Positions 1 through 48,405 of a DNA stretch of 48,405 nucleotides are shown here, in pieces. Within the stretch, counting starts at the first letter, position 1, and every line of letters begins with the position of its first letter. Both the position numbers and the translations under genes were made by a program. The notes beneath the pieces were generated by a model, which was not told where the DNA came from, did not search any database, and was given only the letters and a program-made list of their open reading frames with translations. Source of the DNA: Thiohalospira sp. Its GTDB lineage: Bacteria > Bacteroidota > Bacteroidia > Bacteroidales > UBA12077. The DNA lies in assembly GCA_046538755.1 (NCBI GenBank), contig JBKHIH010000018.1:1-48405 (forward strand), written 5' to 3'.

Positions 1-2
1 AC

Positions 3-1589
3 AAATGGAATAACTTGCAACTACGACGTTATGGTGGTGATTTGCAAGGAGTATTAGATAAGTTAGATTATCTAAAATCTTTAGGAATAACAGCTATTTA
101 TTTTAATCCTTTAAATGATTCTCCATCATTACATAAATATGACCCAAGGCATTGGAGGCATATCGATAGAAATTTTGGGCCTAACCCAAAAGAAGATATA
201 AAAATAATTGAAAGTGAAAATCCTGTTGATCCTGCAACTTGGAAATGGACAAATGCAGATAAATTATTTTTAAAAGTAATTGAGGAATGCCATAACCGTG
301 GAATAAAAGTAATTATGGATTATTCATGGAATCATACAGGTAAAGAATTTTGGGCTTTTAAAGATGTGATAGAAAATGGAAGAGATTCGGAATTTGCCGA
401 TTGGTACGAAATAGAAAGTTTTGATGATCCGGATACGAAAGAGAATGAATTTAAATATAGTGGATGGGCTGGCGTTCAGATTATGCCCGAAATTAAGAAA
501 GATATTATTGGAACACACGAAGATATTCCTTTAAAAGGGAATTTGCATAGCGAATCTGTTAAACAGCATATTTTTAATATTACTAAACGATGGCTTGACC
601 CAAATAATGATGGAGATCCATCAGATGGAGTGGATGGTTACCGTTTAGATGTTGCAGAAAAAGTACCTGTTGGATTTTGGCGTGAATATCGGAAAGTAGT
701 TAAAGAGGTTAATCCTGAAGCCTATTTGATTGGCGAAATCTGGTGGAAATCCTGGCCAGATGAGTTATTATTACCTCATTATTACCTGAAAGGTGATATG
801 TTTGATGCGGTAATGCACTACCATTGGTACAGGCCTGCCAGAAATTATTTTGCTGCTGCTCCAAAACCAATGAAAACCAGTGAGTTTGTAAAAGCATTAA
901 AAAATGAGTTTGAGCAAATTAGTATGGATCATATGCAAGCCATGATGAACTTAACGGCAAGTCATGATGCACCCAGAACCTCTACCTCATTATATAACAA
1001 CGGAAGGTATAAGTATAAAACCAAACCCTGGGAAAATGAAGATTATAAAATTGATAAACCAGATGAGCATACACGCAAAATCCAGAAGATGTTGTTAATG
1101 CATCAATATACATATATTGGAGCTCCTCATATCTGGTATGGCGACGAAGTGGGAATGTGGGGAGCTGACGACCCTTGTACCAGAAAACCTATGGTGTGGC
1201 CGGATATTGAATATGAAGATGAAATAACCCATCCTTTTAATAAACCCAGGAAAAGGGATGAAGTAAAACAAGATACCACTTTGTTGAATTTCTATAAAAA
1301 GTTAATTCAGATAAGGAATAATAACCCTGTATTAGTATATGGCAATATAGATTTTGTTTTGGTTGATGACATTAATCGTACACTAGCTTATAGCCGTTAT
1401 AATGATTCAACCGAAATTATTGCAGCTTTTAATAAAAATGATACTAAAAAAATACTCAAAATTCCCGTAAAAAAAGATGGCACATTTGTTAATGCGTTAA
1501 ATAAAAATCAGGTTTTTGCTACTAACAATGGATTAATTGATATTGAGTTGTATCCAACAAAAGCTATAATTTTAATTTATCAGAATTAA
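3..1589 (+). CDS. GH13 alpha-amylase-family glycoside hydrolase (neopullulanase/cyclomaltodextrinase-like). The 5' end is truncated by the window edge.
   Basis: The reading frame is open from position 3. GH13 catalytic-domain motifs are present (GGDLQG, GIKVIMDYSWNHTG, GYRLDVAEKVP, EIW, SHDAPR). No upstream start lies inside the window. Confidence 0.85.
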   Translation, partial: KWNNLQLRRYGGDLQGVLDKLDYLKSLGITAIYFNPLNDSPSLHKYDPRHWRHIDRNFGPNPKEDIKIIESENPVDPATWKWTNADKLFLKVIEECHNRGIKVIMDYSWNHTGKEFWAFKDVIENGRDSEFADWYEIESFDDPDTKENEFKYSGWAGVQIMPEIKKDIIGTHEDIPLKGNLHSESVKQHIFNITKRWLDPNNDGDPSDGVDGYRLDVAEKVPVGFWREYRKVVKEVNPEAYLIGEIWWKSWPDELLLPHYYLKGDMFDAVMHYHWYRPARNYFAAAPKPMKTSEFVKALKNEFEQISMDHMQAMMNLTASHDAPRTSTSLYNNGRYKYKTKPWENEDYKIDKPDEHTRKIQKMLLMHQYTYIGAPHIWYGDEVGMWGADDPCTRKPMVWPDIEYEDEITHPFNKPRKRDEVKQDTTLLNFYKKLIQIRNNNPVLVYGNIDFVLVDDINRTLAYSRYNDSTEIIAAFNKNDTKKILKIPVKKDGTFVNALNKNQVFATNNGLIDIELYPTKAIILIYQN

Positions 1590-1613
1590 TTTTTATATCA
1601 ACACTATGTAAAC

Positions 1614-4400
1614 ATGTTAATAAAAAAGAGTTTTTTATTTATTTTATTTATTTTTTTATTTGGTTTAGCAGCCCTTTCACAAGTTGTTACAACCGAACCC
1701 GAATTTCCTACAGCCGACGATGCCGTTACGGTATACTTCGATGCTACCCAGGGAAATCAGGAGTTGATGGATTATGATGGCGATATTTATGCTCATACCG
1801 GAGTTATTACCGAAAATAGCAGTAACTCTGGCGACTGGAAATATGTCATTGCAGGATGGTCGGAAAATACCGATAAGGCAAAACTAACCAAAATTTCTGC
1901 CAACTACTATAAACTGGAAATTGATCCGAGTATTAATGATTTTTACGAAGTAGCTGAAGATGAGGTGATTTTAAAACTGGCCTTCGTGTTCAGAAATTCT
2001 GATGGTTCTAAGGTTGGTAGAGAAACTGACGGTAGCGACATTTTTGTTAATGTGTACGAACCGGGTTTGAGTATTAATATAACTTCTCCAACAGATGATA
2101 TGATTATCCTACCTGGAGATACTGTGAGTATCGAGGCTTCTTCAAATGAATCCGATTCAATGTTTCTGTGGATCGATGAGGTACTAATTGAAAAGGATTC
2201 AGGTACATCCATTAATTATGAGCATATTGAAAATACCGATGGATTGCATAAAATAATGATTGCTGCAGAGAATTCCGAAGAAACAGTTTATGATTCGGTT
2301 TTCTATTTTGTTCGCGGCGATAATAATGTTGCTGAACTCCCTGCTGGTTGGAAGAAAGGAATTAATTACTTAGCTGATGATTCTGTAGGATTGGTATTGT
2401 TTGCACCATATAAAGAATTTGTTTTTGTTATTGGTGATTTTACCGATTGGCGCATTCAAGAAGATTTTATGATGAATATTACACCCGATGGGGAGTATTA
2501 CTGGTTAGGTGTTGGGGATTTAACACCTCAACAAGAATATATTTTTCAGTATTATATTGATGGCGAATTGCTTATAGCTGACCCTTATACCGAAAAAACA
2601 AGCGATCCCAACGATAAATATATTCCATCTTCGACTTATCCCAATTTAATAGAATATCCTGCATCAAAAACAAAGCATATAGCATCAGTGTTACAAACCG
2701 GTCAAGAAGAATATCAATGGGTGAATACCGGTTTTGAAAAGCCTGCAAAAGAAAATTTAATCATTTATGAATTGCTCTTACGTGATTTTCTCGATGCACA
2801 CGATTATAAAACTTTAATCGATACTTTAGATTACCTGGATAATTTAGGAGTTAATGCTATCGAACTGATGCCGGTTAATGAATTTGAAGGCAATGAAAGT
2901 TGGGGCTATAATCCGAGTTTTTATTTTGCTCCCGACAAATATTATGGCCCTAAAGAAGATTTAAAAGCCTTTGTTGATTCATGTCATGGCCGCGGAATAG
3001 CGGTAATTATCGATATGGTTCTGAATCATTCGTACGGACAATCACCTTTAGTTAGAATGTATTTTGATCCCGACGCTGGCGATTATGGCCAGCCAACTGA
3101 AGAAAACCCTTGGTATAACACTCAATCACCTAACTCAACATATTCGTGGGGATTTGATTTTAACCACGAGAGTGAATATACAAAAGAATTTGTTGATTCG
3201 GTGAATAGGTTTTGGTTAGAAAATTATAAAATAGATGGGTTCAGATTCGATTTTACCAAGGGTTTTACAAATACTCCCGGAGATGGATGGAATTATGACC
3301 AATCAAGAATTGATATACTTGAACGAATGTCCATAAAAATATGGGATGTAAATCCTGATGCTTATATTATTTTAGAGCATCTTGCAGATAATTCTGAGGA
3401 AAAAGTTTTAGCAGAACTTGATATGATGCTATGGGGGAATATGAATCATGAATATAGCGAAGCTGCCATGGGATATTCTTCTGATATTGATGGTGTTTCT
3501 TATAAAAGCCGCGGCTGGCCTGTACCCCATTTGGTAGGTTATATGGAAAGCCACGACGAAGAGCGGTTAATGTTTAAAAATTTAAATAGCGGAAATTCAT
3601 ATTCAGGTTATGATATTAAAGATTTAAAAACAGCATTGAAACGTATTGAACTGGCTGCTAACTTTTTTATTCCGTTACCAGGCCCTAAAATGATTTGGCA
3701 ATTTGGAGAGTTGGGATATGATATTTCTATTGATTACGATTGCAGAGTATGTAATAAACCAATTCTTTGGGAATATTATAATCATAAAGATCGATATCGG
3801 TTATATCAAATTTATAGTACTCTTAATCATTTGAAAAAAGAATATAATGTTTTTCAAACTTCTGATTACTCTATGGATCAGGATGGTATGTTAAAATCAA
3901 TTAATTTATATAGTGATGATTTAAACGTAGTTATTATAGGAAATTTTGATGTTACAACGTTATATATAGAAGCAAATTTCCCTGAAACTGGTGAATGGTA
4001 TGAATTTTATTCAGGAGATACAATCAATATTAATCATACCAATGAAATGATAAGTTTGAAAGCTGGTGAATATCGGTTATATACTGATGAAAAACTGGAA
4101 CAACCTGATTTTCTAACAAATAATAAAAATAATCCTATTTTTAATTCTAATTTAATTAATAATTTACCAGTTTTTCCAAATCCTTCATCGAACAATTTTT
4201 ATTTTGATGTAGCTGATATAAACAGGGAAATAAAGACTTTTAAAGTATATAATTCCCAGGGTCAATTGGTTAAATATGTTCAGGTAAATCCTGATGATAA
4301 ACTGATTGAAGTTGACTTAACTGATTATAACAGCGGTTTGTATTTTTATGAAATTGTTGCAGGGAATGAAAAATATACCGGGCGCATCTTAAAACAATAA
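1614..4400 (+). CDS. Secreted multidomain GH13 (pullulanase/alpha-amylase-like) with a CBM48/E-set domain and a C-terminal T9SS (Por) sorting domain
   Basis: N-terminal signal peptide (LFILFIFLFGLAALSQ). CBM48-like segment (FAPYKEFVFVIGDFTDWR...). GH13 catalytic motifs (GVNAIELMPV, VIIDMVLNHS, GFRFDFTKG, YMESHDE). C-terminal ~80 aa (LPVFPNPSSNNFYFD...GLYFYEIVAGNEKYTGRILKQ) is typical of the T9SS CTD (TIGR04183). Confidence 0.85.
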   Translation: MLIKKSFLFILFIFLFGLAALSQVVTTEPEFPTADDAVTVYFDATQGNQELMDYDGDIYAHTGVITENSSNSGDWKYVIAGWSENTDKAKLTKISANYYKLEIDPSINDFYEVAEDEVILKLAFVFRNSDGSKVGRETDGSDIFVNVYEPGLSINITSPTDDMIILPGDTVSIEASSNESDSMFLWIDEVLIEKDSGTSINYEHIENTDGLHKIMIAAENSEETVYDSVFYFVRGDNNVAELPAGWKKGINYLADDSVGLVLFAPYKEFVFVIGDFTDWRIQEDFMMNITPDGEYYWLGVGDLTPQQEYIFQYYIDGELLIADPYTEKTSDPNDKYIPSSTYPNLIEYPASKTKHIASVLQTGQEEYQWVNTGFEKPAKENLIIYELLLRDFLDAHDYKTLIDTLDYLDNLGVNAIELMPVNEFEGNESWGYNPSFYFAPDKYYGPKEDLKAFVDSCHGRGIAVIIDMVLNHSYGQSPLVRMYFDPDAGDYGQPTEENPWYNTQSPNSTYSWGFDFNHESEYTKEFVDSVNRFWLENYKIDGFRFDFTKGFTNTPGDGWNYDQSRIDILERMSIKIWDVNPDAYIILEHLADNSEEKVLAELDMMLWGNMNHEYSEAAMGYSSDIDGVSYKSRGWPVPHLVGYMESHDEERLMFKNLNSGNSYSGYDIKDLKTALKRIELAANFFIPLPGPKMIWQFGELGYDISIDYDCRVCNKPILWEYYNHKDRYRLYQIYSTLNHLKKEYNVFQTSDYSMDQDGMLKSINLYSDDLNVVIIGNFDVTTLYIEANFPETGEWYEFYSGDTININHTNEMISLKAGEYRLYTDEKLEQPDFLTNNKNNPIFNSNLINNLPVFPNPSSNNFYFDVADINREIKTFKVYNSQGQLVKYVQVNPDDKLIEVDLTDYNSGLYFYEIVAGNEKYTGRILKQ

Positions 4401-4418
4401 GCAATAAAACCAAAAAGC

Positions 4419-5006
4419 ATGATTAGCTTTACCAATTTATTAATTATTTTTATTTCAATAACCTTTGGGTTTTTGCTGGCTTCCTGGCGGTTAAATAAAA
4501 AACTAGCTAAATATAAAACTTTATCTATCTCCGATGATCTGGGCGTTTTTAATCATCGTGAGTTGAATTCAAAAATTAAATTTTTATTACAAAAACCTGA
4601 TGTTGAGCATTTTGTTTTAATGCTGTTGGATATCGATTTTTTTAAAAATTATAACAACCAGTATGGTTATTCAAAAGCAGATCATATATTGCAAGACTTT
4701 GTAAATCTTACCAAAGGGTACATCCGTAAAACCGATTTTTTTTTCAGGTATAAAAATGGCGATGAGTTTGCATTAATTTTTAATAATATTGGTGTTGAAC
4801 AGGCCCAGGAAATTGGTAACCGGCTACGAAGGGTAATTGCTTACCATCCTTTTCAAATTGATGATAAGCTTGTAAACCTTACCATTAGCATGGGAATTAC
4901 CACTTCGTTTAAAGGTGATACACCCGAACAAATTAAGCAAAGGGCAGAGGAAGCTCTATTAGAAGCAAAACATTCGAAAAATACAGTAGTTTTAATTGAA
5001 GAATAG
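4419..5006 (+). CDS. Membrane-anchored GGDEF-domain protein with a degenerate NGDEF signature
   Basis: One N-terminal TM helix. GGDEF-domain landmarks (DLGVFNHREL, LLDIDFFKNYNNQYGY, RYKNGDEFALIF, ISMGITT). The first Gly of GGDEF is replaced by Asn. Confidence 0.7.
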   Translation: MISFTNLLIIFISITFGFLLASWRLNKKLAKYKTLSISDDLGVFNHRELNSKIKFLLQKPDVEHFVLMLLDIDFFKNYNNQYGYSKADHILQDFVNLTKGYIRKTDFFFRYKNGDEFALIFNNIGVEQAQEIGNRLRRVIAYHPFQIDDKLVNLTISMGITTSFKGDTPEQIKQRAEEALLEAKHSKNTVVLIEE

Positions 5007-5022
5007 TATTCCTTTTTTATAA

Positions 5023-5209
5023 AAAACGAGGCTGTCCAAAAAGTAGTCATTCCGAATGCTGACAGTTATCGTCAGCATGAAGGAATCTTTAAATTTCAAT
5101 GGTCTGATAATAAAAAGATTACCTGCCTGCTGCAGGCAGGCTTCTTCTCCCGATAGCCATCGGGGTCATCGTAATGACGTTGCTTTTTTCTTTTTGGACA
5201 GCCTCGTTT
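5023..5209. repeat. Complex palindromic intergenic repeat element, probable bidirectional terminator, between convergent genes
   Basis: Perfect 20-bp terminal inverted repeat (AAAACGAGGCTGTCCAAAAAG / CTTTTTGGACAGCCTCGTTT) flanked by an A-run and a T-run. Internal hairpins: GCTGACAGTTATCGTCAGC, CCTGCCTGCTGCAGGCAGG and TCCCGATAGCCATCGGGG. The core is shared with the element at 7931-8096. Confidence 0.75.
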
Positions 5210-5228
5210 CTGTTTTAAAGAATAGCTC

Positions 5229-6611
5229 TTATTTATTCCTGTAAACTCTATAATCCCAGGGGGCCATTGTATATTTTGTTGTGATTTGTTCCTCTGAAAA
5301 TAGTTCAAACAACTGATTGCTGTTCAGTTTATTTACAAACTCAAATTCAACTTCATCATCCGATAAATTCAGAATTGTAATAACCTGATGTTCATCTTTT
5401 TCTCTCGAAAAAGCAAAAATATGTTCCTCTGCAGAAGTTTCTATTCTTTCCATTGTACCTCCAAACTCGCCATTCCATAAAGCTTTATTATTTTTCTTAA
5501 GCGTAAGTAAAGCCTTGTAAAATTCAAACATCGAGCAGTCTTTTTCCCAGTTGATGGTATCCTTTTCAAAAAAACTTAGTTGTTTATCCAAACAAGCTTC
5601 CTGCCCGCTGTAAATTAGGGGCATTCCCGGTAGAGTAGTTGAAAGTACTGCAAACGCTTCGGTTGCTTCGCCCAATCTTTCATTTACTGTACCTTTCCAT
5701 GTATTTTCGTCATGGTTGCTTGTAAACATCATACGATAATCAGAGGTGTTGTATTTTGTTTTTTCTTTTTCTAATTGATTAACCAGATCTTCCATATCTT
5801 TTTTACCCTGAGCCATCTCGTTCCATAAAAAGTGTAAATCCCAGGCATAGGTCATGTCAAAGGCAAATTCGTGCAGCTCGGGTTCATTGGCTTCGGCAAG
5901 CATAAATACCGGTTTAATTTTATCAAGTTCGTATCGGGCATTATTCCAAAAATCGGTAGGTACCATTCCTGCAACATCGCATCTGTATCCATCAATATTA
6001 AAATCTTTTACCCAATAAATCAGGGCATCTGTCATATACTTGCGAACTTCAGGTACATCGTAGTTTAAATCAGCCACATCTGACCAATCTTCAACAGGGG
6101 CAATTATCTCTCCCTCTTCATTTTTAGAATACCATTCGGGATGATCATAAATAAGTTGATTATCCCAGGCAGTATGGTTTGCTACCCAGTCGATAATAAC
6201 ATACATTCCCAATTCATGAATCTGGTTTACTAAATTCTTAAAATCCTCTTCGGTACCGAATTCTGGATTTATGCCAAAATAATCTTTTACAGAATAATAG
6301 CTACCCATCGAACCTTTTCGGTTTTTTTCTCCAATAGGATGAATAGGCATGAGCCATAAAATATCTACACCTAACTCTTTTAATCTGGGCAAATGTTCGG
6401 CAAAAGCATTAAAAGTTCCTTCAGGTGTATATTGCCGTATATTTACTTCGTAGATATTTGCATTTTTACTCCATTCTGGATGCTTAACTTCTTGATAATT
6501 AATGATTTTTTGTTCGTTATTTGCCTCGTTTTTACATCCGATAAAAGCTATAAGTGCTAAGAGTATTAAAATCAATGATTTACGCATTAAGTGGGCTGGT
6601 TTTGTTTTCAT
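5229..6611 (-). CDS. GH13 alpha-amylase, predicted lipoprotein
   Basis: Lipobox (LIAFIGC). GH13 motifs (GVDILWLMPIHP, VIIDWVANHTAWD, GYRCDVAGMVP, LAEANE, FTSNHDE). Confidence 0.85.
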   Translation of the reverse strand: MKTKPAHLMRKSLILILLALIAFIGCKNEANNEQKIINYQEVKHPEWSKNANIYEVNIRQYTPEGTFNAFAEHLPRLKELGVDILWLMPIHPIGEKNRKGSMGSYYSVKDYFGINPEFGTEEDFKNLVNQIHELGMYVIIDWVANHTAWDNQLIYDHPEWYSKNEEGEIIAPVEDWSDVADLNYDVPEVRKYMTDALIYWVKDFNIDGYRCDVAGMVPTDFWNNARYELDKIKPVFMLAEANEPELHEFAFDMTYAWDLHFLWNEMAQGKKDMEDLVNQLEKEKTKYNTSDYRMMFTSNHDENTWKGTVNERLGEATEAFAVLSTTLPGMPLIYSGQEACLDKQLSFFEKDTINWEKDCSMFEFYKALLTLKKNNKALWNGEFGGTMERIETSAEEHIFAFSREKDEHQVITILNLSDDEVEFEFVNKLNSNQLFELFSEEQITTKYTMAPWDYRVYRNK

Positions 6612-6814
6612 GTTAAATTAATTTGAATTTTTACAATATATAGTTTATTAAATTGTGATATATCAAGGGTTTTTGTTACATTTACAGGTTAATGTTTTTA
6701 GATTTTAAAGATACGAAAATTTAAAAACAAATATGTATGAAAAGTAGACTAATTAAGGAAAGTAAAAACATTTTTCTTTTCAATTCATAAAAATATTAAT
6801 CTATAAAAAATATA

Positions 6815-7915
6815 ATGCTAATGAAAAGAGTTTTAGTTGCAACAGCAGGTGGAGATTGTCCGGGTTTAAATGCCGTAATAAGGGCAATTGTCAAACGGGC
6901 ATCACAAGAACATGATTGGGAAGTTTTAGGTAGTATACAAGCTTTTAATGGTGTACTTTGGGAACCGTCCGAAATAAGAATCCTTGATGAAAAAGCTGTT
7001 GCGGGAATTCATTTCCAGGGAGGAACAATAATTGAAACCACAAATAAAGGAGGCCCTTTTGCCTGGCCTATAAAAGATAAAGACGGAAAATGGACTACTG
7101 CTGATCGTTCCGAGGAGATGATAAGAAAGTTGATGTATATGGGTGTTGATGCAGTAATTAACATAGGAGGAGATGGTTCTCAACAAATTTCACAGGCATT
7201 GTACGAAAAAGGGTTAAATATTATTGGAGTACCCAAAACGATTGATAATGATTTATCAGCGACAGATTCAACTTTTGGTTTTCAAACTGCCGTTCAGATC
7301 GCTACCGAAGCTGTTGATAAATTAGTAACTACCGCTGCAAGTCATAACAGGGTAATGATTCTTGAAGTAATGGGAAGAAATGCGGGGTGGATCGCTATGA
7401 ATGCAGCAGTGGCTGGTGGTGCAGAGATTTGTTTGATTCCCGAAATTCCGTATGACATTAATAAAGTTTTAGATAAAATTAATAAACGATTTATTCGCGA
7501 CCGTGGCTTTACAATTATTGTTATTGCCGAGGGTGCACGAGCCATAGGAAAAGATATTTCAAAAGTTGAGACCAATGAAGTAGGCTATAAGAATGTAAAA
7601 CTTGCCGGAGCCGCTTCACGGCTCGAACAGGAATTAAAAGAAGCCGGATTAAAGCACGATGTAAGAAAAGCGGTACTTGGGCACATTCAGCGTGGTGGTG
7701 TACCTATCGCTTACGACAGAGTGCTGGCTACGCAATTTGGTGTACATGCATTTCAAATGGTTTTAGAAGCTAAGTTCGGAGAAATGGTTTCTTACCAGCA
7801 TCCGCATATTACTTCGGTACCTTTTAAAGATGCCATTAAAAAACCAAATTTTGTTACGCTTGACACTGCTTTGATGCGAAATGCAAGGGGTGTAGGAATC
7901 AGTTTTGGCGATTAG
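6815..7915 (+). CDS. pfkA: ATP-dependent 6-phosphofructokinase
   Basis: PfkA family motifs (GGDCPGLNAVIRA, IGGDGSQ, PKTIDNDL, MGRNAG). The GGDGS signature favours ATP over PPi dependence. Confidence 0.85.
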   Translation: MLMKRVLVATAGGDCPGLNAVIRAIVKRASQEHDWEVLGSIQAFNGVLWEPSEIRILDEKAVAGIHFQGGTIIETTNKGGPFAWPIKDKDGKWTTADRSEEMIRKLMYMGVDAVINIGGDGSQQISQALYEKGLNIIGVPKTIDNDLSATDSTFGFQTAVQIATEAVDKLVTTAASHNRVMILEVMGRNAGWIAMNAAVAGGAEICLIPEIPYDINKVLDKINKRFIRDRGFTIIVIAEGARAIGKDISKVETNEVGYKNVKLAGAASRLEQELKEAGLKHDVRKAVLGHIQRGGVPIAYDRVLATQFGVHAFQMVLEAKFGEMVSYQHPHITSVPFKDAIKKPNFVTLDTALMRNARGVGISFGD

Positions 7916-7930
7916 TTGGCAAAAAGATAA

Positions 7931-8096
7931 AAAAAAGATGGTGTCTAAAAAGGATTACAAGTGTCATTGCGATCCCGATAACTATCGGGAGAAGCAATCT
8001 ATATTTATTGATTATCAGCAGATTGCTTCACTCTCCCGATATCAATCGGGATCGTTCGCAATGACTTTTTCCTGGCTTTTTAGACACCATCTTTTT
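7931..8096. repeat. Long near-perfect palindromic repeat, probable bidirectional terminator, between convergent pfkA and a GH13 gene
   Basis: Terminal inverted repeat (AAAAAAGATGGTGTCTAAAAAG / CTTTTTAGACACCATCTTTTTT). Its ~35-bp arms (GTCATTGCGATCCCGATAACTATCGGGAGAAG and its near-perfect reverse complement) share the core with the element at 5023-5209. Confidence 0.75.
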
Positions 8097-8108
8097 TGTT
8101 GTATTTCG

Positions 8109-10451
8109 TTAATTGTTTATAATTTCAAAAGCATAAGGTTTTAAAATGAGTGAAATTTCTTTTTCACTCATTTGTTTTATGGTATTTCCAAAATTTGTAC
8201 TCCATTTTTCTGCTACTAAATTTTCAGGCAATTCGATGTTGATTTTTGATTCTTTATTTGATTTATTGATGGCAATCAACATAATCTCATCGAAATATTT
8301 TCTGCCATATACCATTGTTTCATCATCAGCATGGATTAAAATAATATCTCCGTAAATCAGTGAAAGGTTATTTCGCCTTAGATGGATGATTTTTTTAGTA
8401 TTTTCCAAAACAAAATTTTCAAAACGGTTTAAGTTTTCAAATTTCATCGGGCGACGGTTGTCCGGATCTCCTGCGCCGGGCATTCCAATTTCATCACCAT
8501 AATAAATTACCGGTATTCCTGGAATTGTGTTGATAAAACTGGTAACCTGTAATAATCTATAATATCCAACCGTATCTTCAATCTGGATATTACGATTCCA
8601 TCCCGCTTCCTTTTCATCTTCGTCGAATTTTAATGCTCCGCTGGCAAGTGTGATGAACCTTGGCAGGTCGTGATTGCCGGTAATATTTCCCATGAGCGAA
8701 TGATGGCCGTAGTATTTAAGACTTTCTTTTAACGATTGGTTAAGTTTTGTTAAGGGCTCATTTTCCTGTGCCAGATTATTCCGCATATCAAAATAGAGGT
8801 TAAAATCAAATTGCCCGTCGAGCATATCAGGCCCTACATAACTTCTTATTAAATCACGGCTACCAAAGGTTTCTCCAATCTGGAAAATAAAATCTTTCTC
8901 TGTTTTTTTTCTTAATTTTTTTGTTAAAGTTTTCCAATAATCGAGCGGAATATGTTTGGTAGCATCATGCCTGAAACCATCTATATTGTATTCTTGAATC
9001 CAGAACATTGCAGAATCAGACATTATTGTGGTAACTTCAGGTATGGTAAAATCTAACGATGGGATAAAAGTATCGAACCATGTAGTTAAACGGTGCTCAT
9101 TCCATAAACGAATATTTTTACGGCCATCAGGTAAATCTAAAATCGTAACCCATTCAGGATGATCCTGGTAGATTTTGTTTTTGATATGTACATGATTTGA
9201 AACATAGTCGAGGATAATATTCATTTCTTTCTGGTGCGTATTGTTTACAAGCTGCTGCAAATCTTCGGCTGTACCAAAACGATGATCCACAGTGCTTAAT
9301 GTTACCGGCCAGTAGCCATGGTATCCCGAGTATTTTCTATGAGGAGCAGGAAATTCAATATATCCTTCCAGCGGATTTTGTGTAATCGGGGAGAGCCAAA
9401 TCATGCTAACGCCTAAATCGGAAAAATATCCGTCGTTAACTTTTTGTGTAATCCCATCGATATCTCCACCATAATAATTTGCTTTGTCAAAAATATCTGG
9501 ATCATCCACCGGATCGTCATTTGCAGGGTTTCCATTGTTAAAGCGGTCAACCAGCATAAAATACAATACCTGTGCATGCTTATCTTTACGGGTAATTTGA
9601 GCAATGTCGTTCAAAATTTTGCCATGATCCAATGGTATCAAAATATCATTTGAAACCCCATTCTCGTTATACGCCCAAACTCTTATAAACGATCGTTTTT
9701 TGTTTTTAGCAATATCAGGAATTTGAATCGTAATTTTTTCTTTATCTATTTTGGCAGGAATCGTAAAGTTATCCCATAAAGCAATAACCGATTCGATTTC
9801 TCCGGAAAAAGCTATGTTTACTTCTTTATTACTAAAAGAATCTGTTGAAAGTTTTGGTGCATTTTCTGCCGGATCATTAACAGCGAATACCGAATTATAA
9901 CCTCCAATATTATTGCTTTCTTTTTCAGGATTTTGTGGGTCGAGCATCCACTCATCGTTAATTACAAGCTGATACTGATATTTCCCGGGTGACAATTTTA
10001 CAGAATATCTCCATTCATTGTCTTCTATCTTAAAACTTTCTGATGGTGTCCAGTCATTAAAACTTCCTGCTACCTGAACAGAATGATACTGCTTTTTATC
10101 ATCTTTTAGTTGAAATGTATATTCCACTTTTTGATCAAGCAACAAAATGATTGAATATGAATACCCATCGATCCATACTTTTAACTCCTCAGCAGGTTTT
10201 GTCTCTTTTGCAGGAGTAATCTCAATAAATTCATTTTTATCTGAGAGAGTGTATTTGTAACCAGTAATTGTTACAGAATCTATATCTTCAGTATTTTTAA
10301 AAATACCATTTAGAGCTATTTCCTGTCCATTTTCATTAACATAAACGGGTAATGCAAGTTCAAACATCTCTGATTTTTCAGGAATATTAAGCTTTTGTTT
10401 GGTACATCCTAAATTGAATAAAATCAATAAAACAATTAGTAATTTTTTCAT
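8109..10451 (-). CDS. GH13 alpha-glucan hydrolase with an N-terminal CBM48-like domain, predicted lipoprotein
   Basis: Lipobox (LILFNLGC). CBM48/AMPK-beta-like segment (VQVAGSFNDWTP...YQYQLVINDEWMLDPQNP). GH13 motifs (DGFRHDATKHIP, GETFG, TGNHDLPR). Confidence 0.8.
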   Translation of the reverse strand: MKKLLIVLLILFNLGCTKQKLNIPEKSEMFELALPVYVNENGQEIALNGIFKNTEDIDSVTITGYKYTLSDKNEFIEITPAKETKPAEELKVWIDGYSYSIILLLDQKVEYTFQLKDDKKQYHSVQVAGSFNDWTPSESFKIEDNEWRYSVKLSPGKYQYQLVINDEWMLDPQNPEKESNNIGGYNSVFAVNDPAENAPKLSTDSFSNKEVNIAFSGEIESVIALWDNFTIPAKIDKEKITIQIPDIAKNKKRSFIRVWAYNENGVSNDILIPLDHGKILNDIAQITRKDKHAQVLYFMLVDRFNNGNPANDDPVDDPDIFDKANYYGGDIDGITQKVNDGYFSDLGVSMIWLSPITQNPLEGYIEFPAPHRKYSGYHGYWPVTLSTVDHRFGTAEDLQQLVNNTHQKEMNIILDYVSNHVHIKNKIYQDHPEWVTILDLPDGRKNIRLWNEHRLTTWFDTFIPSLDFTIPEVTTIMSDSAMFWIQEYNIDGFRHDATKHIPLDYWKTLTKKLRKKTEKDFIFQIGETFGSRDLIRSYVGPDMLDGQFDFNLYFDMRNNLAQENEPLTKLNQSLKESLKYYGHHSLMGNITGNHDLPRFITLASGALKFDEDEKEAGWNRNIQIEDTVGYYRLLQVTSFINTIPGIPVIYYGDEIGMPGAGDPDNRRPMKFENLNRFENFVLENTKKIIHLRRNNLSLIYGDIILIHADDETMVYGRKYFDEIMLIAINKSNKESKINIELPENLVAEKWSTNFGNTIKQMSEKEISLILKPYAFEIINN

Positions 10452-10469
10452 GGCAAATTGTATTTAGAA

Positions 10470-12329
10470 TTATTTTTTAAGTTCAATAATCATGGCTGAT
10501 TTTTTGGTAATGTGGATTTTATCCAAATGCTCAATTTTTTTATCATTGATGATTTCGATTCCTGAATTATATCCTTTCATCATTTCATTGAAACGTTCTG
10601 TTTTTATGGTTTGAGCATGCTCGTTGTTATTTAAAATAATCATTACCGTTTCATCAGCTTGATGTCTGAAATAGACATACACATTATTTTCGGGAATAAA
10701 ATGGGTAAGCTCACCGCTATGAATTACCTCCTTGGATTTTCTCCAGTTGAGTAACTTTTGTAAATAATTATAGATTTCATTTTGGGCATCGCTTCTTCCT
10801 TCGGCTGTAAATCCATTTTTTTCGTCATCGGGCCAGCCGCCTGTAAAATCTTTACGCATTTTGCCATGTGCCTCGTGCTCATATCCTTCCATTAGTAATT
10901 CTGTACCATAAAGTATTGAAGGTATACCACGTGTTGTTAGCTGAAAAGCGACAGCCATTTTTAGCTTATCAATACTGTTATTAAGCGATGTGAAAATTCT
11001 GCTTACATCGTGGTTATCCATAAAAACTAAAGTATTAGCCGGATTGGCATAAACAAAATCCTGAGCAAGGATATAATATAATTTGGCCATTCCATCAGTC
11101 CAGGTTTGTTCTTCGTTAAAAGCTTGTGTAATAGCATAGTGCATAGGAAAATCCGTAATAACGGGAATATTCGAAGAGTAACCGTCGAAATTTTTATTGT
11201 TTTCCTGCCAGTAAGCAGTAATTGGAATTTTTTGCAGCCACGATTCGCCCAAAATGGTAAAATCTGGATATTGATTTCTGATTGCTTGAGCCCAACGGGC
11301 AACCATTTCTTTATCGGCATATGGTTGTGTATCGAGCCTTATGCCATCAATACCTGCATATTCGATCCACCAAATAGTATTTTGAATAAAATAGGTTGCT
11401 ACCAGCGGATTTTGTTGGTTTAAATCGGGCATATTCCTATCGAACCAACCTTTTTGTTGCCGCATCACATCATCATTTGATGCATACGGGTCGGTAAGAA
11501 CCGGCGACCGGAAATTGGACTGGGTATATTCAGTGAATTGATGAATCCATTTTTCGGTGGGTAAATCGTTCATCCACCAGTGATTTATGCCACAATGGTT
11601 TAATACTACATCCATTATAATTTTTAAACCTTTTTGATGAGCTTTTTCCACCAGTTCCACATATTTTGCATTATTACCAAATCGTGCATCGATGTTGTAA
11701 AAATCGGTTATGGCATAACCATGGTAAGTATATTTTTCCTGGTTATTTTCCAGTAATGGATTAATCCATAAAGTAGTTACACCAAAATTATTGAGATAAT
11801 CCAGATGGTTGATAATTCCCTGAATATCTCCTCCATGCCTTCCGTCCGGATTGTTACGGTTTGTTTTTTCAATCAATTCTTCAATATTATCATTTGTTAA
11901 ATCGCCATTGGCAAACCGGTCGGGCATTAACAGGTATATAACATCAGAATTATCAAATCCCTGATGTTGTGTACTGATTTCTGATCTTTCTTTTAACTCA
12001 TATGGAAAACTTTCTATTACTTTACCCTCTTGTTTAAGCTGAATGTTAATTATTTGTGGTTCTGTATTTTCTCCAATTACAAGATTCAAAAAAAGATAGT
12101 TTTGATTTTCTGTTTTTTGAACAGAATGCAACAAATCATTATTACTTAAAGATAAATCATAAGAAGCAATATTATTGCCATACAACATAATTTGCAGTTC
12201 AGGGTTTTCCATTCCTGTCCACCAGTTGGGTGGTTCAACCTTATTAATGACCTGTGCATAAGAAATTGAAACACCCCAAAAAAGAATAATTGATGTTAGT
12301 ACTGAATTAAATATTTTTTTTCTGTTCAT
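10470..12329 (-). CDS. Periplasmic GH13 neopullulanase/cyclomaltodextrinase (SusA-like)
   Basis: Signal peptide. GH13 motifs (GVTTLWINPL, KIIMDVVLNHCG, GIDGIRLDTQPY, GESW, DNHDVSR). Size (~619 aa) is similar to SusA-type enzymes. Confidence 0.8.
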   Translation of the reverse strand: MNRKKIFNSVLTSIILFWGVSISYAQVINKVEPPNWWTGMENPELQIMLYGNNIASYDLSLSNNDLLHSVQKTENQNYLFLNLVIGENTEPQIINIQLKQEGKVIESFPYELKERSEISTQHQGFDNSDVIYLLMPDRFANGDLTNDNIEELIEKTNRNNPDGRHGGDIQGIINHLDYLNNFGVTTLWINPLLENNQEKYTYHGYAITDFYNIDARFGNNAKYVELVEKAHQKGLKIIMDVVLNHCGINHWWMNDLPTEKWIHQFTEYTQSNFRSPVLTDPYASNDDVMRQQKGWFDRNMPDLNQQNPLVATYFIQNTIWWIEYAGIDGIRLDTQPYADKEMVARWAQAIRNQYPDFTILGESWLQKIPITAYWQENNKNFDGYSSNIPVITDFPMHYAITQAFNEEQTWTDGMAKLYYILAQDFVYANPANTLVFMDNHDVSRIFTSLNNSIDKLKMAVAFQLTTRGIPSILYGTELLMEGYEHEAHGKMRKDFTGGWPDDEKNGFTAEGRSDAQNEIYNYLQKLLNWRKSKEVIHSGELTHFIPENNVYVYFRHQADETVMIILNNNEHAQTIKTERFNEMMKGYNSGIEIINDKKIEHLDKIHITKKSAMIIELKK

Positions 12330-12333
12330 TTAT

Positions 12334-14640
12334 TTAACGAATTTCGAGAGAATCATTTGCATTAATAGTATATTCTACCCCGTGAACATATAATTTTATA
12401 TTTTGGTTGTGTTGATTATATACAATTGTTGTTTCTTTGGTTACTTCAACTTTTATCAACATACCTCTGAATTTAACTATAAATGAGTATTTGTTCCACT
12501 GTGGTGGGATAAAAGGATTGAAATGTAGTTCGTCGTTTTTTATGCGCATTCCTCCAAAACCTTCCACGATGGATAAATAAGTTCCTGCCATACTTGTAAT
12601 ATGTAAACCTTGGTTTACCTCATTATTATAATCATCAAGGTCGAGCCTCGCGGTTCGCAAATAAAGTTCGTAGGCTTGTTCTTTATAACCCAATTTTGCA
12701 GCTAAAATGGTGTGTACGCATGGTGAAAGTGATGATTCGTGTACAGTTAGCGGTTCATAAAAGTCGAAATTCCTTTTTATCGTTTCATCACTATAATGGT
12801 CTTCGAAAAAGTATAATCCCTGCAATACATCGGCTTGTTTTATATAACATGATCTTAATATTCGATCCCACGACCATTTTTGGTTGATGGGCCTCTGTTC
12901 AGGATCAAGGTCTTTTGCAGGAATGATTTCTTTATCCATAAATCCATCCTGCTGAAGGAAAATATTTAATTCCTCGTTTTCGGGTAAATAGATATTATCA
13001 ATAATATTTGTCCATTTGCCTATTTCTTTAAGCTCATTGAAATTAATTTTTTCTTTTAGTTTTTTATATTTTTCCGGAGCTTCAGATTGTACTTTGGTTA
13101 TCATTTTTAATGTGTAATCGAGGCACCATCGGGCAATGGTATTAGTATACCAGTTGTTGTTTACGTTGTTTTCGTACTCGTTGGGCCCTGTAACACCTAA
13201 AATAACATACTGTTTTTTCTCTTTGGAAAAATTAACTCTTTGTGCCCAAAAGCGGCTAATGGCAATAAGTACTTCAAGCCCGTAATCTTCGATATACGAT
13301 TCGTCGCCTGTGTAGCGGGTATAATTGTAAATGGCATGTGCAATAGCACCGTTTCGATGGATCTCTTCAAAAGTAATTTCCCATTCGTTATGGCATTCTT
13401 CGCCATTCATTGTTACCATTGGATATAAAGCAGCACCATTTTTGAAACCTAATTTTTCGGCATTTTCAATGGCTTTTTGTAAATGCCTGTAGCGGTATAA
13501 TAACAAATTTCTTGCAACCTGTTGTTCCGATGTCCTTAAATAAAAAGGCAGGCAATAAGCTTCGGTATCCCAGTAAGTACTACCGCCATATTTTTCTCCA
13601 GTAAAACCTTTAGGGCCGATATTTAATCTTTCATCATCGCCTGTATAAGTTTGGTTTAACTGGAAAATATTAAACCGGATTCCCTGCTGGCCGGCCACAT
13701 CGCCATCAATCTTTATATCGCTGGTGGTCCATTTCTTTTTCCATGCACTGGAATGCTCATTAAATAATAAATCAAAACCTTTTTCTGAGGCTAATTGTAG
13801 ATTATTGTGGGCAGCTATGGTTAGTTGGTTTTTATCGTGATTTTCGGAGTGCGTAATCGAAGCATATTTGTAGATGTTTACTACATCATCTGTTTTACAA
13901 TCGATAGAAACACTTTGGCTTAAGTATTTTTTTCGTTTGTTTTCTTTAACCGTATTGCTTATTTCGGTGTTGTTTTTTTCAATTTTGAATTTCATACTTG
14001 TACAAACATGAAAATCAAGCTTCTTGGTTTTTGCAGATACATAAGCTTCACCAGGCCTGCTTTCAATACCCACTTCTTCCCAGAATTTTTCGTTGTAGTT
14101 GGCGTCTTCGTTAATTACATCAGCATCAACGTATGGTTCTATGGTTATTTTATCATCAACATTAACACATTTAATTTGGTATTTAATACAGCCCAGTTCA
14201 TTTTTTGTGATGCTTAAAAATCGTTTGGCAGCAACTTCTATTGCTTGTCCATCAGGAAATTCGGCGTAGAATGTACGCTCTAAAAATCCTTCCTGCATAT
14301 TTAATACCCTGCGGAAATTTTTTATTTTTACTTTTGCCAGGTCAAGTTCGTGTTTACCTATAAACACATTGATACCAATCCAGTTTGGTGCATTTAGCAC
14401 TTTGGCAAAATATTCGGGATATCCGTTTTTCCACCATCCTACTTTTGTTTTATCAGGATAATAAATACCTGCAATATAATTTCCCTGTAAGGTGTCGCCG
14501 CTATACTGTTCTTCAAAATTGGCACGCTGGCCAATATGTCCGTTTCCAAGCGAAAAAATACTTTCCGATGATCGCTGGTTTTCAGGGTTAAAGCCTTCTT
14601 CTATAATACACCATTCATCATGTTTAAGATATTCGTTCAT
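12334..14640 (-). CDS. GH65 maltose (alpha-glucoside) phosphorylase
   Basis: GH65 N-terminal signature (FSLGNGHIGQRANFEE), central catalytic (alpha/alpha)6 region and ~768 aa length. It sits immediately upstream of pgmB and an MFS transporter, the classical malP-pgmB arrangement. Confidence 0.8.
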   Translation of the reverse strand: MNEYLKHDEWCIIEEGFNPENQRSSESIFSLGNGHIGQRANFEEQYSGDTLQGNYIAGIYYPDKTKVGWWKNGYPEYFAKVLNAPNWIGINVFIGKHELDLAKVKIKNFRRVLNMQEGFLERTFYAEFPDGQAIEVAAKRFLSITKNELGCIKYQIKCVNVDDKITIEPYVDADVINEDANYNEKFWEEVGIESRPGEAYVSAKTKKLDFHVCTSMKFKIEKNNTEISNTVKENKRKKYLSQSVSIDCKTDDVVNIYKYASITHSENHDKNQLTIAAHNNLQLASEKGFDLLFNEHSSAWKKKWTTSDIKIDGDVAGQQGIRFNIFQLNQTYTGDDERLNIGPKGFTGEKYGGSTYWDTEAYCLPFYLRTSEQQVARNLLLYRYRHLQKAIENAEKLGFKNGAALYPMVTMNGEECHNEWEITFEEIHRNGAIAHAIYNYTRYTGDESYIEDYGLEVLIAISRFWAQRVNFSKEKKQYVILGVTGPNEYENNVNNNWYTNTIARWCLDYTLKMITKVQSEAPEKYKKLKEKINFNELKEIGKWTNIIDNIYLPENEELNIFLQQDGFMDKEIIPAKDLDPEQRPINQKWSWDRILRSCYIKQADVLQGLYFFEDHYSDETIKRNFDFYEPLTVHESSLSPCVHTILAAKLGYKEQAYELYLRTARLDLDDYNNEVNQGLHITSMAGTYLSIVEGFGGMRIKNDELHFNPFIPPQWNKYSFIVKFRGMLIKVEVTKETTIVYNQHNQNIKLYVHGVEYTINANDSLEIR

Positions 14641-14662
14641 TGTGAAGGATTTTTTAAGATTT

Positions 14663-15316
14663 TTAAATTTTTTCGATTATTGAAATATTAACATTTTCAA
14701 AGCCAGGAATAACTAAGTCAGCCTTGGGTAAATTTTCAGGTTTACCCACACCGATGGTTTTCATTCCTGCATTTTTTGCTGCCTCGATACCCGATTCAGC
14801 ATCTTCAAAAACGATACATTGCCCGGGCAGGATATTTAATTCCTGGGCTCCTTTTAGAAAAACTTCAGGATCAGGCTTTGATTTACTGATTTTTGTGCCA
14901 TCAACAACTGCATCAAAGAAATTTTTCATTCCGATACGTTCTAAAATGGTTCCTGCATTTTTGCTTGATGAGCCGATTGCAATTTTGTAATGGGCTTGTT
15001 TTAACTCCTCAAGAAATTGTTTTACTCCTGGCAAAATATCTTGTGGAGTCATTTTTAATATATTTTCCCGGTACCATTCATTTTTATTGTTTGCCAGCCG
15101 TTGTTTCTCGTCATCCGAAATTGAATCTATTTTTCCAATTTCGAGCAGAATATCCAATGATTCCATTCTGCTGATTCCTTTTAGCTGCTCGTTTTGGGCT
15201 TCGGTAAGGTCGAAACCCATTTTGTTGGCCAGCTTTTTCCAGGCTTTATAATGAAAAACTGCGGTATCAACAATTACTCCGTCCAGATCAAAAATAATTG
15301 CTTTTATTTTGTGCAT
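14663..15316 (-). CDS. pgmB: beta-phosphoglucomutase (HAD superfamily)
   Basis: Near-canonical beta-PGM sequence (IIFDLDGVIVDTAVFHYKAWKKLA, QLKGISRMESL, GSSSKNA, KSKPDPEVF, FEDAESGIEAAKNAG). Confidence 0.9.
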   Translation of the reverse strand: MHKIKAIIFDLDGVIVDTAVFHYKAWKKLANKMGFDLTEAQNEQLKGISRMESLDILLEIGKIDSISDDEKQRLANNKNEWYRENILKMTPQDILPGVKQFLEELKQAHYKIAIGSSSKNAGTILERIGMKNFFDAVVDGTKISKSKPDPEVFLKGAQELNILPGQCIVFEDAESGIEAAKNAGMKTIGVGKPENLPKADLVIPGFENVNISIIEKI

Positions 15317-15318
15317 AA

Positions 15319-16821
15319 TTAGTCCCTGTCTTTTACAAATACAACTAAAATACCAGCTAATATCATTGAAAATCCACCTAGTATTAATGCATATATTGGT
15401 TGATTATTGAAAACTGTTTTTACTAAAAACCCCAGGATACTGGCAGCCAGTATTTGTGGAATTACAATAAAAAAGTTGAAAATTCCCATGAATACGCCCA
15501 TTTTATGTGCCGGCAACGACCCTGTTAAGATAGCATACGGCATAGCTAGTATACTGGCCCAGGCCAAACCGATACCAACAAATGGAAGAAGCAACATGGT
15601 TGGGTTATTTATAAAAAATATGGAGGCAAGGCTGATCCCTCCAATAATTAATGAAACAGCATGTGTAATTTTCCGGTTGGTTAATTTAGCCAGCAGGATT
15701 AATAAAAATGCAAAAGCTGCTGCAAACCCGTTGTAGATACCAAAACAAATTCCTACCCAGTTTGCTCCATCGTTATACAGTGAAGAAGTAGGGTCGGTAG
15801 TTCCGTAAATATGGCTTGTAACACCTGCAGTGGTATAAATCCACATGGCAAATAACGCAAACCACGAGAAGAATTGAACAATGGCCAGTTGTTTCATGGT
15901 TAATGGCATGGTGTTAAAATCGGAAATAACAGCAACAAAACCATTCTTTAGTTTGCCTTTTTGTTTTAATAAACCACTAAACAGTTCTAGTAATCCGAAA
16001 ATTACCAGGCCGAGCGAAAAGATATAAACTTCTTTGTCGACTTTAATATAAGTAAGGGTAAAAGTTATAATGATTCCTGTTATAAGAAAGATAAGCCCTG
16101 TTTTGAAATCGCCTCTTGAATTTTTGATGTTAGCCATTTCAACTTCTTTCATTTTTGCTTCCAGTTCTTTATCCTCAAATTCGGCTAATTCTTCGGGTGA
16201 GTATTCTTTAGATGAAAAAACAGTCCATAATACCGAAAGTAAAAATACGGCACCCCCAAAATAAAATGATAATTTTACTGATAACGGAATTTCTCCGGAA
16301 GCTGCAGTGTTAGGGACATTAAGCCATTCGGTAAAAATATAGGGGAGGAACGATGCAACAACAGCTCCAATACCAATAAAAAAACTTTGCATACTAAAAC
16401 CAATAGTACGTTGATGTGATGGCAGGTTATCGCCAACGAATGCCCTGAAAGGCTCCATTGAAATATTTATAGAAGCATCCAGTATCCAGAGCATTCCGGC
16501 AGCTACCCATAGTGCGGGTGAATTGGGCATGATAAATAATGCTATTGAAGCTAAAATGGCTCCAATAAGAAAAAACGGGCGCCTTCGGCCTAAACGTGTC
16601 CAGGTTTTATCACTCATGTGCCCAATAATCGGTTGTACAATAAGGCCTGTTACCGGGGCAGCAATCCATAAAATGGGAATATTATCTATCTTGGCTCCAA
16701 GGGTTTCGAAAATTCTGCTCACATTCGCATTTTGGAGGGCAAAACCAAACTGAATGCCTAAAAAACCAAAACTCATGTTCCATATTTGCCAGAAACTCAG
16801 TGCTTTTTTCTCTTTTTTCAT
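15319..16821 (-). CDS. MFS/GPH-family sugar (maltose/maltodextrin) transporter
   Basis: About 12 predicted TM segments with an MFS-type loop (GHMSDKTWTRLGRRRPF). It is the first gene of the transporter-pgmB-GH65-GH13-GH13 co-directional cluster. Confidence 0.75.
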   Translation of the reverse strand: MKKEKKALSFWQIWNMSFGFLGIQFGFALQNANVSRIFETLGAKIDNIPILWIAAPVTGLIVQPIIGHMSDKTWTRLGRRRPFFLIGAILASIALFIMPNSPALWVAAGMLWILDASINISMEPFRAFVGDNLPSHQRTIGFSMQSFFIGIGAVVASFLPYIFTEWLNVPNTAASGEIPLSVKLSFYFGGAVFLLSVLWTVFSSKEYSPEELAEFEDKELEAKMKEVEMANIKNSRGDFKTGLIFLITGIIITFTLTYIKVDKEVYIFSLGLVIFGLLELFSGLLKQKGKLKNGFVAVISDFNTMPLTMKQLAIVQFFSWFALFAMWIYTTAGVTSHIYGTTDPTSSLYNDGANWVGICFGIYNGFAAAFAFLLILLAKLTNRKITHAVSLIIGGISLASIFFINNPTMLLLPFVGIGLAWASILAMPYAILTGSLPAHKMGVFMGIFNFFIVIPQILAASILGFLVKTVFNNQPIYALILGGFSMILAGILVVFVKDRD

Positions 16822-17241
16822 CGTAGTAATTTAACAAAGAATTAATGATTTTTTGATATTAAATATATCATCAAATATAATTAAAAAAAGTGGCAGGAGC
16901 AATGTATGTAGTTAGTAAGCAGATGTTTATAAAAATTTTAAAAAGCCTGTAAGTGTTGTTTCAAACGTTTGCGAATTGCAAAAAACTTGTTAAATAGGGA
17001 TTAATTTTTTTAATATTTTTTTGGAAGTGGCTTTGCGGTTGTTAAGGTAAGCGAATTGTTGTTTTTTGTTTCAACGACTTTTGTTTTCTTTATATAGGAA
17101 ATGAAAGTTTCGGTTCGAGACTAAAACCTCACCTTCAAGAAATTTTTCCCGGAATGTATACCACATCTTCTGCAGCAGGCGTTAAACCATCAAAACATTT
17201 TTTCATCTAAATAGGGAAGATACTCAAAAAATTAATAAACC

Positions 17242-19779
17242 ATGAGACATTTTATCTTAGCTTTCCTGTTAATCATTTCGTATAACATTAACGCACAAAT
17301 TGATTTTAACTATTATTTGGGAAACAATATCCCTGTAAATAATGAAATTCCTGTTCCAGGATCATTGTCGGGACATGCCCTTGGCGAATGGCATTTCTCT
17401 CACAGCCAGGTAGTTCATTACCTGAAAGTTTTATCACAAAAATCGGATAAAGTGAAAATGGTTGAGTATGGCAGAACTCATGAAAACAGGCCTTTGTATC
17501 ATTTCATTATATCTGCGCCCGAAAATATTGCGAACATTGAAGAAATAAGAAAAAATCATTTAAATTATATTTACTCAGAAGATAATAATACCAAATCAGA
17601 TGATCATCCAATCATTATCTTGCTGGGCTATGGTGTACATGGGAACGAATCGAGTGCTACCAATGCATCCTTATTAACGGCTTATTATTTATTAGCATCT
17701 GAAGAAGAACAGGTAGAAGAATATCTGAACAATGCCGTTATTATCATCGATCCTAGTTTAAATCCTGATGGTTTTAACCGGGCAGCCAGCTGGGTAAATA
17801 TGCATCAAAGCAAAAATTGGGTTGACGATCAGTCGAGCATTCAGTTTACTGAGCAATGGCCTGGCGGAAGAACCAATCATTACTGGTTTGACCTGAACAG
17901 GGACTGGTTACTGGTTCAGCACCCTGAATCGCAAGCAAGAGTAAAAGAATTTCATCGATGGAAACCGGTTGTTGTAACCGATCATCATGAGACGGGAAGC
18001 AATGCAACGTTCTTTTTTCAACCCGGTGTTCCATCCAGAAACAACGCGCTTACGCCCGCAGAAAATTATGATTTAACCTATAAAATTGGGCAATATCATA
18101 GTAAAGCATTAGACAATATCGGCACGCTCTATTTTTCCGAAGAGGTGTTTGATGATTTTTATTATGGCAAAGGATCATCCTATCCGGATGTAAATGGTGC
18201 TATTGGAATATTATTCGAGCAATCGTGCGTAAACGGGCAGGTTGTTGATAACACTCATGGTACAACGACCTTTGCTGAAGCTATCCGTAACCAGTTTACT
18301 GTTTCGCTCTCTACAATAAATGCTGCCATTGAAAATAAAGATGAATTAAAAAATTACCAACGTTCATTTTATCAATCAGTAAAACAAATGGCCGGTAAGG
18401 ATAAAATAAAAGGTTATGCTTTTGGTAATATGGAAGATCCCGTAAGGTTGCATTATATGTTGCAAGTTTTAAATAATCATCAAATTGATATCTATCATAA
18501 TCAAAAAAATATATCTATCGGAGATACTCATTTTGATGCTAACCAGGCATATATTGTTCCGTTGAATCAAAATCAATATCGATTAATAAAATCATTGTTC
18601 GAAAAAAATAATACTTATGAAGATAGTATCTTTTATGATATCTCTTCGTGGAATTTTCCTATGACTTTTAATATTAATTACAGAGAATTAGAAAATGTCA
18701 ATTCGTTGATGGGAGAAAAAGTAAATTCATTTGAAATTCCGCAAGGTACAATAAACAGCCAAAGTAGTATCGGATATATTTTTAACTGGAGCAATTACCA
18801 TTCGCCCAAAGCTTTGTACCGGTTAATGGAGAAAAATATCAGGGTTAAAGTAGCTACTAAACCATTACAAATAGAAGAAAACGGAGCAATTAAAAATTTG
18901 GGATACGGAAGCATTTTTGTTCCTGTAACTAAGCAGCCCGTACCTGCAGATGAGCTTTATGCCGTGCTTCAGGAAATAGCAAAGAATGACGGGGTTGATG
19001 TTTATGGACTGGAAACCGGATTCCGGTATTCAGGAATTCATTTTGGAAGTTATAGTTTTAGGCCTCTGAAAAAACCGAACGTTTTATTACTCACCGGAAA
19101 TGGCATAAGAAGTTACGAAGCAGGAGAGATTTGGCATTTACTCGACCACAGAATGGATATGCCTGTTACACGCATTGATATTGGCCGATTGAACCGAATT
19201 GACTTGTTTAAATATAATACCCTGATTATACCATCGGGAAATATCCGTTTTTCAAAATCGGAAAGTAAGAAACTGGATGTTTGGCTTGAAAATGGCGGGA
19301 ATCTTATAACCATAGGAAATGCTATTACTGAAACCGAAAGACAGGAGTGGATAAAACCCAAAATACGAAAATGGGAAAAGCTTGATTCATCCCTTCGGTT
19401 AAGTTATGCATCGGCATCGGATCAGCGTAGAGCCAATTCCATAAGCGGCGTGATACTTAATGCACAAATAGACCCAACCCACCCGATAGCTTATGGATAT
19501 AATCAGAACACATTGCCGGTCTTTAAAAACAGTGGTTTTGTGCTGGAAAAAAGCAATAATCCTTATGCAACACCGGTATTTATTGCCGATGAAGATATAT
19601 TATTAAGTGGATTTTTGAAAGATGAGGCAATGAAACAATTAACCAACTCGGCGTATGTTGTAACTTATCCGGTTGGCAGAGGTAAAATGATAGCTTTTGC
19701 CGATGATCCCAATTTCAGAGGAATCTGGTACGGTACTAATAAGTTGTTTTTAAATGCAATCTTTTTTGGGGGGTTGTAA
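17242..19779 (+). CDS. Secreted M14 zinc carboxypeptidase-family protein with a large C-terminal extension
   Basis: Signal peptide. M14 motifs (GYGVHGNESS, zinc-ligand context HHETGSN..., EQSC). About 500 aa of uncharacterised C-terminal region follow. Confidence 0.7.
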   Translation: MRHFILAFLLIISYNINAQIDFNYYLGNNIPVNNEIPVPGSLSGHALGEWHFSHSQVVHYLKVLSQKSDKVKMVEYGRTHENRPLYHFIISAPENIANIEEIRKNHLNYIYSEDNNTKSDDHPIIILLGYGVHGNESSATNASLLTAYYLLASEEEQVEEYLNNAVIIIDPSLNPDGFNRAASWVNMHQSKNWVDDQSSIQFTEQWPGGRTNHYWFDLNRDWLLVQHPESQARVKEFHRWKPVVVTDHHETGSNATFFFQPGVPSRNNALTPAENYDLTYKIGQYHSKALDNIGTLYFSEEVFDDFYYGKGSSYPDVNGAIGILFEQSCVNGQVVDNTHGTTTFAEAIRNQFTVSLSTINAAIENKDELKNYQRSFYQSVKQMAGKDKIKGYAFGNMEDPVRLHYMLQVLNNHQIDIYHNQKNISIGDTHFDANQAYIVPLNQNQYRLIKSLFEKNNTYEDSIFYDISSWNFPMTFNINYRELENVNSLMGEKVNSFEIPQGTINSQSSIGYIFNWSNYHSPKALYRLMEKNIRVKVATKPLQIEENGAIKNLGYGSIFVPVTKQPVPADELYAVLQEIAKNDGVDVYGLETGFRYSGIHFGSYSFRPLKKPNVLLLTGNGIRSYEAGEIWHLLDHRMDMPVTRIDIGRLNRIDLFKYNTLIIPSGNIRFSKSESKKLDVWLENGGNLITIGNAITETERQEWIKPKIRKWEKLDSSLRLSYASASDQRRANSISGVILNAQIDPTHPIAYGYNQNTLPVFKNSGFVLEKSNNPYATPVFIADEDILLSGFLKDEAMKQLTNSAYVVTYPVGRGKMIAFADDPNFRGIWYGTNKLFLNAIFFGGL

Positions 19780-20011
19780 GAAGAGCAACCATTAAATTTC
19801 AGAAATAATAATGTGGAAAAACTACATCGTTCGTTTATACCTAAATATTTATATGTTTTTAAATGTAAAGTATTAAAAGTTGTGCTAAGTGTACAAAAAA
19901 TGCAGTAAAACCAGCCTTTTGTAATAAAAAAAAATCACTATTTGAACTTTTTGGCTTGAATCTTGTGCTATTTATAATGAGTTAATGAATTAAAAAAAGA
20001 AAGGATACATT

Positions 20012-20206
20012 ATGGCAATTACAAAAGTATGGATTGAAGAAGGTTGTACATCATGTGGATTATGTGAAAGTATATGCCCGGAAGTATTTGAAATGCCCGA
20101 TGAGGCAATTGTAAAAGAAGATGCAGATTTTGCTGCAAACGAAGAAGAAATTAAGGAAGCAGCAGAGAGTTGTCCGGTTGAGGTTATTAAATACGAAGAA
20201 TCTTAA
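20012..20206 (+). CDS. Single-cluster [4Fe-4S]/[3Fe-4S] ferredoxin
   Basis: CxxCxxCxxxCP motif (CTSCGLCESICP) plus a distal CP (SCPVEV). Length 64 aa. Confidence 0.8.
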   Translation: MAITKVWIEEGCTSCGLCESICPEVFEMPDEAIVKEDADFAANEEEIKEAAESCPVEVIKYEES

Positions 20207-20337
20207 AAATTATTAATGATTAACATTACTGTCCGGTAAATGGTTTAATGTCGTATCTACGGCACTTTATCAATTCATTTATAGTATTTTGTACAGCCTT
20301 TCATATTGTTAATTTAAGGATAGTGTTTGAAGAATAT

Positions 20338-20371
20338 AAAAAAGTTTCGTGTATATACGAAACTTTTTTAT
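20338..20371 (+). terminator. Rho-independent terminator after the ferredoxin gene
   Basis: Hairpin AAAAGTTTCG-tgtatata-CGAAACTTTT followed by a T-run. Confidence 0.6.
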
Positions 20372-20407
20372 ATTTGCAAGGTAGTTTCATTTATAAAATA
20401 AATACAG

Positions 20408-21625
20408 ATGAAATATAAACATGAGTATATAAGCCGGTCAAAGTATATCGGAAAAATAAATCCATATATTAATAAGGATATTATTAAAGTGCTTATCGGT
20501 CAAAGGCGTGTTGGGAAAAGTTATATGCTTTTTCAAATCATGGATGAAATTACTAAACAGGATAAAAAAGCGAATATCATTTATATAAGTAAAGAGTTAG
20601 ATGAATTTGATCACATTAAAGACTATAAAGATTTAATTCAGGAAGTAAACCAAAAAAAGACAAATAAAGACAAACAATATATTTTTATTGATGAGTTGCA
20701 GGATATCGAAAATTTTGAAAAAGCACTTCGCAGCTTACAGGCAAAAAAGGAATTTGATATTTATTGCACAGGAAGTAATGCTAAGTTATTATCTGGAGAA
20801 TTAGCAACATATTTAAGTGGCAGATATGTTGAGATTAAAATATACAGCTTAACGTTTAATGAATTCCTTGAATTTCATACGCTGGAAAACGATAATACTT
20901 CTTTAATCAAATACCTGAAATATGGGGGGTTACCTTACTTAATAAACCTTAAGTTACAAGATCATATTATTTATGATTACCTGAAAAATATTTATGCTGC
21001 CATTTTATTTAAAGATGTTGTTAAACGTTTTAATGTCAGGAACATTTATTTCCTTGAAAACCTTGTTAAGTACATAGCAGATAATACAGGTTCATTGGTA
21101 TCATCCAAGAAGATTAGTGATTTTTTAAAATCTCAAAAAATTCAAATTTCTCCACAATTGGTTATTGATTATCTGAAATATCTGGAATCAGCATTTTTCA
21201 TCTTTAAAACAACAAGAGCTGATATTGCAGGGAAAAAGATCTTTGAAATTGGCGAAAAATATTATTTTGAAGATTTAGGGTTGCGACATTCAATTATTGG
21301 ATATAAGGCAAATGATATTGGAAAAATTATGGAAAATGTTGTATATCAGCATCTGAAAACTCATGGCTATGATATTTATGTTGGCAAATTAGGCGAAAAA
21401 GAAATAGACTTTGTTTGCGAAAAAGAAGGTAAAAAAGTATATGTGCAGGTAACTTATCTGTTGCAGGATGATAAAACAATAAACAGGGAATTTGGTAATT
21501 TATTGGAAATAAAAGATAATTATCCTAAATATGTTGTTTCAATGGACGAAGTAATATCTGGTACTGATTATAAGGGAATTGAGCAAATTCATCTAAGAGA
21601 TTTTCTTTTAAGAGATACATTTTAA
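20408..21625 (+). CDS. AAA+ ATPase of the COG1373 / DUF4143 family
   Basis: Walker A (GQRRVGKS), Walker B (IFIDE), and a C-terminal DUF4143-like region. Confidence 0.7.
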   Translation: MKYKHEYISRSKYIGKINPYINKDIIKVLIGQRRVGKSYMLFQIMDEITKQDKKANIIYISKELDEFDHIKDYKDLIQEVNQKKTNKDKQYIFIDELQDIENFEKALRSLQAKKEFDIYCTGSNAKLLSGELATYLSGRYVEIKIYSLTFNEFLEFHTLENDNTSLIKYLKYGGLPYLINLKLQDHIIYDYLKNIYAAILFKDVVKRFNVRNIYFLENLVKYIADNTGSLVSSKKISDFLKSQKIQISPQLVIDYLKYLESAFFIFKTTRADIAGKKIFEIGEKYYFEDLGLRHSIIGYKANDIGKIMENVVYQHLKTHGYDIYVGKLGEKEIDFVCEKEGKKVYVQVTYLLQDDKTINREFGNLLEIKDNYPKYVVSMDEVISGTDYKGIEQIHLRDFLLRDTF

Positions 21626-21932
21626 GTAGCAAAGTATCACATGTTCCATTACGGATACAAATGAAAGGAAAGTCTTTCTTCAAGCCGCACGTGTGTGATT
21701 TTTTTAGGATTCATAGGGACGTAAAGTATGCGCTAACTGTACAAAGAAAAAAAGTGAAACCATTCCCGGTAAAGTTTAACTTAATGTCTGTTCAAATATA
21801 GTAAATCCAGGTAGTACTTATAAGAACTATGAAGTTTGTTTTAAAGAAGCTGCGTTTTTGTTTCCGGCTAATATTTTTTACCTTTCGGATTAATAATTAC
21901 AATTTAATGACTAAATAAAGAATTTAACTTTT

Positions 21933-24299
21933 ATGCGTAAAAAAGCATATGAAAATACCCTGGAAGATATTTTTATTGTTGATTCTGATAATATCTACGA
22001 AAATGAGATTATTCAACAATGTTTTGATGTAGTTGGTGCTTTTATGGTAGCTGTTAATTTAAAAGGTAACGTAACATTTGCTAATAAAACTGCAGCCGAG
22101 ATGTTAGGGTGCGATAAAAAAGAAATTGCAGGATTAAATTTTATAAAAAACTTTGTTGTTGAACAAAAACAAAACCAAATTAAAAAAATTTTTGAGTCGG
22201 TTTTAGAAGGAAAAACATTTAATAAAAAATATACGAGGTATTATATACAGGGAAAAAAGAAACGGCAGAAAATTATAGAATCTAAAAATGTAACGATACA
22301 AGATAAAAACAACCAAATTTTGGGTATATTAATTTCGGGCAGGGATGTTACCGATTATGTATTAAAACAAAAAAACTTACAAACCGACCTCAGTTTATAC
22401 AGGTTGCTTGCAAATAATATTCCGGATATTAATCTTTTTATTTTTGATAAAAATCTGAAATTTATTCTGGCTGAAGGAAATGAAATGAAAAATAACGATT
22501 TGAATGGTGATTATTTTGAGGAAAATATCCTTTATGAATTACCGGACAAAGAACTTCGTAAAATATGGACCCCGCTTTTTGAATCTGCACTGAAAGGCAT
22601 AGAATCATCGAAAGAATACAAATACAATAATTATCATTATTATATTTGGGTACTTCCGGTTTATACCCGAAGAAAAAAAATATTTAGAGGAGTTGCAATA
22701 ACACAAAACATTACAGAAGATAAACAAATAGAACGCAAACTGAAGAAATCGAAAGAAGAGGCAGAAAGAGCAAATCGCTCCAAAACAGATTTTTTAGCAC
22801 GAGTTAGCCATGAGATTAGAACACCTTTAAATGCTATTTTAGGCTTTGCCGAACAATTAAAGCAGTCTGAATTAAATGACCAACAAAATGATTATGTTAA
22901 TATTATAGAAAAATCATCGGAACACCTGCTATCTTTAATTAATGATATTCTGGTTTTATCTAAAATAGAAGCAAGACAAATACGATTTGATAAATCTCCT
23001 TTTAAGTTAAGATATACTATTAAATATCTCTATAACACCATGTTGGTTAAAGCCAACGAAAAAAATATCTGGTTTACCTACGATGTGGATGAAAAGTTAG
23101 ATCAGGTTCTTATTGGGGATCAGTTTCGTTTAAAACAAATTTTACTTAATCTGTTGGGAAATGCCATTAAATTTACAAATACGGGTTCGGTTGAATTAAA
23201 ATGTGTATTGGATGAAGAAACACATGATACAGTGAAAGTTAGATTTGATGTGATTGATACAGGAATAGGTATTAAATCTGAGAATTTAAAAAGTATTTTC
23301 GATAGATTTAAACAAGCCAATTCAACTATAACAAGAACATATGGAGGAACCGGTTTAGGGCTTGCTATTTGCAAAAACTTAATAGAATTACAGGCAGGTA
23401 GTTTATCCGTATCAAGTAAAGTTGGAGTAGGAACAACATTTACTTTTGTTATTCCTTATAAAAAAGGTAAACCTGATGATTTTATACCGGATGATATTAA
23501 AACAATTGATTCAAAGAATTTAAAAGATACAAAAGTTCTGTTGGTTGATGATGACAAATTCAGTCGTTTACTGGCAAAAACCCATTTAGATAAATTCGAA
23601 TGTAATACAACATTAGCTGCCAAGGGGTCAGATGCAATATCCTATTTAAAAAATCAAAATTTCGATATTGTATTACTCGATATACATATGGCTGAAACTA
23701 GTGGAGTTGATGTTGCTAAATTTATCAGGAAACAAAAAAAAGATAAAAACACAAAAATTATGGCTGTTACAGCTGCCGTATTAAAAGATGATATTCAGAA
23801 ATATTTTTCTGTTGGAATGGACGATTTCTTAATTAAACCTTTTAAAGAGAATGAATTATATAATAAAATGTGTGAATTACTCAGGATTAATAAAGGTAAG
23901 GATGTTAAAGAAAACAAGCAGCATATTGTAGAAGAAATTACCCAGGCTAAAAAATATGATTTATCAGATCTTGTAAAAATGGCCAATGGGGAAAAAGCGT
24001 TTATTAATAGTATGCTTAGTATTTTTATCGACAACACGGAAAGTACCATTCATTTATTTAAGAAATATCTGAAAGATGAAAATTGGGAGGAAATAGGAGA
24101 AACTGCTCATAAGATTTTACCATCATACAATCATCTTAAAATAAATGATGTTGTGCATAAATTAAACGAAATAAAAGAGCTTACACTTATTAATCCAAAT
24201 TATAAAGAGGTTCCTGAGCTTACTCAGAGTACGATTCATTTAATGGAAAAAATATTGGAAGATTTAAGAGAAGAGATGAATCAACTAACGGTTAATTAA
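21933..24299 (+). CDS. Cytoplasmic PAS-containing hybrid sensor histidine kinase (PAS-PAS-HisKA-HATPase-REC-HPt)
   Basis: H-box (VSHEIRTPLNAI), N/G boxes (LLGNAIKFT, DTGIGI, GGTGLGLAI), receiver-domain segment (VLLVDDD...LLDIHM) and a C-terminal HPt-like region (HKILPSYNHL). Confidence 0.8.
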   Translation: MRKKAYENTLEDIFIVDSDNIYENEIIQQCFDVVGAFMVAVNLKGNVTFANKTAAEMLGCDKKEIAGLNFIKNFVVEQKQNQIKKIFESVLEGKTFNKKYTRYYIQGKKKRQKIIESKNVTIQDKNNQILGILISGRDVTDYVLKQKNLQTDLSLYRLLANNIPDINLFIFDKNLKFILAEGNEMKNNDLNGDYFEENILYELPDKELRKIWTPLFESALKGIESSKEYKYNNYHYYIWVLPVYTRRKKIFRGVAITQNITEDKQIERKLKKSKEEAERANRSKTDFLARVSHEIRTPLNAILGFAEQLKQSELNDQQNDYVNIIEKSSEHLLSLINDILVLSKIEARQIRFDKSPFKLRYTIKYLYNTMLVKANEKNIWFTYDVDEKLDQVLIGDQFRLKQILLNLLGNAIKFTNTGSVELKCVLDEETHDTVKVRFDVIDTGIGIKSENLKSIFDRFKQANSTITRTYGGTGLGLAICKNLIELQAGSLSVSSKVGVGTTFTFVIPYKKGKPDDFIPDDIKTIDSKNLKDTKVLLVDDDKFSRLLAKTHLDKFECNTTLAAKGSDAISYLKNQNFDIVLLDIHMAETSGVDVAKFIRKQKKDKNTKIMAVTAAVLKDDIQKYFSVGMDDFLIKPFKENELYNKMCELLRINKGKDVKENKQHIVEEITQAKKYDLSDLVKMANGEKAFINSMLSIFIDNTESTIHLFKKYLKDENWEEIGETAHKILPSYNHLKINDVVHKLNEIKELTLINPNYKEVPELTQSTIHLMEKILEDLREEMNQLTVN

Positions 24300-24421
24300 T
24301 TCGGAATTATTTTGTATATTTGAAATATATTAACGATTTAATTGCTGCTTTTATCTTCGGTTTGTATTATTAAAACAAGTAAAGTACATTCAAAATCTCA
24401 AACTTTTAAAAAAAGGTTAAG

Positions 24422-25774
24422 ATGAATAAAATCCTGGTCATTGATGACGACTCATATATATGCAACTTACTGGTTAATTACCTTGAAAAGAACGGGTATC
24501 AGGCGCAATATTCGCTTTCTGGAAAGAAGGGAATACAATTGATTGAAAAAAATGAGTTCGATTTGGTATTATCCGATTTTCGATTACCGGATTGCGATGG
24601 CATGGATGTTTTAAAAAAAATAAAAGAATTAAAACCTTATCTCCCTGTTATTATCATGACAGCCTATGCCGATGTTCGTATGGCTGTAAAGTTAATAAAG
24701 TCAGGAGCATTCGATTATGTAACAAAACCTATCCAGCCGGAAGAAATTTTGACATTAATCAATAAGGCTACAAAAAAACATAATAATAAAGAAAAAAGTT
24801 ATTCACCCGGGAAGGATTTTATCATTGGAAAAAGCAAAGAAATACAGGAAGTTATGCAACACGTTAAGGTGGTAGCACCAACAGATATAACTGTTCTTAT
24901 CGAAGGTGAAACAGGTGCAGGGAAAGAGTACATTGCCAGAGCAATTCATTATTCAAGTAAACGTAAAAAGAAACCTTTTATAGCAGTCGATTGTGGCGCC
25001 ATTCCAAAAGAATTGGCTAACAGCGAACTGTTTGGGCATGTCAAAGGAGCTTTTACCGGAGCTATTAACGATAAAATTGGATTTTTTGAACAGGCCAAAG
25101 GAGGTACACTTTTTCTGGATGAGATAGGAAATTTACCCTATGAAAACCAGATAAAGCTTTTAAGAGCATTACAGGAAAAGGTAATTAGCAGAGTAGGAGA
25201 TAACAAAGATATAAAAGTAGATGTAAGGCTTATTGCAGCAACTAATGTTGATTTAATTAAACAGCTGGAAAATAATGAGTTTAGGGAAGATTTATACCAT
25301 CGTATCAATGGTTTTAAAATTAAAATTCCTGCACTGAGAGATAGAGGAGAGGATATCCTTGAATTTGTTGATTTTTTTATAAAAAAAGCCAATGAATCAT
25401 TTCAGAAAAATGTACTAGCAATAGATGATGAAGTTAAAAATTTATTTTTAAAATATGATTGGCCTGGGAACATCAGGGAACTGCAAAATATCATAAACCG
25501 TGCTGTATTATTAACGAGCGGCCAGCTAATCAAACCCGAAGTATTACCGCAGGAAATTGCTCAATTATCTGGTAAACAAGAAACAAGTATTCCGGAAAAA
25601 GCCGGTAATATGAATGATTTAAAAGAAGCAACCGAAATAACAGAAAAAGAAATTATTGCTAATGTGTTAATAAAAACCAATTATAACAAATCAAAAGCAG
25701 CAAAAGTGCTTAATATTGACCGAAAAACACTCTACAATAAAATAAAGCAATACGAAATAGAGATACTGAAATAA
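24422..25774 (+). CDS. Sigma-54-dependent response regulator (NtrC family)
   Basis: Receiver domain (VIDDD...DFRLPD). AAA+ sigma54-interaction domain (GETGAGKE, GAFTGA, ELFGH). C-terminal Fis-type HTH. Confidence 0.85.
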   Translation: MNKILVIDDDSYICNLLVNYLEKNGYQAQYSLSGKKGIQLIEKNEFDLVLSDFRLPDCDGMDVLKKIKELKPYLPVIIMTAYADVRMAVKLIKSGAFDYVTKPIQPEEILTLINKATKKHNNKEKSYSPGKDFIIGKSKEIQEVMQHVKVVAPTDITVLIEGETGAGKEYIARAIHYSSKRKKKPFIAVDCGAIPKELANSELFGHVKGAFTGAINDKIGFFEQAKGGTLFLDEIGNLPYENQIKLLRALQEKVISRVGDNKDIKVDVRLIAATNVDLIKQLENNEFREDLYHRINGFKIKIPALRDRGEDILEFVDFFIKKANESFQKNVLAIDDEVKNLFLKYDWPGNIRELQNIINRAVLLTSGQLIKPEVLPQEIAQLSGKQETSIPEKAGNMNDLKEATEITEKEIIANVLIKTNYNKSKAAKVLNIDRKTLYNKIKQYEIEILK

Positions 25775-26136
25775 CTTACCCTTTTTATTACTCAAATTTT
25801 TATTTTCCCTTGTGGAATCCTATCTCAATTGTGGATTTATTCTACACTTTTTATGGTATCCGTTTATTAGTAAATTGGTTACATCTCTGTTATGTAAGCC
25901 GTTGATGATGTGTCAATAAAATTGGCATGGATTTTCAATAAACTATAATAAAAAAGGAAACAAAATTTAAAAAAAATTGAGTAATTATAATAAATCTTTA
26001 GAATTATATAAAACAGGCAAATTAGCTTTTTTTACTGGCAAGTGATGAAAGTAAATTTATCACAGGATCTGTAATTACAATAAGTGTAGGAATAAGCGTG
26101 TAAAAATTAAATTATAAACATTAAAAACAAATTATT

Positions 26137-26739
26137 ATGGCTTTTAAATTACCAGAATTAGGATTTGACTACGATGCATTCGAACCACACATTGATGCCC
26201 AAACAATGGAAATACACCATACAAAGCATCATGCTACTTATTTAAAAAAGTTCAATGCAGCGGTAGAAGGAACTGAACTTGAAGAAATGAGCCCTTCTGA
26301 AATTTTTGCCAATGTTTCAAAATATGATGATTCGGTACGTAATAATGGAGGGGGATTTTTTAACCATGCTCTTTTTTGGACGTTCTTAACGCCAAACGCT
26401 CACGAAAATTTAGATAAAGATTTGGAAGATGCTATTGTTAAGTATTTTGGAACCTTAGAAAATTTAAAAGAAGAATTCTCTGAAGCTGCAAAAACCCAGT
26501 TTGGATCAGGTTGGGCATGGTTGGTTAAAAAAGATAATGGAGAATTAGTGGTTACATCTTCTCCAAATCAGGATAACCCGTTAATGGATATTGCACCGAT
26601 TAAAGGTACACCCATTTTATGTCTCGATGTATGGGAACATGCTTATTATTTAAAATATCAAAATAAGCGCCCGGAATATATTAAAGCATTCTGGAATGTG
26701 GTGAACTGGGATAAAGTAGCAGAATTATATCATAAATAA
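26137..26739 (+). CDS. sodA: Fe/Mn superoxide dismutase
   Basis: Canonical Fe/Mn-SOD motifs ([31 protein letters not shown]). Confidence 0.9.
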
Positions 26740-26753
26740 AAAAAAATTGTAAA

Positions 26754-27044
26754 ATGAAAGATTATCACGAACAACCCAATGAATTAAGCACAGAAACACG
26801 TGATTTTGTAAGAGCATTGAATTCTTTAAAAGAAGAAATTGAAGCGATAGATTGGTACCAACAGCGTATGGATGTTGCTTCCGATCAGCAATTAAAAAAA
26901 ATATTAAAGCATAATCGCAACGAAGAAATGGAACATGCTTGTATGGCATTGGAATGGTTGAGAAGAAATATGGAAGGTTGGGATGAAATGCTTAAAACAT
27001 ATTTATTTACTGAAAAAGAAATTACAAAAATTGAAGAAAAGTAA
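26754..27044 (+). CDS. Ferritin-like encapsulin cargo protein (EncFtn/Flp family)
   Basis: About 96 aa and helical, with an ExxH di-iron motif (NEEMEHACMALEW). It lies immediately (60 bp) upstream of a family-1 encapsulin shell gene and 15 bp after sod. Confidence 0.6.
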   Translation: MKDYHEQPNELSTETRDFVRALNSLKEEIEAIDWYQQRMDVASDQQLKKILKHNRNEEMEHACMALEWLRRNMEGWDEMLKTYLFTEKEITKIEEK

Positions 27045-27104
27045 TTTCGGAAAGTATTACTAAAAACTAATGTATTAGGATTTGAATCATAAAATAATAT
27101 AGAA

Positions 27105-27908
27105 ATGAATATACTCAAAAAACAAATAGCGCCTTTATCAGATAAGGCATGGAAAGAGATTACTGATCAGTCATCAGAAATATTTAGTATTTACCTGACA
27201 GCCAGAAGTTTTGTTGATTTAAATGGGCCAAATGGATTGGAATATGGAGGAGTTTCTACAGGTAGATTAGTACAAACAAACAAGGAAAACAAAGAGAATG
27301 TAAATTATGGTTTAAGGGAAATAGTTCCGCTTGTAGAAATTCGTAAACCTTTCGAATTAAATATTTGGGAAATGGATAATGTTGACAGAGGTGCATTGGA
27401 TGTAGATTTGGAACCTGTTGTTAAAGCTGCTAAACAGGTAGCTCTTTTTGAAGAAGATTTAATTTATAAAGGATTTAAAGACGGACAGGTTCAGGGCCTT
27501 GAAAAAAGCTCTATACACCCAAAAGTTACTTTGCCAAACGATCCTACGAAGTTGTTGAAAGTTATTGGTGAACAAGTTACTGTTTTTGAGAAACATGGTG
27601 TTAAAGGCCCATTTACCTTAGTTGTTAATGATAAAAAATGGCAGGATTTAGCCAGTCTGGAAAAGGGTTACCCGATTGTTAAACAATTAGAAGAGGTAAT
27701 GAATATTAAAGTAGTAATTAATTATGGAAATTATAACTCATTTTTTGTTTCAGAACGAGGCGGTGATTTTGAACTGTCCATTGGACAGGACATTTCTATA
27801 GGTTATGATAGCCATGATACAGAAAAAGTAAAGCTTTACTTTACCGAATCTTTTACCTTTAGAGTACTCGGGCCCGAAGCAGTAATCGTACTGGAAAGCC
27901 CAAAATAA
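27105..27908 (+). CDS. Family-1 encapsulin nanocompartment shell protein (linocin M18-like, HK97 fold)
   Basis: Strong end-to-end resemblance to Thermotoga-type encapsulin: LKKQIAPLSDKAWKEITDQSSEIF ... SERGGDFELSIGQDISIGYDSHD ... LYFTESFTFRVLGPEA. Length 267 aa. Confidence 0.85.
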   Translation: MNILKKQIAPLSDKAWKEITDQSSEIFSIYLTARSFVDLNGPNGLEYGGVSTGRLVQTNKENKENVNYGLREIVPLVEIRKPFELNIWEMDNVDRGALDVDLEPVVKAAKQVALFEEDLIYKGFKDGQVQGLEKSSIHPKVTLPNDPTKLLKVIGEQVTVFEKHGVKGPFTLVVNDKKWQDLASLEKGYPIVKQLEEVMNIKVVINYGNYNSFFVSERGGDFELSIGQDISIGYDSHDTEKVKLYFTESFTFRVLGPEAVIVLESPK

Positions 27909-28077
27909 AAAATAACTTGTTAGAAGGATATTGCATGAAGGTTCGACGGAAAGATTTGTGTGAGGCTTAAGCGGGAGACACCGGCAACAAAAAAGATTAT
28001 TAAAATTTGAATTTGTAAATCGCAGAACTAAGCGCTAGCGTTCTCATGACAGAAGGAAATAAAAACAATTGTTTAAC
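27904..28077 (+). repeat. Copy A of a ~140-170-bp conserved intergenic element. It begins at the encapsulin stop codon and carries a 34-bp insertion relative to copy B.
   Basis: About 92% identical to the reverse complement of 41153-41291. The shared core includes GCTTAAGCGGGAGACACCGGCAACAAAAAAGATTATT. Confidence 0.8.
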
Positions 28078-28112
28078 TAAAATATATTCTCGTGAAGATT
28101 CTTACAATAACT

Positions 28113-28597
28113 ATGAACCCTGTTATTGATAAAACAACAATAACTGAGTTGGTTATACCACATAATTTGTATTAGATATATCAGGATAACCTTTGAAGAT
28201 GGCCCTGGATGAAGGCATTTCTATGATAAAAACTAAATTTAAAGGAACTGTATTTTTTGCTGGATAAAGATAAAAACCATTATGGACATTGAAGAAGCAG
28301 CTCATAAGCTTGTTGAGAATGATGCCTGTACAATGCTTATTATATCTCTGGGTACAAAAGGAGTTATGTTAACAAGCAGGAGGTATTAATATTGAATATT
28401 TTGTGCCTCCGATAATACCAGTTAAATTATCTGTTAGAGCTGAAGATTCAATGATAGCAGGAATTTTTAATGGATTTATAAAAGCTTATTGGAGTTCCCA
28501 GACAATAAAATATGGTTTTGCTGCAGGTATATCCGCAAAAATTTCTGAAAGATGTAGGTTTTACACTAAAGAAGTAACGGATAAAATTTATAATTAG
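28113..28597 (+). pseudogene. Degraded duplicate of the downstream pfkB-family kinase gene
   Basis: Fragments in three different frames match the intact paralog at 28700-29629: MNPVIDKTTITE (N-terminus), AHKLVENDACTMLIISLGTKGVMLT (middle) and PPIIPVKLSVRAEDSMIAGIFNGFIKAYW (C-terminus). Stops and frameshifts interrupt them. Confidence 0.75.
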
Positions 28598-28699
28598 GTA
28601 AAAACTTATAAGGATAAGGAATCGAATTGCTATTGAAATCCTTTATATTAAGTTTATTGGTTACTTTTTTATGGTTTGTTTATTAAAAGATTTTATTTA

Positions 28700-29629
28700 A
28701 TGAAAGTTTTAACATTAACAATGAATCCGGTTTTAGACAGAAATACAAGTACAAAAATGGTTATGCCGGATAAAAAAGTACGATGCACCAGGCCAGAATT
28801 GAAACCCGGAGGTGGGGGAATTAATGTTTCCAGAGCTATTCAAAAATTAGGATACGAGTCTTCAGCATGTGCTTTGGCGGGTGGAACAAACCGTGGAAAA
28901 ATAGAAGATTTACTTGCAAAACATAATATTAAAACACACATAATAGATTCAGGAACCGATTGCAGGGAAAATTTATTTGTTTTTGATGAAACTACAGGCC
29001 AGATGTACAGGTTTATAATGCCCGGAGATCATGTAATTGCCGACGAAGAAAAAATATTACAACAAATTAAGGATATTGCAATAAATTACAATTATGTAGT
29101 TGCCAGTGGTAGTCTGCTTCCGGGAATATCGACTGAATTTTATGCAAAGTTGGCTAAATTTTTTAAAGAAAATGATATTAAATTCATTTTGGATACATCA
29201 GGCCCGGCGCTTAAAAATGCTATTCAAGAGGGTGTATACCTGATTAAGCCCAATTTAAGAGAACTTGCCAGTTTGGTAGGAAAGGATAAGTTAACAGGAA
29301 TAGACCAGGAAAAAGCTGCAAATGAAATTTTAGAAAAGGGGCAGGCTAATGTTATTGTATTATCGCTTGGAGCCAAAGGTGCAATGTTGGCCCAAATTGG
29401 ACATATAATTGAATACATTACTCCTCCCACAATGCCAATAGTTAGTCCTGTGGGAGCCGGCGACTCAATGGTAGCCGGAATTATTACCGGGTTTATTAAA
29501 GGTTTTTGGCCAACAGAAGCAATTCGATATGGAGTAGCAGCAGGTACAGCCGCGGCCATGCAACCTGGTTCGGAACTTTGTACTAAAGAAGATACCGACA
29601 GGATATGGAAATGGCTAAAGCCTGATTAA
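28700..29629 (+). CDS. PfkB-family sugar-phosphate kinase (Pfk-2 / 1-phosphofructokinase / tagatose-6-P kinase subfamily)
   Basis: Motifs GGGGINVSRA and VGAGDSMVAGI, the FruK/LacC/Pfk-2-type anion hole. The start was chosen at the internal Met (MKVLTLTMNPV); the longest ORF begins at 28676. Confidence 0.75.
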   Translation: MKVLTLTMNPVLDRNTSTKMVMPDKKVRCTRPELKPGGGGINVSRAIQKLGYESSACALAGGTNRGKIEDLLAKHNIKTHIIDSGTDCRENLFVFDETTGQMYRFIMPGDHVIADEEKILQQIKDIAINYNYVVASGSLLPGISTEFYAKLAKFFKENDIKFILDTSGPALKNAIQEGVYLIKPNLRELASLVGKDKLTGIDQEKAANEILEKGQANVIVLSLGAKGAMLAQIGHIIEYITPPTMPIVSPVGAGDSMVAGIITGFIKGFWPTEAIRYGVAAGTAAAMQPGSELCTKEDTDRIWKWLKPD

Positions 29630-29754
29630 TATCAAGCTATAGTTCATAAAATAGATTATAATCAGTTAAATTAAAAGAGGGTTATTATGTTTCAATTTAT
29701 AGAACTTAGTAAAAGCAAAATAGCATGATTTTGAATCTCTAAAATAAAATAACA

Positions 29755-30246
29755 ATGGTAATTATAGTTTTTGGTTTGCCAGGAACCGGGAAAACATACT
29801 TTTCAGAGCATTTATCGGAAAGCATTGGAGCTGTTCATCTGAATACTGACAAGCTCAGAATTGAATATGATAAAACAGGAGAATATGATGAAGAAACAAA
29901 AAATTTCATTTACAATCAACTAAAAAATGAAATGGTGAAAAATATAGCAAATTCTAATGATGTTATTGTGGATGGAACATTTCATCGGAAAGAAAATCGA
30001 AAAGCATTTGAAGTTGAAATAAGCAGGCAGGGAGTAAATGCTTTTTTTATTGAAGTAAAGGCTAAGGAAGAAACCATTAAACAAAGGCTGAAAAATAACA
30101 GGAAATATAGTGAAGCTGGTTATGAGGTTTATTTAAAAATAAAACAGAATTTTGATGCTTATGAAAAAGATCATTTAACGCTATGGTCTGACAGTCAAGA
30201 TGTAAAAGATATGATTAAAAAAGCCAAACAATATATTTATGAATGA
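29755..30246 (+). CDS. Small P-loop kinase (AAA_33 / gluconokinase-like)
   Basis: Walker A at the N-terminus (FGLPGTGKTY) and a ~160-aa nucleotide/sugar-kinase-like fold. The stop overlaps the start of the next gene (ATGAATGA). Confidence 0.6.
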   Translation: MVIIVFGLPGTGKTYFSEHLSESIGAVHLNTDKLRIEYDKTGEYDEETKNFIYNQLKNEMVKNIANSNDVIVDGTFHRKENRKAFEVEISRQGVNAFFIEVKAKEETIKQRLKNNRKYSEAGYEVYLKIKQNFDAYEKDHLTLWSDSQDVKDMIKKAKQYIYE

Positions 30247-31240
30247 GAAACAAATACATAAACTAATTGATAACAAAACTCTTCCGGATTCAAATGACAA
30301 TATTGAATTAAAGGAAACCCATATCTCATGGGTTATTCTCACCAATAATTTTGCGTATAAAGTGAAAAAACCCGTAACATTCTCTTTTCTGGATTTTTCC
30401 ACCCTTGATAAACGTGAATATTACTGTTGGAGAGAAATAGAGTTGAATAAACGGCTTGCTGAAGACATGTATCTGGATGTGATACCTATTACTGAAAAAA
30501 TGGTATCAACCAAAAATAGCAATAATGAAATAATCGACTATGCCGTTAAAATGAAACGCATGGATAATGAGAAAGAAATGAGCCGCCTTCTCTCCCGGAA
30601 CGAGGTTAGATCAAAAGATATTGAAAATATTGCTGCTGTTATATCTGAATTTCATAATAAAACCCAACAGGTAAAAAATGTATTTAACACTACACGGTTT
30701 CAGAAACAATACAAAAAATTGCAAGAAGAGCTTGATTATGTTAACGAATTTATTGGCTCCAAATGGGGCGAAAAGATTAAAGCATGTGTTGAAAAATCCA
30801 ATACTTATTTAAATAATAACCGGGAATTATTAAATGAAAGAGTAATTTCCGGATTTCAAAAAGATTGCCATGGAGATTTAACATCATATAACATCTTTTT
30901 ATACGATCCGCCTGTTGTTTTTGATTGTATCGAATTCAATAATGAGTTCAGGCAAATTGATGTATTTAATGAAATAGCTTTTTTATGTGTGGATCTTGAT
31001 TTTTTTGGTAAAAAAGAATTTAGCCAACTTTTCTTTGATAAATATTCTGAACTTATGAATTATAAAAACAGCGATGAGGAAATCAGCCTCTTTAATTTTT
31101 ATAAAAGTTACAGAGCTAACATTAGAGCTAAAGTTACCATATTAAACCAAAAACAACATCAGAATGATGATAAAGCTAACAATGATATTAAACAGTTTAT
31201 TGATTTAATGACTGAATATTTGTCCATTATCAAAACGTAA
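30239..31240 (+). CDS. APH/choline-kinase-fold (protein-kinase-like) phosphotransferase, possible sugar kinase (maltokinase-like fold)
   Basis: Catalytic-loop-like motif (CHGDLTSYNIFLYD), DFG-like segment (FDCIEFNNEF) and Brenner-type N-lobe. Translationally coupled to the upstream P-loop kinase. Confidence 0.55.
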   Translation: MNEKQIHKLIDNKTLPDSNDNIELKETHISWVILTNNFAYKVKKPVTFSFLDFSTLDKREYYCWREIELNKRLAEDMYLDVIPITEKMVSTKNSNNEIIDYAVKMKRMDNEKEMSRLLSRNEVRSKDIENIAAVISEFHNKTQQVKNVFNTTRFQKQYKKLQEELDYVNEFIGSKWGEKIKACVEKSNTYLNNNRELLNERVISGFQKDCHGDLTSYNIFLYDPPVVFDCIEFNNEFRQIDVFNEIAFLCVDLDFFGKKEFSQLFFDKYSELMNYKNSDEEISLFNFYKSYRANIRAKVTILNQKQHQNDDKANNDIKQFIDLMTEYLSIIKT

Positions 31241-31409
31241 AAGTTAATGTTATGAGGGCAACCATTTTTAACGTTAAGAATTCTTAAATATCTTACATAT
31301 ACTATTCAATATTTTAAAATTTTACTTGTTCAGGTTAATTATAATCGCATTATAATTTTGGTTTGGGATTAGCATATATAGTAGAAAATAAATGATATGA
31401 AAAAGAAGT

Positions 31410-32954
31410 ATGCAAAATAATAATTACATAGGTTTAAAAGCTGTTATTCTCGATATGGATGGAGTAATAACACAAACAGCCAAAGTACATAAAAAAGCAT
31501 GGAAAAAAATGTTTGATGCATTTTTAGAAGGAGAATCCAAAGATTTTGAACCTTTTACCAATGCTGATTATTTAAAATATGTAGATGGCAAACCCAGATA
31601 TAAAGGAGTTCAAAGTTTTCTGCAATCGAAGAAAATAGATTTACCTTACGGAGATCCGGATGACTCTGAAAAAGAAAAAACTGTTTGTGGTTTAGGAAAC
31701 AGAAAAAACAAGATATTCCTTCAGTTAATTGAAACAAACGGGGTGGATGTGTATGAAGATTCTGTAAGTATGATCAAGCAATGGATTGACGCTGGATTGA
31801 AAACAGCCGTTATATCTTCTAGCAAAAATTGCAAACAAATTCTACAAACAGCAAATATCCTTAATTTATTCGATGTTTTGATTGATGGTGTGGTTTCCGC
31901 CGAAAGAAACCTGGAAGGGAAACCCGAACCTGATATATTCTTTGAGGCTGCGAAAGATATTGGTGTTAATGCAAGTGAATGCGTAGTTTTCGAAGATGCT
32001 ATTTCGGGAGTGCAGGCCGGTAGCAAAGGAAATTTTGCTTATGTAGTGGGCGTTAACAGGGATGATAATAAAATTGCTTTGTTAAACAATGGTGCTGACG
32101 ATGTTATAAACAGTTTTAATGAGATTCATTTAATGGGCAATCAAGAGCTAAAATATTATTTTAATAATCCCTTAACTAATATTTTTTCAGAACCCAGGGA
32201 GTTTGAAAAAGAAATGAAAAATAAGATGCCGGTACTTTTTCTCGATTATGACGGAACGCTTACTCCTATCGTAAAGCATCCTGAAGATGCTGTTTTATCT
32301 GATGATATGAAAAAAGCGATCAAAAATTGTGCATCTAAGATTTTTGTGGCTGTTGTCAGTGGAAGAGATATGGACGATGTGAAAGATTTGGTTGGCGTTG
32401 ATGAATTATATTATGCCGGAAGCCATGGGTATAGAATTTCCGGACCCGATGGATTATATCACGAACACAAAAAAACGAAAGAAATATTACCTAAGCTGGA
32501 CAAGATTGAAAAGAAACTGAATAAAAACCTATCGGATATAGAAGGAGTTAAAATAGAGAGGAAAAGATACGCCATCGCTGTACATTATAGAAATGTGGCC
32601 GAAAAAGATGTGACAAATCTTAAAAATAAAGTTGAAAGTTTAATGAACAAATCGGATGGATTAAAGATAGGAGGAGGTAAAAAAATAGTTGAAATAAAAC
32701 CTGATATAGATTGGCACAAAGGGAAAGCCATCTCCTGGATACTTAACACGTTGGAATTAAAAGAAAAAAAGGAAATCTTTCCAATTTATATAGGAGACGA
32801 TATTACCGACGAAGATGCATTTAAGGAAATTGAAAATAATGGAGCGGGCGTTCTGGTAGGTTTTCACGATGATGTTGAAAATACCAGGGCGAGGTTTAGC
32901 CTGAAGAATGTATATCAGGTTAAACTATTTTTAGAAATGCTGGTACAATTTTAA
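31410..32954 (+). CDS. Bifunctional HAD fusion: beta-phosphoglucomutase-like N-domain plus trehalose-6-phosphate phosphatase (OtsB-like) C-domain
   Basis: N-domain: ILDMDGVITQTAKVHKKAWKKMF, SSSKNC, GKPEPDIF, FEDAISGVQAG (beta-PGM family). C-domain: LFLDYDGTLTPIV, VAVVSGRD, GKA, YIGDDITDEDAF (T6PP family). Confidence 0.75.
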   Translation: MQNNNYIGLKAVILDMDGVITQTAKVHKKAWKKMFDAFLEGESKDFEPFTNADYLKYVDGKPRYKGVQSFLQSKKIDLPYGDPDDSEKEKTVCGLGNRKNKIFLQLIETNGVDVYEDSVSMIKQWIDAGLKTAVISSSKNCKQILQTANILNLFDVLIDGVVSAERNLEGKPEPDIFFEAAKDIGVNASECVVFEDAISGVQAGSKGNFAYVVGVNRDDNKIALLNNGADDVINSFNEIHLMGNQELKYYFNNPLTNIFSEPREFEKEMKNKMPVLFLDYDGTLTPIVKHPEDAVLSDDMKKAIKNCASKIFVAVVSGRDMDDVKDLVGVDELYYAGSHGYRISGPDGLYHEHKKTKEILPKLDKIEKKLNKNLSDIEGVKIERKRYAIAVHYRNVAEKDVTNLKNKVESLMNKSDGLKIGGGKKIVEIKPDIDWHKGKAISWILNTLELKEKKEIFPIYIGDDITDEDAFKEIENNGAGVLVGFHDDVENTRARFSLKNVYQVKLFLEMLVQF

Positions 32955-32977
32955 ACTAAAAAAATATTCGATTAATT

Positions 32978-35368
32978 ATGAGTAACTGGATTTTACAATA
33001 TAAAGATTGGAACAAAGAAGAACATCCCCTAAGAGAGGCATTATGTACTCTGGGTAATGGATATTTTGCTACCCGTGGTGCTATAGAAGAATTAAAAGCC
33101 AATGATTTTAATTATCCCGGAACATATTTGGCGGGTGGTTATAACAGGGCAAAATCAAAAATTAATGGTAAAGAAATAGTTAATGAAGATCTGGTAAATA
33201 TTCCTAACTGGTTATTTCTGACATTTAAAATAAAAAACGGAAAGTGGCTTAATCTTGATGATGCTGAAATACTCGAATATCTGGTTAACCTGAATCTTAA
33301 AGAAGGTTTACTGGAAAGAAAAATTAAATTCCGTGATAATAACAATCACGAAACCACTTTAATAAGCAAAAGAATTGTTAGTATGCACGATCATCATGTA
33401 ATGGGCATTGAGTGGACAATGATACCTGAAAACTGGGAAGGTGAGATAACAGTCCGTTCAGCATTAGATGGAAGTGTTAAAAACAACGGTGTAGAGCGGT
33501 ACAATGATTTAAATAATGAACATCTCGATATTTTAGATAACGGAAAATTTAATGATAATAAGATTTTTCTATTAAGTCAGACCAAACAATCGAAACTGTT
33601 AATTGCACAAACATCACGATTAAGTATTTATCAGGAAAAAGATAAGATAAATACTAAAATAGAAGTGAATAAAGATGAGGAGATGGTGTGGCATGATACA
33701 AAATTTAACTGTTTAAAATTGCAACCTGTAAGGATAGAAAAAATAGCTGTCTTATTTACCTCAAGAGACTATGCAATTAGCGATCCGCTTGACGAAGCTC
33801 AACAAAAAATTAGTAAAATTGATAATTTTCATGAAATTTATTTAAATCATAAAATGGTTTGGGAACAACTATGGAACCATAGTAATTTCGAATTAGAAAC
33901 AGAAAACCATAGTTTATTATTTTTACGCCTGCATATATTTCATCTTTACCAAACCATATCGCAAAACAGTATAGATTATGATATTGGTATTCCTTCAAGG
34001 GGTTGGCATGGTGAGGCTTACCGGGGACATGTTTTTTGGGATGAATTATATATTTTGCCGTTTCTTAACCTGCATATGCCACATTTAGCACGTGCAATGC
34101 TAATGTACCGTTACCGCCGACTGCCCCGGGCACGTTATGCAGCTGCAGAAAATGGCTGTCGAGGTGCAATGTTTCCCTGGCAAAGTGGTAGTAACGGACG
34201 CGAAGAAAGCCAGAAAATTCATTTAAATCCTAAATCAGGCCGGTGGATTCCAGATTATTCAAATATTCAACGTCATATTAATGCAGCAATACCTTATAAT
34301 GTTTGGCTCTATTACCAGTCAACCAATGATATGGATTTTTTAGCAGGTTATGGTGCTGAAATTATTTTTAATACTGCCTTGTTTTGGTTAAGTATTGCAG
34401 AATATAATCCTAAAAGAAACCGGTATGAGATCAGTGGCGTTATGGGGCCGGATGAGTATCATACACATTATCCCGATTCAGATTTTCCGGGATTGAATAA
34501 TAATGCTTATACCAATTTTATGGCTGTTTGGGTAATCAGATGTGCCCTTGAGTTATTTAAAATATTAGATGAAAAAATAATAAATGAACTTACCCAAAAG
34601 GTCGGATTTACAAACAAGGATGTGGAGAAATGGGAATCGCTCATAAAAAAAATGTATATCCCGTTTAACGATAAAGGGATTATCATGCAATTCGATGGTT
34701 TTGATAAATTGAAAAATCTCGATTGGGAAAAGTATAAAAAGAAATATGGTAATACGCTTCGCCTCGATCGTATCCTTGAAAAGGAGAACGATTCGCCGAA
34801 TAATTATAAAGTATGTAAGCAGGCAGATGTTTTAATGCTTTTTTACTTATTTTCTGCCGATGAGTTAACTAGGATTTTTAATGATTTAGATTATGATTTT
34901 GACCCAAAAACCATACCTGATAATATTGAATACTACCAAAAGATTACTTCACATGGATCAACCTTAAGCCGTGTTATTTTTTCATGGGTTTATGTGCGTT
35001 CAAATAGAGAATTATCGTGGAGCAATTTTAGAGAAGCTTTATTGAGCGATTTTAATGATGTTCAGGGAGGCACTACACCTGAAGGTATACATCTTGGTGC
35101 TATGGCCGGAACCATTGATATTATGCAGCGCTGTTATACCGGACTTGAAATACGGGATGATATTTTATGGTTAAATCCATGTTTGCCTGAAAAACTTAAT
35201 CAATTGAAAATGCACATAAGGTATCGTAGTCATTGGATTAAATTAAGAATTACGCAGAAAAAATTGTATTTGCAATTTGAAAAAGGTTGGGCAAATCCAA
35301 TTACGATTAGCGTAAATGGACAACAAAAAGAACTTGGCTTTAACGACTCTGCAGTGTTTGATTTATAA
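32978..35368 (+). CDS. GH65 disaccharide phosphorylase (trehalose/T6P/kojibiose/maltose phosphorylase family), specificity unknown
   Basis: GH65 N-terminal (CTLGNGYFATRGAIEE), catalytic-domain (GWHGEAYRGHVFWDE, MGPDEY) and C-terminal beta-sandwich regions. Length 796 aa. Confidence 0.8.
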   Translation: MSNWILQYKDWNKEEHPLREALCTLGNGYFATRGAIEELKANDFNYPGTYLAGGYNRAKSKINGKEIVNEDLVNIPNWLFLTFKIKNGKWLNLDDAEILEYLVNLNLKEGLLERKIKFRDNNNHETTLISKRIVSMHDHHVMGIEWTMIPENWEGEITVRSALDGSVKNNGVERYNDLNNEHLDILDNGKFNDNKIFLLSQTKQSKLLIAQTSRLSIYQEKDKINTKIEVNKDEEMVWHDTKFNCLKLQPVRIEKIAVLFTSRDYAISDPLDEAQQKISKIDNFHEIYLNHKMVWEQLWNHSNFELETENHSLLFLRLHIFHLYQTISQNSIDYDIGIPSRGWHGEAYRGHVFWDELYILPFLNLHMPHLARAMLMYRYRRLPRARYAAAENGCRGAMFPWQSGSNGREESQKIHLNPKSGRWIPDYSNIQRHINAAIPYNVWLYYQSTNDMDFLAGYGAEIIFNTALFWLSIAEYNPKRNRYEISGVMGPDEYHTHYPDSDFPGLNNNAYTNFMAVWVIRCALELFKILDEKIINELTQKVGFTNKDVEKWESLIKKMYIPFNDKGIIMQFDGFDKLKNLDWEKYKKKYGNTLRLDRILEKENDSPNNYKVCKQADVLMLFYLFSADELTRIFNDLDYDFDPKTIPDNIEYYQKITSHGSTLSRVIFSWVYVRSNRELSWSNFREALLSDFNDVQGGTTPEGIHLGAMAGTIDIMQRCYTGLEIRDDILWLNPCLPEKLNQLKMHIRYRSHWIKLRITQKKLYLQFEKGWANPITISVNGQQKELGFNDSAVFDL

Positions 35369-35381
35369 TATAATTAGTTGT

Positions 35382-36182
35382 TTAACAGTTTTTACTTACA
35401 CTGAGGTAATGTTTGGAATAGTTAATCATATGCTTTTCTTCACAATGATTGCTTATAAAACTAAACCACTTTTTTTTAATGGATGGAGCTAAATTTTTAT
35501 ACAACTGCATATTTTCTCCAAATATTCCTTCAATCCCAACTAAGTGAAGGGGTTTTAGTCCGGCATCTGTTATGATCGGATTTATTTCTTCGGGAAAAGA
35601 GAAGTAAGCATTGGTAAACCATTCGGTGCCTTCTACAAAGTTTTCGTCTGTGCCTGTCTCCCAAAGACTAAAAACTCCTTGTTTTTCTTGTATTCCTTCC
35701 GGATTCTTTTTTAATCCATAAAGCATTGCTGCCGATCTCGACATAAAAGCACTGTAGATATACCCATTTTTCTTTACATTTTTTTTCGCCATTTCAAGTA
35801 ACTTAAGCCGGTTTTTCTTCTCGGTAAGATGATATAATGGGCCTAAAATAAGAATAGCATCCCAGTTTTCTTTTTCCCATAATGTAGACTCCAAGGCATT
35901 TGAAACCGAAATATGAATCACATTTGGATGATCCTTAATTTTTTGCCGGGTTAACTTTATATTGTTTTCCGACAAATCGTTCAATCCTAATACATATCCT
36001 TTTTTAATTAATATTTCGGCATAATTGCCTGTTCCACAAGCTATATCAAGTATTTTGGCTCCCGGTTTCACATACTTTTCAATGTATTTTAGGGTAATTG
36101 GTATTTCAAATTCATTCTCATCAAGCCTTTTATCTTCAAAATAGGCGTGTGTGTTATAATATTCTTTTACTTTATTCATCAT
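35382..36182 (-). CDS. Class I SAM-dependent methyltransferase
   Basis: Motif I (ILDIACGTGNYAE) and a post-I acidic residue context (LNDLSE). Confidence 0.7.
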   Translation of the reverse strand: MMNKVKEYYNTHAYFEDKRLDENEFEIPITLKYIEKYVKPGAKILDIACGTGNYAEILIKKGYVLGLNDLSENNIKLTRQKIKDHPNVIHISVSNALESTLWEKENWDAILILGPLYHLTEKKNRLKLLEMAKKNVKKNGYIYSAFMSRSAAMLYGLKKNPEGIQEKQGVFSLWETGTDENFVEGTEWFTNAYFSFPEEINPIITDAGLKPLHLVGIEGIFGENMQLYKNLAPSIKKKWFSFISNHCEEKHMINYSKHYLSVSKNC

Positions 36183-36469
36183 TTACTTTGCTTACATACA
36201 TTCTTACCTGACCTAAAAATGTGCCAACAGCTTGCTTTTGATTTTAGAATAGTGTTTATAATATAATACTGAACAATTACATAGGAATGTGTAATTGATG
36301 TTTTATTATTTATATTGAGGACACTTTTCACAAAAAGTGTAGATTTTATCCACACAAAAGACCAGATTGTTTGTGTTTAATTTAATCAGCAGTTTATGGA
36401 GTATTTGGTTAATATGCAGGATAGTAAAAGAGCAAACAAGATAATGATAAATCTTGGTACTCAACTTGA

Positions 36470-36709
36470 AGTAATGATAATGAGAAAAAAGGTAAATATA
36501 TCTATAAAACAACCGAAAAGCTTTCTATTCGTAGTGTTATTAAAGATGAAGTTGTTTGTTTTAATTTTGAAAATATAAGTAATACGGAAATTTTAATTAC
36601 AGGCGAATTAAATATAAGCCGGTTCGATTATAATGTAGATTATGATTCGGCAGGAATGGGCAAAGAAGCGAAAGTAAAAATTGAAGTAAAAGCTCAAATT
36701 AAAGAATAA
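36470..36709 (+). pseudogene. Possible C-terminal remnant of a YceI-like protein
   Basis: The open frame encodes ...ILITGELNISRFDYNVDYDSAGMGKEAKVKIEVKAQIKE, which resembles the YceI C-terminus. It is far too short for a full domain and has no plausible start. Confidence 0.3.
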
Positions 36710-36725
36710 ATAGTAATAAGAGATA

Positions 36726-38786
36726 ATGGGACATAAAAAGCATAATTCTAACCACGATTATTCAGATAAAGATGCTCATAATCATGATTCACACGATCAC
36801 GATGCAAACGGAAACGAGAATCACGATCATACAGAGCATCATAAAATGATGATTAAAGATTTCCGGAAAAGGTTCTGGATATCATTGATAATTACCATGC
36901 CTGTTCTGGTTATGTCGCCTATGATACAGAATGTATTAGGTTACGAAATTACCTTCGATTTTGCTGAATATGTTTTATTCGGATTATCTACCGCAGTTTT
37001 CTTTTATGGGGGCTGGCCATTTCTAACCGGACTGATTGATGAAATAAAAAAGAAACAACCCGGCATGATGACGCTTATTGCTGTGGCGATAACTGTTGCC
37101 TGGGGATACAGTTCGGCTACCACATTTGGAGTTGAAGGAAGTACTTTTTTTTGGGAGCTGGCAACACTGATCGATATAATGTTGTTGGGACACTGGATAG
37201 AAATGAAATCTGTAGTAAGTGCATCCGGATCATTGCAAAAACTTGTAGAATTAATGCCAACAGATGCAAGGATAATAAAAGATGGTGATACCAAAAAAGT
37301 AAAAATAGGCGAACTTAAAAAAGATGACCTTGTTTTAATTAAACCCGGCGAAAAAATTCCGGTTGATGGTATAATTTACGATGGCGAAAGCAGCATTAAC
37401 GAATCCATGGTTACCGGTGAATCCAAACCGGTTACAAAAACAAAGGATGATAAGGTAATTGGCGGCACCATTAACGGAAATAACACGCTAAAAGTGAAAG
37501 TGCAGCAAGTAGGCGAAGAAGCATATCTGAATAAGATCGTTACAATGGTGCGCGAAGCACAAAGCAGGAAATCAAAAACACAACATTTAGCCGATCGAAT
37601 TGCTTTTTGGTTAACGTTTATTGCATTAACCATAGGTTTTGGAACACTCACCACATGGTTAATTGTGGGTAAACCATTTGTGTTTGCTTTGGAGCGGATG
37701 GCCAGTGTAATGGTTATTACATGTCCGCATGCGTTGGGTTTAGCCGTTCCGCTGGTAGTGGCTATTTCTACTTCTATCTCTGCGCAGCATGGATTACTTA
37801 TCCGTAACCGTACCGCTTTCGAAAATTCACGAAAAATTACTGTATTTCTGTTTGATAAAACAGGAACACTAACTAAGGGAAACTTCGGTGTAACAAGGTA
37901 CGGGGCGCTGAACGATAACTATGATGATAAAGATATTTTACATTTGGCCGGAACAATTGAAGCGCATTCGGAACATCCTCTGGCAAACGGAATTATAGAC
38001 AAGGTAAAGAATGAGAATATAGAACTTGGCGAAGTAAAAAATTTTAATGCTATAAAGGGAAAGGGTGTTGAAGCCAAAGTGGATGGAAAAGATATAAAAG
38101 TAGTGAGCCCGGGATATTTGAAAGATAATGATATGGATATCCCAGAGGATATTGAAGAAGATCAGAAAGAAACCCTGGTATTTGTACTGGAAGATCAAAA
38201 ATTAGTTGGATTTGTGGCTATGGCCGATGAAATAAGAGAAGAATCATATGATGCCATTAAAACGCTTAAAGAAAATAATCTTAAGGTTTATATGATGACT
38301 GGAGATAATGAGAAGGTAGCCAAAAGTGTAAGCGAAGAACTTGGTTTGGATGGCTATTTTTCTGAAATTCTTCCCGATCAAAAAATGGAGAAAATAAAAG
38401 AGTTTAAAGATAAAAGCGAATTTGTTGCCATGACGGGCGATGGTATAAATGATGCACCTGCATTGGCTGAAGCCGATGTGGGTATTGCTGTTGGCTCAGG
38501 AACAGATGTAGCCGCTGAGACTGCTGATATTATTCTGGTAAATAGTAATCCTAAAGATATTTCCGGATTAATACTTTTTGGTAAAGAAACTTACAAAAAA
38601 ATGATTCAGAATTTTATTTGGGCAACAGGGTATAATGTTGTTGCCATTCCATTGGCAGCTGGTGTGTTGTTTAGTGCCGGAATATTAATTAACCCGGCAC
38701 TGGGAGCTATTCTGATGAGTATAAGTACTGTAATTGTTGCCCTAAACGCACAACTTTTAAAACGTAAATTAATTATTAATCATTAA
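36726..38786 (+). CDS. copB: CopB-type (P1B) copper-translocating P-type ATPase with a His-rich N-terminus
   Basis: His-rich N-terminal tail (HNSNHDYSDKDAHNHDSHDHD...). TM CPH motif (ITCPHALG). DKTGTLT phosphorylation site. Also HP, GDGINDAP and MTGD. Confidence 0.85.
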   Translation: MGHKKHNSNHDYSDKDAHNHDSHDHDANGNENHDHTEHHKMMIKDFRKRFWISLIITMPVLVMSPMIQNVLGYEITFDFAEYVLFGLSTAVFFYGGWPFLTGLIDEIKKKQPGMMTLIAVAITVAWGYSSATTFGVEGSTFFWELATLIDIMLLGHWIEMKSVVSASGSLQKLVELMPTDARIIKDGDTKKVKIGELKKDDLVLIKPGEKIPVDGIIYDGESSINESMVTGESKPVTKTKDDKVIGGTINGNNTLKVKVQQVGEEAYLNKIVTMVREAQSRKSKTQHLADRIAFWLTFIALTIGFGTLTTWLIVGKPFVFALERMASVMVITCPHALGLAVPLVVAISTSISAQHGLLIRNRTAFENSRKITVFLFDKTGTLTKGNFGVTRYGALNDNYDDKDILHLAGTIEAHSEHPLANGIIDKVKNENIELGEVKNFNAIKGKGVEAKVDGKDIKVVSPGYLKDNDMDIPEDIEEDQKETLVFVLEDQKLVGFVAMADEIREESYDAIKTLKENNLKVYMMTGDNEKVAKSVSEELGLDGYFSEILPDQKMEKIKEFKDKSEFVAMTGDGINDAPALAEADVGIAVGSGTDVAAETADIILVNSNPKDISGLILFGKETYKKMIQNFIWATGYNVVAIPLAAGVLFSAGILINPALGAILMSISTVIVALNAQLLKRKLIINH

Positions 38787-38806
38787 ATCATTAAATATTA
38801 CATATT

Positions 38807-39052
38807 ATGGAAATTACAATTGTAGCAACAAGATCATGCAACTTCAGGCCTATTTTAGAACAGGAATTAAAAGATGTTGGCCTCGAATATAAAGTGTTAT
38901 TCTACGAAGATCATCCTGAAATAATTGAAAAGTATAACATCAAAACTTCACCTATTTTAATATGCGATGGAGAACTGGTTTCTGAAGGAATGCCTGAACA
39001 TGCCAAAATTCTGGAGTTATGTGAACGGTTTAAAACAAAAGGAAGTAATTAG
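38807..39052 (+). CDS. Small thioredoxin-fold protein (Thioredoxin_3/glutaredoxin-like) with no canonical CxxC
   Basis: 81 aa, with a beta-alpha-beta pattern and a PILICDGELV segment typical of small thioredoxin-fold proteins. It lies 20 bp downstream of copB. Confidence 0.4.
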   Translation: MEITIVATRSCNFRPILEQELKDVGLEYKVLFYEDHPEIIEKYNIKTSPILICDGELVSEGMPEHAKILELCERFKTKGSN

Positions 39053-39091
39053 GCTGTAAGAAAATTTTAACAAATTAAATATTAATGAATT

Positions 39092-39865
39092 ATGGGATCA
39101 TTAATTAGTCTTGTCATTATTTTGGTTTTGTCAGTGCTAATTACAAAGATAGCCTCAGAATCTCTTATTCATACGGGGTTATCAAAAGAAATGGCAAGTT
39201 TTCAGGCTCGTTCTGCTTTTACGGGTGTGGGTTTTACTACAAGCGAATCAGAGAGTATTGCTAATCATCCTGTTCGTAGAAAAATTATCATGGCGCTTAT
39301 GTTAATTGGTAACATAGGAATTATTTCAGCACTGGCTTCATTAATGCTCACATTTGTTAATATTAGTGATAATAAAACCGCAAATATTATACGAGTTTCC
39401 ATTATAGCCGGGAGTTTAATTAGTTTATGGTTATTATCAAAAAGTAAGTGGCTAGAGCAGCTATTAGCCAAAATGATAAAAATAGCACTTAAAAAGTTTA
39501 CAAATCTGAATATTAAAGATTATGTAGAAATTTTGAATCTTAAAAATGAGTATGAAATTTCAGTAATTAATGTTAATTCTGATGACTGGATGGCCAATAA
39601 AAGGATAAAAAATATAAACTTGAGAAAAGAAGGTGTCAATCTGATTGGTATACAAAGGGAGGATGGTACTTACATCGGGACTCCATATGGTGATACCAAA
39701 ATTACCGAAGATGACCAGCTTATTTTGTATGGAAGAAAGAAAAATCTTAAAAACCTTGAAAAACGTAAGCAAGATGCTTCCGGTGATCGCGACCACCAGG
39801 AGGCTATGAAAGAACAGGACGAGGAAAAGAAAAAACAAAAAGAAAAAGACACGAAGTCAAAATAA
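39092..39865 (+). CDS. Membrane protein with a pore-loop-like segment and a C-terminal TrkA-C (RCK_C) domain, plus a highly charged tail
   Basis: Two or three N-terminal TM helices. A TGVGF segment resembles a channel pore loop. The TrkA-C pattern is ...GVNLIGIQREDGTYIGTPYGDTKITEDDQLILYG. The C-terminus is Lys/Glu/Asp-rich. Confidence 0.55.
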   Translation: MGSLISLVIILVLSVLITKIASESLIHTGLSKEMASFQARSAFTGVGFTTSESESIANHPVRRKIIMALMLIGNIGIISALASLMLTFVNISDNKTANIIRVSIIAGSLISLWLLSKSKWLEQLLAKMIKIALKKFTNLNIKDYVEILNLKNEYEISVINVNSDDWMANKRIKNINLRKEGVNLIGIQREDGTYIGTPYGDTKITEDDQLILYGRKKNLKNLEKRKQDASGDRDHQEAMKEQDEEKKKQKEKDTKSK

Positions 39866-39866
39866 T

Positions 39867-40553
39867 TTACAGATAATATTTATTTTTGGTTTCCAGATTT
39901 TTGTTTAGTTCATAAATTAAGGATTTGCCGGTTGGTATTTCTACCGAGCTAATCTCATCGTCAGACACTTTATCTAAATGCTTTATCAGGGCTCTTAAAC
40001 TATTGCCATGGGCCGAAATAATAATCCGTTTGCCGTTCTTTATTTCCGGAATTATATTGTTCTTCCAATAAGGAACAAACCTTTTGTATGTATCTTCAAG
40101 GCTTTCTCCTAATGGTAGTTCATCGTCATTTAAACTGCTATACATTCTTTGATTACCCGGAAAACGCTTGTCATTCTTTTCTAAAAGGGGCGGTTTGGTC
40201 GAATATCCTCGTCTCCACTCATGAACCTGATCTTTCCCGTGTTTATCGGCCATTTCTTTTTTGTTTAATCCCTGCAACGCACCATAATGCCTTTCGTTAA
40301 GCCTCCAGCTTTTTTCCCACGGAATCCACAGCTCATTAAGAATATCGGCTACCAGCCAAAGTGTATGTAAGGCTCTTCTCAGATAAGAGGTGAAGGCCAG
40401 ATCAAATTTAAAATCGTTTTCTTTAAGCTTTTGGCCGGCTTGTATAGCTTCCTGTATTCCGTTTTTTGAGAGAGGAACATCAGTCCAGCCTGTAAAGAGA
40501 TTCTCTTTGTTCCACTTACTTTCTCCGTGTCTTATCAATGTTATTTTGTACAT
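39867..40553 (-). CDS. gpmA: 2,3-bisphosphoglycerate-dependent phosphoglycerate mutase
   Basis: LIRHGESKWNKENLFTGW and RRALHT motifs, with a length typical of GpmA. Confidence 0.85.
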   Translation of the reverse strand: MYKITLIRHGESKWNKENLFTGWTDVPLSKNGIQEAIQAGQKLKENDFKFDLAFTSYLRRALHTLWLVADILNELWIPWEKSWRLNERHYGALQGLNKKEMADKHGKDQVHEWRRGYSTKPPLLEKNDKRFPGNQRMYSSLNDDELPLGESLEDTYKRFVPYWKNNIIPEIKNGKRIIISAHGNSLRALIKHLDKVSDDEISSVEIPTGKSLIYELNKNLETKNKYYL

Positions 40554-40567
40554 AATTTTGAGTTTTT

Positions 40568-40975
40568 TTATCGATTGTATGAATGTTTTTTTTGAATACT
40601 TCCGCTTTTGCGATAAATGATGAGATTTGTACTGTTTTTCTTCGCTATCTCCTTTGCTTTTTCAACAGCTTCAGCTTTGGCATCAAAAATAAAACTTGAC
40701 TTGTCGGCTTCTTCATATTTTATAGCCCACTGATCGTCTTTAGGCAGTACATAGAGGTCTTTGCCATGTTCCTTTCGATCTGTTTTTGTTTTCGAAATAT
40801 TTTTGCCCCGGTTGTTTGCCCAGTCTCTTGCCCTGCTAATAGCTGTTGGTATGGCAAAGCTTTCATTTAGCTTATCTTCGTAAAGTAGGGCATTTAAAAT
40901 TTCAATAGCTTTTTCTTTTACATCCTCATCAAGATTTTTCATTGTATTCGGGTAATTATCTTTTGTGTAAGGCAT
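40568..40975 (-). CDS. DUF2188-like small stress-associated protein
   Basis: C-terminal DQWAIKYEEADKSSFIFDAKAEAVEKAKEIAKKNSTNLIIYRKSGSIQKK matches the DUF2188 pattern. Confidence 0.5.
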   Translation of the reverse strand: MPYTKDNYPNTMKNLDEDVKEKAIEILNALLYEDKLNESFAIPTAISRARDWANNRGKNISKTKTDRKEHGKDLYVLPKDDQWAIKYEEADKSSFIFDAKAEAVEKAKEIAKKNSTNLIIYRKSGSIQKKHSYNR

Positions 40976-41152
40976 AATAATTTTATTTTTAAAGTGATTG
41001 TTTCCAATATTTTATAAACGATTGTAAAAAAATCATTCCAAATTAAAATAAAAACAAAATGAGTGTGATAATCAGATATGTATATTTTGATAAGAATTGA
41101 ATTGTGGAATTATTACCCGGTTTTGCAATTATATTTCATTGGAATATATTTT

Positions 41153-41291
41153 TGTTAAACATATGTTTTCTGCGATTTACTAATTCAAATTACAATAATC
41201 TTTTTTGTTGCCGGTGTCTCCCGCTTAAGCTTTCCACAAATCCCTCCGGCGAACCTTCATGCAATAACCTTCTAACAAGTTATTTTTTATT
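41153..41291 (-). repeat. Copy B of the conserved intergenic element, in inverted orientation relative to copy A
   Basis: Its reverse complement aligns to 27904-28077 at ~92% identity with one 34-bp indel. It has the same polarity relative to the downstream minus-strand gene (40975..40568) that copy A has to the downstream pfkB genes. Confidence 0.8.
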
Positions 41292-41497
41292 GCCTTCGGC
41301 GAGCTCGTAAACTCGGTTCATGTCCTTTTGAGTTTGTGCCGGTTTAATTTTTTATCCTTAAGCATGAAGGTTTCATAAGAATTTGATAATGCAGTTAGCA
41401 ATTTGTCTGAACAAAATATAAAAGATGGTGTCTGTAATAATGTAAACCTTTCAATAAACCAATCAAATAATTTCAGTATCATTTAAAAAATAATAAG

Positions 41498-43123
41498 ATG
41501 ACATCTTTTAAAAATAAACTAAACATACTTTACGGAAGCAGAACAGGTAATTCAAAAGCAGTAGCTCTTTTAGCAACCGAATATGCCAAACATCTGGGTA
41601 TTGATTGCGACAGCGAAAGTATGGATAAGTTTGATTTTAAGAAATTAAAAGAAATTAAGAATCTGATTGTTGCTGTAAGCACACATGGCGAAGGAGAACC
41701 TCCTGTTCCTGCTGAAGATTTTCATGCGTTTGTTCATAGCAATAATGCGCCTGAAATGAAAGATACGCTTTTTGCTGTTTTGGGATTAGGTGACAGCAGC
41801 TACCGTTATTTTGCTCAAACTGGTGTTGACTTTGACCTTCAGTTTGAAAAACTGGGTGCCAAACGTTTGCTTGCTGTGGAAAAATGTGATATCGATTTTG
41901 AAGAAAAATCAAAAAAATGGGTTAGAAAAACCGTTGATGCTTTTGCAACAATGATTCCTAAACAAAAGCAGCCCGAAAATAAAAATTTTATATTTGAACT
42001 CAAACTCGATGATGCTTTGCAGTTAAATGCTTACAGAGCTAAATTGTTAAATAAAGAATTACTGAATGGCAAAAAGGCATCTCATCCTACAATGAATGTT
42101 ACTTTTTCATTAAAGGATTCAGGAATTGATTTTCATCCTGGCGACCTGGTTGGTATTTATGCATCCAATTCAAGGTTACTTGTTGATCAGCTGATAAGAA
42201 AAATGAATCTTGACCCAACGATGCTGGTTGGGAAAGAAGAAAATAAAAAAATGCTAAAAGTTACCCTGATCAATGATTATGAGTTGACTGTAATTACGCC
42301 GGTTGTGCTGGGAAAGTATGCAGCCCTTGTAAAGAATAAAAAGCTTGATGAATTAATAAAAGATGAGGTAAAGGTTAATCAATACATCGAAAAAAGCGAT
42401 GTATTAGATATGGTTTCAGATTTTCCGGGAGACTTTAAGCTGAATGATTTTTTACAAACACTGCGAAAACTAACTCCGCGTTTATATTCGGCTGCATCAT
42501 ATATGCCCGGTGGGCAGGAAAAAGTAGATTTAACCATTCGTATTATAAACAGCAAACAAAATAAAAGGGAGCATTTGGGGGTTTGTTCGTCCTACATATG
42601 GAACCGGATGGAAACTGGTGAAACAGCACCTGTTTTTATTGAAAAGAATGCTCGTTTCAGGCTTCCTAAAGATCTAAACGCTTCTGTAGTTATGATTGCT
42701 GCGGGTACAGGAGTTGCGCCTTTCCGGTCGTTTCTTCATTATCGTAATGCGCATCAGGCAAAAGGAAAAAACTGGTTGTTTTTTGGAGAACGTAACAGCG
42801 AAACCGATTTCTTTTATGAGGATGAGTTAATGAATTATCAGAAAAAGGGGTTGCTTACTGAACTTGATACGGCATTTTCACGTGATAGTGAACAGAAACA
42901 TTATATCTATCATCGGTTATTGGAAAAAGGAACTGATGTGTACAACTGGATTAATAATGGAGCTTTTATCTATATTTGTGGAAATAAAAGAACAATGGCA
43001 AACGACGTGAGAAATGCATTAGAAGAAATTATTCGTATCAATGGAAGGTTAACCAAAAAACAAACTCAGGAATTTATAAAAACCTTAAGAAAAGAAAAAC
43101 GATTGCAGGAAGATATATACTAA
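41498..43123 (+). CDS. Diflavin oxidoreductase (CysJ-like sulfite-reductase flavoprotein / flavodoxin fused to FNR)
   Basis: Flavodoxin N-domain (ILYGSRTGNSK). FAD/NADPH-binding FNR-like C-domain (RLYSAASY, GTGVAPFRSF, YICG). Confidence 0.75.
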   Translation: MTSFKNKLNILYGSRTGNSKAVALLATEYAKHLGIDCDSESMDKFDFKKLKEIKNLIVAVSTHGEGEPPVPAEDFHAFVHSNNAPEMKDTLFAVLGLGDSSYRYFAQTGVDFDLQFEKLGAKRLLAVEKCDIDFEEKSKKWVRKTVDAFATMIPKQKQPENKNFIFELKLDDALQLNAYRAKLLNKELLNGKKASHPTMNVTFSLKDSGIDFHPGDLVGIYASNSRLLVDQLIRKMNLDPTMLVGKEENKKMLKVTLINDYELTVITPVVLGKYAALVKNKKLDELIKDEVKVNQYIEKSDVLDMVSDFPGDFKLNDFLQTLRKLTPRLYSAASYMPGGQEKVDLTIRIINSKQNKREHLGVCSSYIWNRMETGETAPVFIEKNARFRLPKDLNASVVMIAAGTGVAPFRSFLHYRNAHQAKGKNWLFFGERNSETDFFYEDELMNYQKKGLLTELDTAFSRDSEQKHYIYHRLLEKGTDVYNWINNGAFIYICGNKRTMANDVRNALEEIIRINGRLTKKQTQEFIKTLRKEKRLQEDIY

Positions 43124-43142
43124 TTTAAAGAGTAAAAAGAAT

Positions 43143-43180
43143 AAAAGAGAGGATATTCCAAACTGGAATCCTCTCTTTTT
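43143..43180. terminator. Bidirectional rho-independent terminator between convergent genes
   Basis: Hairpin AAAAGAGAGGATATTCC-aaact-GGAATCCTCTCTTTTT flanked by an A-run and a T-run. Confidence 0.65.
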
Positions 43181-43203
43181 AATTAAAAAATGGGACCAAT
43201 ATA

Positions 43204-44484
43204 TTATGCTGATTTTAACTTCATTTTAATTGGTTCTAGTTGATCAAACCAGGTAGCTTTCTCATCATAGTTCACTAAAAAAGGCTTAAAGGTTTTAGTA
43301 TAATCCCGGTTTCTAACAAACTGTAAGATAAAATATTTTTCCTGGTCAATAGGATTTTCAGTTACGCCCATAATTTGAACCTTGCCAGGTGCAGCCGACA
43401 TCACCGGAGCAGTAACTGTTTTGGCCATACTTCCTGCTTTACGGATAGCTTCCGAATACAATTCATATACCCTGGCAAGAGGTATCTGAAAATATTCAAA
43501 TGGCCCTGTTTCCCGCTCAACAAACATGTAATATGGTACCATTCCTAATTTCACCTGTCTGCTCCACATGCTGGCCCACATATCACTATCGTCGTTTATG
43601 TGGCGTAAAATAGGAGCCTGTGTTCTGATTTGAGCTCCTGTCGATCGGATATTCTTTATGGCTTGTTCTACTACAGAGTTGTTCATTTCGTTAATATGGT
43701 TAAAGTGTGCCATAATGGATAAATGAAAACCATTATCGACAATGCGTTTAAATAAATCAAGCATTTCTTGTGCTTCTTCGTTAAACTCAGGCAAATAGGT
43801 AAATGGCCAGTAGGTTAGCGATTTGGTTCCAAAACGTATGGTATCCAGATTTGGAATTTTAGCATCTATGATCGTGTCGATATATTTTGATATGGTTTGC
43901 GGACTCATGATCATTGGGTCACCACCCGTAAATAATACTTCATGTATATGTTCATTTTCTTTGATATAATCGCACAATTGATCTATTTCTTTCATTGAAA
44001 ATTGCAAATCTAAATCTTTCACAAACTGTGGCCATCTGAAGCAGAAAGTACAGTTAGCATGGCAAGTTTGCCCCTGGGTTGGGAAAAATAAAGCAATATC
44101 GCGGTACTTATGCTGTACTCCGGGTAAATCTTCTCCATTAAGTTTGGGAACATTCGTAGATTGTTGCGCAGGATGAGGATTTAATTGAAATCTGATTTTA
44201 TTGATAAGCCTTGTAATCTCAATTTCAGGTAACTCTCGCTCAATAGCATCTTTAACTGCTTCATAATGTCTTTCCGGAAGCATGTGCTTGTTCGGAAATG
44301 TAAGAATATAAACAGGGTCGGTTTCATAGTTTTCCCAGTCAATTAAATAGTCTACTACATAATTATTGGTTTTAAAGGGTAGTACGCTTGATACTATTTC
44401 AATCTCTTGTTTTACACTTTCAGGTAGGTATTTCATATATTCTATCGTACGGAAATTTTTAATATTATAAGATATTAGTTTCAT
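43204..44484 (-). CDS. KamA-family radical SAM aminomutase-like protein
   Basis: CxxxCxxC cluster motif (CHANCTFCFR). KamA-family landmarks (VLFTGGDPMIM, IRFGTK). Confidence 0.7.
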   Translation of the reverse strand: MKLISYNIKNFRTIEYMKYLPESVKQEIEIVSSVLPFKTNNYVVDYLIDWENYETDPVYILTFPNKHMLPERHYEAVKDAIERELPEIEITRLINKIRFQLNPHPAQQSTNVPKLNGEDLPGVQHKYRDIALFFPTQGQTCHANCTFCFRWPQFVKDLDLQFSMKEIDQLCDYIKENEHIHEVLFTGGDPMIMSPQTISKYIDTIIDAKIPNLDTIRFGTKSLTYWPFTYLPEFNEEAQEMLDLFKRIVDNGFHLSIMAHFNHINEMNNSVVEQAIKNIRSTGAQIRTQAPILRHINDDSDMWASMWSRQVKLGMVPYYMFVERETGPFEYFQIPLARVYELYSEAIRKAGSMAKTVTAPVMSAAPGKVQIMGVTENPIDQEKYFILQFVRNRDYTKTFKPFLVNYDEKATWFDQLEPIKMKLKSA

Positions 44485-44908
44485 AACAATTAGATTTTAA
44501 ATGATTAATTTAAATGATTTTACTATGCGAGCTAAAGCAAAAAGTAGGATTTTGGCAAATAAAACGCCTTAAATTTATTTAGACTTGATAAAGATAGTGA
44601 AAATATTTTAAAAAGTAAAGAAATTCTTAATACTGTTTGTTAATTGCTTAATAAACAGTTGAGTATTATTAGTTCATAAAATAATTTTAAAAATATTAGC
44701 TAGAAGTCTTTTATTTTCTGATCAATAATGGGGAATTATTACCCAAAATTTCCTTCAAATTCAACAAATCTTCGTTTTATATGTTCTTCATTTGAAAGTA
44801 TGCGGAAGTTATAAATCACAAAATCTGGATGTTAAGTTTTTGTAAATGAAGTTGGAATCCTTTTTTGGTATAGGAATTGCTTTTTTATAATAAAAAAACA
44901 TAAGAATT

Positions 44909-45223
44909 ATGAAAACAATAAAAAGAGATGAATTAAAAGAAAAATTAGACAATAATGAAGTTAAACTTGTTGAGGTTTTAAGTGAAGAAGATTATAACAA
45001 AGAGCATATTAAGGGTGCCATAAACATCCCTTTAGAAAGAATTGGAACGGAGGCAAAAGACAAATTTGACAAAGATGATCAAATTGTTGTTTATTGTTCC
45101 AATTTTGATTGTTCTGCCAGTCCTGCTGCAGCTAAAAAACTCGATAACCTGGGATTTAAAAATGTATTTGATTATCAGGGCGGGAAAAAAGACTGGAAGG
45201 ATGCCGGACTACCCATGGAATAA
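44909..45223 (+). CDS. Single-domain rhodanese-like sulfurtransferase
   Basis: About 104 aa with an active-site-loop Cys (VVYCSNFDCS). Confidence 0.7.
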   Translation: MKTIKRDELKEKLDNNEVKLVEVLSEEDYNKEHIKGAINIPLERIGTEAKDKFDKDDQIVVYCSNFDCSASPAAAKKLDNLGFKNVFDYQGGKKDWKDAGLPME

Positions 45224-45253
45224 AATGTTGAAAATAAATTAAAACAGACGATA

Positions 45254-47917
45254 ATGGCTAACGACAAAAAGAGAATTTATGAATTTGAGAACCAGGAATG
45301 GCTCGATTCATTTGAGTATATTATTAATAATGAAGAAGAATCAAGGCCTCAGGAGGTGCTTAAGTTGTTAAAAAACCTGGCATTTGAAAGAGGGGTTAAA
45401 TTAGAACCTACATTAAGTACACAATCGATAAATACCATTCCCAAATTTAAGGAAGTAGATTATCCCGGTGATCGTAAACTTGAGCGTAAAATAAAAAGTC
45501 TGATTCGCTGGAATGCTATGGCAATGGTGGTACAGGCTAATAAAAAGAAAGAGGGTATTGGCGGGCATATTTCAACGTATGCTTCAGCCGCCACATTATA
45601 TGAGGTGGGTTTTAATCATTTTTTTAAAGGTGGCGACGGAGATTCTCCCGCTGATATTATTTATTTTCAGGGCCATGCTTCTCCCGGAATTTATGCACGA
45701 TCGTTCCTTGAAGGAAGGATTTCTGAAGCTCAACTTGAAAATTTTAGGCGAGAATTAAATCCAAAAGGAGGACTATCATCTTATCCTCACCCCAGGCTCA
45801 TGAAAGAATACTGGCAGTTTCCTACTGTTTCAATGGGTATTGGCCCGATAACAGCCATTTACCAGGCGCGTTTTAATAAGTATTTGCAAGATAACGGATT
45901 ACTTAAAGATACAAATCAAAAAGTATGGGCTTTTCTTGGCGATGGTGAAATGGACGAACCTGAATCTATGGGAGCTTTAACATTGGCATCAAGAGAAGAG
46001 TTAGACAATTTAATATTTGTGATTAATTGTAATCTTCAACGTCTTGATGGGCCTGTGCGGGGTAATGGATCTGTAACTCAGGAGTTGGAAAGCGCTTTTC
46101 GCGGAGCGGGATGGAACGTGATCAAAGTAATTTTAGGATCAAGTTGGGATCCACTGTTGGAAAAGGACAAAAAGGGGTTACTTAAAAAACGATTAACAGA
46201 AGTGGTTGATGGGCAATTTCAAAAATATTCTATCGAAAAGGGCGGATACATCCGTAAAGAATTTTTTGGAAAATATAAGGAGCTTGAAGCACTGGTTGAA
46301 GATTTAAGTGATGATGAAATTGTAAAACTACGGCGTGGCGGACACGATCCACAAAAAGTTTTTAACGCATACAAAGCAGCGGTAGAAAATAAAGGAACAC
46401 CTACGGTAATTCTGGCTCAAACCGTTAAAGGCTATGGATTGGGAGAAGCTGGTGAAGGAAGAAATATTACACACCAGCAAAAAAAATTAAACGAAGATGA
46501 ATTGAAGCTCTTTCGCGATAGGTTCAATATTCCTGTATCTGATGAGGACTTAAAAGATGCTCCATTTTATAAACCCGGAGAAGATAGTGAAGAGATAAAA
46601 TACATTAAAGAAAGAAGAAAAGAATTGGGAGGTTATTTACCTAAACGAAATGCTAAAACTCCCGATTTTAAAATGCCCGATGAAGAGATTTTTAAAGAAT
46701 TTATGAAAGGTTCGGGAGAAAGAGATGTAGCTACAACAATGGTAGCCGTGCAACTTCTTTCAAAACTATTAAAAGATAAAAATATTGGTGATCTTATTGT
46801 TCCAATCGTACCAGATGAGTCAAGAACATTTGGAATGGATTCACTTTTCAGGCAGGTTGGTATTTATGCGCACAAAGGACAGCTTTACGAACCTGTTGAT
46901 AGAGAAAGCCTAATGTATTATAAAGAAGCAAAAGACGGGGCTATTCTTGAAGAAGGTATAACCGAAGCTGGTTCCATGTCTTCCTTTATAGCAGCAGGAA
47001 CCGCATATTCTACACATCAGATAAATACAATTCCATTTTTTATTTTTTATTCCATGTTTGGTTTTCAGCGAATTGGAGATTTTATTTGGGCTGCAGCAGA
47101 TGCCCGTGCAAAAGGTTTTATGCTGGGCGGAACTGCCGGACGAACAACATTGGCCGGTGAAGGGTTGCAGCATCAGGACGGACACAGCCATGTGTTGGCT
47201 TTATCTGTACCACATGTACAGGCTTATGATCCTGCCTTCGCTTACGAGGTTGCCGTAATTATCCGCGATGGAATGAAAAGAATGTATCTGGAGGGCGAAG
47301 ATATCTTTTATTATATTACTGTTATGAATGAAAAGTACCCAATGCCTTCTGTACCTCATCAAAAAGGAATTGAAGAGGGAATTATTAACGGAATGTATAA
47401 GTATAAACCGGCAAAAAGTAACAAACACAATGTTAATTTACTGGGTAGCGGTTCAATTTTGAACGAAGCACTAAAAGCTGCCGAAATACTGAAAAATGAT
47501 TATGATATTGATGCCGATGTGTGGAGTGTAACCAGTTACAAAAAACTCTACGACAATGCCGTTGAAACCGATCGTCAAAATCGGTTGAAAGAGCAAGATA
47601 AGAAAAGCTACATACAGGAATGTGTAGGATCTAAAAAAGGGCTTTTTGTTGCTGCCAGTGATTATATGAAAGTATTGCCATTATCTGTTTCAAATTGGTT
47701 TCCACAAGATTTTGTGGCATTAGGAACAGATGGATATGGTTTAAGTGAGCATCGCGATGAATTGCGTGAGTATTTTGAAGTGAATGCAAGCTATATTGTC
47801 TGGAGTACCTTAAATGGTCTGAAAAAACAGGGAAAAATTGATAAGGATTTGTTATCCAAAGCAAAGAAAAAACTTAAGATTAAAGTCAATAAAAAATCAC
47901 CAACCGATGTGGCATAA
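45254..47917 (+). CDS. aceE: Pyruvate dehydrogenase E1 component (homodimeric type)
   Basis: 887 aa with the AceE N-terminus (RIYEFENQEWLDSFEYI). ThDP-binding segment (GDGEMDEPES). Transketolase-like C-terminal domains. Confidence 0.9.
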   Translation: MANDKKRIYEFENQEWLDSFEYIINNEEESRPQEVLKLLKNLAFERGVKLEPTLSTQSINTIPKFKEVDYPGDRKLERKIKSLIRWNAMAMVVQANKKKEGIGGHISTYASAATLYEVGFNHFFKGGDGDSPADIIYFQGHASPGIYARSFLEGRISEAQLENFRRELNPKGGLSSYPHPRLMKEYWQFPTVSMGIGPITAIYQARFNKYLQDNGLLKDTNQKVWAFLGDGEMDEPESMGALTLASREELDNLIFVINCNLQRLDGPVRGNGSVTQELESAFRGAGWNVIKVILGSSWDPLLEKDKKGLLKKRLTEVVDGQFQKYSIEKGGYIRKEFFGKYKELEALVEDLSDDEIVKLRRGGHDPQKVFNAYKAAVENKGTPTVILAQTVKGYGLGEAGEGRNITHQQKKLNEDELKLFRDRFNIPVSDEDLKDAPFYKPGEDSEEIKYIKERRKELGGYLPKRNAKTPDFKMPDEEIFKEFMKGSGERDVATTMVAVQLLSKLLKDKNIGDLIVPIVPDESRTFGMDSLFRQVGIYAHKGQLYEPVDRESLMYYKEAKDGAILEEGITEAGSMSSFIAAGTAYSTHQINTIPFFIFYSMFGFQRIGDFIWAAADARAKGFMLGGTAGRTTLAGEGLQHQDGHSHVLALSVPHVQAYDPAFAYEVAVIIRDGMKRMYLEGEDIFYYITVMNEKYPMPSVPHQKGIEEGIINGMYKYKPAKSNKHNVNLLGSGSILNEALKAAEILKNDYDIDADVWSVTSYKKLYDNAVETDRQNRLKEQDKKSYIQECVGSKKGLFVAASDYMKVLPLSVSNWFPQDFVALGTDGYGLSEHRDELREYFEVNASYIVWSTLNGLKKQGKIDKDLLSKAKKKLKIKVNKKSPTDVA

Positions 47918-48009
47918 TTAAAGCATGGTTTAAATAAAAAATAGTTATACGATTCCCTGTCTGCTGAAAGGCAGGCAAATGACTTTAAAAACAATTAAAA
48001 AATAGATAC

Positions 48010-48405
48010 ATGAAAAAAGAAGTTAAGATTCCAGATATAGCAGAAAACGTTGAAACAGGAATTGTTGCCGGGATATTAGTTTCCGAGGGCGATAAAGTTT
48101 CAAAAGACCAACCGTTGGTAGAAATCGAAACCGATAAAGCAACTACCGATATTCCTTCTGATTACGATGGAATAGTAGATGAAATAAAAGTATCGCAGGG
48201 AGATGAAGTAAAGGTAAACGAAGTGATTATGATTATTGAAGTTAAAGAGTCCGGGAAAGGCGATGACGATTCTGCCGACCATGAAGAAGAAAAAGAAGTA
48301 GACGAGGCAAAAGAGAAACAAGAGAAAGCGAAAAAACAAGAAAAGGAAGAAGATGAATCTTTAAAAGAAACTAAACCGAAGAAAGAAGATGCTGAAGATC
48401 GAAAT
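48010..48405 (+). CDS. aceF: Dihydrolipoamide acetyltransferase E2 component of PDH, 3'-truncated by the window end
   Basis: Lipoyl domain (VKIPDIAENVETGIVAGILVSEGDKVSKDQPLVEIETDKATTDIPS) followed by a charged linker. It lies directly downstream of aceE, and the frame is still open at the window end. Confidence 0.8.
   Translation, partial: MKKEVKIPDIAENVETGIVAGILVSEGDKVSKDQPLVEIETDKATTDIPSDYDGIVDEIKVSQGDEVKVNEVIMIIEVKESGKGDDDSADHEEEKEVDEAKEKQEKAKKQEKEEDESLKETKPKKEDAEDRN

Follow-up and report, generated by a model that had tools for sequence, protein, structure and literature searches.

The window analysed here is the whole stretch of 48,405 nucleotides. In its first part there are two long, near-perfect palindromes, E1 and E2, each of which lies between the stop codons of two converging genes. 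The neighbours of E1 are a GGDEF gene (4419-5006, + strand) and a GH13 gene (5229-6611, - strand), and those of E2 are PFK (6815-7915, + strand) and another GH13 gene (8109-10451, - strand). A first-pass annotation had placed elements at 5023-5209 and 7931-8096, at convergent-gene junctions, and had described perfect terminal inverted repeats (TIRs) of about 20 bp with an A-run outside the left end and a T-run outside the right end. This description was borne out, with E1 at 5024-5209 and E2 at 7931-8097. The TIR is perfect over 20 bp in E1 (AAACGAGGCTGTCCAAAAAG / CTTTTTGGACAGCCTCGTTT) and over 22 bp in E2 (AAAAAAGATGGTGTCTAAAAAG / CTTTTTAGACACCATCTTTTTT); the left arms of the two elements differ in three positions, all of which are compensated in the right arm. 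Both elements fold far better than shuffled sequences (z = -9.9 for E1 and -11.9 for E2), with none of 200 shuffles folding equally well.

Each element is built of three nested layers: an outer TIR of the form G(A/G)GGCTGTCYAAAAAG, two hairpin units, and optional small modules at the apices of the units. The units face inwards and read GTC-ATTNC-GA-[apical hairpin]-GAA-GN'AAT-C with their tags outside, i.e., they are arranged head-to-head. A covariance model of the hairpin unit detects exactly four units in the window, which are the four arms of E1 and E2 (next match E >= 2), and their 5' tags are AGTC, CGTC, TGTC and AGTC. The core that E1 and E2 were said to have in common, GTCATTNCGA..CCCGATnnnnATCGGG, occurs three times in the window against 0.00 expected, and the TIR core occurs four times against 0.39 expected. 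The extra hairpin that had been seen in E1 (CCTGCCTGC..GCAGGCAGG) was located at 5122-5140, and the same module is present at the same position in loci L064 and L006.

Table 1. Features of E1, E2 and two further sites in the window.
Feature	Positions	Strand	Remarks
E1, composite palindrome, 186 bp	5024..5209	.	Closest relative among the matches listed is the element in L006
E1 left outer TIR, preceded by A-run	5024..5043	+	TIR arms covary across the family
E1 left hairpin unit, GTC-ATTCC-GA-[hairpin]-GAA-GGAAT-C, C/G type	5046..5087	+	Covariance-model E=3.6e-5; ssDNA fold
E1 apical hairpin module, ATGCTGAC-AGTTATC-GTCAGCAT, in place of the usual GNA triloop	5056..5078	+	
E1 central spacer, separating both units	5088..5116	.	
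E1 right hairpin unit, A/T type, GTCATTACGA..GTAATC on - strand, with two modules	5117..5178	-	Covariance-model E=0.017
E1 hairpin module, CCTGCCTGC-tg-CAGGCAGG, between GAAG and N'AAT of the unit	5122..5140	.	
E1 right-unit apex module, CCCGAT-AGCC-ATCGGG	5149..5164	.	
E1 right outer TIR, followed by T-run	5190..5209	-	
E2, composite palindrome, 167 bp	7931..8097	.	Closest relative among the matches listed is the element in L013
E2 left outer TIR	7931..7952	+	
E2 left hairpin unit, GTC-ATTGC-GA-[TCCCGATAACTATCGGGA]-GAA-GCAAT-C	7963..7999	+	Covariance-model E=1.5e-5; ssDNA fold
E2 central spacer, near-identical to the L013 spacer	8000..8020	.	
E2 right hairpin unit, GTCATTGCGA..GAAGCAATC on - strand, apex CCCGAT-TGAT-ATCGGG	8021..8065	-	Covariance-model E=4.8e-6; ssDNA fold
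E2 right outer TIR, followed by T-run	8076..8097	-	
Solitary exact 14-nt copy of the outer end of the E2 TIR	41420..41433	+	0.03 expected
Stand-alone hairpin, CCTGTCTGC-tgaaag-GCAGG, past aceE (PDH E1)	47956..47975	+	Not a unit

Two other sites, at about 41414 and 47953, had been regarded as related fragments. The sequence matches are real, but neither site contains a unit and neither is a copy of the element. The first has no partner arm and is possibly a relic; the second has in common with the E1 module at 5122-5140 only the CCTGYCTGC..GCAGG hairpin (0 expected).

The suggestion that the elements belong to a dispersed, proliferating REP/BIME- or MITE-like family, as opposed to independently evolved terminators, had been made together with two outcomes that would speak against it: a core unique to the two loci, or a local segmental duplication. 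An exact-pattern search matched at least 119 genome loci of several phyla, the hosts being Bacteroidota, Ignavibacteriota, Chlorobiota, Treponema and others. The length of the elements is uniform: a partner TIR is present for 101 of 150 element ends, and the modal length is 130-131 bp. A local segmental duplication is excluded because the sequences flanking E1 and E2 are unrelated. The two elements fall into different subfamilies, with their nearest kin among the matches listed in other Bacteroidales MAGs, and close relatives lack both copies; the suggestion of a proliferating family holds. Of 44 copies for which the orientation of neighbouring genes could be classified, 19 are convergent, 20 tandem and 5 divergent, and 39 sit 3' of at least one gene. 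Two candidates for a longer, autonomous element were rejected: in L050 (2185 bp) a housekeeping gene lies between two distinct elements, whilst L101 (510 bp) is a degenerate copy. A tRNA gene search found none, and a full-text literature search with the core sequence and its peptide translations returned primer noise only.

The repeated unit is the half-element hairpin, and the covariation lies within arms and not across them: N and N' form a Watson-Crick pair within one arm in 182 of 218 units. In a set of 72 units, GTC is invariant and is preceded by C (35), T (27), A (9) or G (1), ATT...AAT is present in all 72, and the base after the stem is C in 70 and the next is T in 55, giving a CTn tail (the consensus of the class is CCA). 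Above the 5-bp stem lie a GA/GAA internal loop and an apical stem of 2-8 bp, the pairs of which covary (94% of cells paired, a level reached by none of 500 shuffles and one that collapses when slid). The loops are mostly of 3 nt: GNA triloops are present in 27 of 36 short units and are mostly closed by C-G, matching GCGNAGC, a DNA mini-hairpin (PMC13037366). Only the variants from Treponema and Flavobacterium (ATTCCGAA-CTCGT-TTCGGAAT) fit a continuous stem of 8-9 bp with a loop of 4-5 nt. In all 59 complete elements, as in E1 and E2, the tags lie outside.

The same unit subtype is found upstream of open reading frames (ORFs) for GIY-YIG proteins of about 95 amino acids in at least 120 metagenome contigs, most of them of unknown taxonomy; the upstream unit was demanded by the search pattern, and PF01541 was confirmed. 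Independently of that pattern, a reverse unit lies between -40 and +200 nt of the stop codon in 80 of the 95 complete GIY-YIG genes among the matches listed. The density of reverse units past the stop is 4.15/kb compared with a background of 0.24/kb; counted per strand, the excess over background is about 35-fold. The order unit-gene-unit is seen in loci L127-L133, and units likewise bracket the GIY-YIG gene of Tamlana sp. (L254) and that of a contig from Flavobacteriaceae (L155). The C-terminus is IAGQARND or GDCGSSPQ in about half of 120 GIY-YIG proteins of the Bacteroidota type; these endings are read-through of a reverse unit. In the ORFs preceded by the unit (95 amino acids), Y8, Y19 and E66 are spaced as Y6, Y17 and E64 are in SsnA (94 amino acids; PMC11893778); NCBIfam gave no match for them, and a PDB search gave weak matches only, to UPF0213 BH0048. 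Scans with phmmer and HMMs revealed no ssn-like gene in the 48-kb window, nor in 0.95 Mb around 150 element ends, and so the link from E1 and E2 to Ssn rests on identity of the unit and not on their occurring together in this genome. One distant match within the 0.95 Mb, a GIY-YIG gene in L041, was rejected: this gene is an insertion beside a tRNA gene and has no relation to the units. The outer TIR is present on none of the 95 ssn cassettes, and no end consisting of TIR and unit was found in 562 kb of those contigs.

Syntenic relatives were reached through homologues of the PFK gene of the window. In relatives whose PFK is 96% and 88% identical, both syntenic junctions have short, plain, unrelated terminator hairpins, and no hairpin unit was found in 117 kb of their syntenic loci. 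Two different subfamilies have entered the lineage of the window, and they now occupy the exact position of the hairpin between the A-run and the T-run of the relatives' bidirectional terminators. Of the architecture of a bidirectional intrinsic terminator, which had been claimed for E1 and E2 themselves, the G+C-rich stem with a U-run directly after it is found on both strands: in E1 the + strand reads ..GGACAGCCTCG-TTTCTGTTTT and the - strand ..CCTCG-TTTTTTAT, and in E2 the T-runs are T6 (+ strand) and T8 (- strand). The compact loop of 3-8 nt is absent: unlike in canonical terminators, the outer stem encloses 125-145 nt. A simple consensus terminator scan does not call this outer stem; a terminator is called at the orthologous site 1 in L120. 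The position of E1 and E2, together with the predominance of copies downstream of genes (39/44), is consistent with co-option of the elements as bidirectional terminators. The G+C-rich base of the palindrome and the U-runs on both strands would terminate or stabilise both converging transcripts. Perhaps, this is why copies persist at the 3' ends of genes.

Taken together, E1 and E2 are probably non-autonomous, gene-less, REPIN-like dimers of an Ssn-type cassette, of the CGTC-REP/NTS class, which have replaced the terminators at both junctions. They are read as gene-less derivatives of the cassette because the same unit subtype brackets the GIY-YIG genes of about 95 amino acids in other genomes. 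Each element would be a head-to-head dimer of a REP-like hairpin unit within a family-specific outer inverted repeat of 14-22 bp, and its relation to the GIY-YIG cassette would parallel that of REPINs to RAYT transposases. By homology, each arm would fold as single-stranded DNA (ssDNA) into its own hairpin, and the cognate nuclease would bind the arm through the stem and the 3' C and nick a few nucleotides 5' of the GTC tag. Several features count against this reading: a head-to-head dimer gives only one correctly oriented site per strand for the excision and movement of a whole element; the published pattern for Ssn-related motifs (SRM) misses the units, the stem and loop dimensions of which are unlike those of the four published CGTC families; the outer TIR is absent from ssn cassettes; and the outer stem is unlike canonical terminators.

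A wider proposal is more doubtful, although possible. The Ssn-type GIY-YIG cassettes would be true mobile elements acting on ssDNA; what MITEs or REPINs are elsewhere, the gene-less dimers with their TIRs would be for these cassettes, and they would have spread through the FCB group. Intrinsic terminators would have been replaced systematically and their function taken over. There is a pattern of nesting, with small hairpins in the unit apices, unit dimers inside the TIR hairpin, and the element at the site of a terminator hairpin; in this proposal the nesting would be the footprint of insertion into the single-stranded apex of extruded hairpins.

Of the other explanations, that of a classical MITE survives best, and it is unlikely. 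The TIRs of 14-22 bp would be the ends of a deleted DDE-transposase IS, the transposase of which would mobilise the element of about 130 bp in trans with the REP dimer as cargo. The TIRs are indeed well conserved, the lengths are narrowly distributed and there is no ORF; furthermore, the TIR is a separable feature because it is absent from the GIY-YIG cassettes. Against this, no target-site duplication, i.e., no direct repeat, flanks any of the 59 complete copies, nor E1 or E2, and no longer element with the same TIRs around a transposase exists among the at least 119 loci (up to 8 kb each), the sole TIR pair more than 1 kb apart being the two separate elements that flank a housekeeping gene. 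When the 879 ORFs lying at most 2 kb from units were clustered all against all, neither a recurrent neighbour family nor a transposase emerged. The TIR arms, moreover, covary across the family, which fits the stem of a hairpin and not a sequence read by a protein.

The very stable folds, the covariation in the helices of both unit and TIR, and the location of most copies at gene 3' ends, where they are probably transcribed, could also suggest a structured non-coding RNA family (an sRNA or 3'-UTR element), conserved through RNA function and not through propagation of DNA. This is very unlikely. No relevant Rfam family was found at gathering or even permissive thresholds. The same motif is on both strands because the elements are two-fold symmetric, and no strand preference is apparent, since the Y-R pair shows T-G mismatches as often as C-A ones (6 and 6). 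GNA triloops are a signature of DNA and not of RNA, the copies are multiple and are present or absent between close relatives, and the units bracket nuclease genes whose characterised member binds ssDNA, not RNA (PMC11893778).

Mobilisation of the dimers by a RAYT (an IS200/IS605-like Y1 HUH enzyme), which would make them REPINs or BIMEs proper, is highly improbable, even though doublet hairpins with a conserved 5' tag match REPIN architecture and Y1 subclasses with "atypical secondary structures" are known from Bacteroidota (PMC6006769). The units carry (C/T)GTC as their tag and not GTAG/GTGG, Di Nocera et al. did not find CGTC repeats on the flanks of any RAYT gene (PMC3733652), no copy examined has a Y1 transposase nearby, and the gene that is bracketed by the unit is a GIY-YIG gene. 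Bidirectional terminators that evolved independently, or a local segmental duplication, without any family, would account for the A- and T-runs and the site between convergent genes, but can be set aside in view of the conservation of the sequence itself across many phyla (at least 119 loci) and the unrelated flanks and differing subfamilies of E1 and E2.

The CGTC-tagged REPs have been "orphans" with respect to a mobilising enzyme since 2013, and their Neisseria member was identified in 2025 as a target that the ssDNA nuclease Ssn acts on. What the window shows is a Bacteroidota-wide variant: a bipartite hairpin unit around Ssn-like genes, together with TIR-wrapped gene-less dimers at gene ends. 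Confirmation of this would widen the partnership of Ssn and repeat to one of the major phyla in the gut and the environment, provide an experimentally tractable pair (the GIY-YIG protein from Tamlana or a metagenome, with oligonucleotides of the E1 and E2 arms), and provide a concrete case in which to ask how selfish palindromes turn into functional terminators. In practical terms, such repeats break assemblies, and they give rise to spurious ORFs as well as to false extensions at the C-terminus (IAGQARND, GDCGSSPQ); peptides of the LLRFARND type are further false extensions predicted from translating the unit.

Amongst known systems, the CGTC-tagged REP superfamily includes dRS3 of Neisseria and RPE-4/6 of Rickettsia, and members have been reported in Bacteroidetes (Gramella forsetii), Chlorobi and Spirochaetes [Di Nocera, De Gregorio & Rocco 2013; PMC3733652]. 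In that superfamily the tag is CGTC, with the variants TGTC and CCTC, and the unpaired 3' tail has the consensus CCA (PMC3733652). Common to both are a hairpin preceded on its 5' side by an unpaired (C/T)GTC tag, a stem starting A-T, T-A, a short tail starting with C, a preponderance of head-to-head dimers with conserved spacers, location downstream of genes, and no adjacent transposase; dimers are also occasionally embedded in longer palindromes. The published stems, however, are continuous over 8-9 bp with loops of 4-5 nt, whereas in the units here a 5-bp stem leads through a GA/GAA internal loop to an apex formed by a mini-hairpin (GNA triloop) or by a larger nested hairpin, and a conserved outer TIR makes of them a MITE-like propagation unit of about 130 bp.

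The NTS repeats of Neisseria are cut as ssDNA by the GIY-YIG nuclease Ssn, and in SsnA/NTS the GTC 5' of the palindrome and the C directly after it govern cleavage and binding [Chenal et al. 2025; PMC11893778]. NTS are likewise multi-copy CGTC-ATT..AAT-C hairpins, the 5' GTC and 3' C of which are kept here, and they bracket a single-domain GIY-YIG gene of about 95 amino acids head-to-head (NTS-ssnA-NTS). The units here differ in lying outside the published SRM pattern, HGTCWYN(0-2)YYVSBRHN(0-5)WNVSBRGN(0-2)RNCYNB, which matches none of the four units in the window, nor the canonical unit, whereas it does match NTS itself and one NTS-like unit in L029. Furthermore, the units that flank cassettes are without the outer TIR that E1 and E2 carry. 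The Neisseria system has a CDD cd10448 protein that cuts ssDNA beside the hairpin, and the GIY-YIG proteins here are its putative counterparts; the role in natural transformation has been described for Ssn, not for Bacteroidota.

Terminator- or RNA-processing MITEs (such as Correia of Neisseria, ERIC and RUP), which affect neighbouring transcripts (PMC10969869), are similarly small and intergenic with TIRs and strong hairpins, but they are flanked by target-site duplications and can be traced to parent IS families; here, neither was found. REPINs and BIMEs, in turn, consist of two inverted copies of a tagged hairpin, which together form a long hairpin, and are intergenic, dispersed, without target duplication, and derived from the flanks of a single-copy nuclease or transposase gene, as would be the case here. 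The difference is in the partners: a GTAG tag and an HUH-Y1 enzyme for REPINs, a GTC-type tag and GIY-YIG here.

E1 and E2, the two palindromic elements, lie where the first-pass annotation had placed them, and each has perfect terminal inverted repeats, bordered externally by an A-run at the left end and a T-run at the right end. The core motifs that it had described as common to both occur 3–4 times, against 0–0.4 expected. Alignment of both strands of E1 and E2, and later of many relatives, revealed three nested layers. The first is an outer inverted repeat, G(A/G)GGCTGTCYAAAAAG. The second comprises two hairpin units in a face-to-face arrangement, their 5′ tags on the outer side. Each unit follows a spacer of 2 or ~10–12 nt and reads GTC, then ATTNC-GA-(apical hairpin)-GAA-GN′AAT, then C; the two units of an element are separated by a central spacer of 20–40 nt. 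The third consists of optional small G+C-rich hairpin modules (e.g. CCCGAT-n4-ATCGGG, CCTGCCTGC..GCAGGCAGG, TGCTGAC..GTCAGCA), situated either at the apex of a unit or directly before N′AAT. N pairs with N′ within its own arm, not across arms; in E1 this pair is C/G in the left arm and A/T in the right arm. Three of the four arms in the window adopt the structure predicted by the model when folded as ssDNA, and the three differences between the outer repeats of E1 and E2 are each compensated in the opposite arm.

Positions and settings of the elements and other repeats in the window
Feature	Position (nt)	Perfect terminal inverted repeats (bp)	Folding versus shuffled sequence (z)	Setting
E1	5024-5209	20	-9.9	between stop codons of convergent GGDEF (4419-5006, +) and GH13 (5229-6611, -) genes
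E2	7931-8097	22	-11.9	between stop codons of convergent phosphofructokinase (6815-7915, +) and GH13 (8109-10451, -) genes
Small hairpin module (same as that after aceE)	5122-5140			nested in E1
Inverted repeat of ~190 nt	27904-28096 and 41135-41291		+0.99	two intergenic regions 13 kb apart
Non-coding stretch	28150-28600			upstream of intact pfkB-family kinase gene (28676-29629)
14-mer AAAAGATGGTGTCT	41420-41433			upstream of flavodoxin/FAD reductase gene
Stand-alone CCTGTCTGC..GCAGG hairpin	47956-47975			after aceE

The proposal that these elements belong to a dispersed family was borne out: in species-representative genomes, the exact pattern of outer repeat, spacer and GTCATTNCGA matches at least 119 loci. 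Among the matches listed, the taxa are Flavobacteriales, Bacteroidales, Sphingobacteriales, Cytophagia, Ignavibacteriota, Chlorobiota, Treponema and a few other phyla, with 4–6 loci apiece from several MAGs; the partner arm is present for 101 of 150 ends (partnerless ends are contig ends or decayed copies), and element length has a sharp peak at 130–131 bp within a range of 67–391 bp. Two apparent long elements were considered as autonomous forms and rejected, neither being autonomous. The 44 copies whose gene context could be classified (19 convergent, 20 tandem, 5 divergent) usually lie 7–70 nt from a stop codon. Terminal inverted repeats that enclose such units could be those of a DDE-type MITE with REP cargo; none of 59 complete copies is flanked by target-site direct repeats, no recurrent protein family lies within 2 kb of the copies (among the matches listed), and we consider this origin unlikely.

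Searched with a covariance model of the unit, the 48-kb window contains exactly four units, namely the two arms each of E1 and E2 (E = 5e-6 to 0.017); the next match has an E of at least 2. Comparison with relatives revealed that neither E1 nor E2 is a copy of the other. Among the matches listed, the nearest relative of E1 is an element of a Bacteroidales MAG (L006) that shares its three modules, and that of E2 is in another MAG (L013), with backbone and central spacer almost identical and different apical modules. In an Ignavibacteriales MAG (L063, 3632-4475), six or more copies are arranged in tandem with a period of 147 bp, each comprising the left outer repeat and a complete unit dimer; the right outer repeat closes the last copy only. 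One contig of a Parcubacteria MAG (L029, ~440-500 and 5966-6003) has a Neisseria-type NTS unit, CGTCATTCCCGCGCAGGCGGGAATCCAG, together with units of the studied subtype, and thus several unit subtypes can coexist in one genome.

Neither of the two “related fragments” reported in the first-pass annotation is a copy of the element. The one near 41414 is an exact match to the outer end of the E2 inverted repeat, but it is isolated and the covariance model finds no unit there; it may be a relic of a lost element. The hairpin after aceE shares the CCTGYCTGC..GCAGG module but nothing more, again with no unit by the covariance model. The same small module is nested in E1 and in elements of L064, L006 and L013 (loci from other genomes), which points to another family of hairpin repeats, smaller than the first. 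Elsewhere in the window, the ~190-nt inverted repeat (124 nt at 92% identity) has no Rfam match and no structure signal; the genes between its arms are those of ordinary sugar metabolism and transport (pfkB kinase, trehalose phosphatase, GH65, P-type ATPase), and it could represent inversion end-points, a repeated regulatory region or another repeat family. The non-coding stretch at 28150-28600 resembles the decayed remains of a second copy of pfkB.

Across the family, N and N′ form a Watson–Crick pair in 182 of 218 units. In an alignment of 72 sequences, two apical-stem pairs, which played no part in selecting those sequences, also covary: 94% of cells are paired, a level reached in none of 500 shuffles, and the signal collapses once the partner columns are slid. 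The arms of the outer repeat covary as well (one Y-R pair is C-G in 24, T-A in 20, T-G in 6 and other in 6; another is A-T in 26 and G-C in 14). The apex is a GNA triloop, mostly closed by C-G, in 27 of 36 short units; this is the GCGNAGC “mini-hairpin”, which has exceptional stability in DNA (PMC13037366). Covariation and strong folding could also be the marks of a structured RNA family, a reading which, set beside this DNA mini-hairpin, we regard as very improbable.

The units are linked to genes for GIY-YIG proteins. A GIY-YIG protein query retrieved thousands of small PF01541 proteins, some with named sources in Bacteroidota (Prolixibacteraceae, Dysgonamonadaceae, Prevotellaceae, Tamlana). 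Among the matches listed, about half of 120 end in ..IAGQARND.. or ..GDCGSSPQ, which are two reading frames of GATTGCGGGTCAAGCCCGCAATGAC, a reverse-oriented sister unit; the loci of the extended proteins (L127–L133) have the order unit, ~10–20 nt, gene, reverse unit. Many database entries (P0121–P0240) have such false extensions at the C-terminus or at the N-terminus (CHCGLDPQS, VIAGLTRNP), due to translation of the flanking hairpin repeats: these are annotation artefacts, yet usable as a marker of the repeat. In metagenomes, a pattern of GTCATTNCGA..AGNAATC followed 15–45 nt on by codons for Y-[IV]-Y-x-x-x-N matches at least 120 contigs, whose ORFs encode GIY-YIG proteins of ~95 aa in which Y8/Y19/E66 have the spacing of Y6/Y17/E64 in the nuclease SsnA. 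As the pattern itself demanded the upstream unit, the independent test is the downstream side. Among the matches listed, the reverse unit TCGNAATGAC lies within −40 to +200 nt of the stop codon in 80 of 95 complete genes, mostly 25–45 nt after it, with a density of 4.15 per kb (one strand), compared with 0.24 per kb (both strands) at distances above 600 nt.

In a Flavobacteriaceae-like contig (L155, 2330-3200) and the genome of a Tamlana sp. isolate (L254, 1300-2290), the gene is inside BIME-like arrays, with head-to-head dimers of exactly the studied subtype on both sides. In the latter, gene fragments and dimers are tandemly duplicated. One cassette (unit-gene-unit) separates hsdS from hsdM in a type I restriction-modification operon (L132, 2437-2970), and another comes immediately after the genes for a reverse transcriptase (RVT_1) and an N6/N4 methyltransferase (L129/L131, 750-2863). 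An 80-aa GIY-YIG gene of a different subfamily in a Flavobacteriales MAG (L041, 6500-7000) is flanked by two copies of one tRNA gene, one truncated and one complete, and looks like an integration into the tRNA 3′ end.

The outer repeat is absent from the 95 cassettes and from 562 kb of cassette contigs (among the matches listed), and is thus a separate layer. Neither the window nor the 0.95 Mb surrounding dispersed copies yielded an ssn-like gene. We consider it probable that E1 and E2 are REPIN-like dimers that lack a gene, formed from the hairpin found on both sides of Ssn-type GIY-YIG nuclease genes and enclosed in a family-specific outer inverted repeat. A REPIN mobilised by a RAYT would share the dimeric form; the genes bracketed by these units encode GIY-YIG proteins, and we find this alternative very improbable. 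In view of the Neisseria system, E1 and E2 may be recognised and nicked as ssDNA hairpins; on each strand, a head-to-head dimer has a single site in the correct orientation, which leaves no obvious route for mobilisation.

The window has a G+C content of ~34% and encodes a Por_Secre_tail protein, and the closest proteins to its phosphofructokinase are from Bacteroidales/Bacteroidota MAGs. Contigs with phosphofructokinases 96% (L120) and 88% (L121–L126) identical to it have the same gene order. At both convergent junctions, these relatives have short, mutually unrelated hairpins flanked by A-/T-runs, in spacers of 29–141 nt; one is called by a terminator scan, and the unit covariance model has no match in 117 kb of the relatives' loci. 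At the first junction, the A-run and T-run flanks of L120 and the window are still roughly alignable, which implies that E1 sits precisely where the ancestral hairpin was. From this comparison, E1 and E2 were gained in the window lineage at two terminator positions, the parsimonious reading being two independent gains, by two subfamilies. They probably now serve as bidirectional terminators or 3′ stabilisers, although we hold this less firmly than their identity; the outer stem encloses ~130 nt and is not called by a simple terminator scan. That E1 and E2 are independent terminators, or products of a local duplication, is refuted.

The repeat class and its nuclease partner have already been published. 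In the literature searched there was no description of the bipartite unit, of the nested hairpin modules, of ordinary terminators being replaced, or of the ~130-bp composite bounded by terminal inverted repeats that is widespread across the FCB group. Di Nocera et al. (PMC3733652) defined the “CGTC-tagged” REP superfamily, which has a (C/T)GTC tag, a short tail and A-T pairs opening the stems, forms mostly head-to-head dimers (tags outside) whose spacers are conserved, has no associated transposase, and includes the Neisseria dRS3. The superfamily is present in Proteobacteria, Bacteroidetes, Chlorobi, Spirochaetes and Thermotogae. The same authors mention REP dimers embedded in longer palindromes in Anabaena, a precedent for the outer repeat. 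The Neisseria repeat NTS, CGTCATTCCCGCGMAVGCGGGAATCYRG, contains dRS3; SsnA, a single-domain GIY-YIG nuclease of 94 aa, binds and cuts this repeat solely in its ssDNA form. Cleavage is governed by the three bases 5′ of the palindrome, binding by the C directly after it, and such motifs typically flank ssn genes on both sides, as in NTS-ssnA-NTS [see Chenal et al., PMC11893778]. The window units keep the GTC, the ATT..AAT and the 3′ C of these repeats; they do not match the published degenerate SRM (Ssn-related motif) pattern and, in contrast to the four CGTC families, their stem is bipartite.

Follow-up and report, generated by a model that had tools for sequence, protein, structure and literature searches.

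A Bacteroidales gene cluster for superoxide dismutase, a short EncFtn lacking a targeting peptide and a family-1 encapsulin shell

In a 48,405-nucleotide stretch of Bacteroidales DNA, referred to here as the window, genes for a superoxide dismutase (SOD), a short form of the encapsulin-associated ferritin-like protein EncFtn and a family-1 encapsulin shell lie one after the other on the same strand, and the EncFtn stops directly after its core, carrying neither a linker nor a targeting peptide (TP). We consider it fairly likely that the three genes constitute a stress-induced operon of this Bacteroidales bacterium, in which a cytosolic Mn-type SOD would work together with an iron-sequestering EncFtn/shell nanocompartment that is loaded with its tagless cargo. 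The three open reading frames were found where the initial annotation had placed them (Table 1). They are separated by spacers of 14 nt (sod-EncFtn) and 60 nt (EncFtn-shell), the former of which puts the EncFtn start on the 15th base past the sod stop codon and so agrees with the distance of 15 bp given in that annotation. An Rfam scan of positions 25500-28800 returned no matches. The homology matches described below are strong and not attributable to chance, and, judged by them, the identities of the three genes can be taken as established with hardly any doubt.

Table 1. Features of the SOD-EncFtn-shell region, with positions in the window
Feature	Position	Strand	Remarks
Hybrid sensor histidine kinase	21933..24299	+	PAS-HisKA-HATPase_c-REC and HPt-like C-terminus (Pfam); H-box HEIRTP at residue 293
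Sigma54-dependent response regulator	24422..25774	+	REC-AAA+ Sigma54_activat-HTH_8 (Pfam, E 7e-71); GAFTGA at residue 209
Enhancer-like direct repeats	25811..25837	+	TGTGGAAT-N11-TGTGGATT; located ~95 and 115 bp ahead of the -24 element
Sigma54-like -24/-12 element	25923..25938	+	TGGCATGGATTTTCAA; 214 bp ahead of the sod start codon ATG
SDR gene 3'-end remnant (deletion scar)	26029..26097	+	65% over 23 aa with the L001 SDR in tblastn (E 1e-6)
SOD gene sod	26137..26739	+	200 aa; Fe/Mn-family, Mn-type by sequence signatures
EncFtn, short form	26754..27044	+	96 aa; ends ...YLFTEKEITKIEEK
Family-1 encapsulin shell protein, HK97 fold	27105..27908	+	267 aa; size typical of T=1 shells

The short EncFtn and its encapsulin shell

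The 96-residue frame, in which the initial annotation had seen a possible EncFtn to be checked against profiles, matched the Pfam EncFtn-like family PF22277 (E 4e-41; 139 bits against a cutoff of 27) and TIGR04535 (142 bits; cutoff 125). Both a ferritin-like match and copies of the gene in orthologous operons were thus found, in keeping with that reading. Compared with the EncFtns of known structure, from R. rubrum, H. ochraceum and N. europaea, the product shows ~55-60% identity (E ~1e-26). In the alignment its ferroxidase site is intact, with E28, E58, H61 and Y35 corresponding to R. rubrum E32, E62, H65 and Y39, and the ferroxidase-centre residues were invariant among the aligned EncFtns. 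The predicted AF2 monomer (mean pLDDT 81) has helices at residues 13-41, 45-72 and 76-84, and the 12 residues beyond the third helix (85-96) are modelled as a non-helical tail with low pLDDT.

The protein covers positions 1-92 of the 114 in the TIGR04535 profile and ends there, which bears out the earlier remark that no canonical TP is present. Read-through of the EncFtn stop codon yielded FRKVLLKTNVLGFES followed by another stop, with no TP, and none was detected in any of the three translated frames of the 60-nt spacer to the shell gene; in most relatives this spacer is merely 4-20 nt long (full range 4-292 nt). On these grounds a TP hidden behind read-through or a frameshift was rejected. 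Among the nearest EncFtn homologues (clusters), 115 of 120 are 95-98 aa long, and four of the five longer ones differ just through upstream start calls. The comparison of C-termini that the initial annotation had proposed gave the common end YLFTEKDI[TV]KIE[DE][DE] for the nearest homologues, without a TP; the window protein has LFTEKEITKIEEK as its tail, within a clade whose consensus is TEKDI[TV]KIE[DE][DE]. Sequence comparison therefore showed that the absence of a linker and a TP is a trait of the whole clade. Of the 23 shell-linked short EncFtns, 21 have Lys or Arg at position 92, as against 2 of 36 TP-bearing ones, and the residue there is Glu or His in five more distant short EncFtns that lack a shell. 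An I-x-x-[IL]-E-E segment was also present in TP-bearing EncFtns, immediately ahead of their linker, and may therefore belong to the core instead of being a free tag.

The family-1 shell recognized in the initial annotation was supported by matches to NF041155 ('family 1 encapsulin shell'; 259 bits, cutoff 100), to PF04454 (E 3e-73) and, over the full length, to the T. maritima encapsulin 3DKT (E 3e-62, ~47% identity). Mutagenesis of the K. pneumoniae encapsulin showed that R34, D229 and I230 are highly important for TP binding, and D38 forms a salt bridge with a lysine of the TP (PMC10960027). All four residues (K. pneumoniae numbering) are present in the window shell; in a non-redundant set of 17 shells that have short EncFtns as partners, R34 is found in 100% and D38 and D229 in 94% each, and position 230 is Ile or Leu. 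The shells of short-EncFtn loci formed one NJ clade, with ~57% mutual identity and ~42% identity to TP-partnered shells. A decayed or remodelled TP site was rejected as a candidate, since these shells have no group-specific indels and their group-specific substitutions (T32, I39, T52, Q157 and E258) are conservative or scattered.

We compared 91 related loci, in which short EncFtns for the most part lie ahead of a shell gene of this one clade. The shell gene follows EncFtn in 23 of the 31 de-duplicated short EncFtns for which sufficient downstream sequence was available, and the two genes remain adjacent, at 4-292 nt, while the shells of the clade diverge to 45% identity. The other eight short EncFtns (three of them close relatives) lack a shell gene next to them and lie beside OsmC (L014 and L033) or other genes, which indicates that short EncFtns can occur without a neighbouring shell. 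A shell-less short EncFtn of the N. europaea type was found next to a catalase gene (L089).

The principal competitor to encapsulation is that the short EncFtn acts in the cytosol as a free ferroxidase decamer beside the SOD, and that the shell either takes other, TP-bearing cargo or serves as an iron-mineral sink fed from outside. The missing TP and linker are compatible with this explanation, as are the shell-less copies near OsmC and catalase genes and the fact that s-FLPs were first classed as non-encapsulated (PMC11202242); the preserved TP site would suit equally well a second cargo with a TP whose gene lies at another place in the genome, and its residues could persist for structural reasons. 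However, the adjacency of EncFtn and shell has outlasted the divergence of the shells, decamers cannot hold mineral without a shell (PMC8346489), and shell-linked short EncFtns have in common a derived basic tail that is absent from the five distant shell-less ones. Nor was a second TP-bearing cargo found in the 48-kb window, in which none of the 94 ORFs qualified. The single match to the TP pattern in the window was weak and lay in a 68-aa antisense ORF. Taken together, we regard a free EncFtn as rather unlikely and lean, if only slightly, toward encapsulation of the tagless EncFtn; a 2024 review left the encapsulation of TP-less s-FLPs open (PMC11202242).

Linkage of sod to the EncFtn-shell pair

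The sod product matched the Pfam families Sod_Fe_N (E 1.6e-28) and Sod_Fe_C (E 1.2e-41), and its metal-ligand motifs are HHTKHH, NHALFW and DVWEHAYY. NCBIfam scores were 234 bits for Mn-SOD and 185 for Fe-SOD, both under the equivalog cutoffs, and the Mn-type signatures GGG and NQD are present, which points to Mn-type metal specificity. Neither a TP nor an extension at either terminus is present in the enzyme.

A sod gene lies next to the EncFtn-shell pair in 13 of the 23 de-duplicated short-EncFtn loci and in none of the 31 TP-bearing ones (Fisher p = 1e-6, although such p-values overstate the number of independent events because the SOD association, like that of Lys92, falls within one clade), a distribution that fits the genetic coupling of SOD to a nanocompartment proposed in the initial annotation. 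In 12 de-duplicated loci sod is located 15-36 nt upstream of EncFtn, with shells down to 50% identical to that of the window, and the comparison of loci showed that the order sod-EncFtn-shell is conserved in a sub-clade of the Bacteroidota. One could suppose that SOD is a mere neighbour whose position is a historical accident, without co-regulation or common function, given that an adjacent sod is missing from about 10 of the 23 short-EncFtn loci (including the Sunxiuqinia loci L002, L003 and L012) and that the enzyme carries no TP or terminal extension. This supposition is very improbable in view of the spacing of 14-36 nt, which is kept though the SODs are only 58-66% identical across the loci, the second arrangement in L026 (EncFtn-shell-sod), the lack of an adjacent sod in all 31 TP-type loci, the intergenic gaps without any terminator-like site between the operon genes, and the common upstream promoter element that stands ahead of sod. 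A functional coupling of SOD to the EncFtn-shell pair is, in our judgement, highly likely.

The possibility that the missing TP reflects a recent truncation, a nonsense mutation or an assembly artefact, or that the shell is a prophage capsid remnant, can be set aside: the window and L001 do have EncFtn and the shell gene in one frame, but this relation is lost in L002, L004 and L005 and two stop codons intervene, which also disposes of a natural EncFtn-shell fusion, the short length is found in 115 of 120 homologue clusters, and the shell, for which a prophage origin had been considered in the initial annotation, scores far above the NCBIfam equivalog cutoff, has no match in a PHROG scan and lies among housekeeping and stress genes, with no phage genes among the neighbours in the window or in the ORFs examined in related loci. 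The neighbours in the window include the kinase, the regulator, sod, pfkB and similar genes.

Putative sigma54 control of the operon

Pfam domains at the positions listed in Table 1 confirmed that a histidine kinase and a sigma54 regulator lie upstream of sod, as had been noted from the letters of the sequence. The hybrid kinase is conserved, with L001, L004 and L006 likewise having it ahead of the operon, and orthologues of the regulator (64-81% identical) lie upstream of sod in L001, L004, L006 and L023; the regulator is presumed to be the activator of the operon.

A -24/-12-like element emerged solely from aligning the orthologous upstream regions. At 13 loci the motif TGGCAYG-N3/4-TTYCA precedes the first gene of the operon by 45-215 bp, the background frequency being 0.043 per kb; in the window alone its occurrence is not significant (1 observed, 0.55 expected). 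The -24 half, TGGCAYG, is kept in the 13 loci, and in the -12 half, TTYCA, the canonical G at -13 is changed to T or C. The strict canonical consensus (TGGCACG-N4-TTGCW) had no matches upstream of sod. The TGTGGAWT repeats farther upstream are found as a pair at equal distances in L001, L011 and L023 and as a single copy in L018, L027 and L029, a pattern consistent with their being the binding site of the activator. In L001 and L023, genes for BON(x6)/OsmY-like, SDR and CsbD-like stress proteins precede sod behind the same putative promoter, and alignment of the L001 DNA with the window placed a BON-repeat gene and an intact SDR gene between promoter and sod in L001, at the place where the window retains the SDR remnant. 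From these features we infer that the operon is probably under sigma54/two-component control. Our literature search yielded no reference on Bacteroidota sigma54 promoters, the 2011 sigma54 paper included, and none that pairs encapsulins with sigma-54.

Comparison with known systems and proposed function

As in the family-1/EncFtn systems of T. maritima (3DKT), R. rubrum (5DA5) and H. ochraceum (7OE2), the cargo gene in the window is followed by the shell gene, and the resemblance to classical EncFtn/Flp systems extends to the identity of the EncFtn core, the ferroxidase residues and the TP-docking residues of the shell. Unlike in the classical family-1 systems, the cargo has no linker or GxLGIxxL-type TP, and the unit includes a SOD gene, a sigma54 two-component system and a -24/-12-like promoter. 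The s-FLP class is TP-less and has N. europaea NE0167 (PDB 3K6C) as its type (Eren et al. 2024; PMC11202242). With a length of ~95 aa, a core alone, no long disordered C-terminus and no apparent TP, the window EncFtn resembles this class, and it matches 3K6C at E 1.5e-26; however, the tail of its clade differs from the TDKPIAHE of NE0167, and the window protein does not conform to the tail consensus of the type, LFT[D/E/N]KPIAHE. In the window clade the EncFtn gene consistently has a shell gene behind it, in contrast to the N. europaea-type s-FLPs, four contexts of which had no adjacent shell (one of them after a catalase gene), these being short contigs and weak evidence.

If the window EncFtn is encapsulated, its ferroxidase domain would be placed inside the shell with no TP or long linker, as it is in the EncFtn-shell fusions of P. 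furiosus (5N5E/2E0Z); unlike those fusions, the window has separate genes divided by stop codons, with the spacer of 4-292 nt in the clade. The FDH-DyP-Enc-RpoH unit of K. pneumoniae (PMC10960027) is also similar in that a conserved redox enzyme that is TP-less and not a cargo is encoded immediately upstream of the cargo gene in a family-1 encapsulin operon, with a dedicated regulator nearby. In the window, SOD takes the place of formate dehydrogenase and EncFtn that of DyP, and the regulator is of another type; the K. pneumoniae cargo, unlike the window EncFtn, carries a canonical TP.

In the mechanism that we propose, the PAS hybrid kinase and the sigma54 activator would turn the operon on through the TGTGGAWT repeats and the -24/-12-like promoter. 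Superoxide would free Fe2+ from Fe-S clusters, and SOD would remove the superoxide, yielding H2O2. The freed Fe2+ would be oxidized by EncFtn and the Fe3+ mineral stored in the shell, so that SOD, EncFtn and shell together might remove both Fenton reactants. As to how the cargo could be loaded, the route we favour is that the flexible 12-residue tail, FTEK-[DE]-I-[TV]-K-I-E-[DE]-[DE], would dock into the preserved TP site; its I-x-K-I core resembles the I-G-K-I core of the TP of the sister clade, and the linker-free decamer would be held straight on the shell wall, as with the archaeal EncFtn-shell fusions. Loading of EncFtn through its Lys-rich tail is a tentative suggestion, about which we have more doubt than confidence. 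Still more speculative, and on present grounds unlikely, is that in this Bacteroidota clade the Lys-bearing tail took over docking at the TP site, with the decamer flat on the wall, as a third loading mode next to tethering by a TP and fusion of the genes. A bolder version of the proposal would have the co-encoded SOD enter the shell by binding to EncFtn.

Loading by a C-terminal TP counts as a defining rule for family-1 encapsulins, and their use in bioengineering builds on it. A clade that keeps the cargo-shell pair and the docking site and has dropped the linker and tag thus offers a natural test case for s-FLP encapsulation. Our literature search found no report of shell-linked s-FLPs, or of their coupling to SOD or sigma54, and superoxide is not mentioned in a 2021 survey and a 2025 review. 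Short EncFtns are repeatedly linked to SOD, and in other loci have OsmC or catalase as a neighbour, which suggests a general anti-Fenton pairing of a ROS-detoxifying enzyme with an iron oxidizer, and sigma54/two-component control, if correct, would provide a concrete regulatory handle on it. Many Bacteroidales are anaerobes, and for them the operon could be an aerotolerance module.

The three genes of the operon

The three open reading frames proposed in the initial annotation were confirmed, and database matches identified each product (see the table below). The 96-aa protein, previously regarded as a candidate encapsulin-associated ferritin-like protein (EncFtn), was run against EncFtn profiles and matched both PF22277 and TIGR04535, placing it in the ferritin-like family. 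It is 55-60% identical to the solved EncFtns of R. rubrum, H. ochraceum and N. europaea (E ~1e-26), and alignment equates its residues E28, E58, H61 and Y35, which are invariant across relatives, with the R. rubrum ferroxidase residues E32, E62, H65 and Y39. Spacers of 14 nt (sod-EncFtn) and 60 nt (EncFtn-shell) separate the genes; no terminator-like site was found between them and no Rfam family at the operon. The shell gene is not a prophage remnant, because its product had no PHROG match and the 48-kb window carries ordinary metabolic and regulatory genes.

Features of the operon and its surroundings in the window
Feature	Coordinates	Strand	Evidence
Hybrid histidine kinase	21933-24299	+	PAS-HisKA-HATPase-REC
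Sigma54 activator	24422-25774	+	REC-AAA+-HTH_8, GAFTGA loop
TGTGGAWT direct repeats	25811-25818, 25830-25837		alignment of regions 3' of the activator gene
TGGCATGGATTTTCAA	25923-25938		
SDR (short-chain dehydrogenase) remnant	26029-26097		69 nt of the 3' end
sod (Fe/Mn-family superoxide dismutase)	26137-26739	+	both Fe/Mn-SOD domains, E 1.6e-28 and 1.2e-41
EncFtn, 96 aa	26754-27044	+	PF22277, E 4e-41; TIGR04535, 142 bits (cutoff 125)
Family-1 encapsulin shell	27105-27908	+	NF041155, 259 bits (cutoff 100); full-length alignment with T. maritima 3DKT, E 3e-62
pfkB-family kinase fragments	28080-28603		match residues 5-31 and 170-315 of intact pfkB
Intact pfkB	28676-29629		

The decayed kinase fragments lie in a 767-nt gap 3' of the shell gene and look like a pseudogenised tandem duplicate of pfkB; at the related locus L001 the shell gene is followed directly by pfkB.

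An EncFtn without a targeting peptide and its partner shell

The canonical targeting peptide (TP) is indeed absent: the TIGR04535 match ends at profile position 92 of 114, the point at which the R. rubrum (140 aa) and H. ochraceum (131 aa) proteins, unlike that of the window, go on with a linker followed by a TP of the GSLGIGSL type. Stop-codon read-through would yield FRKVLLKTNVLGFES*, which is not a TP. Among the 120 closest homologue clusters (73-94% identity; named sources Bacteroidales, Bacteroidota or Sunxiuqinia), 115 are likewise 95-98 aa long and end in YLFTEKDI[TV]KIE[DE][DE]. Of the five that are longer, four differ only in an upstream start call; the fifth, P0107 (76% identical), has an acidic linker and a TP-like end, NIRIGKIK. 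Judged from these alignments, the absence of the TP is a trait of the clade.

The family-1 EncFtn encapsulin system is already well known, and short TP-less EncFtns were named s-FLPs in 2024, with N. europaea NE0167 (PDB 3K6C) as the type, in a review that leaves undecided whether they are encapsulated (PMC11202242). According to an exhaustive search, short tails occur in several lineages and are most often of the N. europaea type, which ends in TDKPIAHE and differs from the tail seen here. Many N. europaea-type representatives (P0130, P0132, P0135, P0137, P0164 and others) are 124-238 aa long, with the core at the extreme C-terminus; the 30-150 aa of unexplained sequence before it could be miscalled starts or genuine N-terminal domains.

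Gene order was tabulated for 91 loci from genomes and metagenomes. Short EncFtns (mostly at least 70% identical to the query; shell-less outliers 65-68%) have a downstream shell gene 4-292 nt away in 23 of the 31 loci with enough sequence, and these shells are 46-86% identical to that of the window. Long EncFtns with an acidic linker and DLGIGKIK, LNIGKMK or LGIRKI (63-79% identity to the query) have a downstream shell in nearly all cases, 33-48% identical to that of the window. In a neighbour-joining tree the partner shells of short EncFtns form a single clade, with a mean identity of 57% within it and 42% to TP-partnered shells, and they carry no group-specific indels. In the K. pneumoniae shell, mutagenesis identified three residues of high importance for TP binding (R34, D229 and I230), and D38 forms a salt bridge with a TP lysine (PMC10960027). 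The short-EncFtn partner shells retain R34 (100%), D38 (94%) and D229 (94%), with I or L at position 230. As far as sequence comparison can tell, the cargo has lost its tag and the shell has kept the docking socket.

An AlphaFold model of the EncFtn (mean pLDDT 81) has helices at 13-41, 45-72 and 76-84, followed by non-helical, low-confidence residues 85-96, and thus predicts a flexible tail of ~12 residues, within the 7-12 residues reported for bound TPs (PMC10960027). Position 92 is K or R in 21 of 23 shell-linked short EncFtns (pattern I-[TV]-K-[IVL]-E). In TP-bearing EncFtns this position is mostly E, with K in 2 of 36, and the five more distant short EncFtns that lack a neighbouring shell gene resemble the TP type in having E or H. 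The I-x-K-I of the tail resembles the core of the TP in the sister clade, I-G-K-I. The tail may thus have evolved into a minimal built-in tag, an idea for which the support is only suggestive, because the pattern is confined to a single clade and TP-bearing EncFtns also contain the I-x-x-[IL]-E-E segment.

We lean slightly towards encapsulation of the tagless EncFtn, because the two genes have stayed together, the shell retains its docking site and mineral storage by EncFtn is known to require a shell (PMC8346489). Docking through the tail is the most likely loading route, and is proposed tentatively. The main alternative, a free EncFtn beside a shell that serves another cargo, we consider less likely than encapsulation. 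Our literature search found no description of a large Bacteroidota clade whose TP-less cargo has a derived, basic tail and stays tightly linked to a shell with its docking site intact.

Linkage to superoxide dismutase

At 12 de-duplicated loci sod lies 15-36 nt upstream of the EncFtn gene, with SODs 58-89% and shells 50-86% identical to those of the window. In L026 (6001-7995) sod is 3' of the shell gene (EncFtn-shell-sod), so that SOD is joined to the pair in a second, independent way. SOD is adjacent in 13 of 23 short-EncFtn and 0 of 31 TP-type de-duplicated loci (Fisher p = 1e-6, the events not being phylogenetically independent). The SOD-linked loci occupy one sub-clade of the shell tree; its Sunxiuqinia branch seems to have lost sod from beside the pair. 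The window SOD bears Mn-type signatures (GGG...NH, NQD) and scored 234 bits with the NCBIfam Mn model versus 185 with the Fe model; it lacks extensions at either terminus and is unlikely to be a cargo. No description of recurrent SOD linkage was found in the literature, and superoxide is not mentioned in the 2021 genome survey or in a 2025 review.

Shell-less, TP-less short EncFtns lie directly upstream of an OsmC-family gene in L014 (541-1440) and L033 (297-1030), and one with an N. europaea-type tail lies directly downstream of a catalase gene in L089 (16-551), which suggests a wider pairing of TP-less EncFtns with ROS-detoxifying enzymes. P0218 (93 aa) joins an EncFtn C-terminal half (...TDKEIVKIE) directly to a sequence like the C-terminus of Fe/Mn SOD (...FVDAIWNVLNWDEVSRLLQET); it looks like a chimera and may represent a rearranged or misassembled EncFtn/sod junction.

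Putative sigma54 control of the operon

The kinase and sigma54 regulator noted earlier upstream of sod proved to be a hybrid kinase and an activator with the domains given in the table, and the regulatory genes are conserved beside the operon in L001, L004, L006 and L023. Two TGTGGAWT direct repeats follow the activator gene, with TGGCATGGATTTTCAA ~95 bp beyond them. The pattern TGGCAYG-N3/4-TTYCA, which fits the sigma54 consensus save for the -13 G, precedes the first operon gene by 45-215 bp at 13 loci (background 0.043 per kb), and stands directly before EncFtn at the SOD-less loci among them. The evidence for a promoter is this positional conservation across loci, the element being not significant in the window alone.

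In L001 (2645-4951) and L023 (3598-5366) further genes lie between sod and the sigma54-like promoter, which would drive them first. The first encodes a secreted, OsmY-like protein of roughly 500 aa with six BON domains; it is followed by an SDR gene in L001 or by a 68-aa CsbD-like ORF in L023 (a weak match, below the Pfam cutoff), and then by sod-EncFtn-shell. The ancestral operon looks like a general stress operon. From the SDR remnant just upstream of sod, together with the intact SDR and BON genes at this place in L001, it follows that the window lineage deleted these genes, ~2.3 kb between promoter and sod, and so moved the two next to each other.

In L029 (1-1375) a short EncFtn gene and a gene for a sigma54 activator (56% identical to that of the window) are divergent. 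The region between them holds a single TGTGGAAT repeat and, 48 nt upstream of EncFtn, a TGGCACGAAATTTCCA element. In L075 and L079 a shell-less short EncFtn (L079, 3598-3876) ends in ...KEGEISH. Upstream of its gene are those for a histidine kinase and two response regulators, one of them a sigma54 activator 41% identical to that of the window; a gene for a patatin-like phospholipase comes after it. Sigma54 regulators may thus be linked to EncFtns outside this clade. The literature search yielded no description of sigma54/two-component control of such an operon, and none of the papers searched pairs 'encapsulin' with 'sigma-54'.

The best-supported reading is that sod-EncFtn-shell is a stress operon under sigma54 and two-component control. 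The Mn-type SOD would remove superoxide, and the EncFtn-encapsulin pair would oxidise and store the Fe2+ that superoxide frees, so that the two would jointly limit Fenton chemistry.

Follow-up and report, generated by a model that had tools for sequence, protein, structure and literature searches.

A candidate non-autonomous insertion element with ATGAA junctions underlies an inverted repeat pair in a Bacteroidales contig

Introduction

Small non-autonomous interspersed repeats that join host transcripts include the Correia elements of Neisseria, the enterobacterial ERIC sequences, and the pneumococcal BOX and RUP elements, and repeats of this type can alter the expression of the adjacent gene. 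Among these, Correia elements number tens to hundreds of copies, end in terminal inverted repeats, and are associated with a TA duplication. The invertons of Bacteroides are homologous upstream elements with inverted repeats that precede unrelated genes, often genes for surface proteins; exported proteins and lipoproteins are typical cargo of Bacteroidales invertons. Rickettsia palindromic elements form in-frame insertions in genes.

BrickBuilt, a MITE of Porphyromonas gingivalis, carries a 23-nt minisatellite and ends in small inverted repeats; its 19 copies per genome always lie 49-591 nt away from coding sequences, and it may modulate the transcription of neighbouring genes (PMC4596501). 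The insertion sequences IS608 and ISDra2 insert 3' of TTAC and TTGAT, respectively, and this sequence stays in the left flank (PMC5934647). IStrons splice themselves out (PMC4227781).

This study analyzed an inverted repeat pair, copies A and B, in a stretch of DNA of 48,405 nt (the window). The reading that we favor, at a probability of roughly 0.55, is that both repeats belong to a small, non-coding, non-autonomous insertion element with ATGAA as its target and a leader as its contribution to the gene, copy B being full length and copy A 5'-truncated.

Results

The original prediction of an inverted repeat at 27904 and 41291 was confirmed. A repeat search of the window matched 27904-28027 with the reverse complement of 41168-41291 over 124 nt at 92% identity, 13,140 nt apart, and revealed a second inverted pair (28062-28096 and 41135-41169; 35 nt, 83%). 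In the pairwise alignment, the two form a single block that is split by a 35-nt insertion in copy A, reaches 28096 and 41135, and contains ten mismatches in all directions. The quoted core comprised 37 nt and was identical in both copies; a 20-mer taken from it occurred twice in the window versus 0.00 times expected from shuffles. The predicted extents required correction: both copies are real, but their limits are those given in Table 1, and copy B is approximately 85 nt longer at its 5' side. A partial third match (GCATGAAGGTTTCA) proposed at approximately 41361 is not a third copy but the reverse complement of the first 15 bases of copy B (ATGAAACCTTCATGC, 41376-41362), and the partner of its 11-nt core is GCATGAAGGTT (41262-41252), within copy B itself.

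Table 1. Coordinates of the two element copies, their internal features, and the adjoining genes in the window
Feature	Position	Strand	Remarks
Encapsulin gene	27105..27908	+	left flank of copy A
Copy A	27904..28096	+	5'-truncated element; ends CTCGTGAA
37-nt core GCTTAAGCGGGAGACACCGGCAACAAAAAAGATTATT	27965..28001	+	identical in A and B; partner in B 41194-41230, minus strand; longest A/B identical run
35-nt insertion AACTAAGCGCTAGCGTTCTCATGACAGAAGGAAAT	28026..28060	+	copy A only; also present in same-species MAG contig L011
12-nt perfect palindrome AAACAATTGTTT	28063..28074	.	about 20 nt before terminal RTG; in B (41157-41168) AAACATATGTTT, another perfect palindrome
GTG, element/gene junction	28092..28094	+	stands where pfkB1 of relatives starts with ATG
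pfkB1 pseudogene	28092..28699	+	residues 1-24, then about 162-313; frame changes
DUF2188 gene	40568..40975	-	start 160 nt past the RTGAA end of B
Copy B, full length	41135..41376	-	element proper 240 nt, 41376-41137; starts ATGAAACCTTCATGC, ends ATATATTCCAATGAA
Internal inverted repeat, 3' arm GCATGAAGGTT	41252..41262	-	equivalent arm in A: 27933-27943, plus strand
27-nt insert AACCGAGTTTACGAGCTCGCCGAAGGC	41292..41318	-	common only to B and the L003 copy; directly after internal CATG(AA)
Internal inverted repeat, 5' arm AACCTTCATGC	41362..41372	-	the third partial match of the original prediction
Flavodoxin/FAD/NAD diflavin reductase gene	41498..43123	+	divergent from B; 121 nt from the 5' end of B

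Copy A starts, as predicted, at the encapsulin stop codon (TAA, 27906-27908). It covers positions 43-214 of the family profile in nhmmer and approximately positions 59-214 of the aligned copies, and it is closer to copies in other genomes (93-94% identity) than to copy B (90%). The A site is empty in four relatives (encapsulin identity of 89, 86, 81, and 75%), in which the stop codon is followed by 4-14 nt and then by the ATGAA(G/A)... of pfkB; at the junction, the window reads ...CTCG followed by TGAAGATTCTTACAATAAC, versus ATGAAAATTCTTACAATAAC in the relative L037. The pfkB1 pseudogene lacks residues 25-161, and copy A thus heads a dead gene; the downstream pfkB2 is intact, with its real ATG at 28700. 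The B site is empty in L032, where the homologous site is GTGGA rather than ATGAA: when the flanks of copy B were re-joined with a single ATGAA, they aligned collinearly across the junction (CTTATGAAATATAATTG versus CTTGTGGAATTTGATTG). The gap between copy B and the DUF2188 gene holds DNA homologous to the intergenic (promoter-side) region of the relatives. These empty-site comparisons, which concern the A and B sites only, establish at the level of alignment that both window copies are insertions relative to the relatives.

An exact 20-mer scan gave hits in the genomes of three GTDB species and at three metagenome loci, and the copies come from MAGs and metagenomes of uncultured Bacteroidales. 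Judging by the databases, the element appears to be restricted to a narrow group of these bacteria. The six loci (A, B, and four others) are non-orthologous and 79-96% identical, with flanks that are otherwise unrelated. Recurrence beyond the window, a question raised with the original prediction, was found at four other unrelated loci, and the copies at six loci with unrelated flanks mark the element as an independent unit, not the tail of a duplicated gene. The detected copies number one or two per genome, and six known loci are unusually few for a MITE-like element; an nhmmer search of approximately 180 kb from related genomes, partly redundant, yielded no copy.

The boundaries of the element are sharp. 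Full copies measure 214 nt, or 240-242 nt with the 27-nt insert, and run from ATGAAACCTTCATGC to ATATATTCnnRTGAA. Homology among the copies begins exactly at ATGAA in all five full copies (preceding bases T, T, G, G, and G) and stops at RTGAA in all six. Every full copy thus has A plus TGAA at the left and R plus TGAA at the right, and the two empty sites have a single copy of the site. Because the site sequence is always identical, a target duplication looks the same as an element-borne repeat, and the two terminal ATGAA sequences could belong to the element itself, being neither target nor duplication. Four further ATGAA or complementary sequences lie inside the element. A TTCAT complementary to ATGAA is situated 3 nt in from the left end, and the 27-nt indel and the truncation point of copy A both fall at an internal CATGAA, between CATG and AA.

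Within these boundaries, an 11-bp inverted repeat enclosing 72-99 nt is invariant in the five full copies, and its left arm is absent from copy A. Long blocks of 32 and 37 nt are very highly conserved across the copies; selection for a regulatory function could be behind this conservation. The repeat search detected no terminal inverted repeats, and visual comparison of the 30 nt at the start with the reverse complement of the 30 nt at the end showed only TTAAAC in common. When the terminal 70-76 nt of either strand were folded as DNA, no stable subterminal hairpins formed (-1.6 to -1.7 kcal/mol, z +0.3 to +1.4); the sole structure was a 5-bp ATGAA/TTCAT hairpin. Neither a transposase or recombinase gene nor an autonomous partner was seen in the window or beside the other copies. 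Of the features of classical MITEs, the element shows multiple copies at non-orthologous sites and, for A and B, empty sites in relatives, but not terminal inverted repeats like those of a parent insertion sequence. Of those of PATEs, the non-autonomous derivatives of IS200/IS605 elements, it shows a fixed orientation 3' of a pentanucleotide kept at the left (ATGAA, five of five full copies), but not the subterminal palindromes.

At four of the six loci, a downstream gene of the same polarity uses the terminal RTG as its start codon, and the 3' end of the element must consequently belong to the 5' leader of those genes. They encode a secreted rhodanese (locus L005), a PQQ-type beta-propeller lipoprotein (L003), a cyclophilin lipoprotein (L007), and pfkB1 (copy A); the signal peptides of the L005 and L007 products are complete only when translation starts at the GTG of the element. 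All junctions lie at ATGAA, and the positions of the terminal RTG match genuine gene starts. Locus L001 has no gene downstream of its copy. Copy B points toward the DUF2188 gene with the predicted polarity, but a gap of 160 nt separates the two. The downstream genes (pfkB kinase, rhodanese, PQQ-type beta-propeller lipoprotein, cyclophilin, and DUF2188) have no function in common.

Discussion

These findings are consistent with an element that would enter DNA at the pentanucleotide ATGAA, in one fixed orientation and through a putative targeting mechanism, with ATGAA either duplicated or kept at the left and mimicked at the right. ATGAA is also the Met-Lys or Met-Asn start of many genes, and the element would therefore often come to lie exactly on a start codon. 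The last element base (A or G) and the TGAA of the target would rebuild an ATG or GTG, and the A/T-rich 3' end would become a new translation-initiation region, so that the gene could still be translated. The element would be transcribed as a leader, from the native upstream promoter or an undetected internal promoter, and the enzyme, which is not encoded in the window, would act in trans. Insertion at a non-palindromic ATGAA would explain the polarity shared by the copies better than the original prediction did, and the inverted arrangement 13 kb apart would follow from two target sites that face opposite ways.

A possible but clearly less probable alternative is a portable cassette of promoter, operator palindrome, and structured leader, kept for the common expression of unrelated genes and spread by illegitimate or homologous recombination instead of a dedicated transposition reaction. 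It overlaps with the insertion-element reading and differs in what maintains the element and in its mode of spread. The 3' end, which reaches the start codon at four of six loci and is necessarily leader plus initiation region, is compatible with such a cassette, as are the low copy number and the long invariant blocks, including GCTTAAGC and AAACAATTGTTT, the latter swapped for the perfect palindrome AAACATATGTTT in copy B. All full copies also have the 11-bp long-range stem and a GCCGG/CCGGC stem, three one-sided changes are compatible with pairing, and the Bacteroidota element BrickBuilt has promoter activity (PMC4596501). However, the TAnnTTTG box (the canonical Bacteroidetes -7) is not conserved on the sense strand; the sequence that comes closest, [G/A]AAATTTG at position 157, has been lost from B, L003, and L007, and neither window copy contains a sigma-70-like site. 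The lack of a common downstream function, the geneless L001, the 160-nt distance at copy B, the pseudogene behind copy A, zero compensatory changes, and folding energies no better than those of shuffles also argue against it. The shared promoter or 5' leader of the original prediction was supported as to the leader position at four of six loci, one of them the dead pfkB1 behind copy A, but not as to a conserved -7 box, nor at L001 or B.

That the repeats are independent small RNA genes or riboswitch-like sensors placed ahead of genes is hardly credible. A GC-rich core conserved within an AT-rich genome and a position upstream of genes point toward it, but no Rfam family matched at the gathering threshold or at E up to 10, folding z-scores on either strand ranged from -1.1 to +0.7, as for shuffled sequence, and neither window copy holds a terminator-like site. 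The downstream genes are functionally unrelated, and approximately 90% identity across unpaired A-rich linkers suggests recent copying, not an old aptamer. Covariation was absent: RNAalifold gave 24 pairs with no compensatory and three one-sided compatible changes, from five full sequences whose low diversity affords low statistical power. A discrete small RNA, as originally considered, thus found no support.

Two forms of DNA inversion are both very unlikely. In one, recombination between the inverted copies would invert the 13-kb segment with the kinase, GH65, copB, and gpmA genes. The match of 124 nt at 92%, which includes 37 identical nt in a row, would be sufficient in length for rare RecA-dependent exchange, and short-read Logan contigs end at both repeats, so that those assemblies do not fix the orientation; however, the 8% divergence would depress homologous exchange. 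On a repeat-free contig of 210,940 bp from a relative, the encapsulin and reductase genes share a strand, at 134,949 (+) and 163,467 (+), and the flanking gene runs share the order and strands of the window, which indicates that the orientation in the window is ancestral. The independent MAG GCA_964497745.1 has the same joins, encapsulin-A-pfkB1 and DUF2188-B-reductase, identical on all four junction sides, and the predicted inversion is accordingly without support. In the other form, AACCTTCATGC and GCATGAAGGTT would flank a 72-99-bp segment whose inversion by a site-specific recombinase switches the downstream gene on or off, as at the invertible promoters of Bacteroides. This phase-variation switch would account for the invariance of the 11-bp repeat, for three downstream genes encoding exported proteins or lipoproteins, and for reverse-strand near-consensus -7 boxes in the enclosed segment, but these boxes are not conserved in L003 and L007, and no TAnnTTTG box within the segment is conserved in either orientation. 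The segment is very short, has the same orientation in five independent full copies and in the duplicate assemblies L002, L008, and L034, and has no recombinase gene nearby; in copy A, the left arm is wholly missing. A diversity-generating retroelement repeat pair was also considered and rejected, the A/B mismatches not being adenine-specific and the window containing no reverse transcriptase.

Read as a non-autonomous insertion element, the repeat resembles Correia, ERIC, BOX, and RUP elements in being short, non-coding, intergenic, located at non-orthologous sites, and present or absent between relatives, and in its internal inverted repeat, which could pair into a long stem as RNA or DNA. 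Unlike Correia elements, it has no terminal inverted repeats, is flanked by ATGAA and RTGAA, and is known from only six loci, four of them on start codons. With BrickBuilt (PMC4596501), it shares a Bacteroidota-specific, modular, non-coding organization and a limited host range, whereas it lacks the ends, minisatellite, copy number, and spacing of that element and abuts start codons.

Similar to the IS200/IS605 family and PATEs, the element has no terminal inverted repeats and would insert in an orientation-specific manner immediately 3' of a fixed 4-5-nt sequence, ATGAA preceding the variable-free part of all five full copies; the TTCAT near the left end is a further point of resemblance. In contrast to these systems, it has no, or only very weak, subterminal imperfect palindromes, the feature that defines them; the target-like RTGAA recurs at the right end, and no tnpA or tnpB was seen near any copy. 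Its copies resemble Bacteroides invertons as a homologous upstream family with inverted repeats before unrelated genes, but the enclosed segment is much shorter, and an alternative orientation, an internal promoter consensus, and a recombinase were not found here. The proposed tolerance of insertion in or at a gene, with host gene expression restored by the element, recalls the Rickettsia palindromic elements and IStrons; the repair, however, would consist of start-codon regeneration and a new initiation region rather than in-frame translation or splicing.

Results

An inverted-repeat search confirmed the predicted inverted pair, copies A and B of a non-coding element, as the longest inverted repeat of the window (see the table of features). 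Pairwise alignment revealed that the two copies represent a single homologous unit broken by an insertion in A, and a 20-mer from their longest identical run, the core, occurred twice in the window versus 0.00 times expected from shuffles. As had been claimed, copy A starts inside the stop codon of the encapsulin gene, and copy B is oriented towards the DUF2188 gene. The third partial match proposed at ~41361 proved to be the reverse complement of B's own first bases, where an 11-nt arm (AACCTTCATGC) pairs with GCATGAAGGTT of the same element; there is no third copy, and a nhmmer profile detected no further copies or fragments in the window or the other loci examined. The element is an independent unit, longer than first described. 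A gene-tail origin was ruled out: upstream of the element, A and B share no similarity, and the encapsulin genes of relatives end alike without it. A DGR template/variable pair was also rejected, the A/B mismatches not being adenine-specific.

Coordinates of the element copies and neighbouring features in the window
Feature	Position	Strand	Remarks
Phosphofructokinase gene	6815-7915		convergent with alpha-amylase gene
Long hairpin	7931-8097		~167 nt, near-perfect
13-mer AAAGATGGTGTCT	7934-7946, 8082-8094, 41421-41433		first two copies are the hairpin ends
Alpha-amylase gene	8109-10451
Encapsulin gene	27105-27908		product versus Linocin_M18, E = 3e-73
Copy A	27904-28096	plus	element positions ~59-214 only
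Inverted arms	27904-28027 / 41168-41291		124 nt, 92% complementary, spacing 13,140 nt
Core	27965-28001 / 41194-41230		37 nt, same in A and B
Insertion in A	28026-28060		35 nt
Second A/B block	28062-28096 / 41135-41169		35 nt, 83%
pfkB1 remnant	28092-28699		residues 1-24, then ~162-313; 25-161 lost; frame changes
pfkB2	28700-29629		intact
DUF2188 gene	40975..40568	minus
Region of gene loss	40976-41500		L032 6983-9908
Copy B	41376-41137	minus	full length
Paired arms in B	41372-41362 / 41262-41252		11 nt

We scanned one genome per GTDB species for exact matches to AAGCGGGAGACACCGGCAAC and recovered three uncultured Bacteroidales MAGs (L001, L002, and L003) and one chance match. A metagenome scan added a 56-kb contig with the same locus as L002 (L005), a second example of the L001 locus (L006), and a new locus (L007 and L008), besides one chance match. 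Loci L004, L009, and L013-L024 were discarded as chance matches to the search words. Viral-contig scans returned nothing beyond chance 17-mer matches, and BLAST against plasmids and phages gave no match to the element. Including the window, six non-orthologous loci carry the element, and BLAST found nothing else common among them. Full copies measure 214 nt; B and L003, at 240-242 nt, have a 27-nt insert in common. The copies become homologous precisely at ATGAAACCTTCATGC, which follows T, T, G, G, and G in the five full copies, and their homology ends at ATATATTCnnRTGAA, with ATATATTCTCRTGAA as the right terminus. Copy A is closer to those of L005 and L007 (93-94% similarity) than to B (90%), which speaks against one of A and B being a direct duplicate of the other.

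Related assemblies provided additional observations on the copies. Over 841 nt, the window and L011, a contig of a same-species MAG, differ at three positions, all inside A (L011 2272-2469), and two of these three agree with the base found in L001 and L005; the differences could stem from gene conversion among copies or from an assembly that mixed reads of different copies. The same-strain short-read contigs L010 and L012 (Logan SRR29060565) break off within A and begin within B. The far end of a 13,146-bp Logan contig, judged from its extent, falls at ~28068 in A's last module, which is identical to that of the L005 and L007 copies and differs from B's. This contig end hints at further element copies in the SRR29060565 sample.

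Homologues of the encapsulin (89, 86, 81, and 75% identity) were traced to contigs, and all four relatives keep the gene order SOD-EncFtn-encapsulin-pfkB. In these relatives, the pfkB ATG follows the encapsulin stop after a gap of just 4-14 nt, with no element: the relative L037 reads TAA-ataaac-ATGAAAATTCTTACAATAACC, and the window reads TAA-element A-CTCGTGAAGATTCTTACAATAACT. Tandem pfkB genes (pfkB1 and pfkB2, ~50% identical) are present in relatives, among them L037 on its 210,940-bp contig. In the window, the decayed gene is pfkB1, whose start codon element A occupies.

For site B, reductase homologues were found in the element-free relatives L032 (82%) and L035 (72%), in which the reductase gene is divergent from an OsmC-oxidoreductase-NDH2-DUF2188-gpmA operon and an NDH2-DUF2188-gpmA operon, respectively. 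The stretch between reductase and DUF2188 has lost its genes in the window lineage, ~2.9 kb compared with L032; the missing genes are those for OsmC, the FAD/NAD oxidoreductase, and NDH-2. When the flanks of B were re-joined with one ATGAA, they were collinear with the L032 intergenic DNA across the junction, independently of the ~2.9-kb loss. No element copies were present in the related genome regions (~180 kb, partly redundant). Sequence comparison with relatives indicates that both window copies are insertions. The DNA directly before DUF2188, between that gene and B, is homologous to the intergenic (promoter-side) region of the relatives. Because this homologue remains in place, the reading of B as a replacement promoter of DUF2188-gpmA after the deletion was withdrawn.

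The original prediction also held that the inverted copies could mediate inversion of the 13-kb segment between them. On the relative's 210,940-bp contig, encapsulin (134,949, plus) and reductase (163,467, plus) are oriented to each other as they are in the window, and two gene runs retain both order and strands, namely encapsulin, pfkB1, pfkB2, trehalose-phosphatase-like HAD, and GH65, and copB-type ATPase, TrkA-C, gpmA, and DUF2188. The shared orientation and flanking gene runs mark the window arrangement as ancestral. An independent same-species MAG (GCA_964497745.1, 98.5-99.6% identical) has the same junctions, L011 spanning encapsulin-A-pfkB1 and L034 spanning DUF2188-B-reductase. Logan short-read contigs end at the repeats and are uninformative on orientation. 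With an ancestral orientation, the same junctions in a second MAG, and no inverted isomer seen, the inversion is unsupported; rare homologous exchange between A and B, over an identical run of at most 37 nt, may occur.

No evidence for the proposed small RNA emerged from Rfam, folding, or a terminator scan. Rfam at gathering thresholds, run over the full window plus four further loci, returned nothing on the element, and at E values up to 10 nothing overlapped it in either copy. The minimum free energies of the core and of the full element were within ~1 SD of shuffles on both strands. RNAalifold, applied to five full copies with little diversity, kept an invariant 11-bp long-range stem and a GCCGG/CCGGC stem with a G·U-rich extension; three one-sided pairing-compatible changes and 0 compensatory changes were counted, which at this low diversity neither proves nor excludes a structure. 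A structured RNA or riboswitch reading of the element is not supported. Neither terminator-like nor sigma-70-like sites were found inside A or B, and the Bacteroidetes -7 box TAnnTTTG was conserved at no sense-strand position in a weakly calibrated scan (5/30 window genes versus ~2 expected). Non-synonymous changes and a frame shift in L003 led us to reject MKPSCLRIKN and MKVRRRDLWKA, short peptides within the element, as conserved genes. A 68-aa antisense ORF over B, which served as bait for spuriously called ORFs over other copies, had no homologue among 5.8 billion proteins.

We translated each locus from the element's terminal ATG or GTG (RTG).

Products read from the terminal RTG of the element
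Locus	Product	Pfam
L005	146-aa rhodanese, signal peptide	rhodanese confirmed
L003	451-aa PQQ-type beta-propeller, lipoprotein signal (…FLFFSC)	beta-propeller confirmed
L007	193-aa cyclophilin-like lipoprotein (…LLLSC)
Copy A	VKILTITMNPVIDKT…, pfkB kinase N-terminus
Copy B	ORF of 8 codons only
L001	ORF of 17 codons only

The start codon in L005 and L007 is GTG, and the signal peptide is lost if the next in-frame Met is used; translation therefore has to start where element and gene meet, which implies that the A/T-rich 3' end of the element would lie within those mRNAs. The suggestion of a shared 5' leader holds in part: outside the window, the element would act as a leader. The downstream genes have no common function, and at L001 the element is flanked by the 3' end of a convergent peptidase gene on one side and by a divergent dehydrogenase gene on the other. 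At L005, a GC-rich ~190-nt spacer with small hairpins (GGAATCCCTTTAGGGAC…) separates the element from YeeE-like sulphur-transport genes (5950-6138, equivalent to L002 2492-2682); it has no Rfam match and may be an unrelated structured RNA.

Breakpoints lie at ATGAA throughout, all full copies being bounded by A|TGAA on the left and R|TGAA on the right. The two available empty sites contain a single ATGAA at A and GTGGA at B, the latter in a relative with 82% identity in the reductase protein. Inside the element are two more ATGAA and one TTCAT, and an internal CATG|AA is where copy A begins at its 5' end and where the 27-nt indel falls. Because ATGAA occurs 239 times on both strands of the window, it is a common site, often coincident with Met-Lys/Asn starts.

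Other features of the window were also recorded. The ends of the long hairpin are inverted copies of AAAAAAGATGGTGTCTAAAAAGG, and its RNA fold reached -82 kcal/mol (z = -11.6 versus shuffles) with no Rfam match; possible identities are a MITE and a bidirectional terminator. The 13-mer at its ends occurs three times versus 0.07 expected. The third copy, 45 nt from the 5' end of B and upstream of the reductase gene, is partly conserved in L032; it may serve for protein binding or represent a solo end of the hairpin element. The MAG is named 'Thiohalospira sp.' at NCBI, a gammaproteobacterium. Every close relative carries a Bacteroidales label, and a type IX secretion sorting domain occurs in a protein encoded by the window. 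Mis-binning of the contig or mislabelling of the MAG is probable.

Discussion

The simplest reading of the boundaries is orientation-specific insertion at ATGAA. The element would insert there in a fixed orientation, and the first base of the regenerated start codon would come from the element. We consider it somewhat better than an even chance (roughly 55%) that A and B belong to a non-autonomous insertion element, rare and restricted to its lineage, which inserts at ATGAA and restores start codons. The main rival, that the element is kept as a portable regulatory leader, appears rather unlikely as the chief explanation; it is not exclusive of insertion. A bolder extension of the insertion reading, possible though doubtful, is an undescribed class of mobile DNA lacking terminal inverted repeats, which would home to Met-Lys/Asn ATGAA, restore the start codon, and carry its own leader, a movable 5' UTR able to rewire the expression of any gene hit, mobilised by a site-specific enzyme encoded elsewhere. 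Terminal inverted repeats are absent from the element, and neither the window nor the surroundings of the other copies contained a transposase or recombinase gene.

If the insertion model is true, a selfish repeat lands on the commonest start-of-gene sequence and the gene survives, which would explain an identical leader on unrelated genes of one lineage. It would also bear on how start codons and 5' regions are annotated in MAGs of Bacteroidales and help explain short-read assembly breaks at gene starts; should the responsible enzyme be found, a portable expression or targeting module is possible. For the window, the dramatic readings (small RNA, riboswitch, and 13-kb invertible segment) are left without evidence.

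Among known systems, IS200/IS605 elements insert 3' of a fixed short sequence that is kept in the left flank (PMC5934647). The ATGAA targeting of the element resembles this mode of insertion, but the subterminal end hairpins that define IS200/IS605 were not found in it. The element is closest to MITE-like transcribed repeats with IS200/IS605-reminiscent targeting, and it matches the full definition of neither.

Follow-up and report, generated by a model that had tools for sequence, protein, structure and literature searches.

A fused beta-phosphoglucomutase–trehalose-6-phosphate phosphatase and a GH65 phosphorylase in a bacterial stress island: a candidate nucleotide-sugar-independent route to trehalose

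Why should a GH65 phosphorylase be encoded directly behind a protein that joins a beta-phosphoglucomutase (beta-PGM) to a trehalose-6-phosphate (T6P) phosphatase, and in the company of three kinases? The question is raised by a stretch of 48,405 nucleotides from Thiohalospira sp. (hereafter the window, meaning the whole of the DNA analyzed), in which the initial annotation had placed five co-directional genes in a single disaccharide pathway. All five open reading frames are real, lie on the + strand at the places first reported and bear the domains assigned to them; they nevertheless constitute three separate modules rather than a single pathway, in a region that is a mosaic of stress-island modules. 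The features are as follows:

12334..15316, − strand: maltose phosphorylase and beta-phosphoglucomutase (PRK13807, 1189 bits; TIGR01990, 254 bits)
21933..27908, + strand: PAS hybrid histidine kinase, sigma-54-dependent response regulator, Fe/Mn superoxide dismutase (SOD), encapsulated ferritin (EncFtn) and encapsulin, the upstream stress-island context (Pfam)
24422..25774: sigma-54 activator gene, upstream of the fusion
28089..28618, + strand: decayed pfkB paralogue, a pseudogene remnant (tblastn with the intact pfkB, E 2e-23)
28697..29629, + strand: pfkB-family sugar-phosphate kinase (PF00294, E 1e-43; ATG start, with TTG at 28676 also possible)
29755..30246, + strand: AAA_33 P-loop kinase, 163 aa, the leading gene of two that overlap (PF13671, E 2e-18)
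30239..31240, + strand: predicted APH/choline-kinase-fold small-molecule kinase, 333 aa (AlphaFold2 and Foldseek)
31359..31374, + strand: weak candidate sigma-54 −24/−12 element TGGTTTGGGATTAGCA, 51 nt 5' of the fusion ATG
31410..32954, + strand: beta-PGM::T6P phosphatase fusion, 514 aa (PF00702/PF13419 and PF02358)
32978..35368, + strand: GH65 phosphorylase, predicted T6P phosphorylase type, 796 aa (three GH65 Pfam domains)

Two genes, the fusion and the GH65 gene behind it (31410–35368), make up the conserved functional core. Residues ~1–250 of the fusion form a beta-PGM-type HAD domain (PF00702 at residues 10–205) and residues ~262–514 a T6P phosphatase of the HAD-IIB type (PF02358 at residues 277–487), with PDB matches to the beta-PGM 8h5s (E 4e-56) and the trehalose-phosphate phosphatase 5gvx (E 3e-59). 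The N-terminal domain passes the subfamily model TIGR02009 (162 against a cut-off of 153), falls below the equivalog cut-off of TIGR01990 (110 against 189) and has D15, D17, T23, H27, W31, G60, R63, S136-N140, K171, E195 and D196 in common with the PgmB of the window; the description "beta-PGM-like" was hence accurate. The C-terminal domain, described as OtsB-like, passes the OtsB-type model TIGR00685 (202 against 68), and its D279xD281GT, S317GR, K437 and G462DDxTDE set is intact, being invariant or conservatively substituted in 39 homologues. Neither HAD domain of the fusion thus lacks a catalytic residue, and these residues are kept family-wide.

The GH65 protein finds its best PDB match in 9lb6 (E 1e-133), followed by the kojibiose phosphorylase 3wiq (1e-109) and the maltose phosphorylase 1h54 (3e-54), and it scores below the cut-off of the maltose-phosphorylase-like model PRK13807 (342 against 838). 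Its specificity signature D71-Q402-G404-Q412-D426-E603 reads DQGQDE, as does, by direct reading of the alignment, that of 9lb6, which is itself a T6P-acting GH65; the same signature has been reported for the biochemically verified T6P phosphorylase of Caldithrix. The catalytic acid is E493, the minus-1 subsite comprises W354, D355, K614 and Q615, and the phosphate site (R341, Y348, S661, T662, H705) is complete. In sequence terms, the three-domain architecture, catalytic acid, phosphate site and DQGQDE are common to this protein and the characterized enzymes of EC 2.4.1.216 (Caldithrix abyssi CaGP, Ca. Kuenenia stuttgartiensis and Lactococcus lactis TrePP; 9lb6/9lb7), with the S-T pair of the phosphate site being held in common with 9lb6. 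A T6P-phosphorylase-type enzyme is therefore predicted, distinct from MalP, in line with the initial annotation. The signature, the best solved relative and the complete phosphate site rule out a maltose or kojibiose phosphorylase. The canonical malP-pgmB pair noted earlier at 12.3–15.3 kb is indeed present on the − strand, set within a GH13/MFS starch locus, and is a possible source of beta-glucose-1-phosphate (beta-G1P).

A neighborhood census of 80 GH65 loci from more than ten phyla found a HAD plus T6P phosphatase directly upstream of GH65 in 47, spanning Bacteroidota, Cyanobacteria, Planctomycetota, Desulfobacterota, Proteobacteria, Actinomycetota, Nitrospirota, Chlamydiota and archaea. 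In 8 of these 47, including a mycobacterial OtsB1-like protein, all three domains form one polypeptide; these triple fusions are independent, with P0076 as a further case. Since the arrangement recurs in so many unrelated loci, and as outright fusions in some, the adjacency is far beyond chance, and the unit is kept across Bacteroidota and well outside it. The recurrent neighbors of the module are OtsA (10/250 of the genes at ±2; 12/80 loci), PfkB, glucokinase, PGI, MscS and USP, with phosphoketolase also occurring, whereas neither transporters nor LacI/GntR regulators are among the top neighbor families. In the closest relative, L168 (GH65 identity 87%), and in a further locus, L033, the order SOD-EncFtn-encapsulin-pfkB...fusion-GH65 is the same as in the window; a third, L001, has RR-SOD-fusion-GH65-USP.

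The kinases behave differently. By profile and structure matches, the pfkB product appears closest to E. coli Pfk-2, 6-phosphofructokinase isozyme 2: it passes TIGR03168 (268 against 216), fails the Pfk-2 model NF007632 (254 against 353) and matches E. coli Pfk-2 (3cqd, E 5e-61) better than tagatose-6-P kinase (2e-31). L168 has two tandem pfkB genes, both intact; the window gene is 88% identical to its pfkB2, and the remnant, which has in-frame stops and lacks residues ~25–162, resembles pfkB1 more than pfkB2. In 8/80 loci a pfkB is found no more than 10 kb from GH65, and in 4 it directly adjoins the module, making it a recurrent but minority, optional companion. It might be a glycolytic isozyme for stress conditions, or possibly a source of fructose-1,6-bisphosphate, a known physiological primer of beta-PGM.

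The AAA_33 gene, whose PDB matches are weak and adenylate-kinase-like, overlaps the APH-like gene by ATGAATGA at 30239–30246, as read directly from the sequence. The APH-like product has no sequence match in Pfam, NCBIfam or the PDB, and the fold first proposed for it is borne out instead by an AlphaFold2 model (pLDDT 92.5), which Foldseek aligns in the PDB with methylthioribose kinase, homoserine kinase II, choline kinases, glucosamine kinase and APH(2'') (probability 1.0, TM 0.5–0.6); H211-G-D213-x4-N218 and D229 are conserved. It corresponds to the N-terminal portion of an Rv2004c-like protein of mycobacteria, with a tblastn match of 161 bits to a Mycobacterium scrofulaceum ORF (locus L087) that also has a C-terminal AAA_33 domain.

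Could all five genes nonetheless form one pathway, with the three kinases supplying phospho-sugar substrates? They share one orientation and lie close together, pfkB is over-represented around the module, sugar phosphorylation is conceivable for an APH-fold kinase, and PfkB, an Rv2004c-like APH::AAA_33 fusion and an OtsB1-like protein co-localize in M. scrofulaceum. However, intergenic stretches of 125 and 169 nt lie between the three units, and the AAA_33/APH pair is absent from L168, which has SpoIIAA in its place, while L033 has DUF302, HtrA and SpoIIAA at that position. The APH-like gene neighbors GH65 in 1/80 GH65 loci, no AAA_33 was detected in any of the 80, and the reverse census finds GH65 as a neighbor in 1/80 APH-like loci. 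The same overlapping pair occurs away from any GH65 in three other loci (L005–L007), and its own recurrent context elsewhere is PolX/LigA/PpsA/Fpg. The pair is thus a stress module of the Rv2004c type, unrelated to the core, whose insertion here is incidental; of the proposed kinase trio only pfkB recurs near the core, and the census largely refutes the five-gene model, which is left very improbable.

For the core pair itself, we lean, by a little over even chances, toward nucleotide-sugar-independent synthesis of trehalose within a stress island. The GH65 enzyme would combine beta-G1P with G6P to give T6P, which the HAD-IIB half of the fusion would irreversibly convert to trehalose, while the beta-PGM domain would balance the substrates by converting G6P to beta-G1P or the reverse; beta-G1P might reach it from the maltose phosphorylase whose gene lies 17 kb upstream. 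Overall, two hexose phosphates would yield trehalose and 2 Pi, with neither OtsA nor NDP-glucose. We infer this direction of flux, and a stress or osmotic role, from several considerations: the hard-wired irreversible phosphatase leaves trehalose as the sole sink of the three reactions; the neighbors are OtsA, PfkB, glucokinase, PGI, MscS and USP rather than transporters or LacI/GntR regulators; a stress context (SOD, encapsulin, BON, USP, MscS) is found in the window, L001, L033 and L168; MalP, beta-PGM and T6P phosphorylase yield T6P in vitro, with the synthetic direction being favorable; and fructose-1,6-bisphosphate primes beta-PGM physiologically.

The opposite direction, which we hold to be unlikely, would make this a mobilization module as in Lactococcus lactis, with T6P cleaved to beta-G1P and G6P, beta-PGM converting the former to G6P, PfkB pulling carbon into glycolysis and the phosphatase serving only as a relief valve for toxic T6P. 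Catabolism is the sole demonstrated physiological role of T6P phosphorylase with beta-PGM; an Rv3400-type beta-PGM is required for growth of M. tuberculosis on trehalose; about 17/80 loci have beta-PGM and GH65 without a T6P phosphatase domain, like the catabolic pair; and PfkB and phosphoketolase, among the neighbors, act in fructose-6-P catabolism. Against this, a phosphatase that is fused and catalytically intact would eliminate the substrate of the pathway, yet it is kept in 47/80 loci and in the triple fusions. Moreover, neither the window nor the recurrent neighbors supply a trehalose-to-T6P route, with no PTS, trehalose transporter or regulator among them, and OtsA as the sole source of T6P would result in a futile cycle. 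Less probable still is a T6P/hexose-phosphate buffer on the OtsA pathway, in which near-equilibrium beta-PGM and GH65 would balance T6P with G6P and the phosphatase would set trehalose output, tuning T6P without being an independent pathway. The GH65 reaction is reversible, and among the 12/80 loci with OtsA or OtsA-OtsB directly adjoining the module are five Bacteroidales and one Cloacimonadota contig; OtsA-OtsB beside the module in several Bacteroidales also makes a second synthetic route look redundant, which counts against synthesis. However, no OtsA lies within 10 kb in 68/80 loci or in the window, and a single-polypeptide triple fusion suggests a self-contained reaction sequence.

In Lactococcus, trePP-pgmB encodes together the same two kinds of enzyme as in the window, and T6P is the substrate degraded; it is derived from PTS uptake, in a pathway not known to include a T6P phosphatase. 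The window, in contrast, has such a phosphatase fused to beta-PGM and no linked uptake system, suggesting that net flux runs the other way. The final T6P phosphatase step of the synthetic reading is that of OtsA/OtsB, but T6P would come from a phosphorylase and beta-G1P rather than a GT20 transferase and UDP-/ADP-glucose; if so, one nucleotide triphosphate would be saved per trehalose. The three activities leading to T6P are those of an in vitro one-pot synthesis with maltose phosphorylase, beta-PGM and T6P phosphorylase (Taguchi et al. 2020, as cited in PMC11442529; PMC13121652), an engineered, "new-to-nature" cascade, whereas the genes here, all encoded in the window, are natural, linked and extended by the phosphatase. 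The literature searched yielded no description of such a route: reviews of 2022–2026 treat the enzyme as solely catabolic or its synthetic use as "new-to-nature", and the published work reviewed on GH65 T6P phosphorylases concerns catabolic or biocatalyst use, with no mention of a fused beta-PGM/T6P phosphatase partner. The route thus appears undescribed there, in agreement with the initial annotation.

The domain inventory of the five genes is matched by OtsB1 (Rv2006), Rv2004c and PfkB of the M. tuberculosis DosR regulon. In M. scrofulaceum, a T6P phosphatase-GH65 polypeptide (signature SQGQDE) adjoins USP and the APH-like::AAA_33 protein, with pfkB 8 kb away; from gene order and the known make-up of the M. 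tuberculosis genome, we take these to correspond to the genes of that species. The mycobacteria differ in having all three domains in one polypeptide, with the beta-PGM-like N-domain lacking the nucleophile Asp, and in having the kinase domains fused in reverse order. Loss of one catalytic Asp from this domain holds for the actinobacterial triple fusions, and, like the failure of the window's N-domain against TIGR01990, runs counter to synthesis. So does the M. tuberculosis otsB1 deletion mutant, which has no obvious phenotype; T6P phosphatase activity is reported there for OtsB2 only, and a preprint notes that the claim of a 2004 paper that OtsB1 has no phosphatase activity came without supporting data.

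The candidate element TGGTTTGGGATTAGCA has the GG-N10-GC spacing correct for sigma-54, but an alignment with L168, L033 and L001 shows it to be unconserved, and matches to the pattern across the whole window are no more frequent than chance. OtsB1 and Rv2004c of M. tuberculosis are both DosR-regulated; for the window module, regulation by the sigma-54 two-component system is more likely.

The five genes under study lie co-directionally on the forward strand where the initial annotation had placed them, with domains as assigned by Pfam for all except the third, for which the reading frame was taken from the sequence and the fold from a structure model:

28697–29629, forward strand: pfkB (Pfam PfkB)
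29755–30246, forward strand: AAA_33 kinase gene (Pfam AAA_33)
30239–31240, forward strand: 333-aa ORF, APH-like (fold from the structure model)
31410–32954, forward strand: fusion, 514 aa (Pfam HAD and Trehalose_PPase)
32978–35368, forward strand: GH65, 796 aa (three GH65 Pfam domains)

The claimed overlap of the AAA_33 and APH-like genes was read directly in the sequence as ATGAATGA. Between pfkB and AAA_33 there are 125 nt, between the APH-like gene and the fusion 169 nt, and between the fusion and GH65 23 nt, a spacing that suggests that the five genes fall into three units. Intrinsic terminators and sigma-70-like promoters showed no excess over shuffled sequences and none marks the intergenic gaps, an outcome to be expected in Bacteroidota. 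An Rfam search of the window returned no match, and the sigma-54 pattern occurs across the window at chance level (11 found versus 9.7 expected). A plausible GG-N10-GC sigma-54-like element lies upstream of the fusion gene, with a good one upstream of its homologue in another genome (locus L008), and an alignment of the upstream regions of the window, L168 (the closest relative), L033 and L001 contained no conserved block.

[quoted passage not shown] The C-domain passes TIGR00685 (OtsB-type; 202.3 bits, cut-off 68.05), matches PF02358 with E 3e-61 and has the trehalose-phosphate phosphatase 5gvx as its closest PDB relative (E 3e-59). The N-domain passes the PGMB-YQAB subfamily model TIGR02009 (162.1 bits, cut-off 153.35) and misses the beta-PGM equivalog TIGR01990 (109.6 bits, cut-off 189.4), against which the initial annotation had suggested checking it; its best PDB match is the 260-aa beta-PGM 8h5s (E 4e-56), with the L. 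lactis enzyme reaching only 1.5e-18. The catalytic aspartates are in place in both domains, as D15/D17 and D279xD281, and the C-domain thus retains its DxD. Within the N-domain, D15, D17, T23, H27, W31, G60, R63, S136-S-S-K-N140, K171, E195 and D196 are identical in the window's PgmB and nearly invariant in an alignment of 48 homologues; D15, D17, H27, R63, S136–N140, K171, E195 and D196 are kept in 44–47 of these, among which position 139 is K or R and position 137 is S or A. We take their counterparts in the L. lactis enzyme to be D8 and D10 (the DxD), H20, R49, S114–N118, K145, E169 and D170. With the residues of EC 5.4.2.6 complete and the equivalog cut-off missed, the N-domain is a predicted beta-phosphoglucomutase-type HAD. 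In the C-domain, HAD motifs I–IV (D279-Y-D281-G-T, S317-G-R, K437 and G462-D-D-I-T-D-E) are all present, and they are invariant or conservatively substituted in 39/39 homologues. A dead phosphatase domain was rejected, every motif being intact.

The GH65 protein carries the N-terminal, catalytic and C-terminal domains of its family (PF03636, PF03632 and PF03633; E 1e-62, 3e-127 and 1e-15). With 342 bits against a cut-off of 838, it falls short of the maltose-phosphorylase-like model PRK13807, which the window's other GH65 (12334–14640) passes with 1189 bits, in agreement with the canonical malP claimed there. Its best solved relative in the PDB ranking is 9lb6 ('trehalose-6-phosphate hydrolase'; E 1e-133), followed by kojibiose phosphorylase 3wiq (1e-109), glucosylglycerol phosphorylase 4ktp (4e-72) and maltose phosphorylase 1h54 (3e-54). 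The 9lb6 entry is probably the T6P phosphorylase structure reported by Feng et al. 2025, a study that PMC13121652 cites. Specificity in GH65 has been tied to six positions (64, 392, 394, 402, 416 and 585 in CsKP numbering) by De Beul et al. (PMC8537180), who verified that an enzyme from Caldithrix in which these read DQGQDE forms T6P from beta-glucose-1-phosphate (beta-G1P) and G6P. Mapped through the 3wiq alignment, these positions fall on D71, Q402, G404, Q412, D426 and E603, i.e., DQGQDE, with position 416 hinging on a one-residue choice in aligning a loop (HMMER pairs it with Y427; D426 is family-invariant). The same reading of the alignment gives the same six residues in 9lb6, and the exact motif occurs in 58 of 80 GH65 loci obtained by scanning one genome per species, a set that does not include the loci of the characterised Caldithrix and Kuenenia enzymes.

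The same alignment equates the CsKP catalytic acid E483 with E493 and the minus-1 subsite residues W343, D344, K596 and Q597 with W354, D355, K614 and Q615, all of which are kept in 80/80 loci. The phosphate site (K/R330, Y337, S631, S632 and H675) corresponds to R341, Y348, S661, T662 and H705, with 9lb6 likewise having Thr for S632. A phosphate site in place of the catalytic base is what tells phosphorylases from hydrolases in GH65, and the phosphorylase site is retained by the GH65s of all 80 loci. Set against the maltose and kojibiose phosphorylases, as had been proposed, the protein is filed on its DQGQDE signature, the top rank of 9lb6 and the failure of PRK13807 as a predicted T6P-phosphorylase-type enzyme (EC 2.4.1.216; De Beul subgroup 22), which would reversibly convert T6P to beta-G1P and G6P. 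Maltose, kojibiose and trehalose phosphorylases were rejected on signature and score ranking, and a hydrolase on the intact phosphate site.

Homologues of the GH65 at about 60% identity are plentiful; one is annotated as a T6P phosphorylase, and P0076 is a 1326-aa protein combining HAD, T6P phosphatase and GH65. The 80 loci span Bacteroidota, Cyanobacteria, Gemmatimonadota, Planctomycetota, Synergistota, Gamma- and Alphaproteobacteria, Desulfobacterota, Nitrospirota, Chlamydiota, Actinomycetota and Binatia among the bacteria, and Ca. Ethanoperedens and Ca. Argoarchaeum among the archaea. By tblastn census, a beta-PGM-like gene is present in 68 of them, nearly always directly 5' of GH65, and HAD plus T6P phosphatase lie directly upstream of GH65 in 47 (30 two-domain fusions, 9 split over adjacent ORFs and 8 triple fusions running into GH65); about 17 have beta-PGM and GH65 only. 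The domain order is invariably beta-PGM, T6P phosphatase, GH65, and the recurrent fusion of the three domains furnishes Rosetta-stone evidence of joint action of the three activities. Thus, of the conservation asked of the cluster, the core of fusion and GH65 recurs across Bacteroidota and other phyla, whereas the five-gene set does not. A 67%-identical T6P-phosphorylase-type GH65 at 10001–12415 of L170 stands without a HAD partner beside GT4, GH130 and GH31 genes, so membership of the clade does not always mean membership of the module.

The surroundings of the module point to a stress context. Upstream in the window (21933–27908, forward strand) two regulators are encoded, a hybrid histidine kinase with PAS domain and a sigma-54 response regulator of NtrC type, followed by an Fe/Mn superoxide dismutase (SOD), an encapsulated ferritin (EncFtn) and a family-1 encapsulin. 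The order SOD-EncFtn-encapsulin-pfkB recurs in L168, the neighbourhood of which also has MscS, USP and BON proteins, and in L033 (BON...SOD-EncFtn-encapsulin-pfkB...fusion-GH65), a recurrence suggesting that the island includes an operon for an oxidative-stress nanocompartment; L001 reads RR-SOD-fusion-GH65-USP-Cu/Zn SOD. In a Pfam census of 250 neighbours within ±2 genes, the most frequent family is GT20/OtsA (10), and there are also PfkB (5), alpha-amylase/TreS-like (4), glucokinase and phosphoketolase (3 each), and PGI, class-II aldolase, PPK2, MscS and USP (2 each); sugar transporters and LacI/GntR regulators are absent from the top families. This neighbourhood is a stress and hexose-phosphate context and not a sugar-utilisation locus. 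Trehalose is itself a protectant against desiccation, salt and oxidative stress and also figures in dormancy. A real OtsA is adjacent in 12/80 loci, and the gene directly after GH65 encodes an OtsA-OtsB fusion in five loci from Bacteroidales and in one from Cloacimonadota:

L008–L011, L076 and L002, about 12400–14650: OtsA-OtsB after GH65, in soda-lake and sediment Bacteroidales and one Cloacimonadota contig

Each of these three-gene clusters encodes a pair of T6P-forming enzymes and a pair of T6P phosphatases, and in L002 an MscS channel gene comes after OtsA-OtsB.

Textbooks and reviews list five routes of trehalose biosynthesis. The explanation we favour, at slightly better than even odds, is that the module makes trehalose without nucleotide sugars. 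A bolder reading, which we hold at somewhat less than an even chance, is that the module, whether as two genes or as a triple-domain protein, constitutes a sixth, nucleotide-sugar-independent route serving stressed or energy-limited bacterial and archaeal cells in more than ten phyla, and that it also accounts for the long-sought function of M. tuberculosis OtsB1 in the DosR dormancy regulon. Under this scheme, beta-G1P would come from G6P through the N-domain of the fusion, or from maltose through the window's MalP, and the net reaction would be 2 hexose-P to trehalose and 2 Pi. With beta-PGM and the phosphorylase being reversible and the phosphatase irreversible, trehalose would be the sole net sink of the three activities. 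T6P has been produced in vitro by MalP, beta-PGM and T6P phosphorylase together, and the synthetic direction is described as favourable (PMC13121652). The enzymes are of known families, and their natural trehalose-forming combination is not described in the open-access literature searched, in line with the initial annotation's view of the pathway as undescribed: in reviews of glycoside phosphorylases (2022), GH65 (2024) and T6P (2025) and in a biomanufacturing paper of 2026, T6P phosphorylase figures solely as a degradative enzyme, or else its use in synthesis is called 'new-to-nature'. If the scheme is true, trehalose would be made from hexose phosphates alone, more cheaply because no NDP-glucose activation is needed, which would suit energy-starved states; there would be an explanation for the spread of the module over phyla, with ethane-oxidising archaea and soda-lake Bacteroidales among its carriers; and the 'new-to-nature' cascade engineered for T6P production would already be running in nature.

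A Lactococcus-like catabolic role for the module has precedent and the 17 phosphatase-less pairs of beta-PGM and GH65 on its side; yet it lacks a source of T6P besides OtsA, and a phosphatase fused to the beta-PGM/phosphorylase pair would work against a catabolic pathway. We regard it as unlikely, though less so than a T6P buffer attached to OtsA, which would suit the loci linked to OtsA but is at odds with the larger number that have none, and which strikes us as quite doubtful. Far less credible again is the initial annotation's proposal that the upstream kinases feed a single five-gene pathway, against which the locus censuses run directly. The APH-like gene is present in 1/80 GH65 loci, and 80 metagenomic APH-like loci have GH65 nearby once and pfkB once. 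In L168 the position of the AAA_33/APH-like pair is occupied by a SpoIIAA-like gene, and in L033 by DUF302, an HtrA-type protease and SpoIIAA. Elsewhere in Bacteroidota the overlapping pair lies beside PolX, an NAD-dependent ligase, a PpsA-like enzyme and Fpg. Because it is rare at GH65 loci, replaced in L168 and L033 and endowed with a context of its own, the pair is an independent module, separate from the fusion and GH65; one operon or pathway of five genes was rejected on the two censuses together with the L168 layout.

As a two-gene unit the overlapping pair is widespread:

L005, L006 and L007, about 9500–11000 in each, and L088, 3431–4904: overlapping AAA_33 and APH-like genes

As a guide to its substrate, the DNA-repair/PpsA context may prove more useful than sugar metabolism. 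The APH fold claimed for the 333-aa ORF emerges from structure and not from sequence: it has no match in Pfam (E<=10, PF01636 included), NCBIfam or a PDB phmmer search, nor with a 21-sequence profile against the PDB, although some homologues have weak PF01636 matches. Its AlphaFold2 model (pLDDT 92.5, built on 30 homologues) retrieved from the PDB with Foldseek exclusively small-molecule kinases of the APH/choline-kinase fold (probability 1.0, TM 0.5–0.6), namely methylthioribose kinase, homoserine kinase II, choline kinases, glucosamine kinase and APH(2''). The catalytic loop H211-G-D213-L-x3-N218 and the metal-binding D229 are invariant or nearly so in homologues, and the model confirms a bilobal kinase of this fold.

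The pfkB product is closest among solved structures to E. coli Pfk-2 (3cqd; E 5e-61), with tagatose-6-P and fructose-1-P kinases at about 1e-31; it fails the Pfk-2 equivalog NF007632 (254 versus 353 bits) and passes only the hexose-kinase subfamily TIGR03168. The window's canonical PfkA-type PFK lies at 6815–7915. A pfkB occurs within 10 kb of GH65 in 8/80 loci and directly adjoins the module in four of these, from three lineages (Pontibacter, Gemmatimonadaceae and Longimicrobiales), a real but minority association. Since beta-PGM requires a phosphorylating primer, and fructose-1,6-bisphosphate has been proposed as the main one in vivo, one might speculate that the Pfk-2-like kinase recurs because it supplies this primer; more ordinarily, it would be a glycolytic isozyme for stress conditions. 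The 768-nt stretch 5' of pfkB contains a decayed tandem pfkB (28089–28618, forward strand; tblastn E 2e-23) with in-frame stops and residues ~25–162 deleted. In L168, with its 87%-identical GH65, two tandem pfkB genes are intact, and the remnant matches the first.

The only one of the 80 GH65 loci with an APH-like neighbour is L087, from Mycobacterium scrofulaceum:

6190–7689, reverse strand: APH-like then AAA_33 in one 499-aa protein
8660–12376, transcribed divergently: T6P phosphatase and GH65 polypeptide of up to 1238 aa

A tandem-USP protein adjoins the APH-like::AAA_33 protein, and a pfkB lies 8 kb away. From gene order, these are presumably Rv2004c, Rv2005c, OtsB1 (Rv2006) and PfkB of M. 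tuberculosis. This dormancy-type set parallels the window genes in both domains and genomic linkage, with the difference that the AAA_33 and APH-like domains are fused in Mycobacterium, as in Rv2004c, and encoded by separate overlapping genes in the window. Both OtsB1 and Rv2004c are under DosR control, and carbon-starved cells are the only ones in which they were detected; Rv2004c has mild streptomycin phosphotransferase activity, and the function of OtsB1 is described as unknown. Were the trehalose route real, it would offer a testable function for this dormancy-regulon protein. The actinobacterial HAD-T6P phosphatase-GH65 polypeptides (L087, L039 and L043) keep all catalytic residues of the phosphatase, the motifs of which are intact in L087, and of GH65. 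The beta-PGM-like N-domain of L087 is without the nucleophile Asp (GLDC), and those of the triple fusions L039 and L043 have DxG. The mutase may here be supplied in trans, e.g., by a beta-PGM of the type of Rv3400, the validated stand-alone enzyme of M. tuberculosis.

Elsewhere in the window, 15–16821 is a starch/maltodextrin utilisation locus with five GH13 enzymes (of which one bears a C-terminal sorting domain of the T9SS and one is a cyclomaltodextrinase), a GGDEF protein, MalP, PgmB, an MFS transporter and PfkA. The stretch 20001–26000 has a GC content of 0.29–0.31 against 0.33–0.37 in the rest of the window and spans an AAA_14/DUF4143 ATPase gene (20408–21625) and the two-component regulator genes. 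The contig is deposited as Thiohalospira sp. (Gammaproteobacteria), and the window has a GC content of about 33%, T9SS sorting domains and best matches that are all to Bacteroidales/Bacteroidota; the label is probably a binning error.
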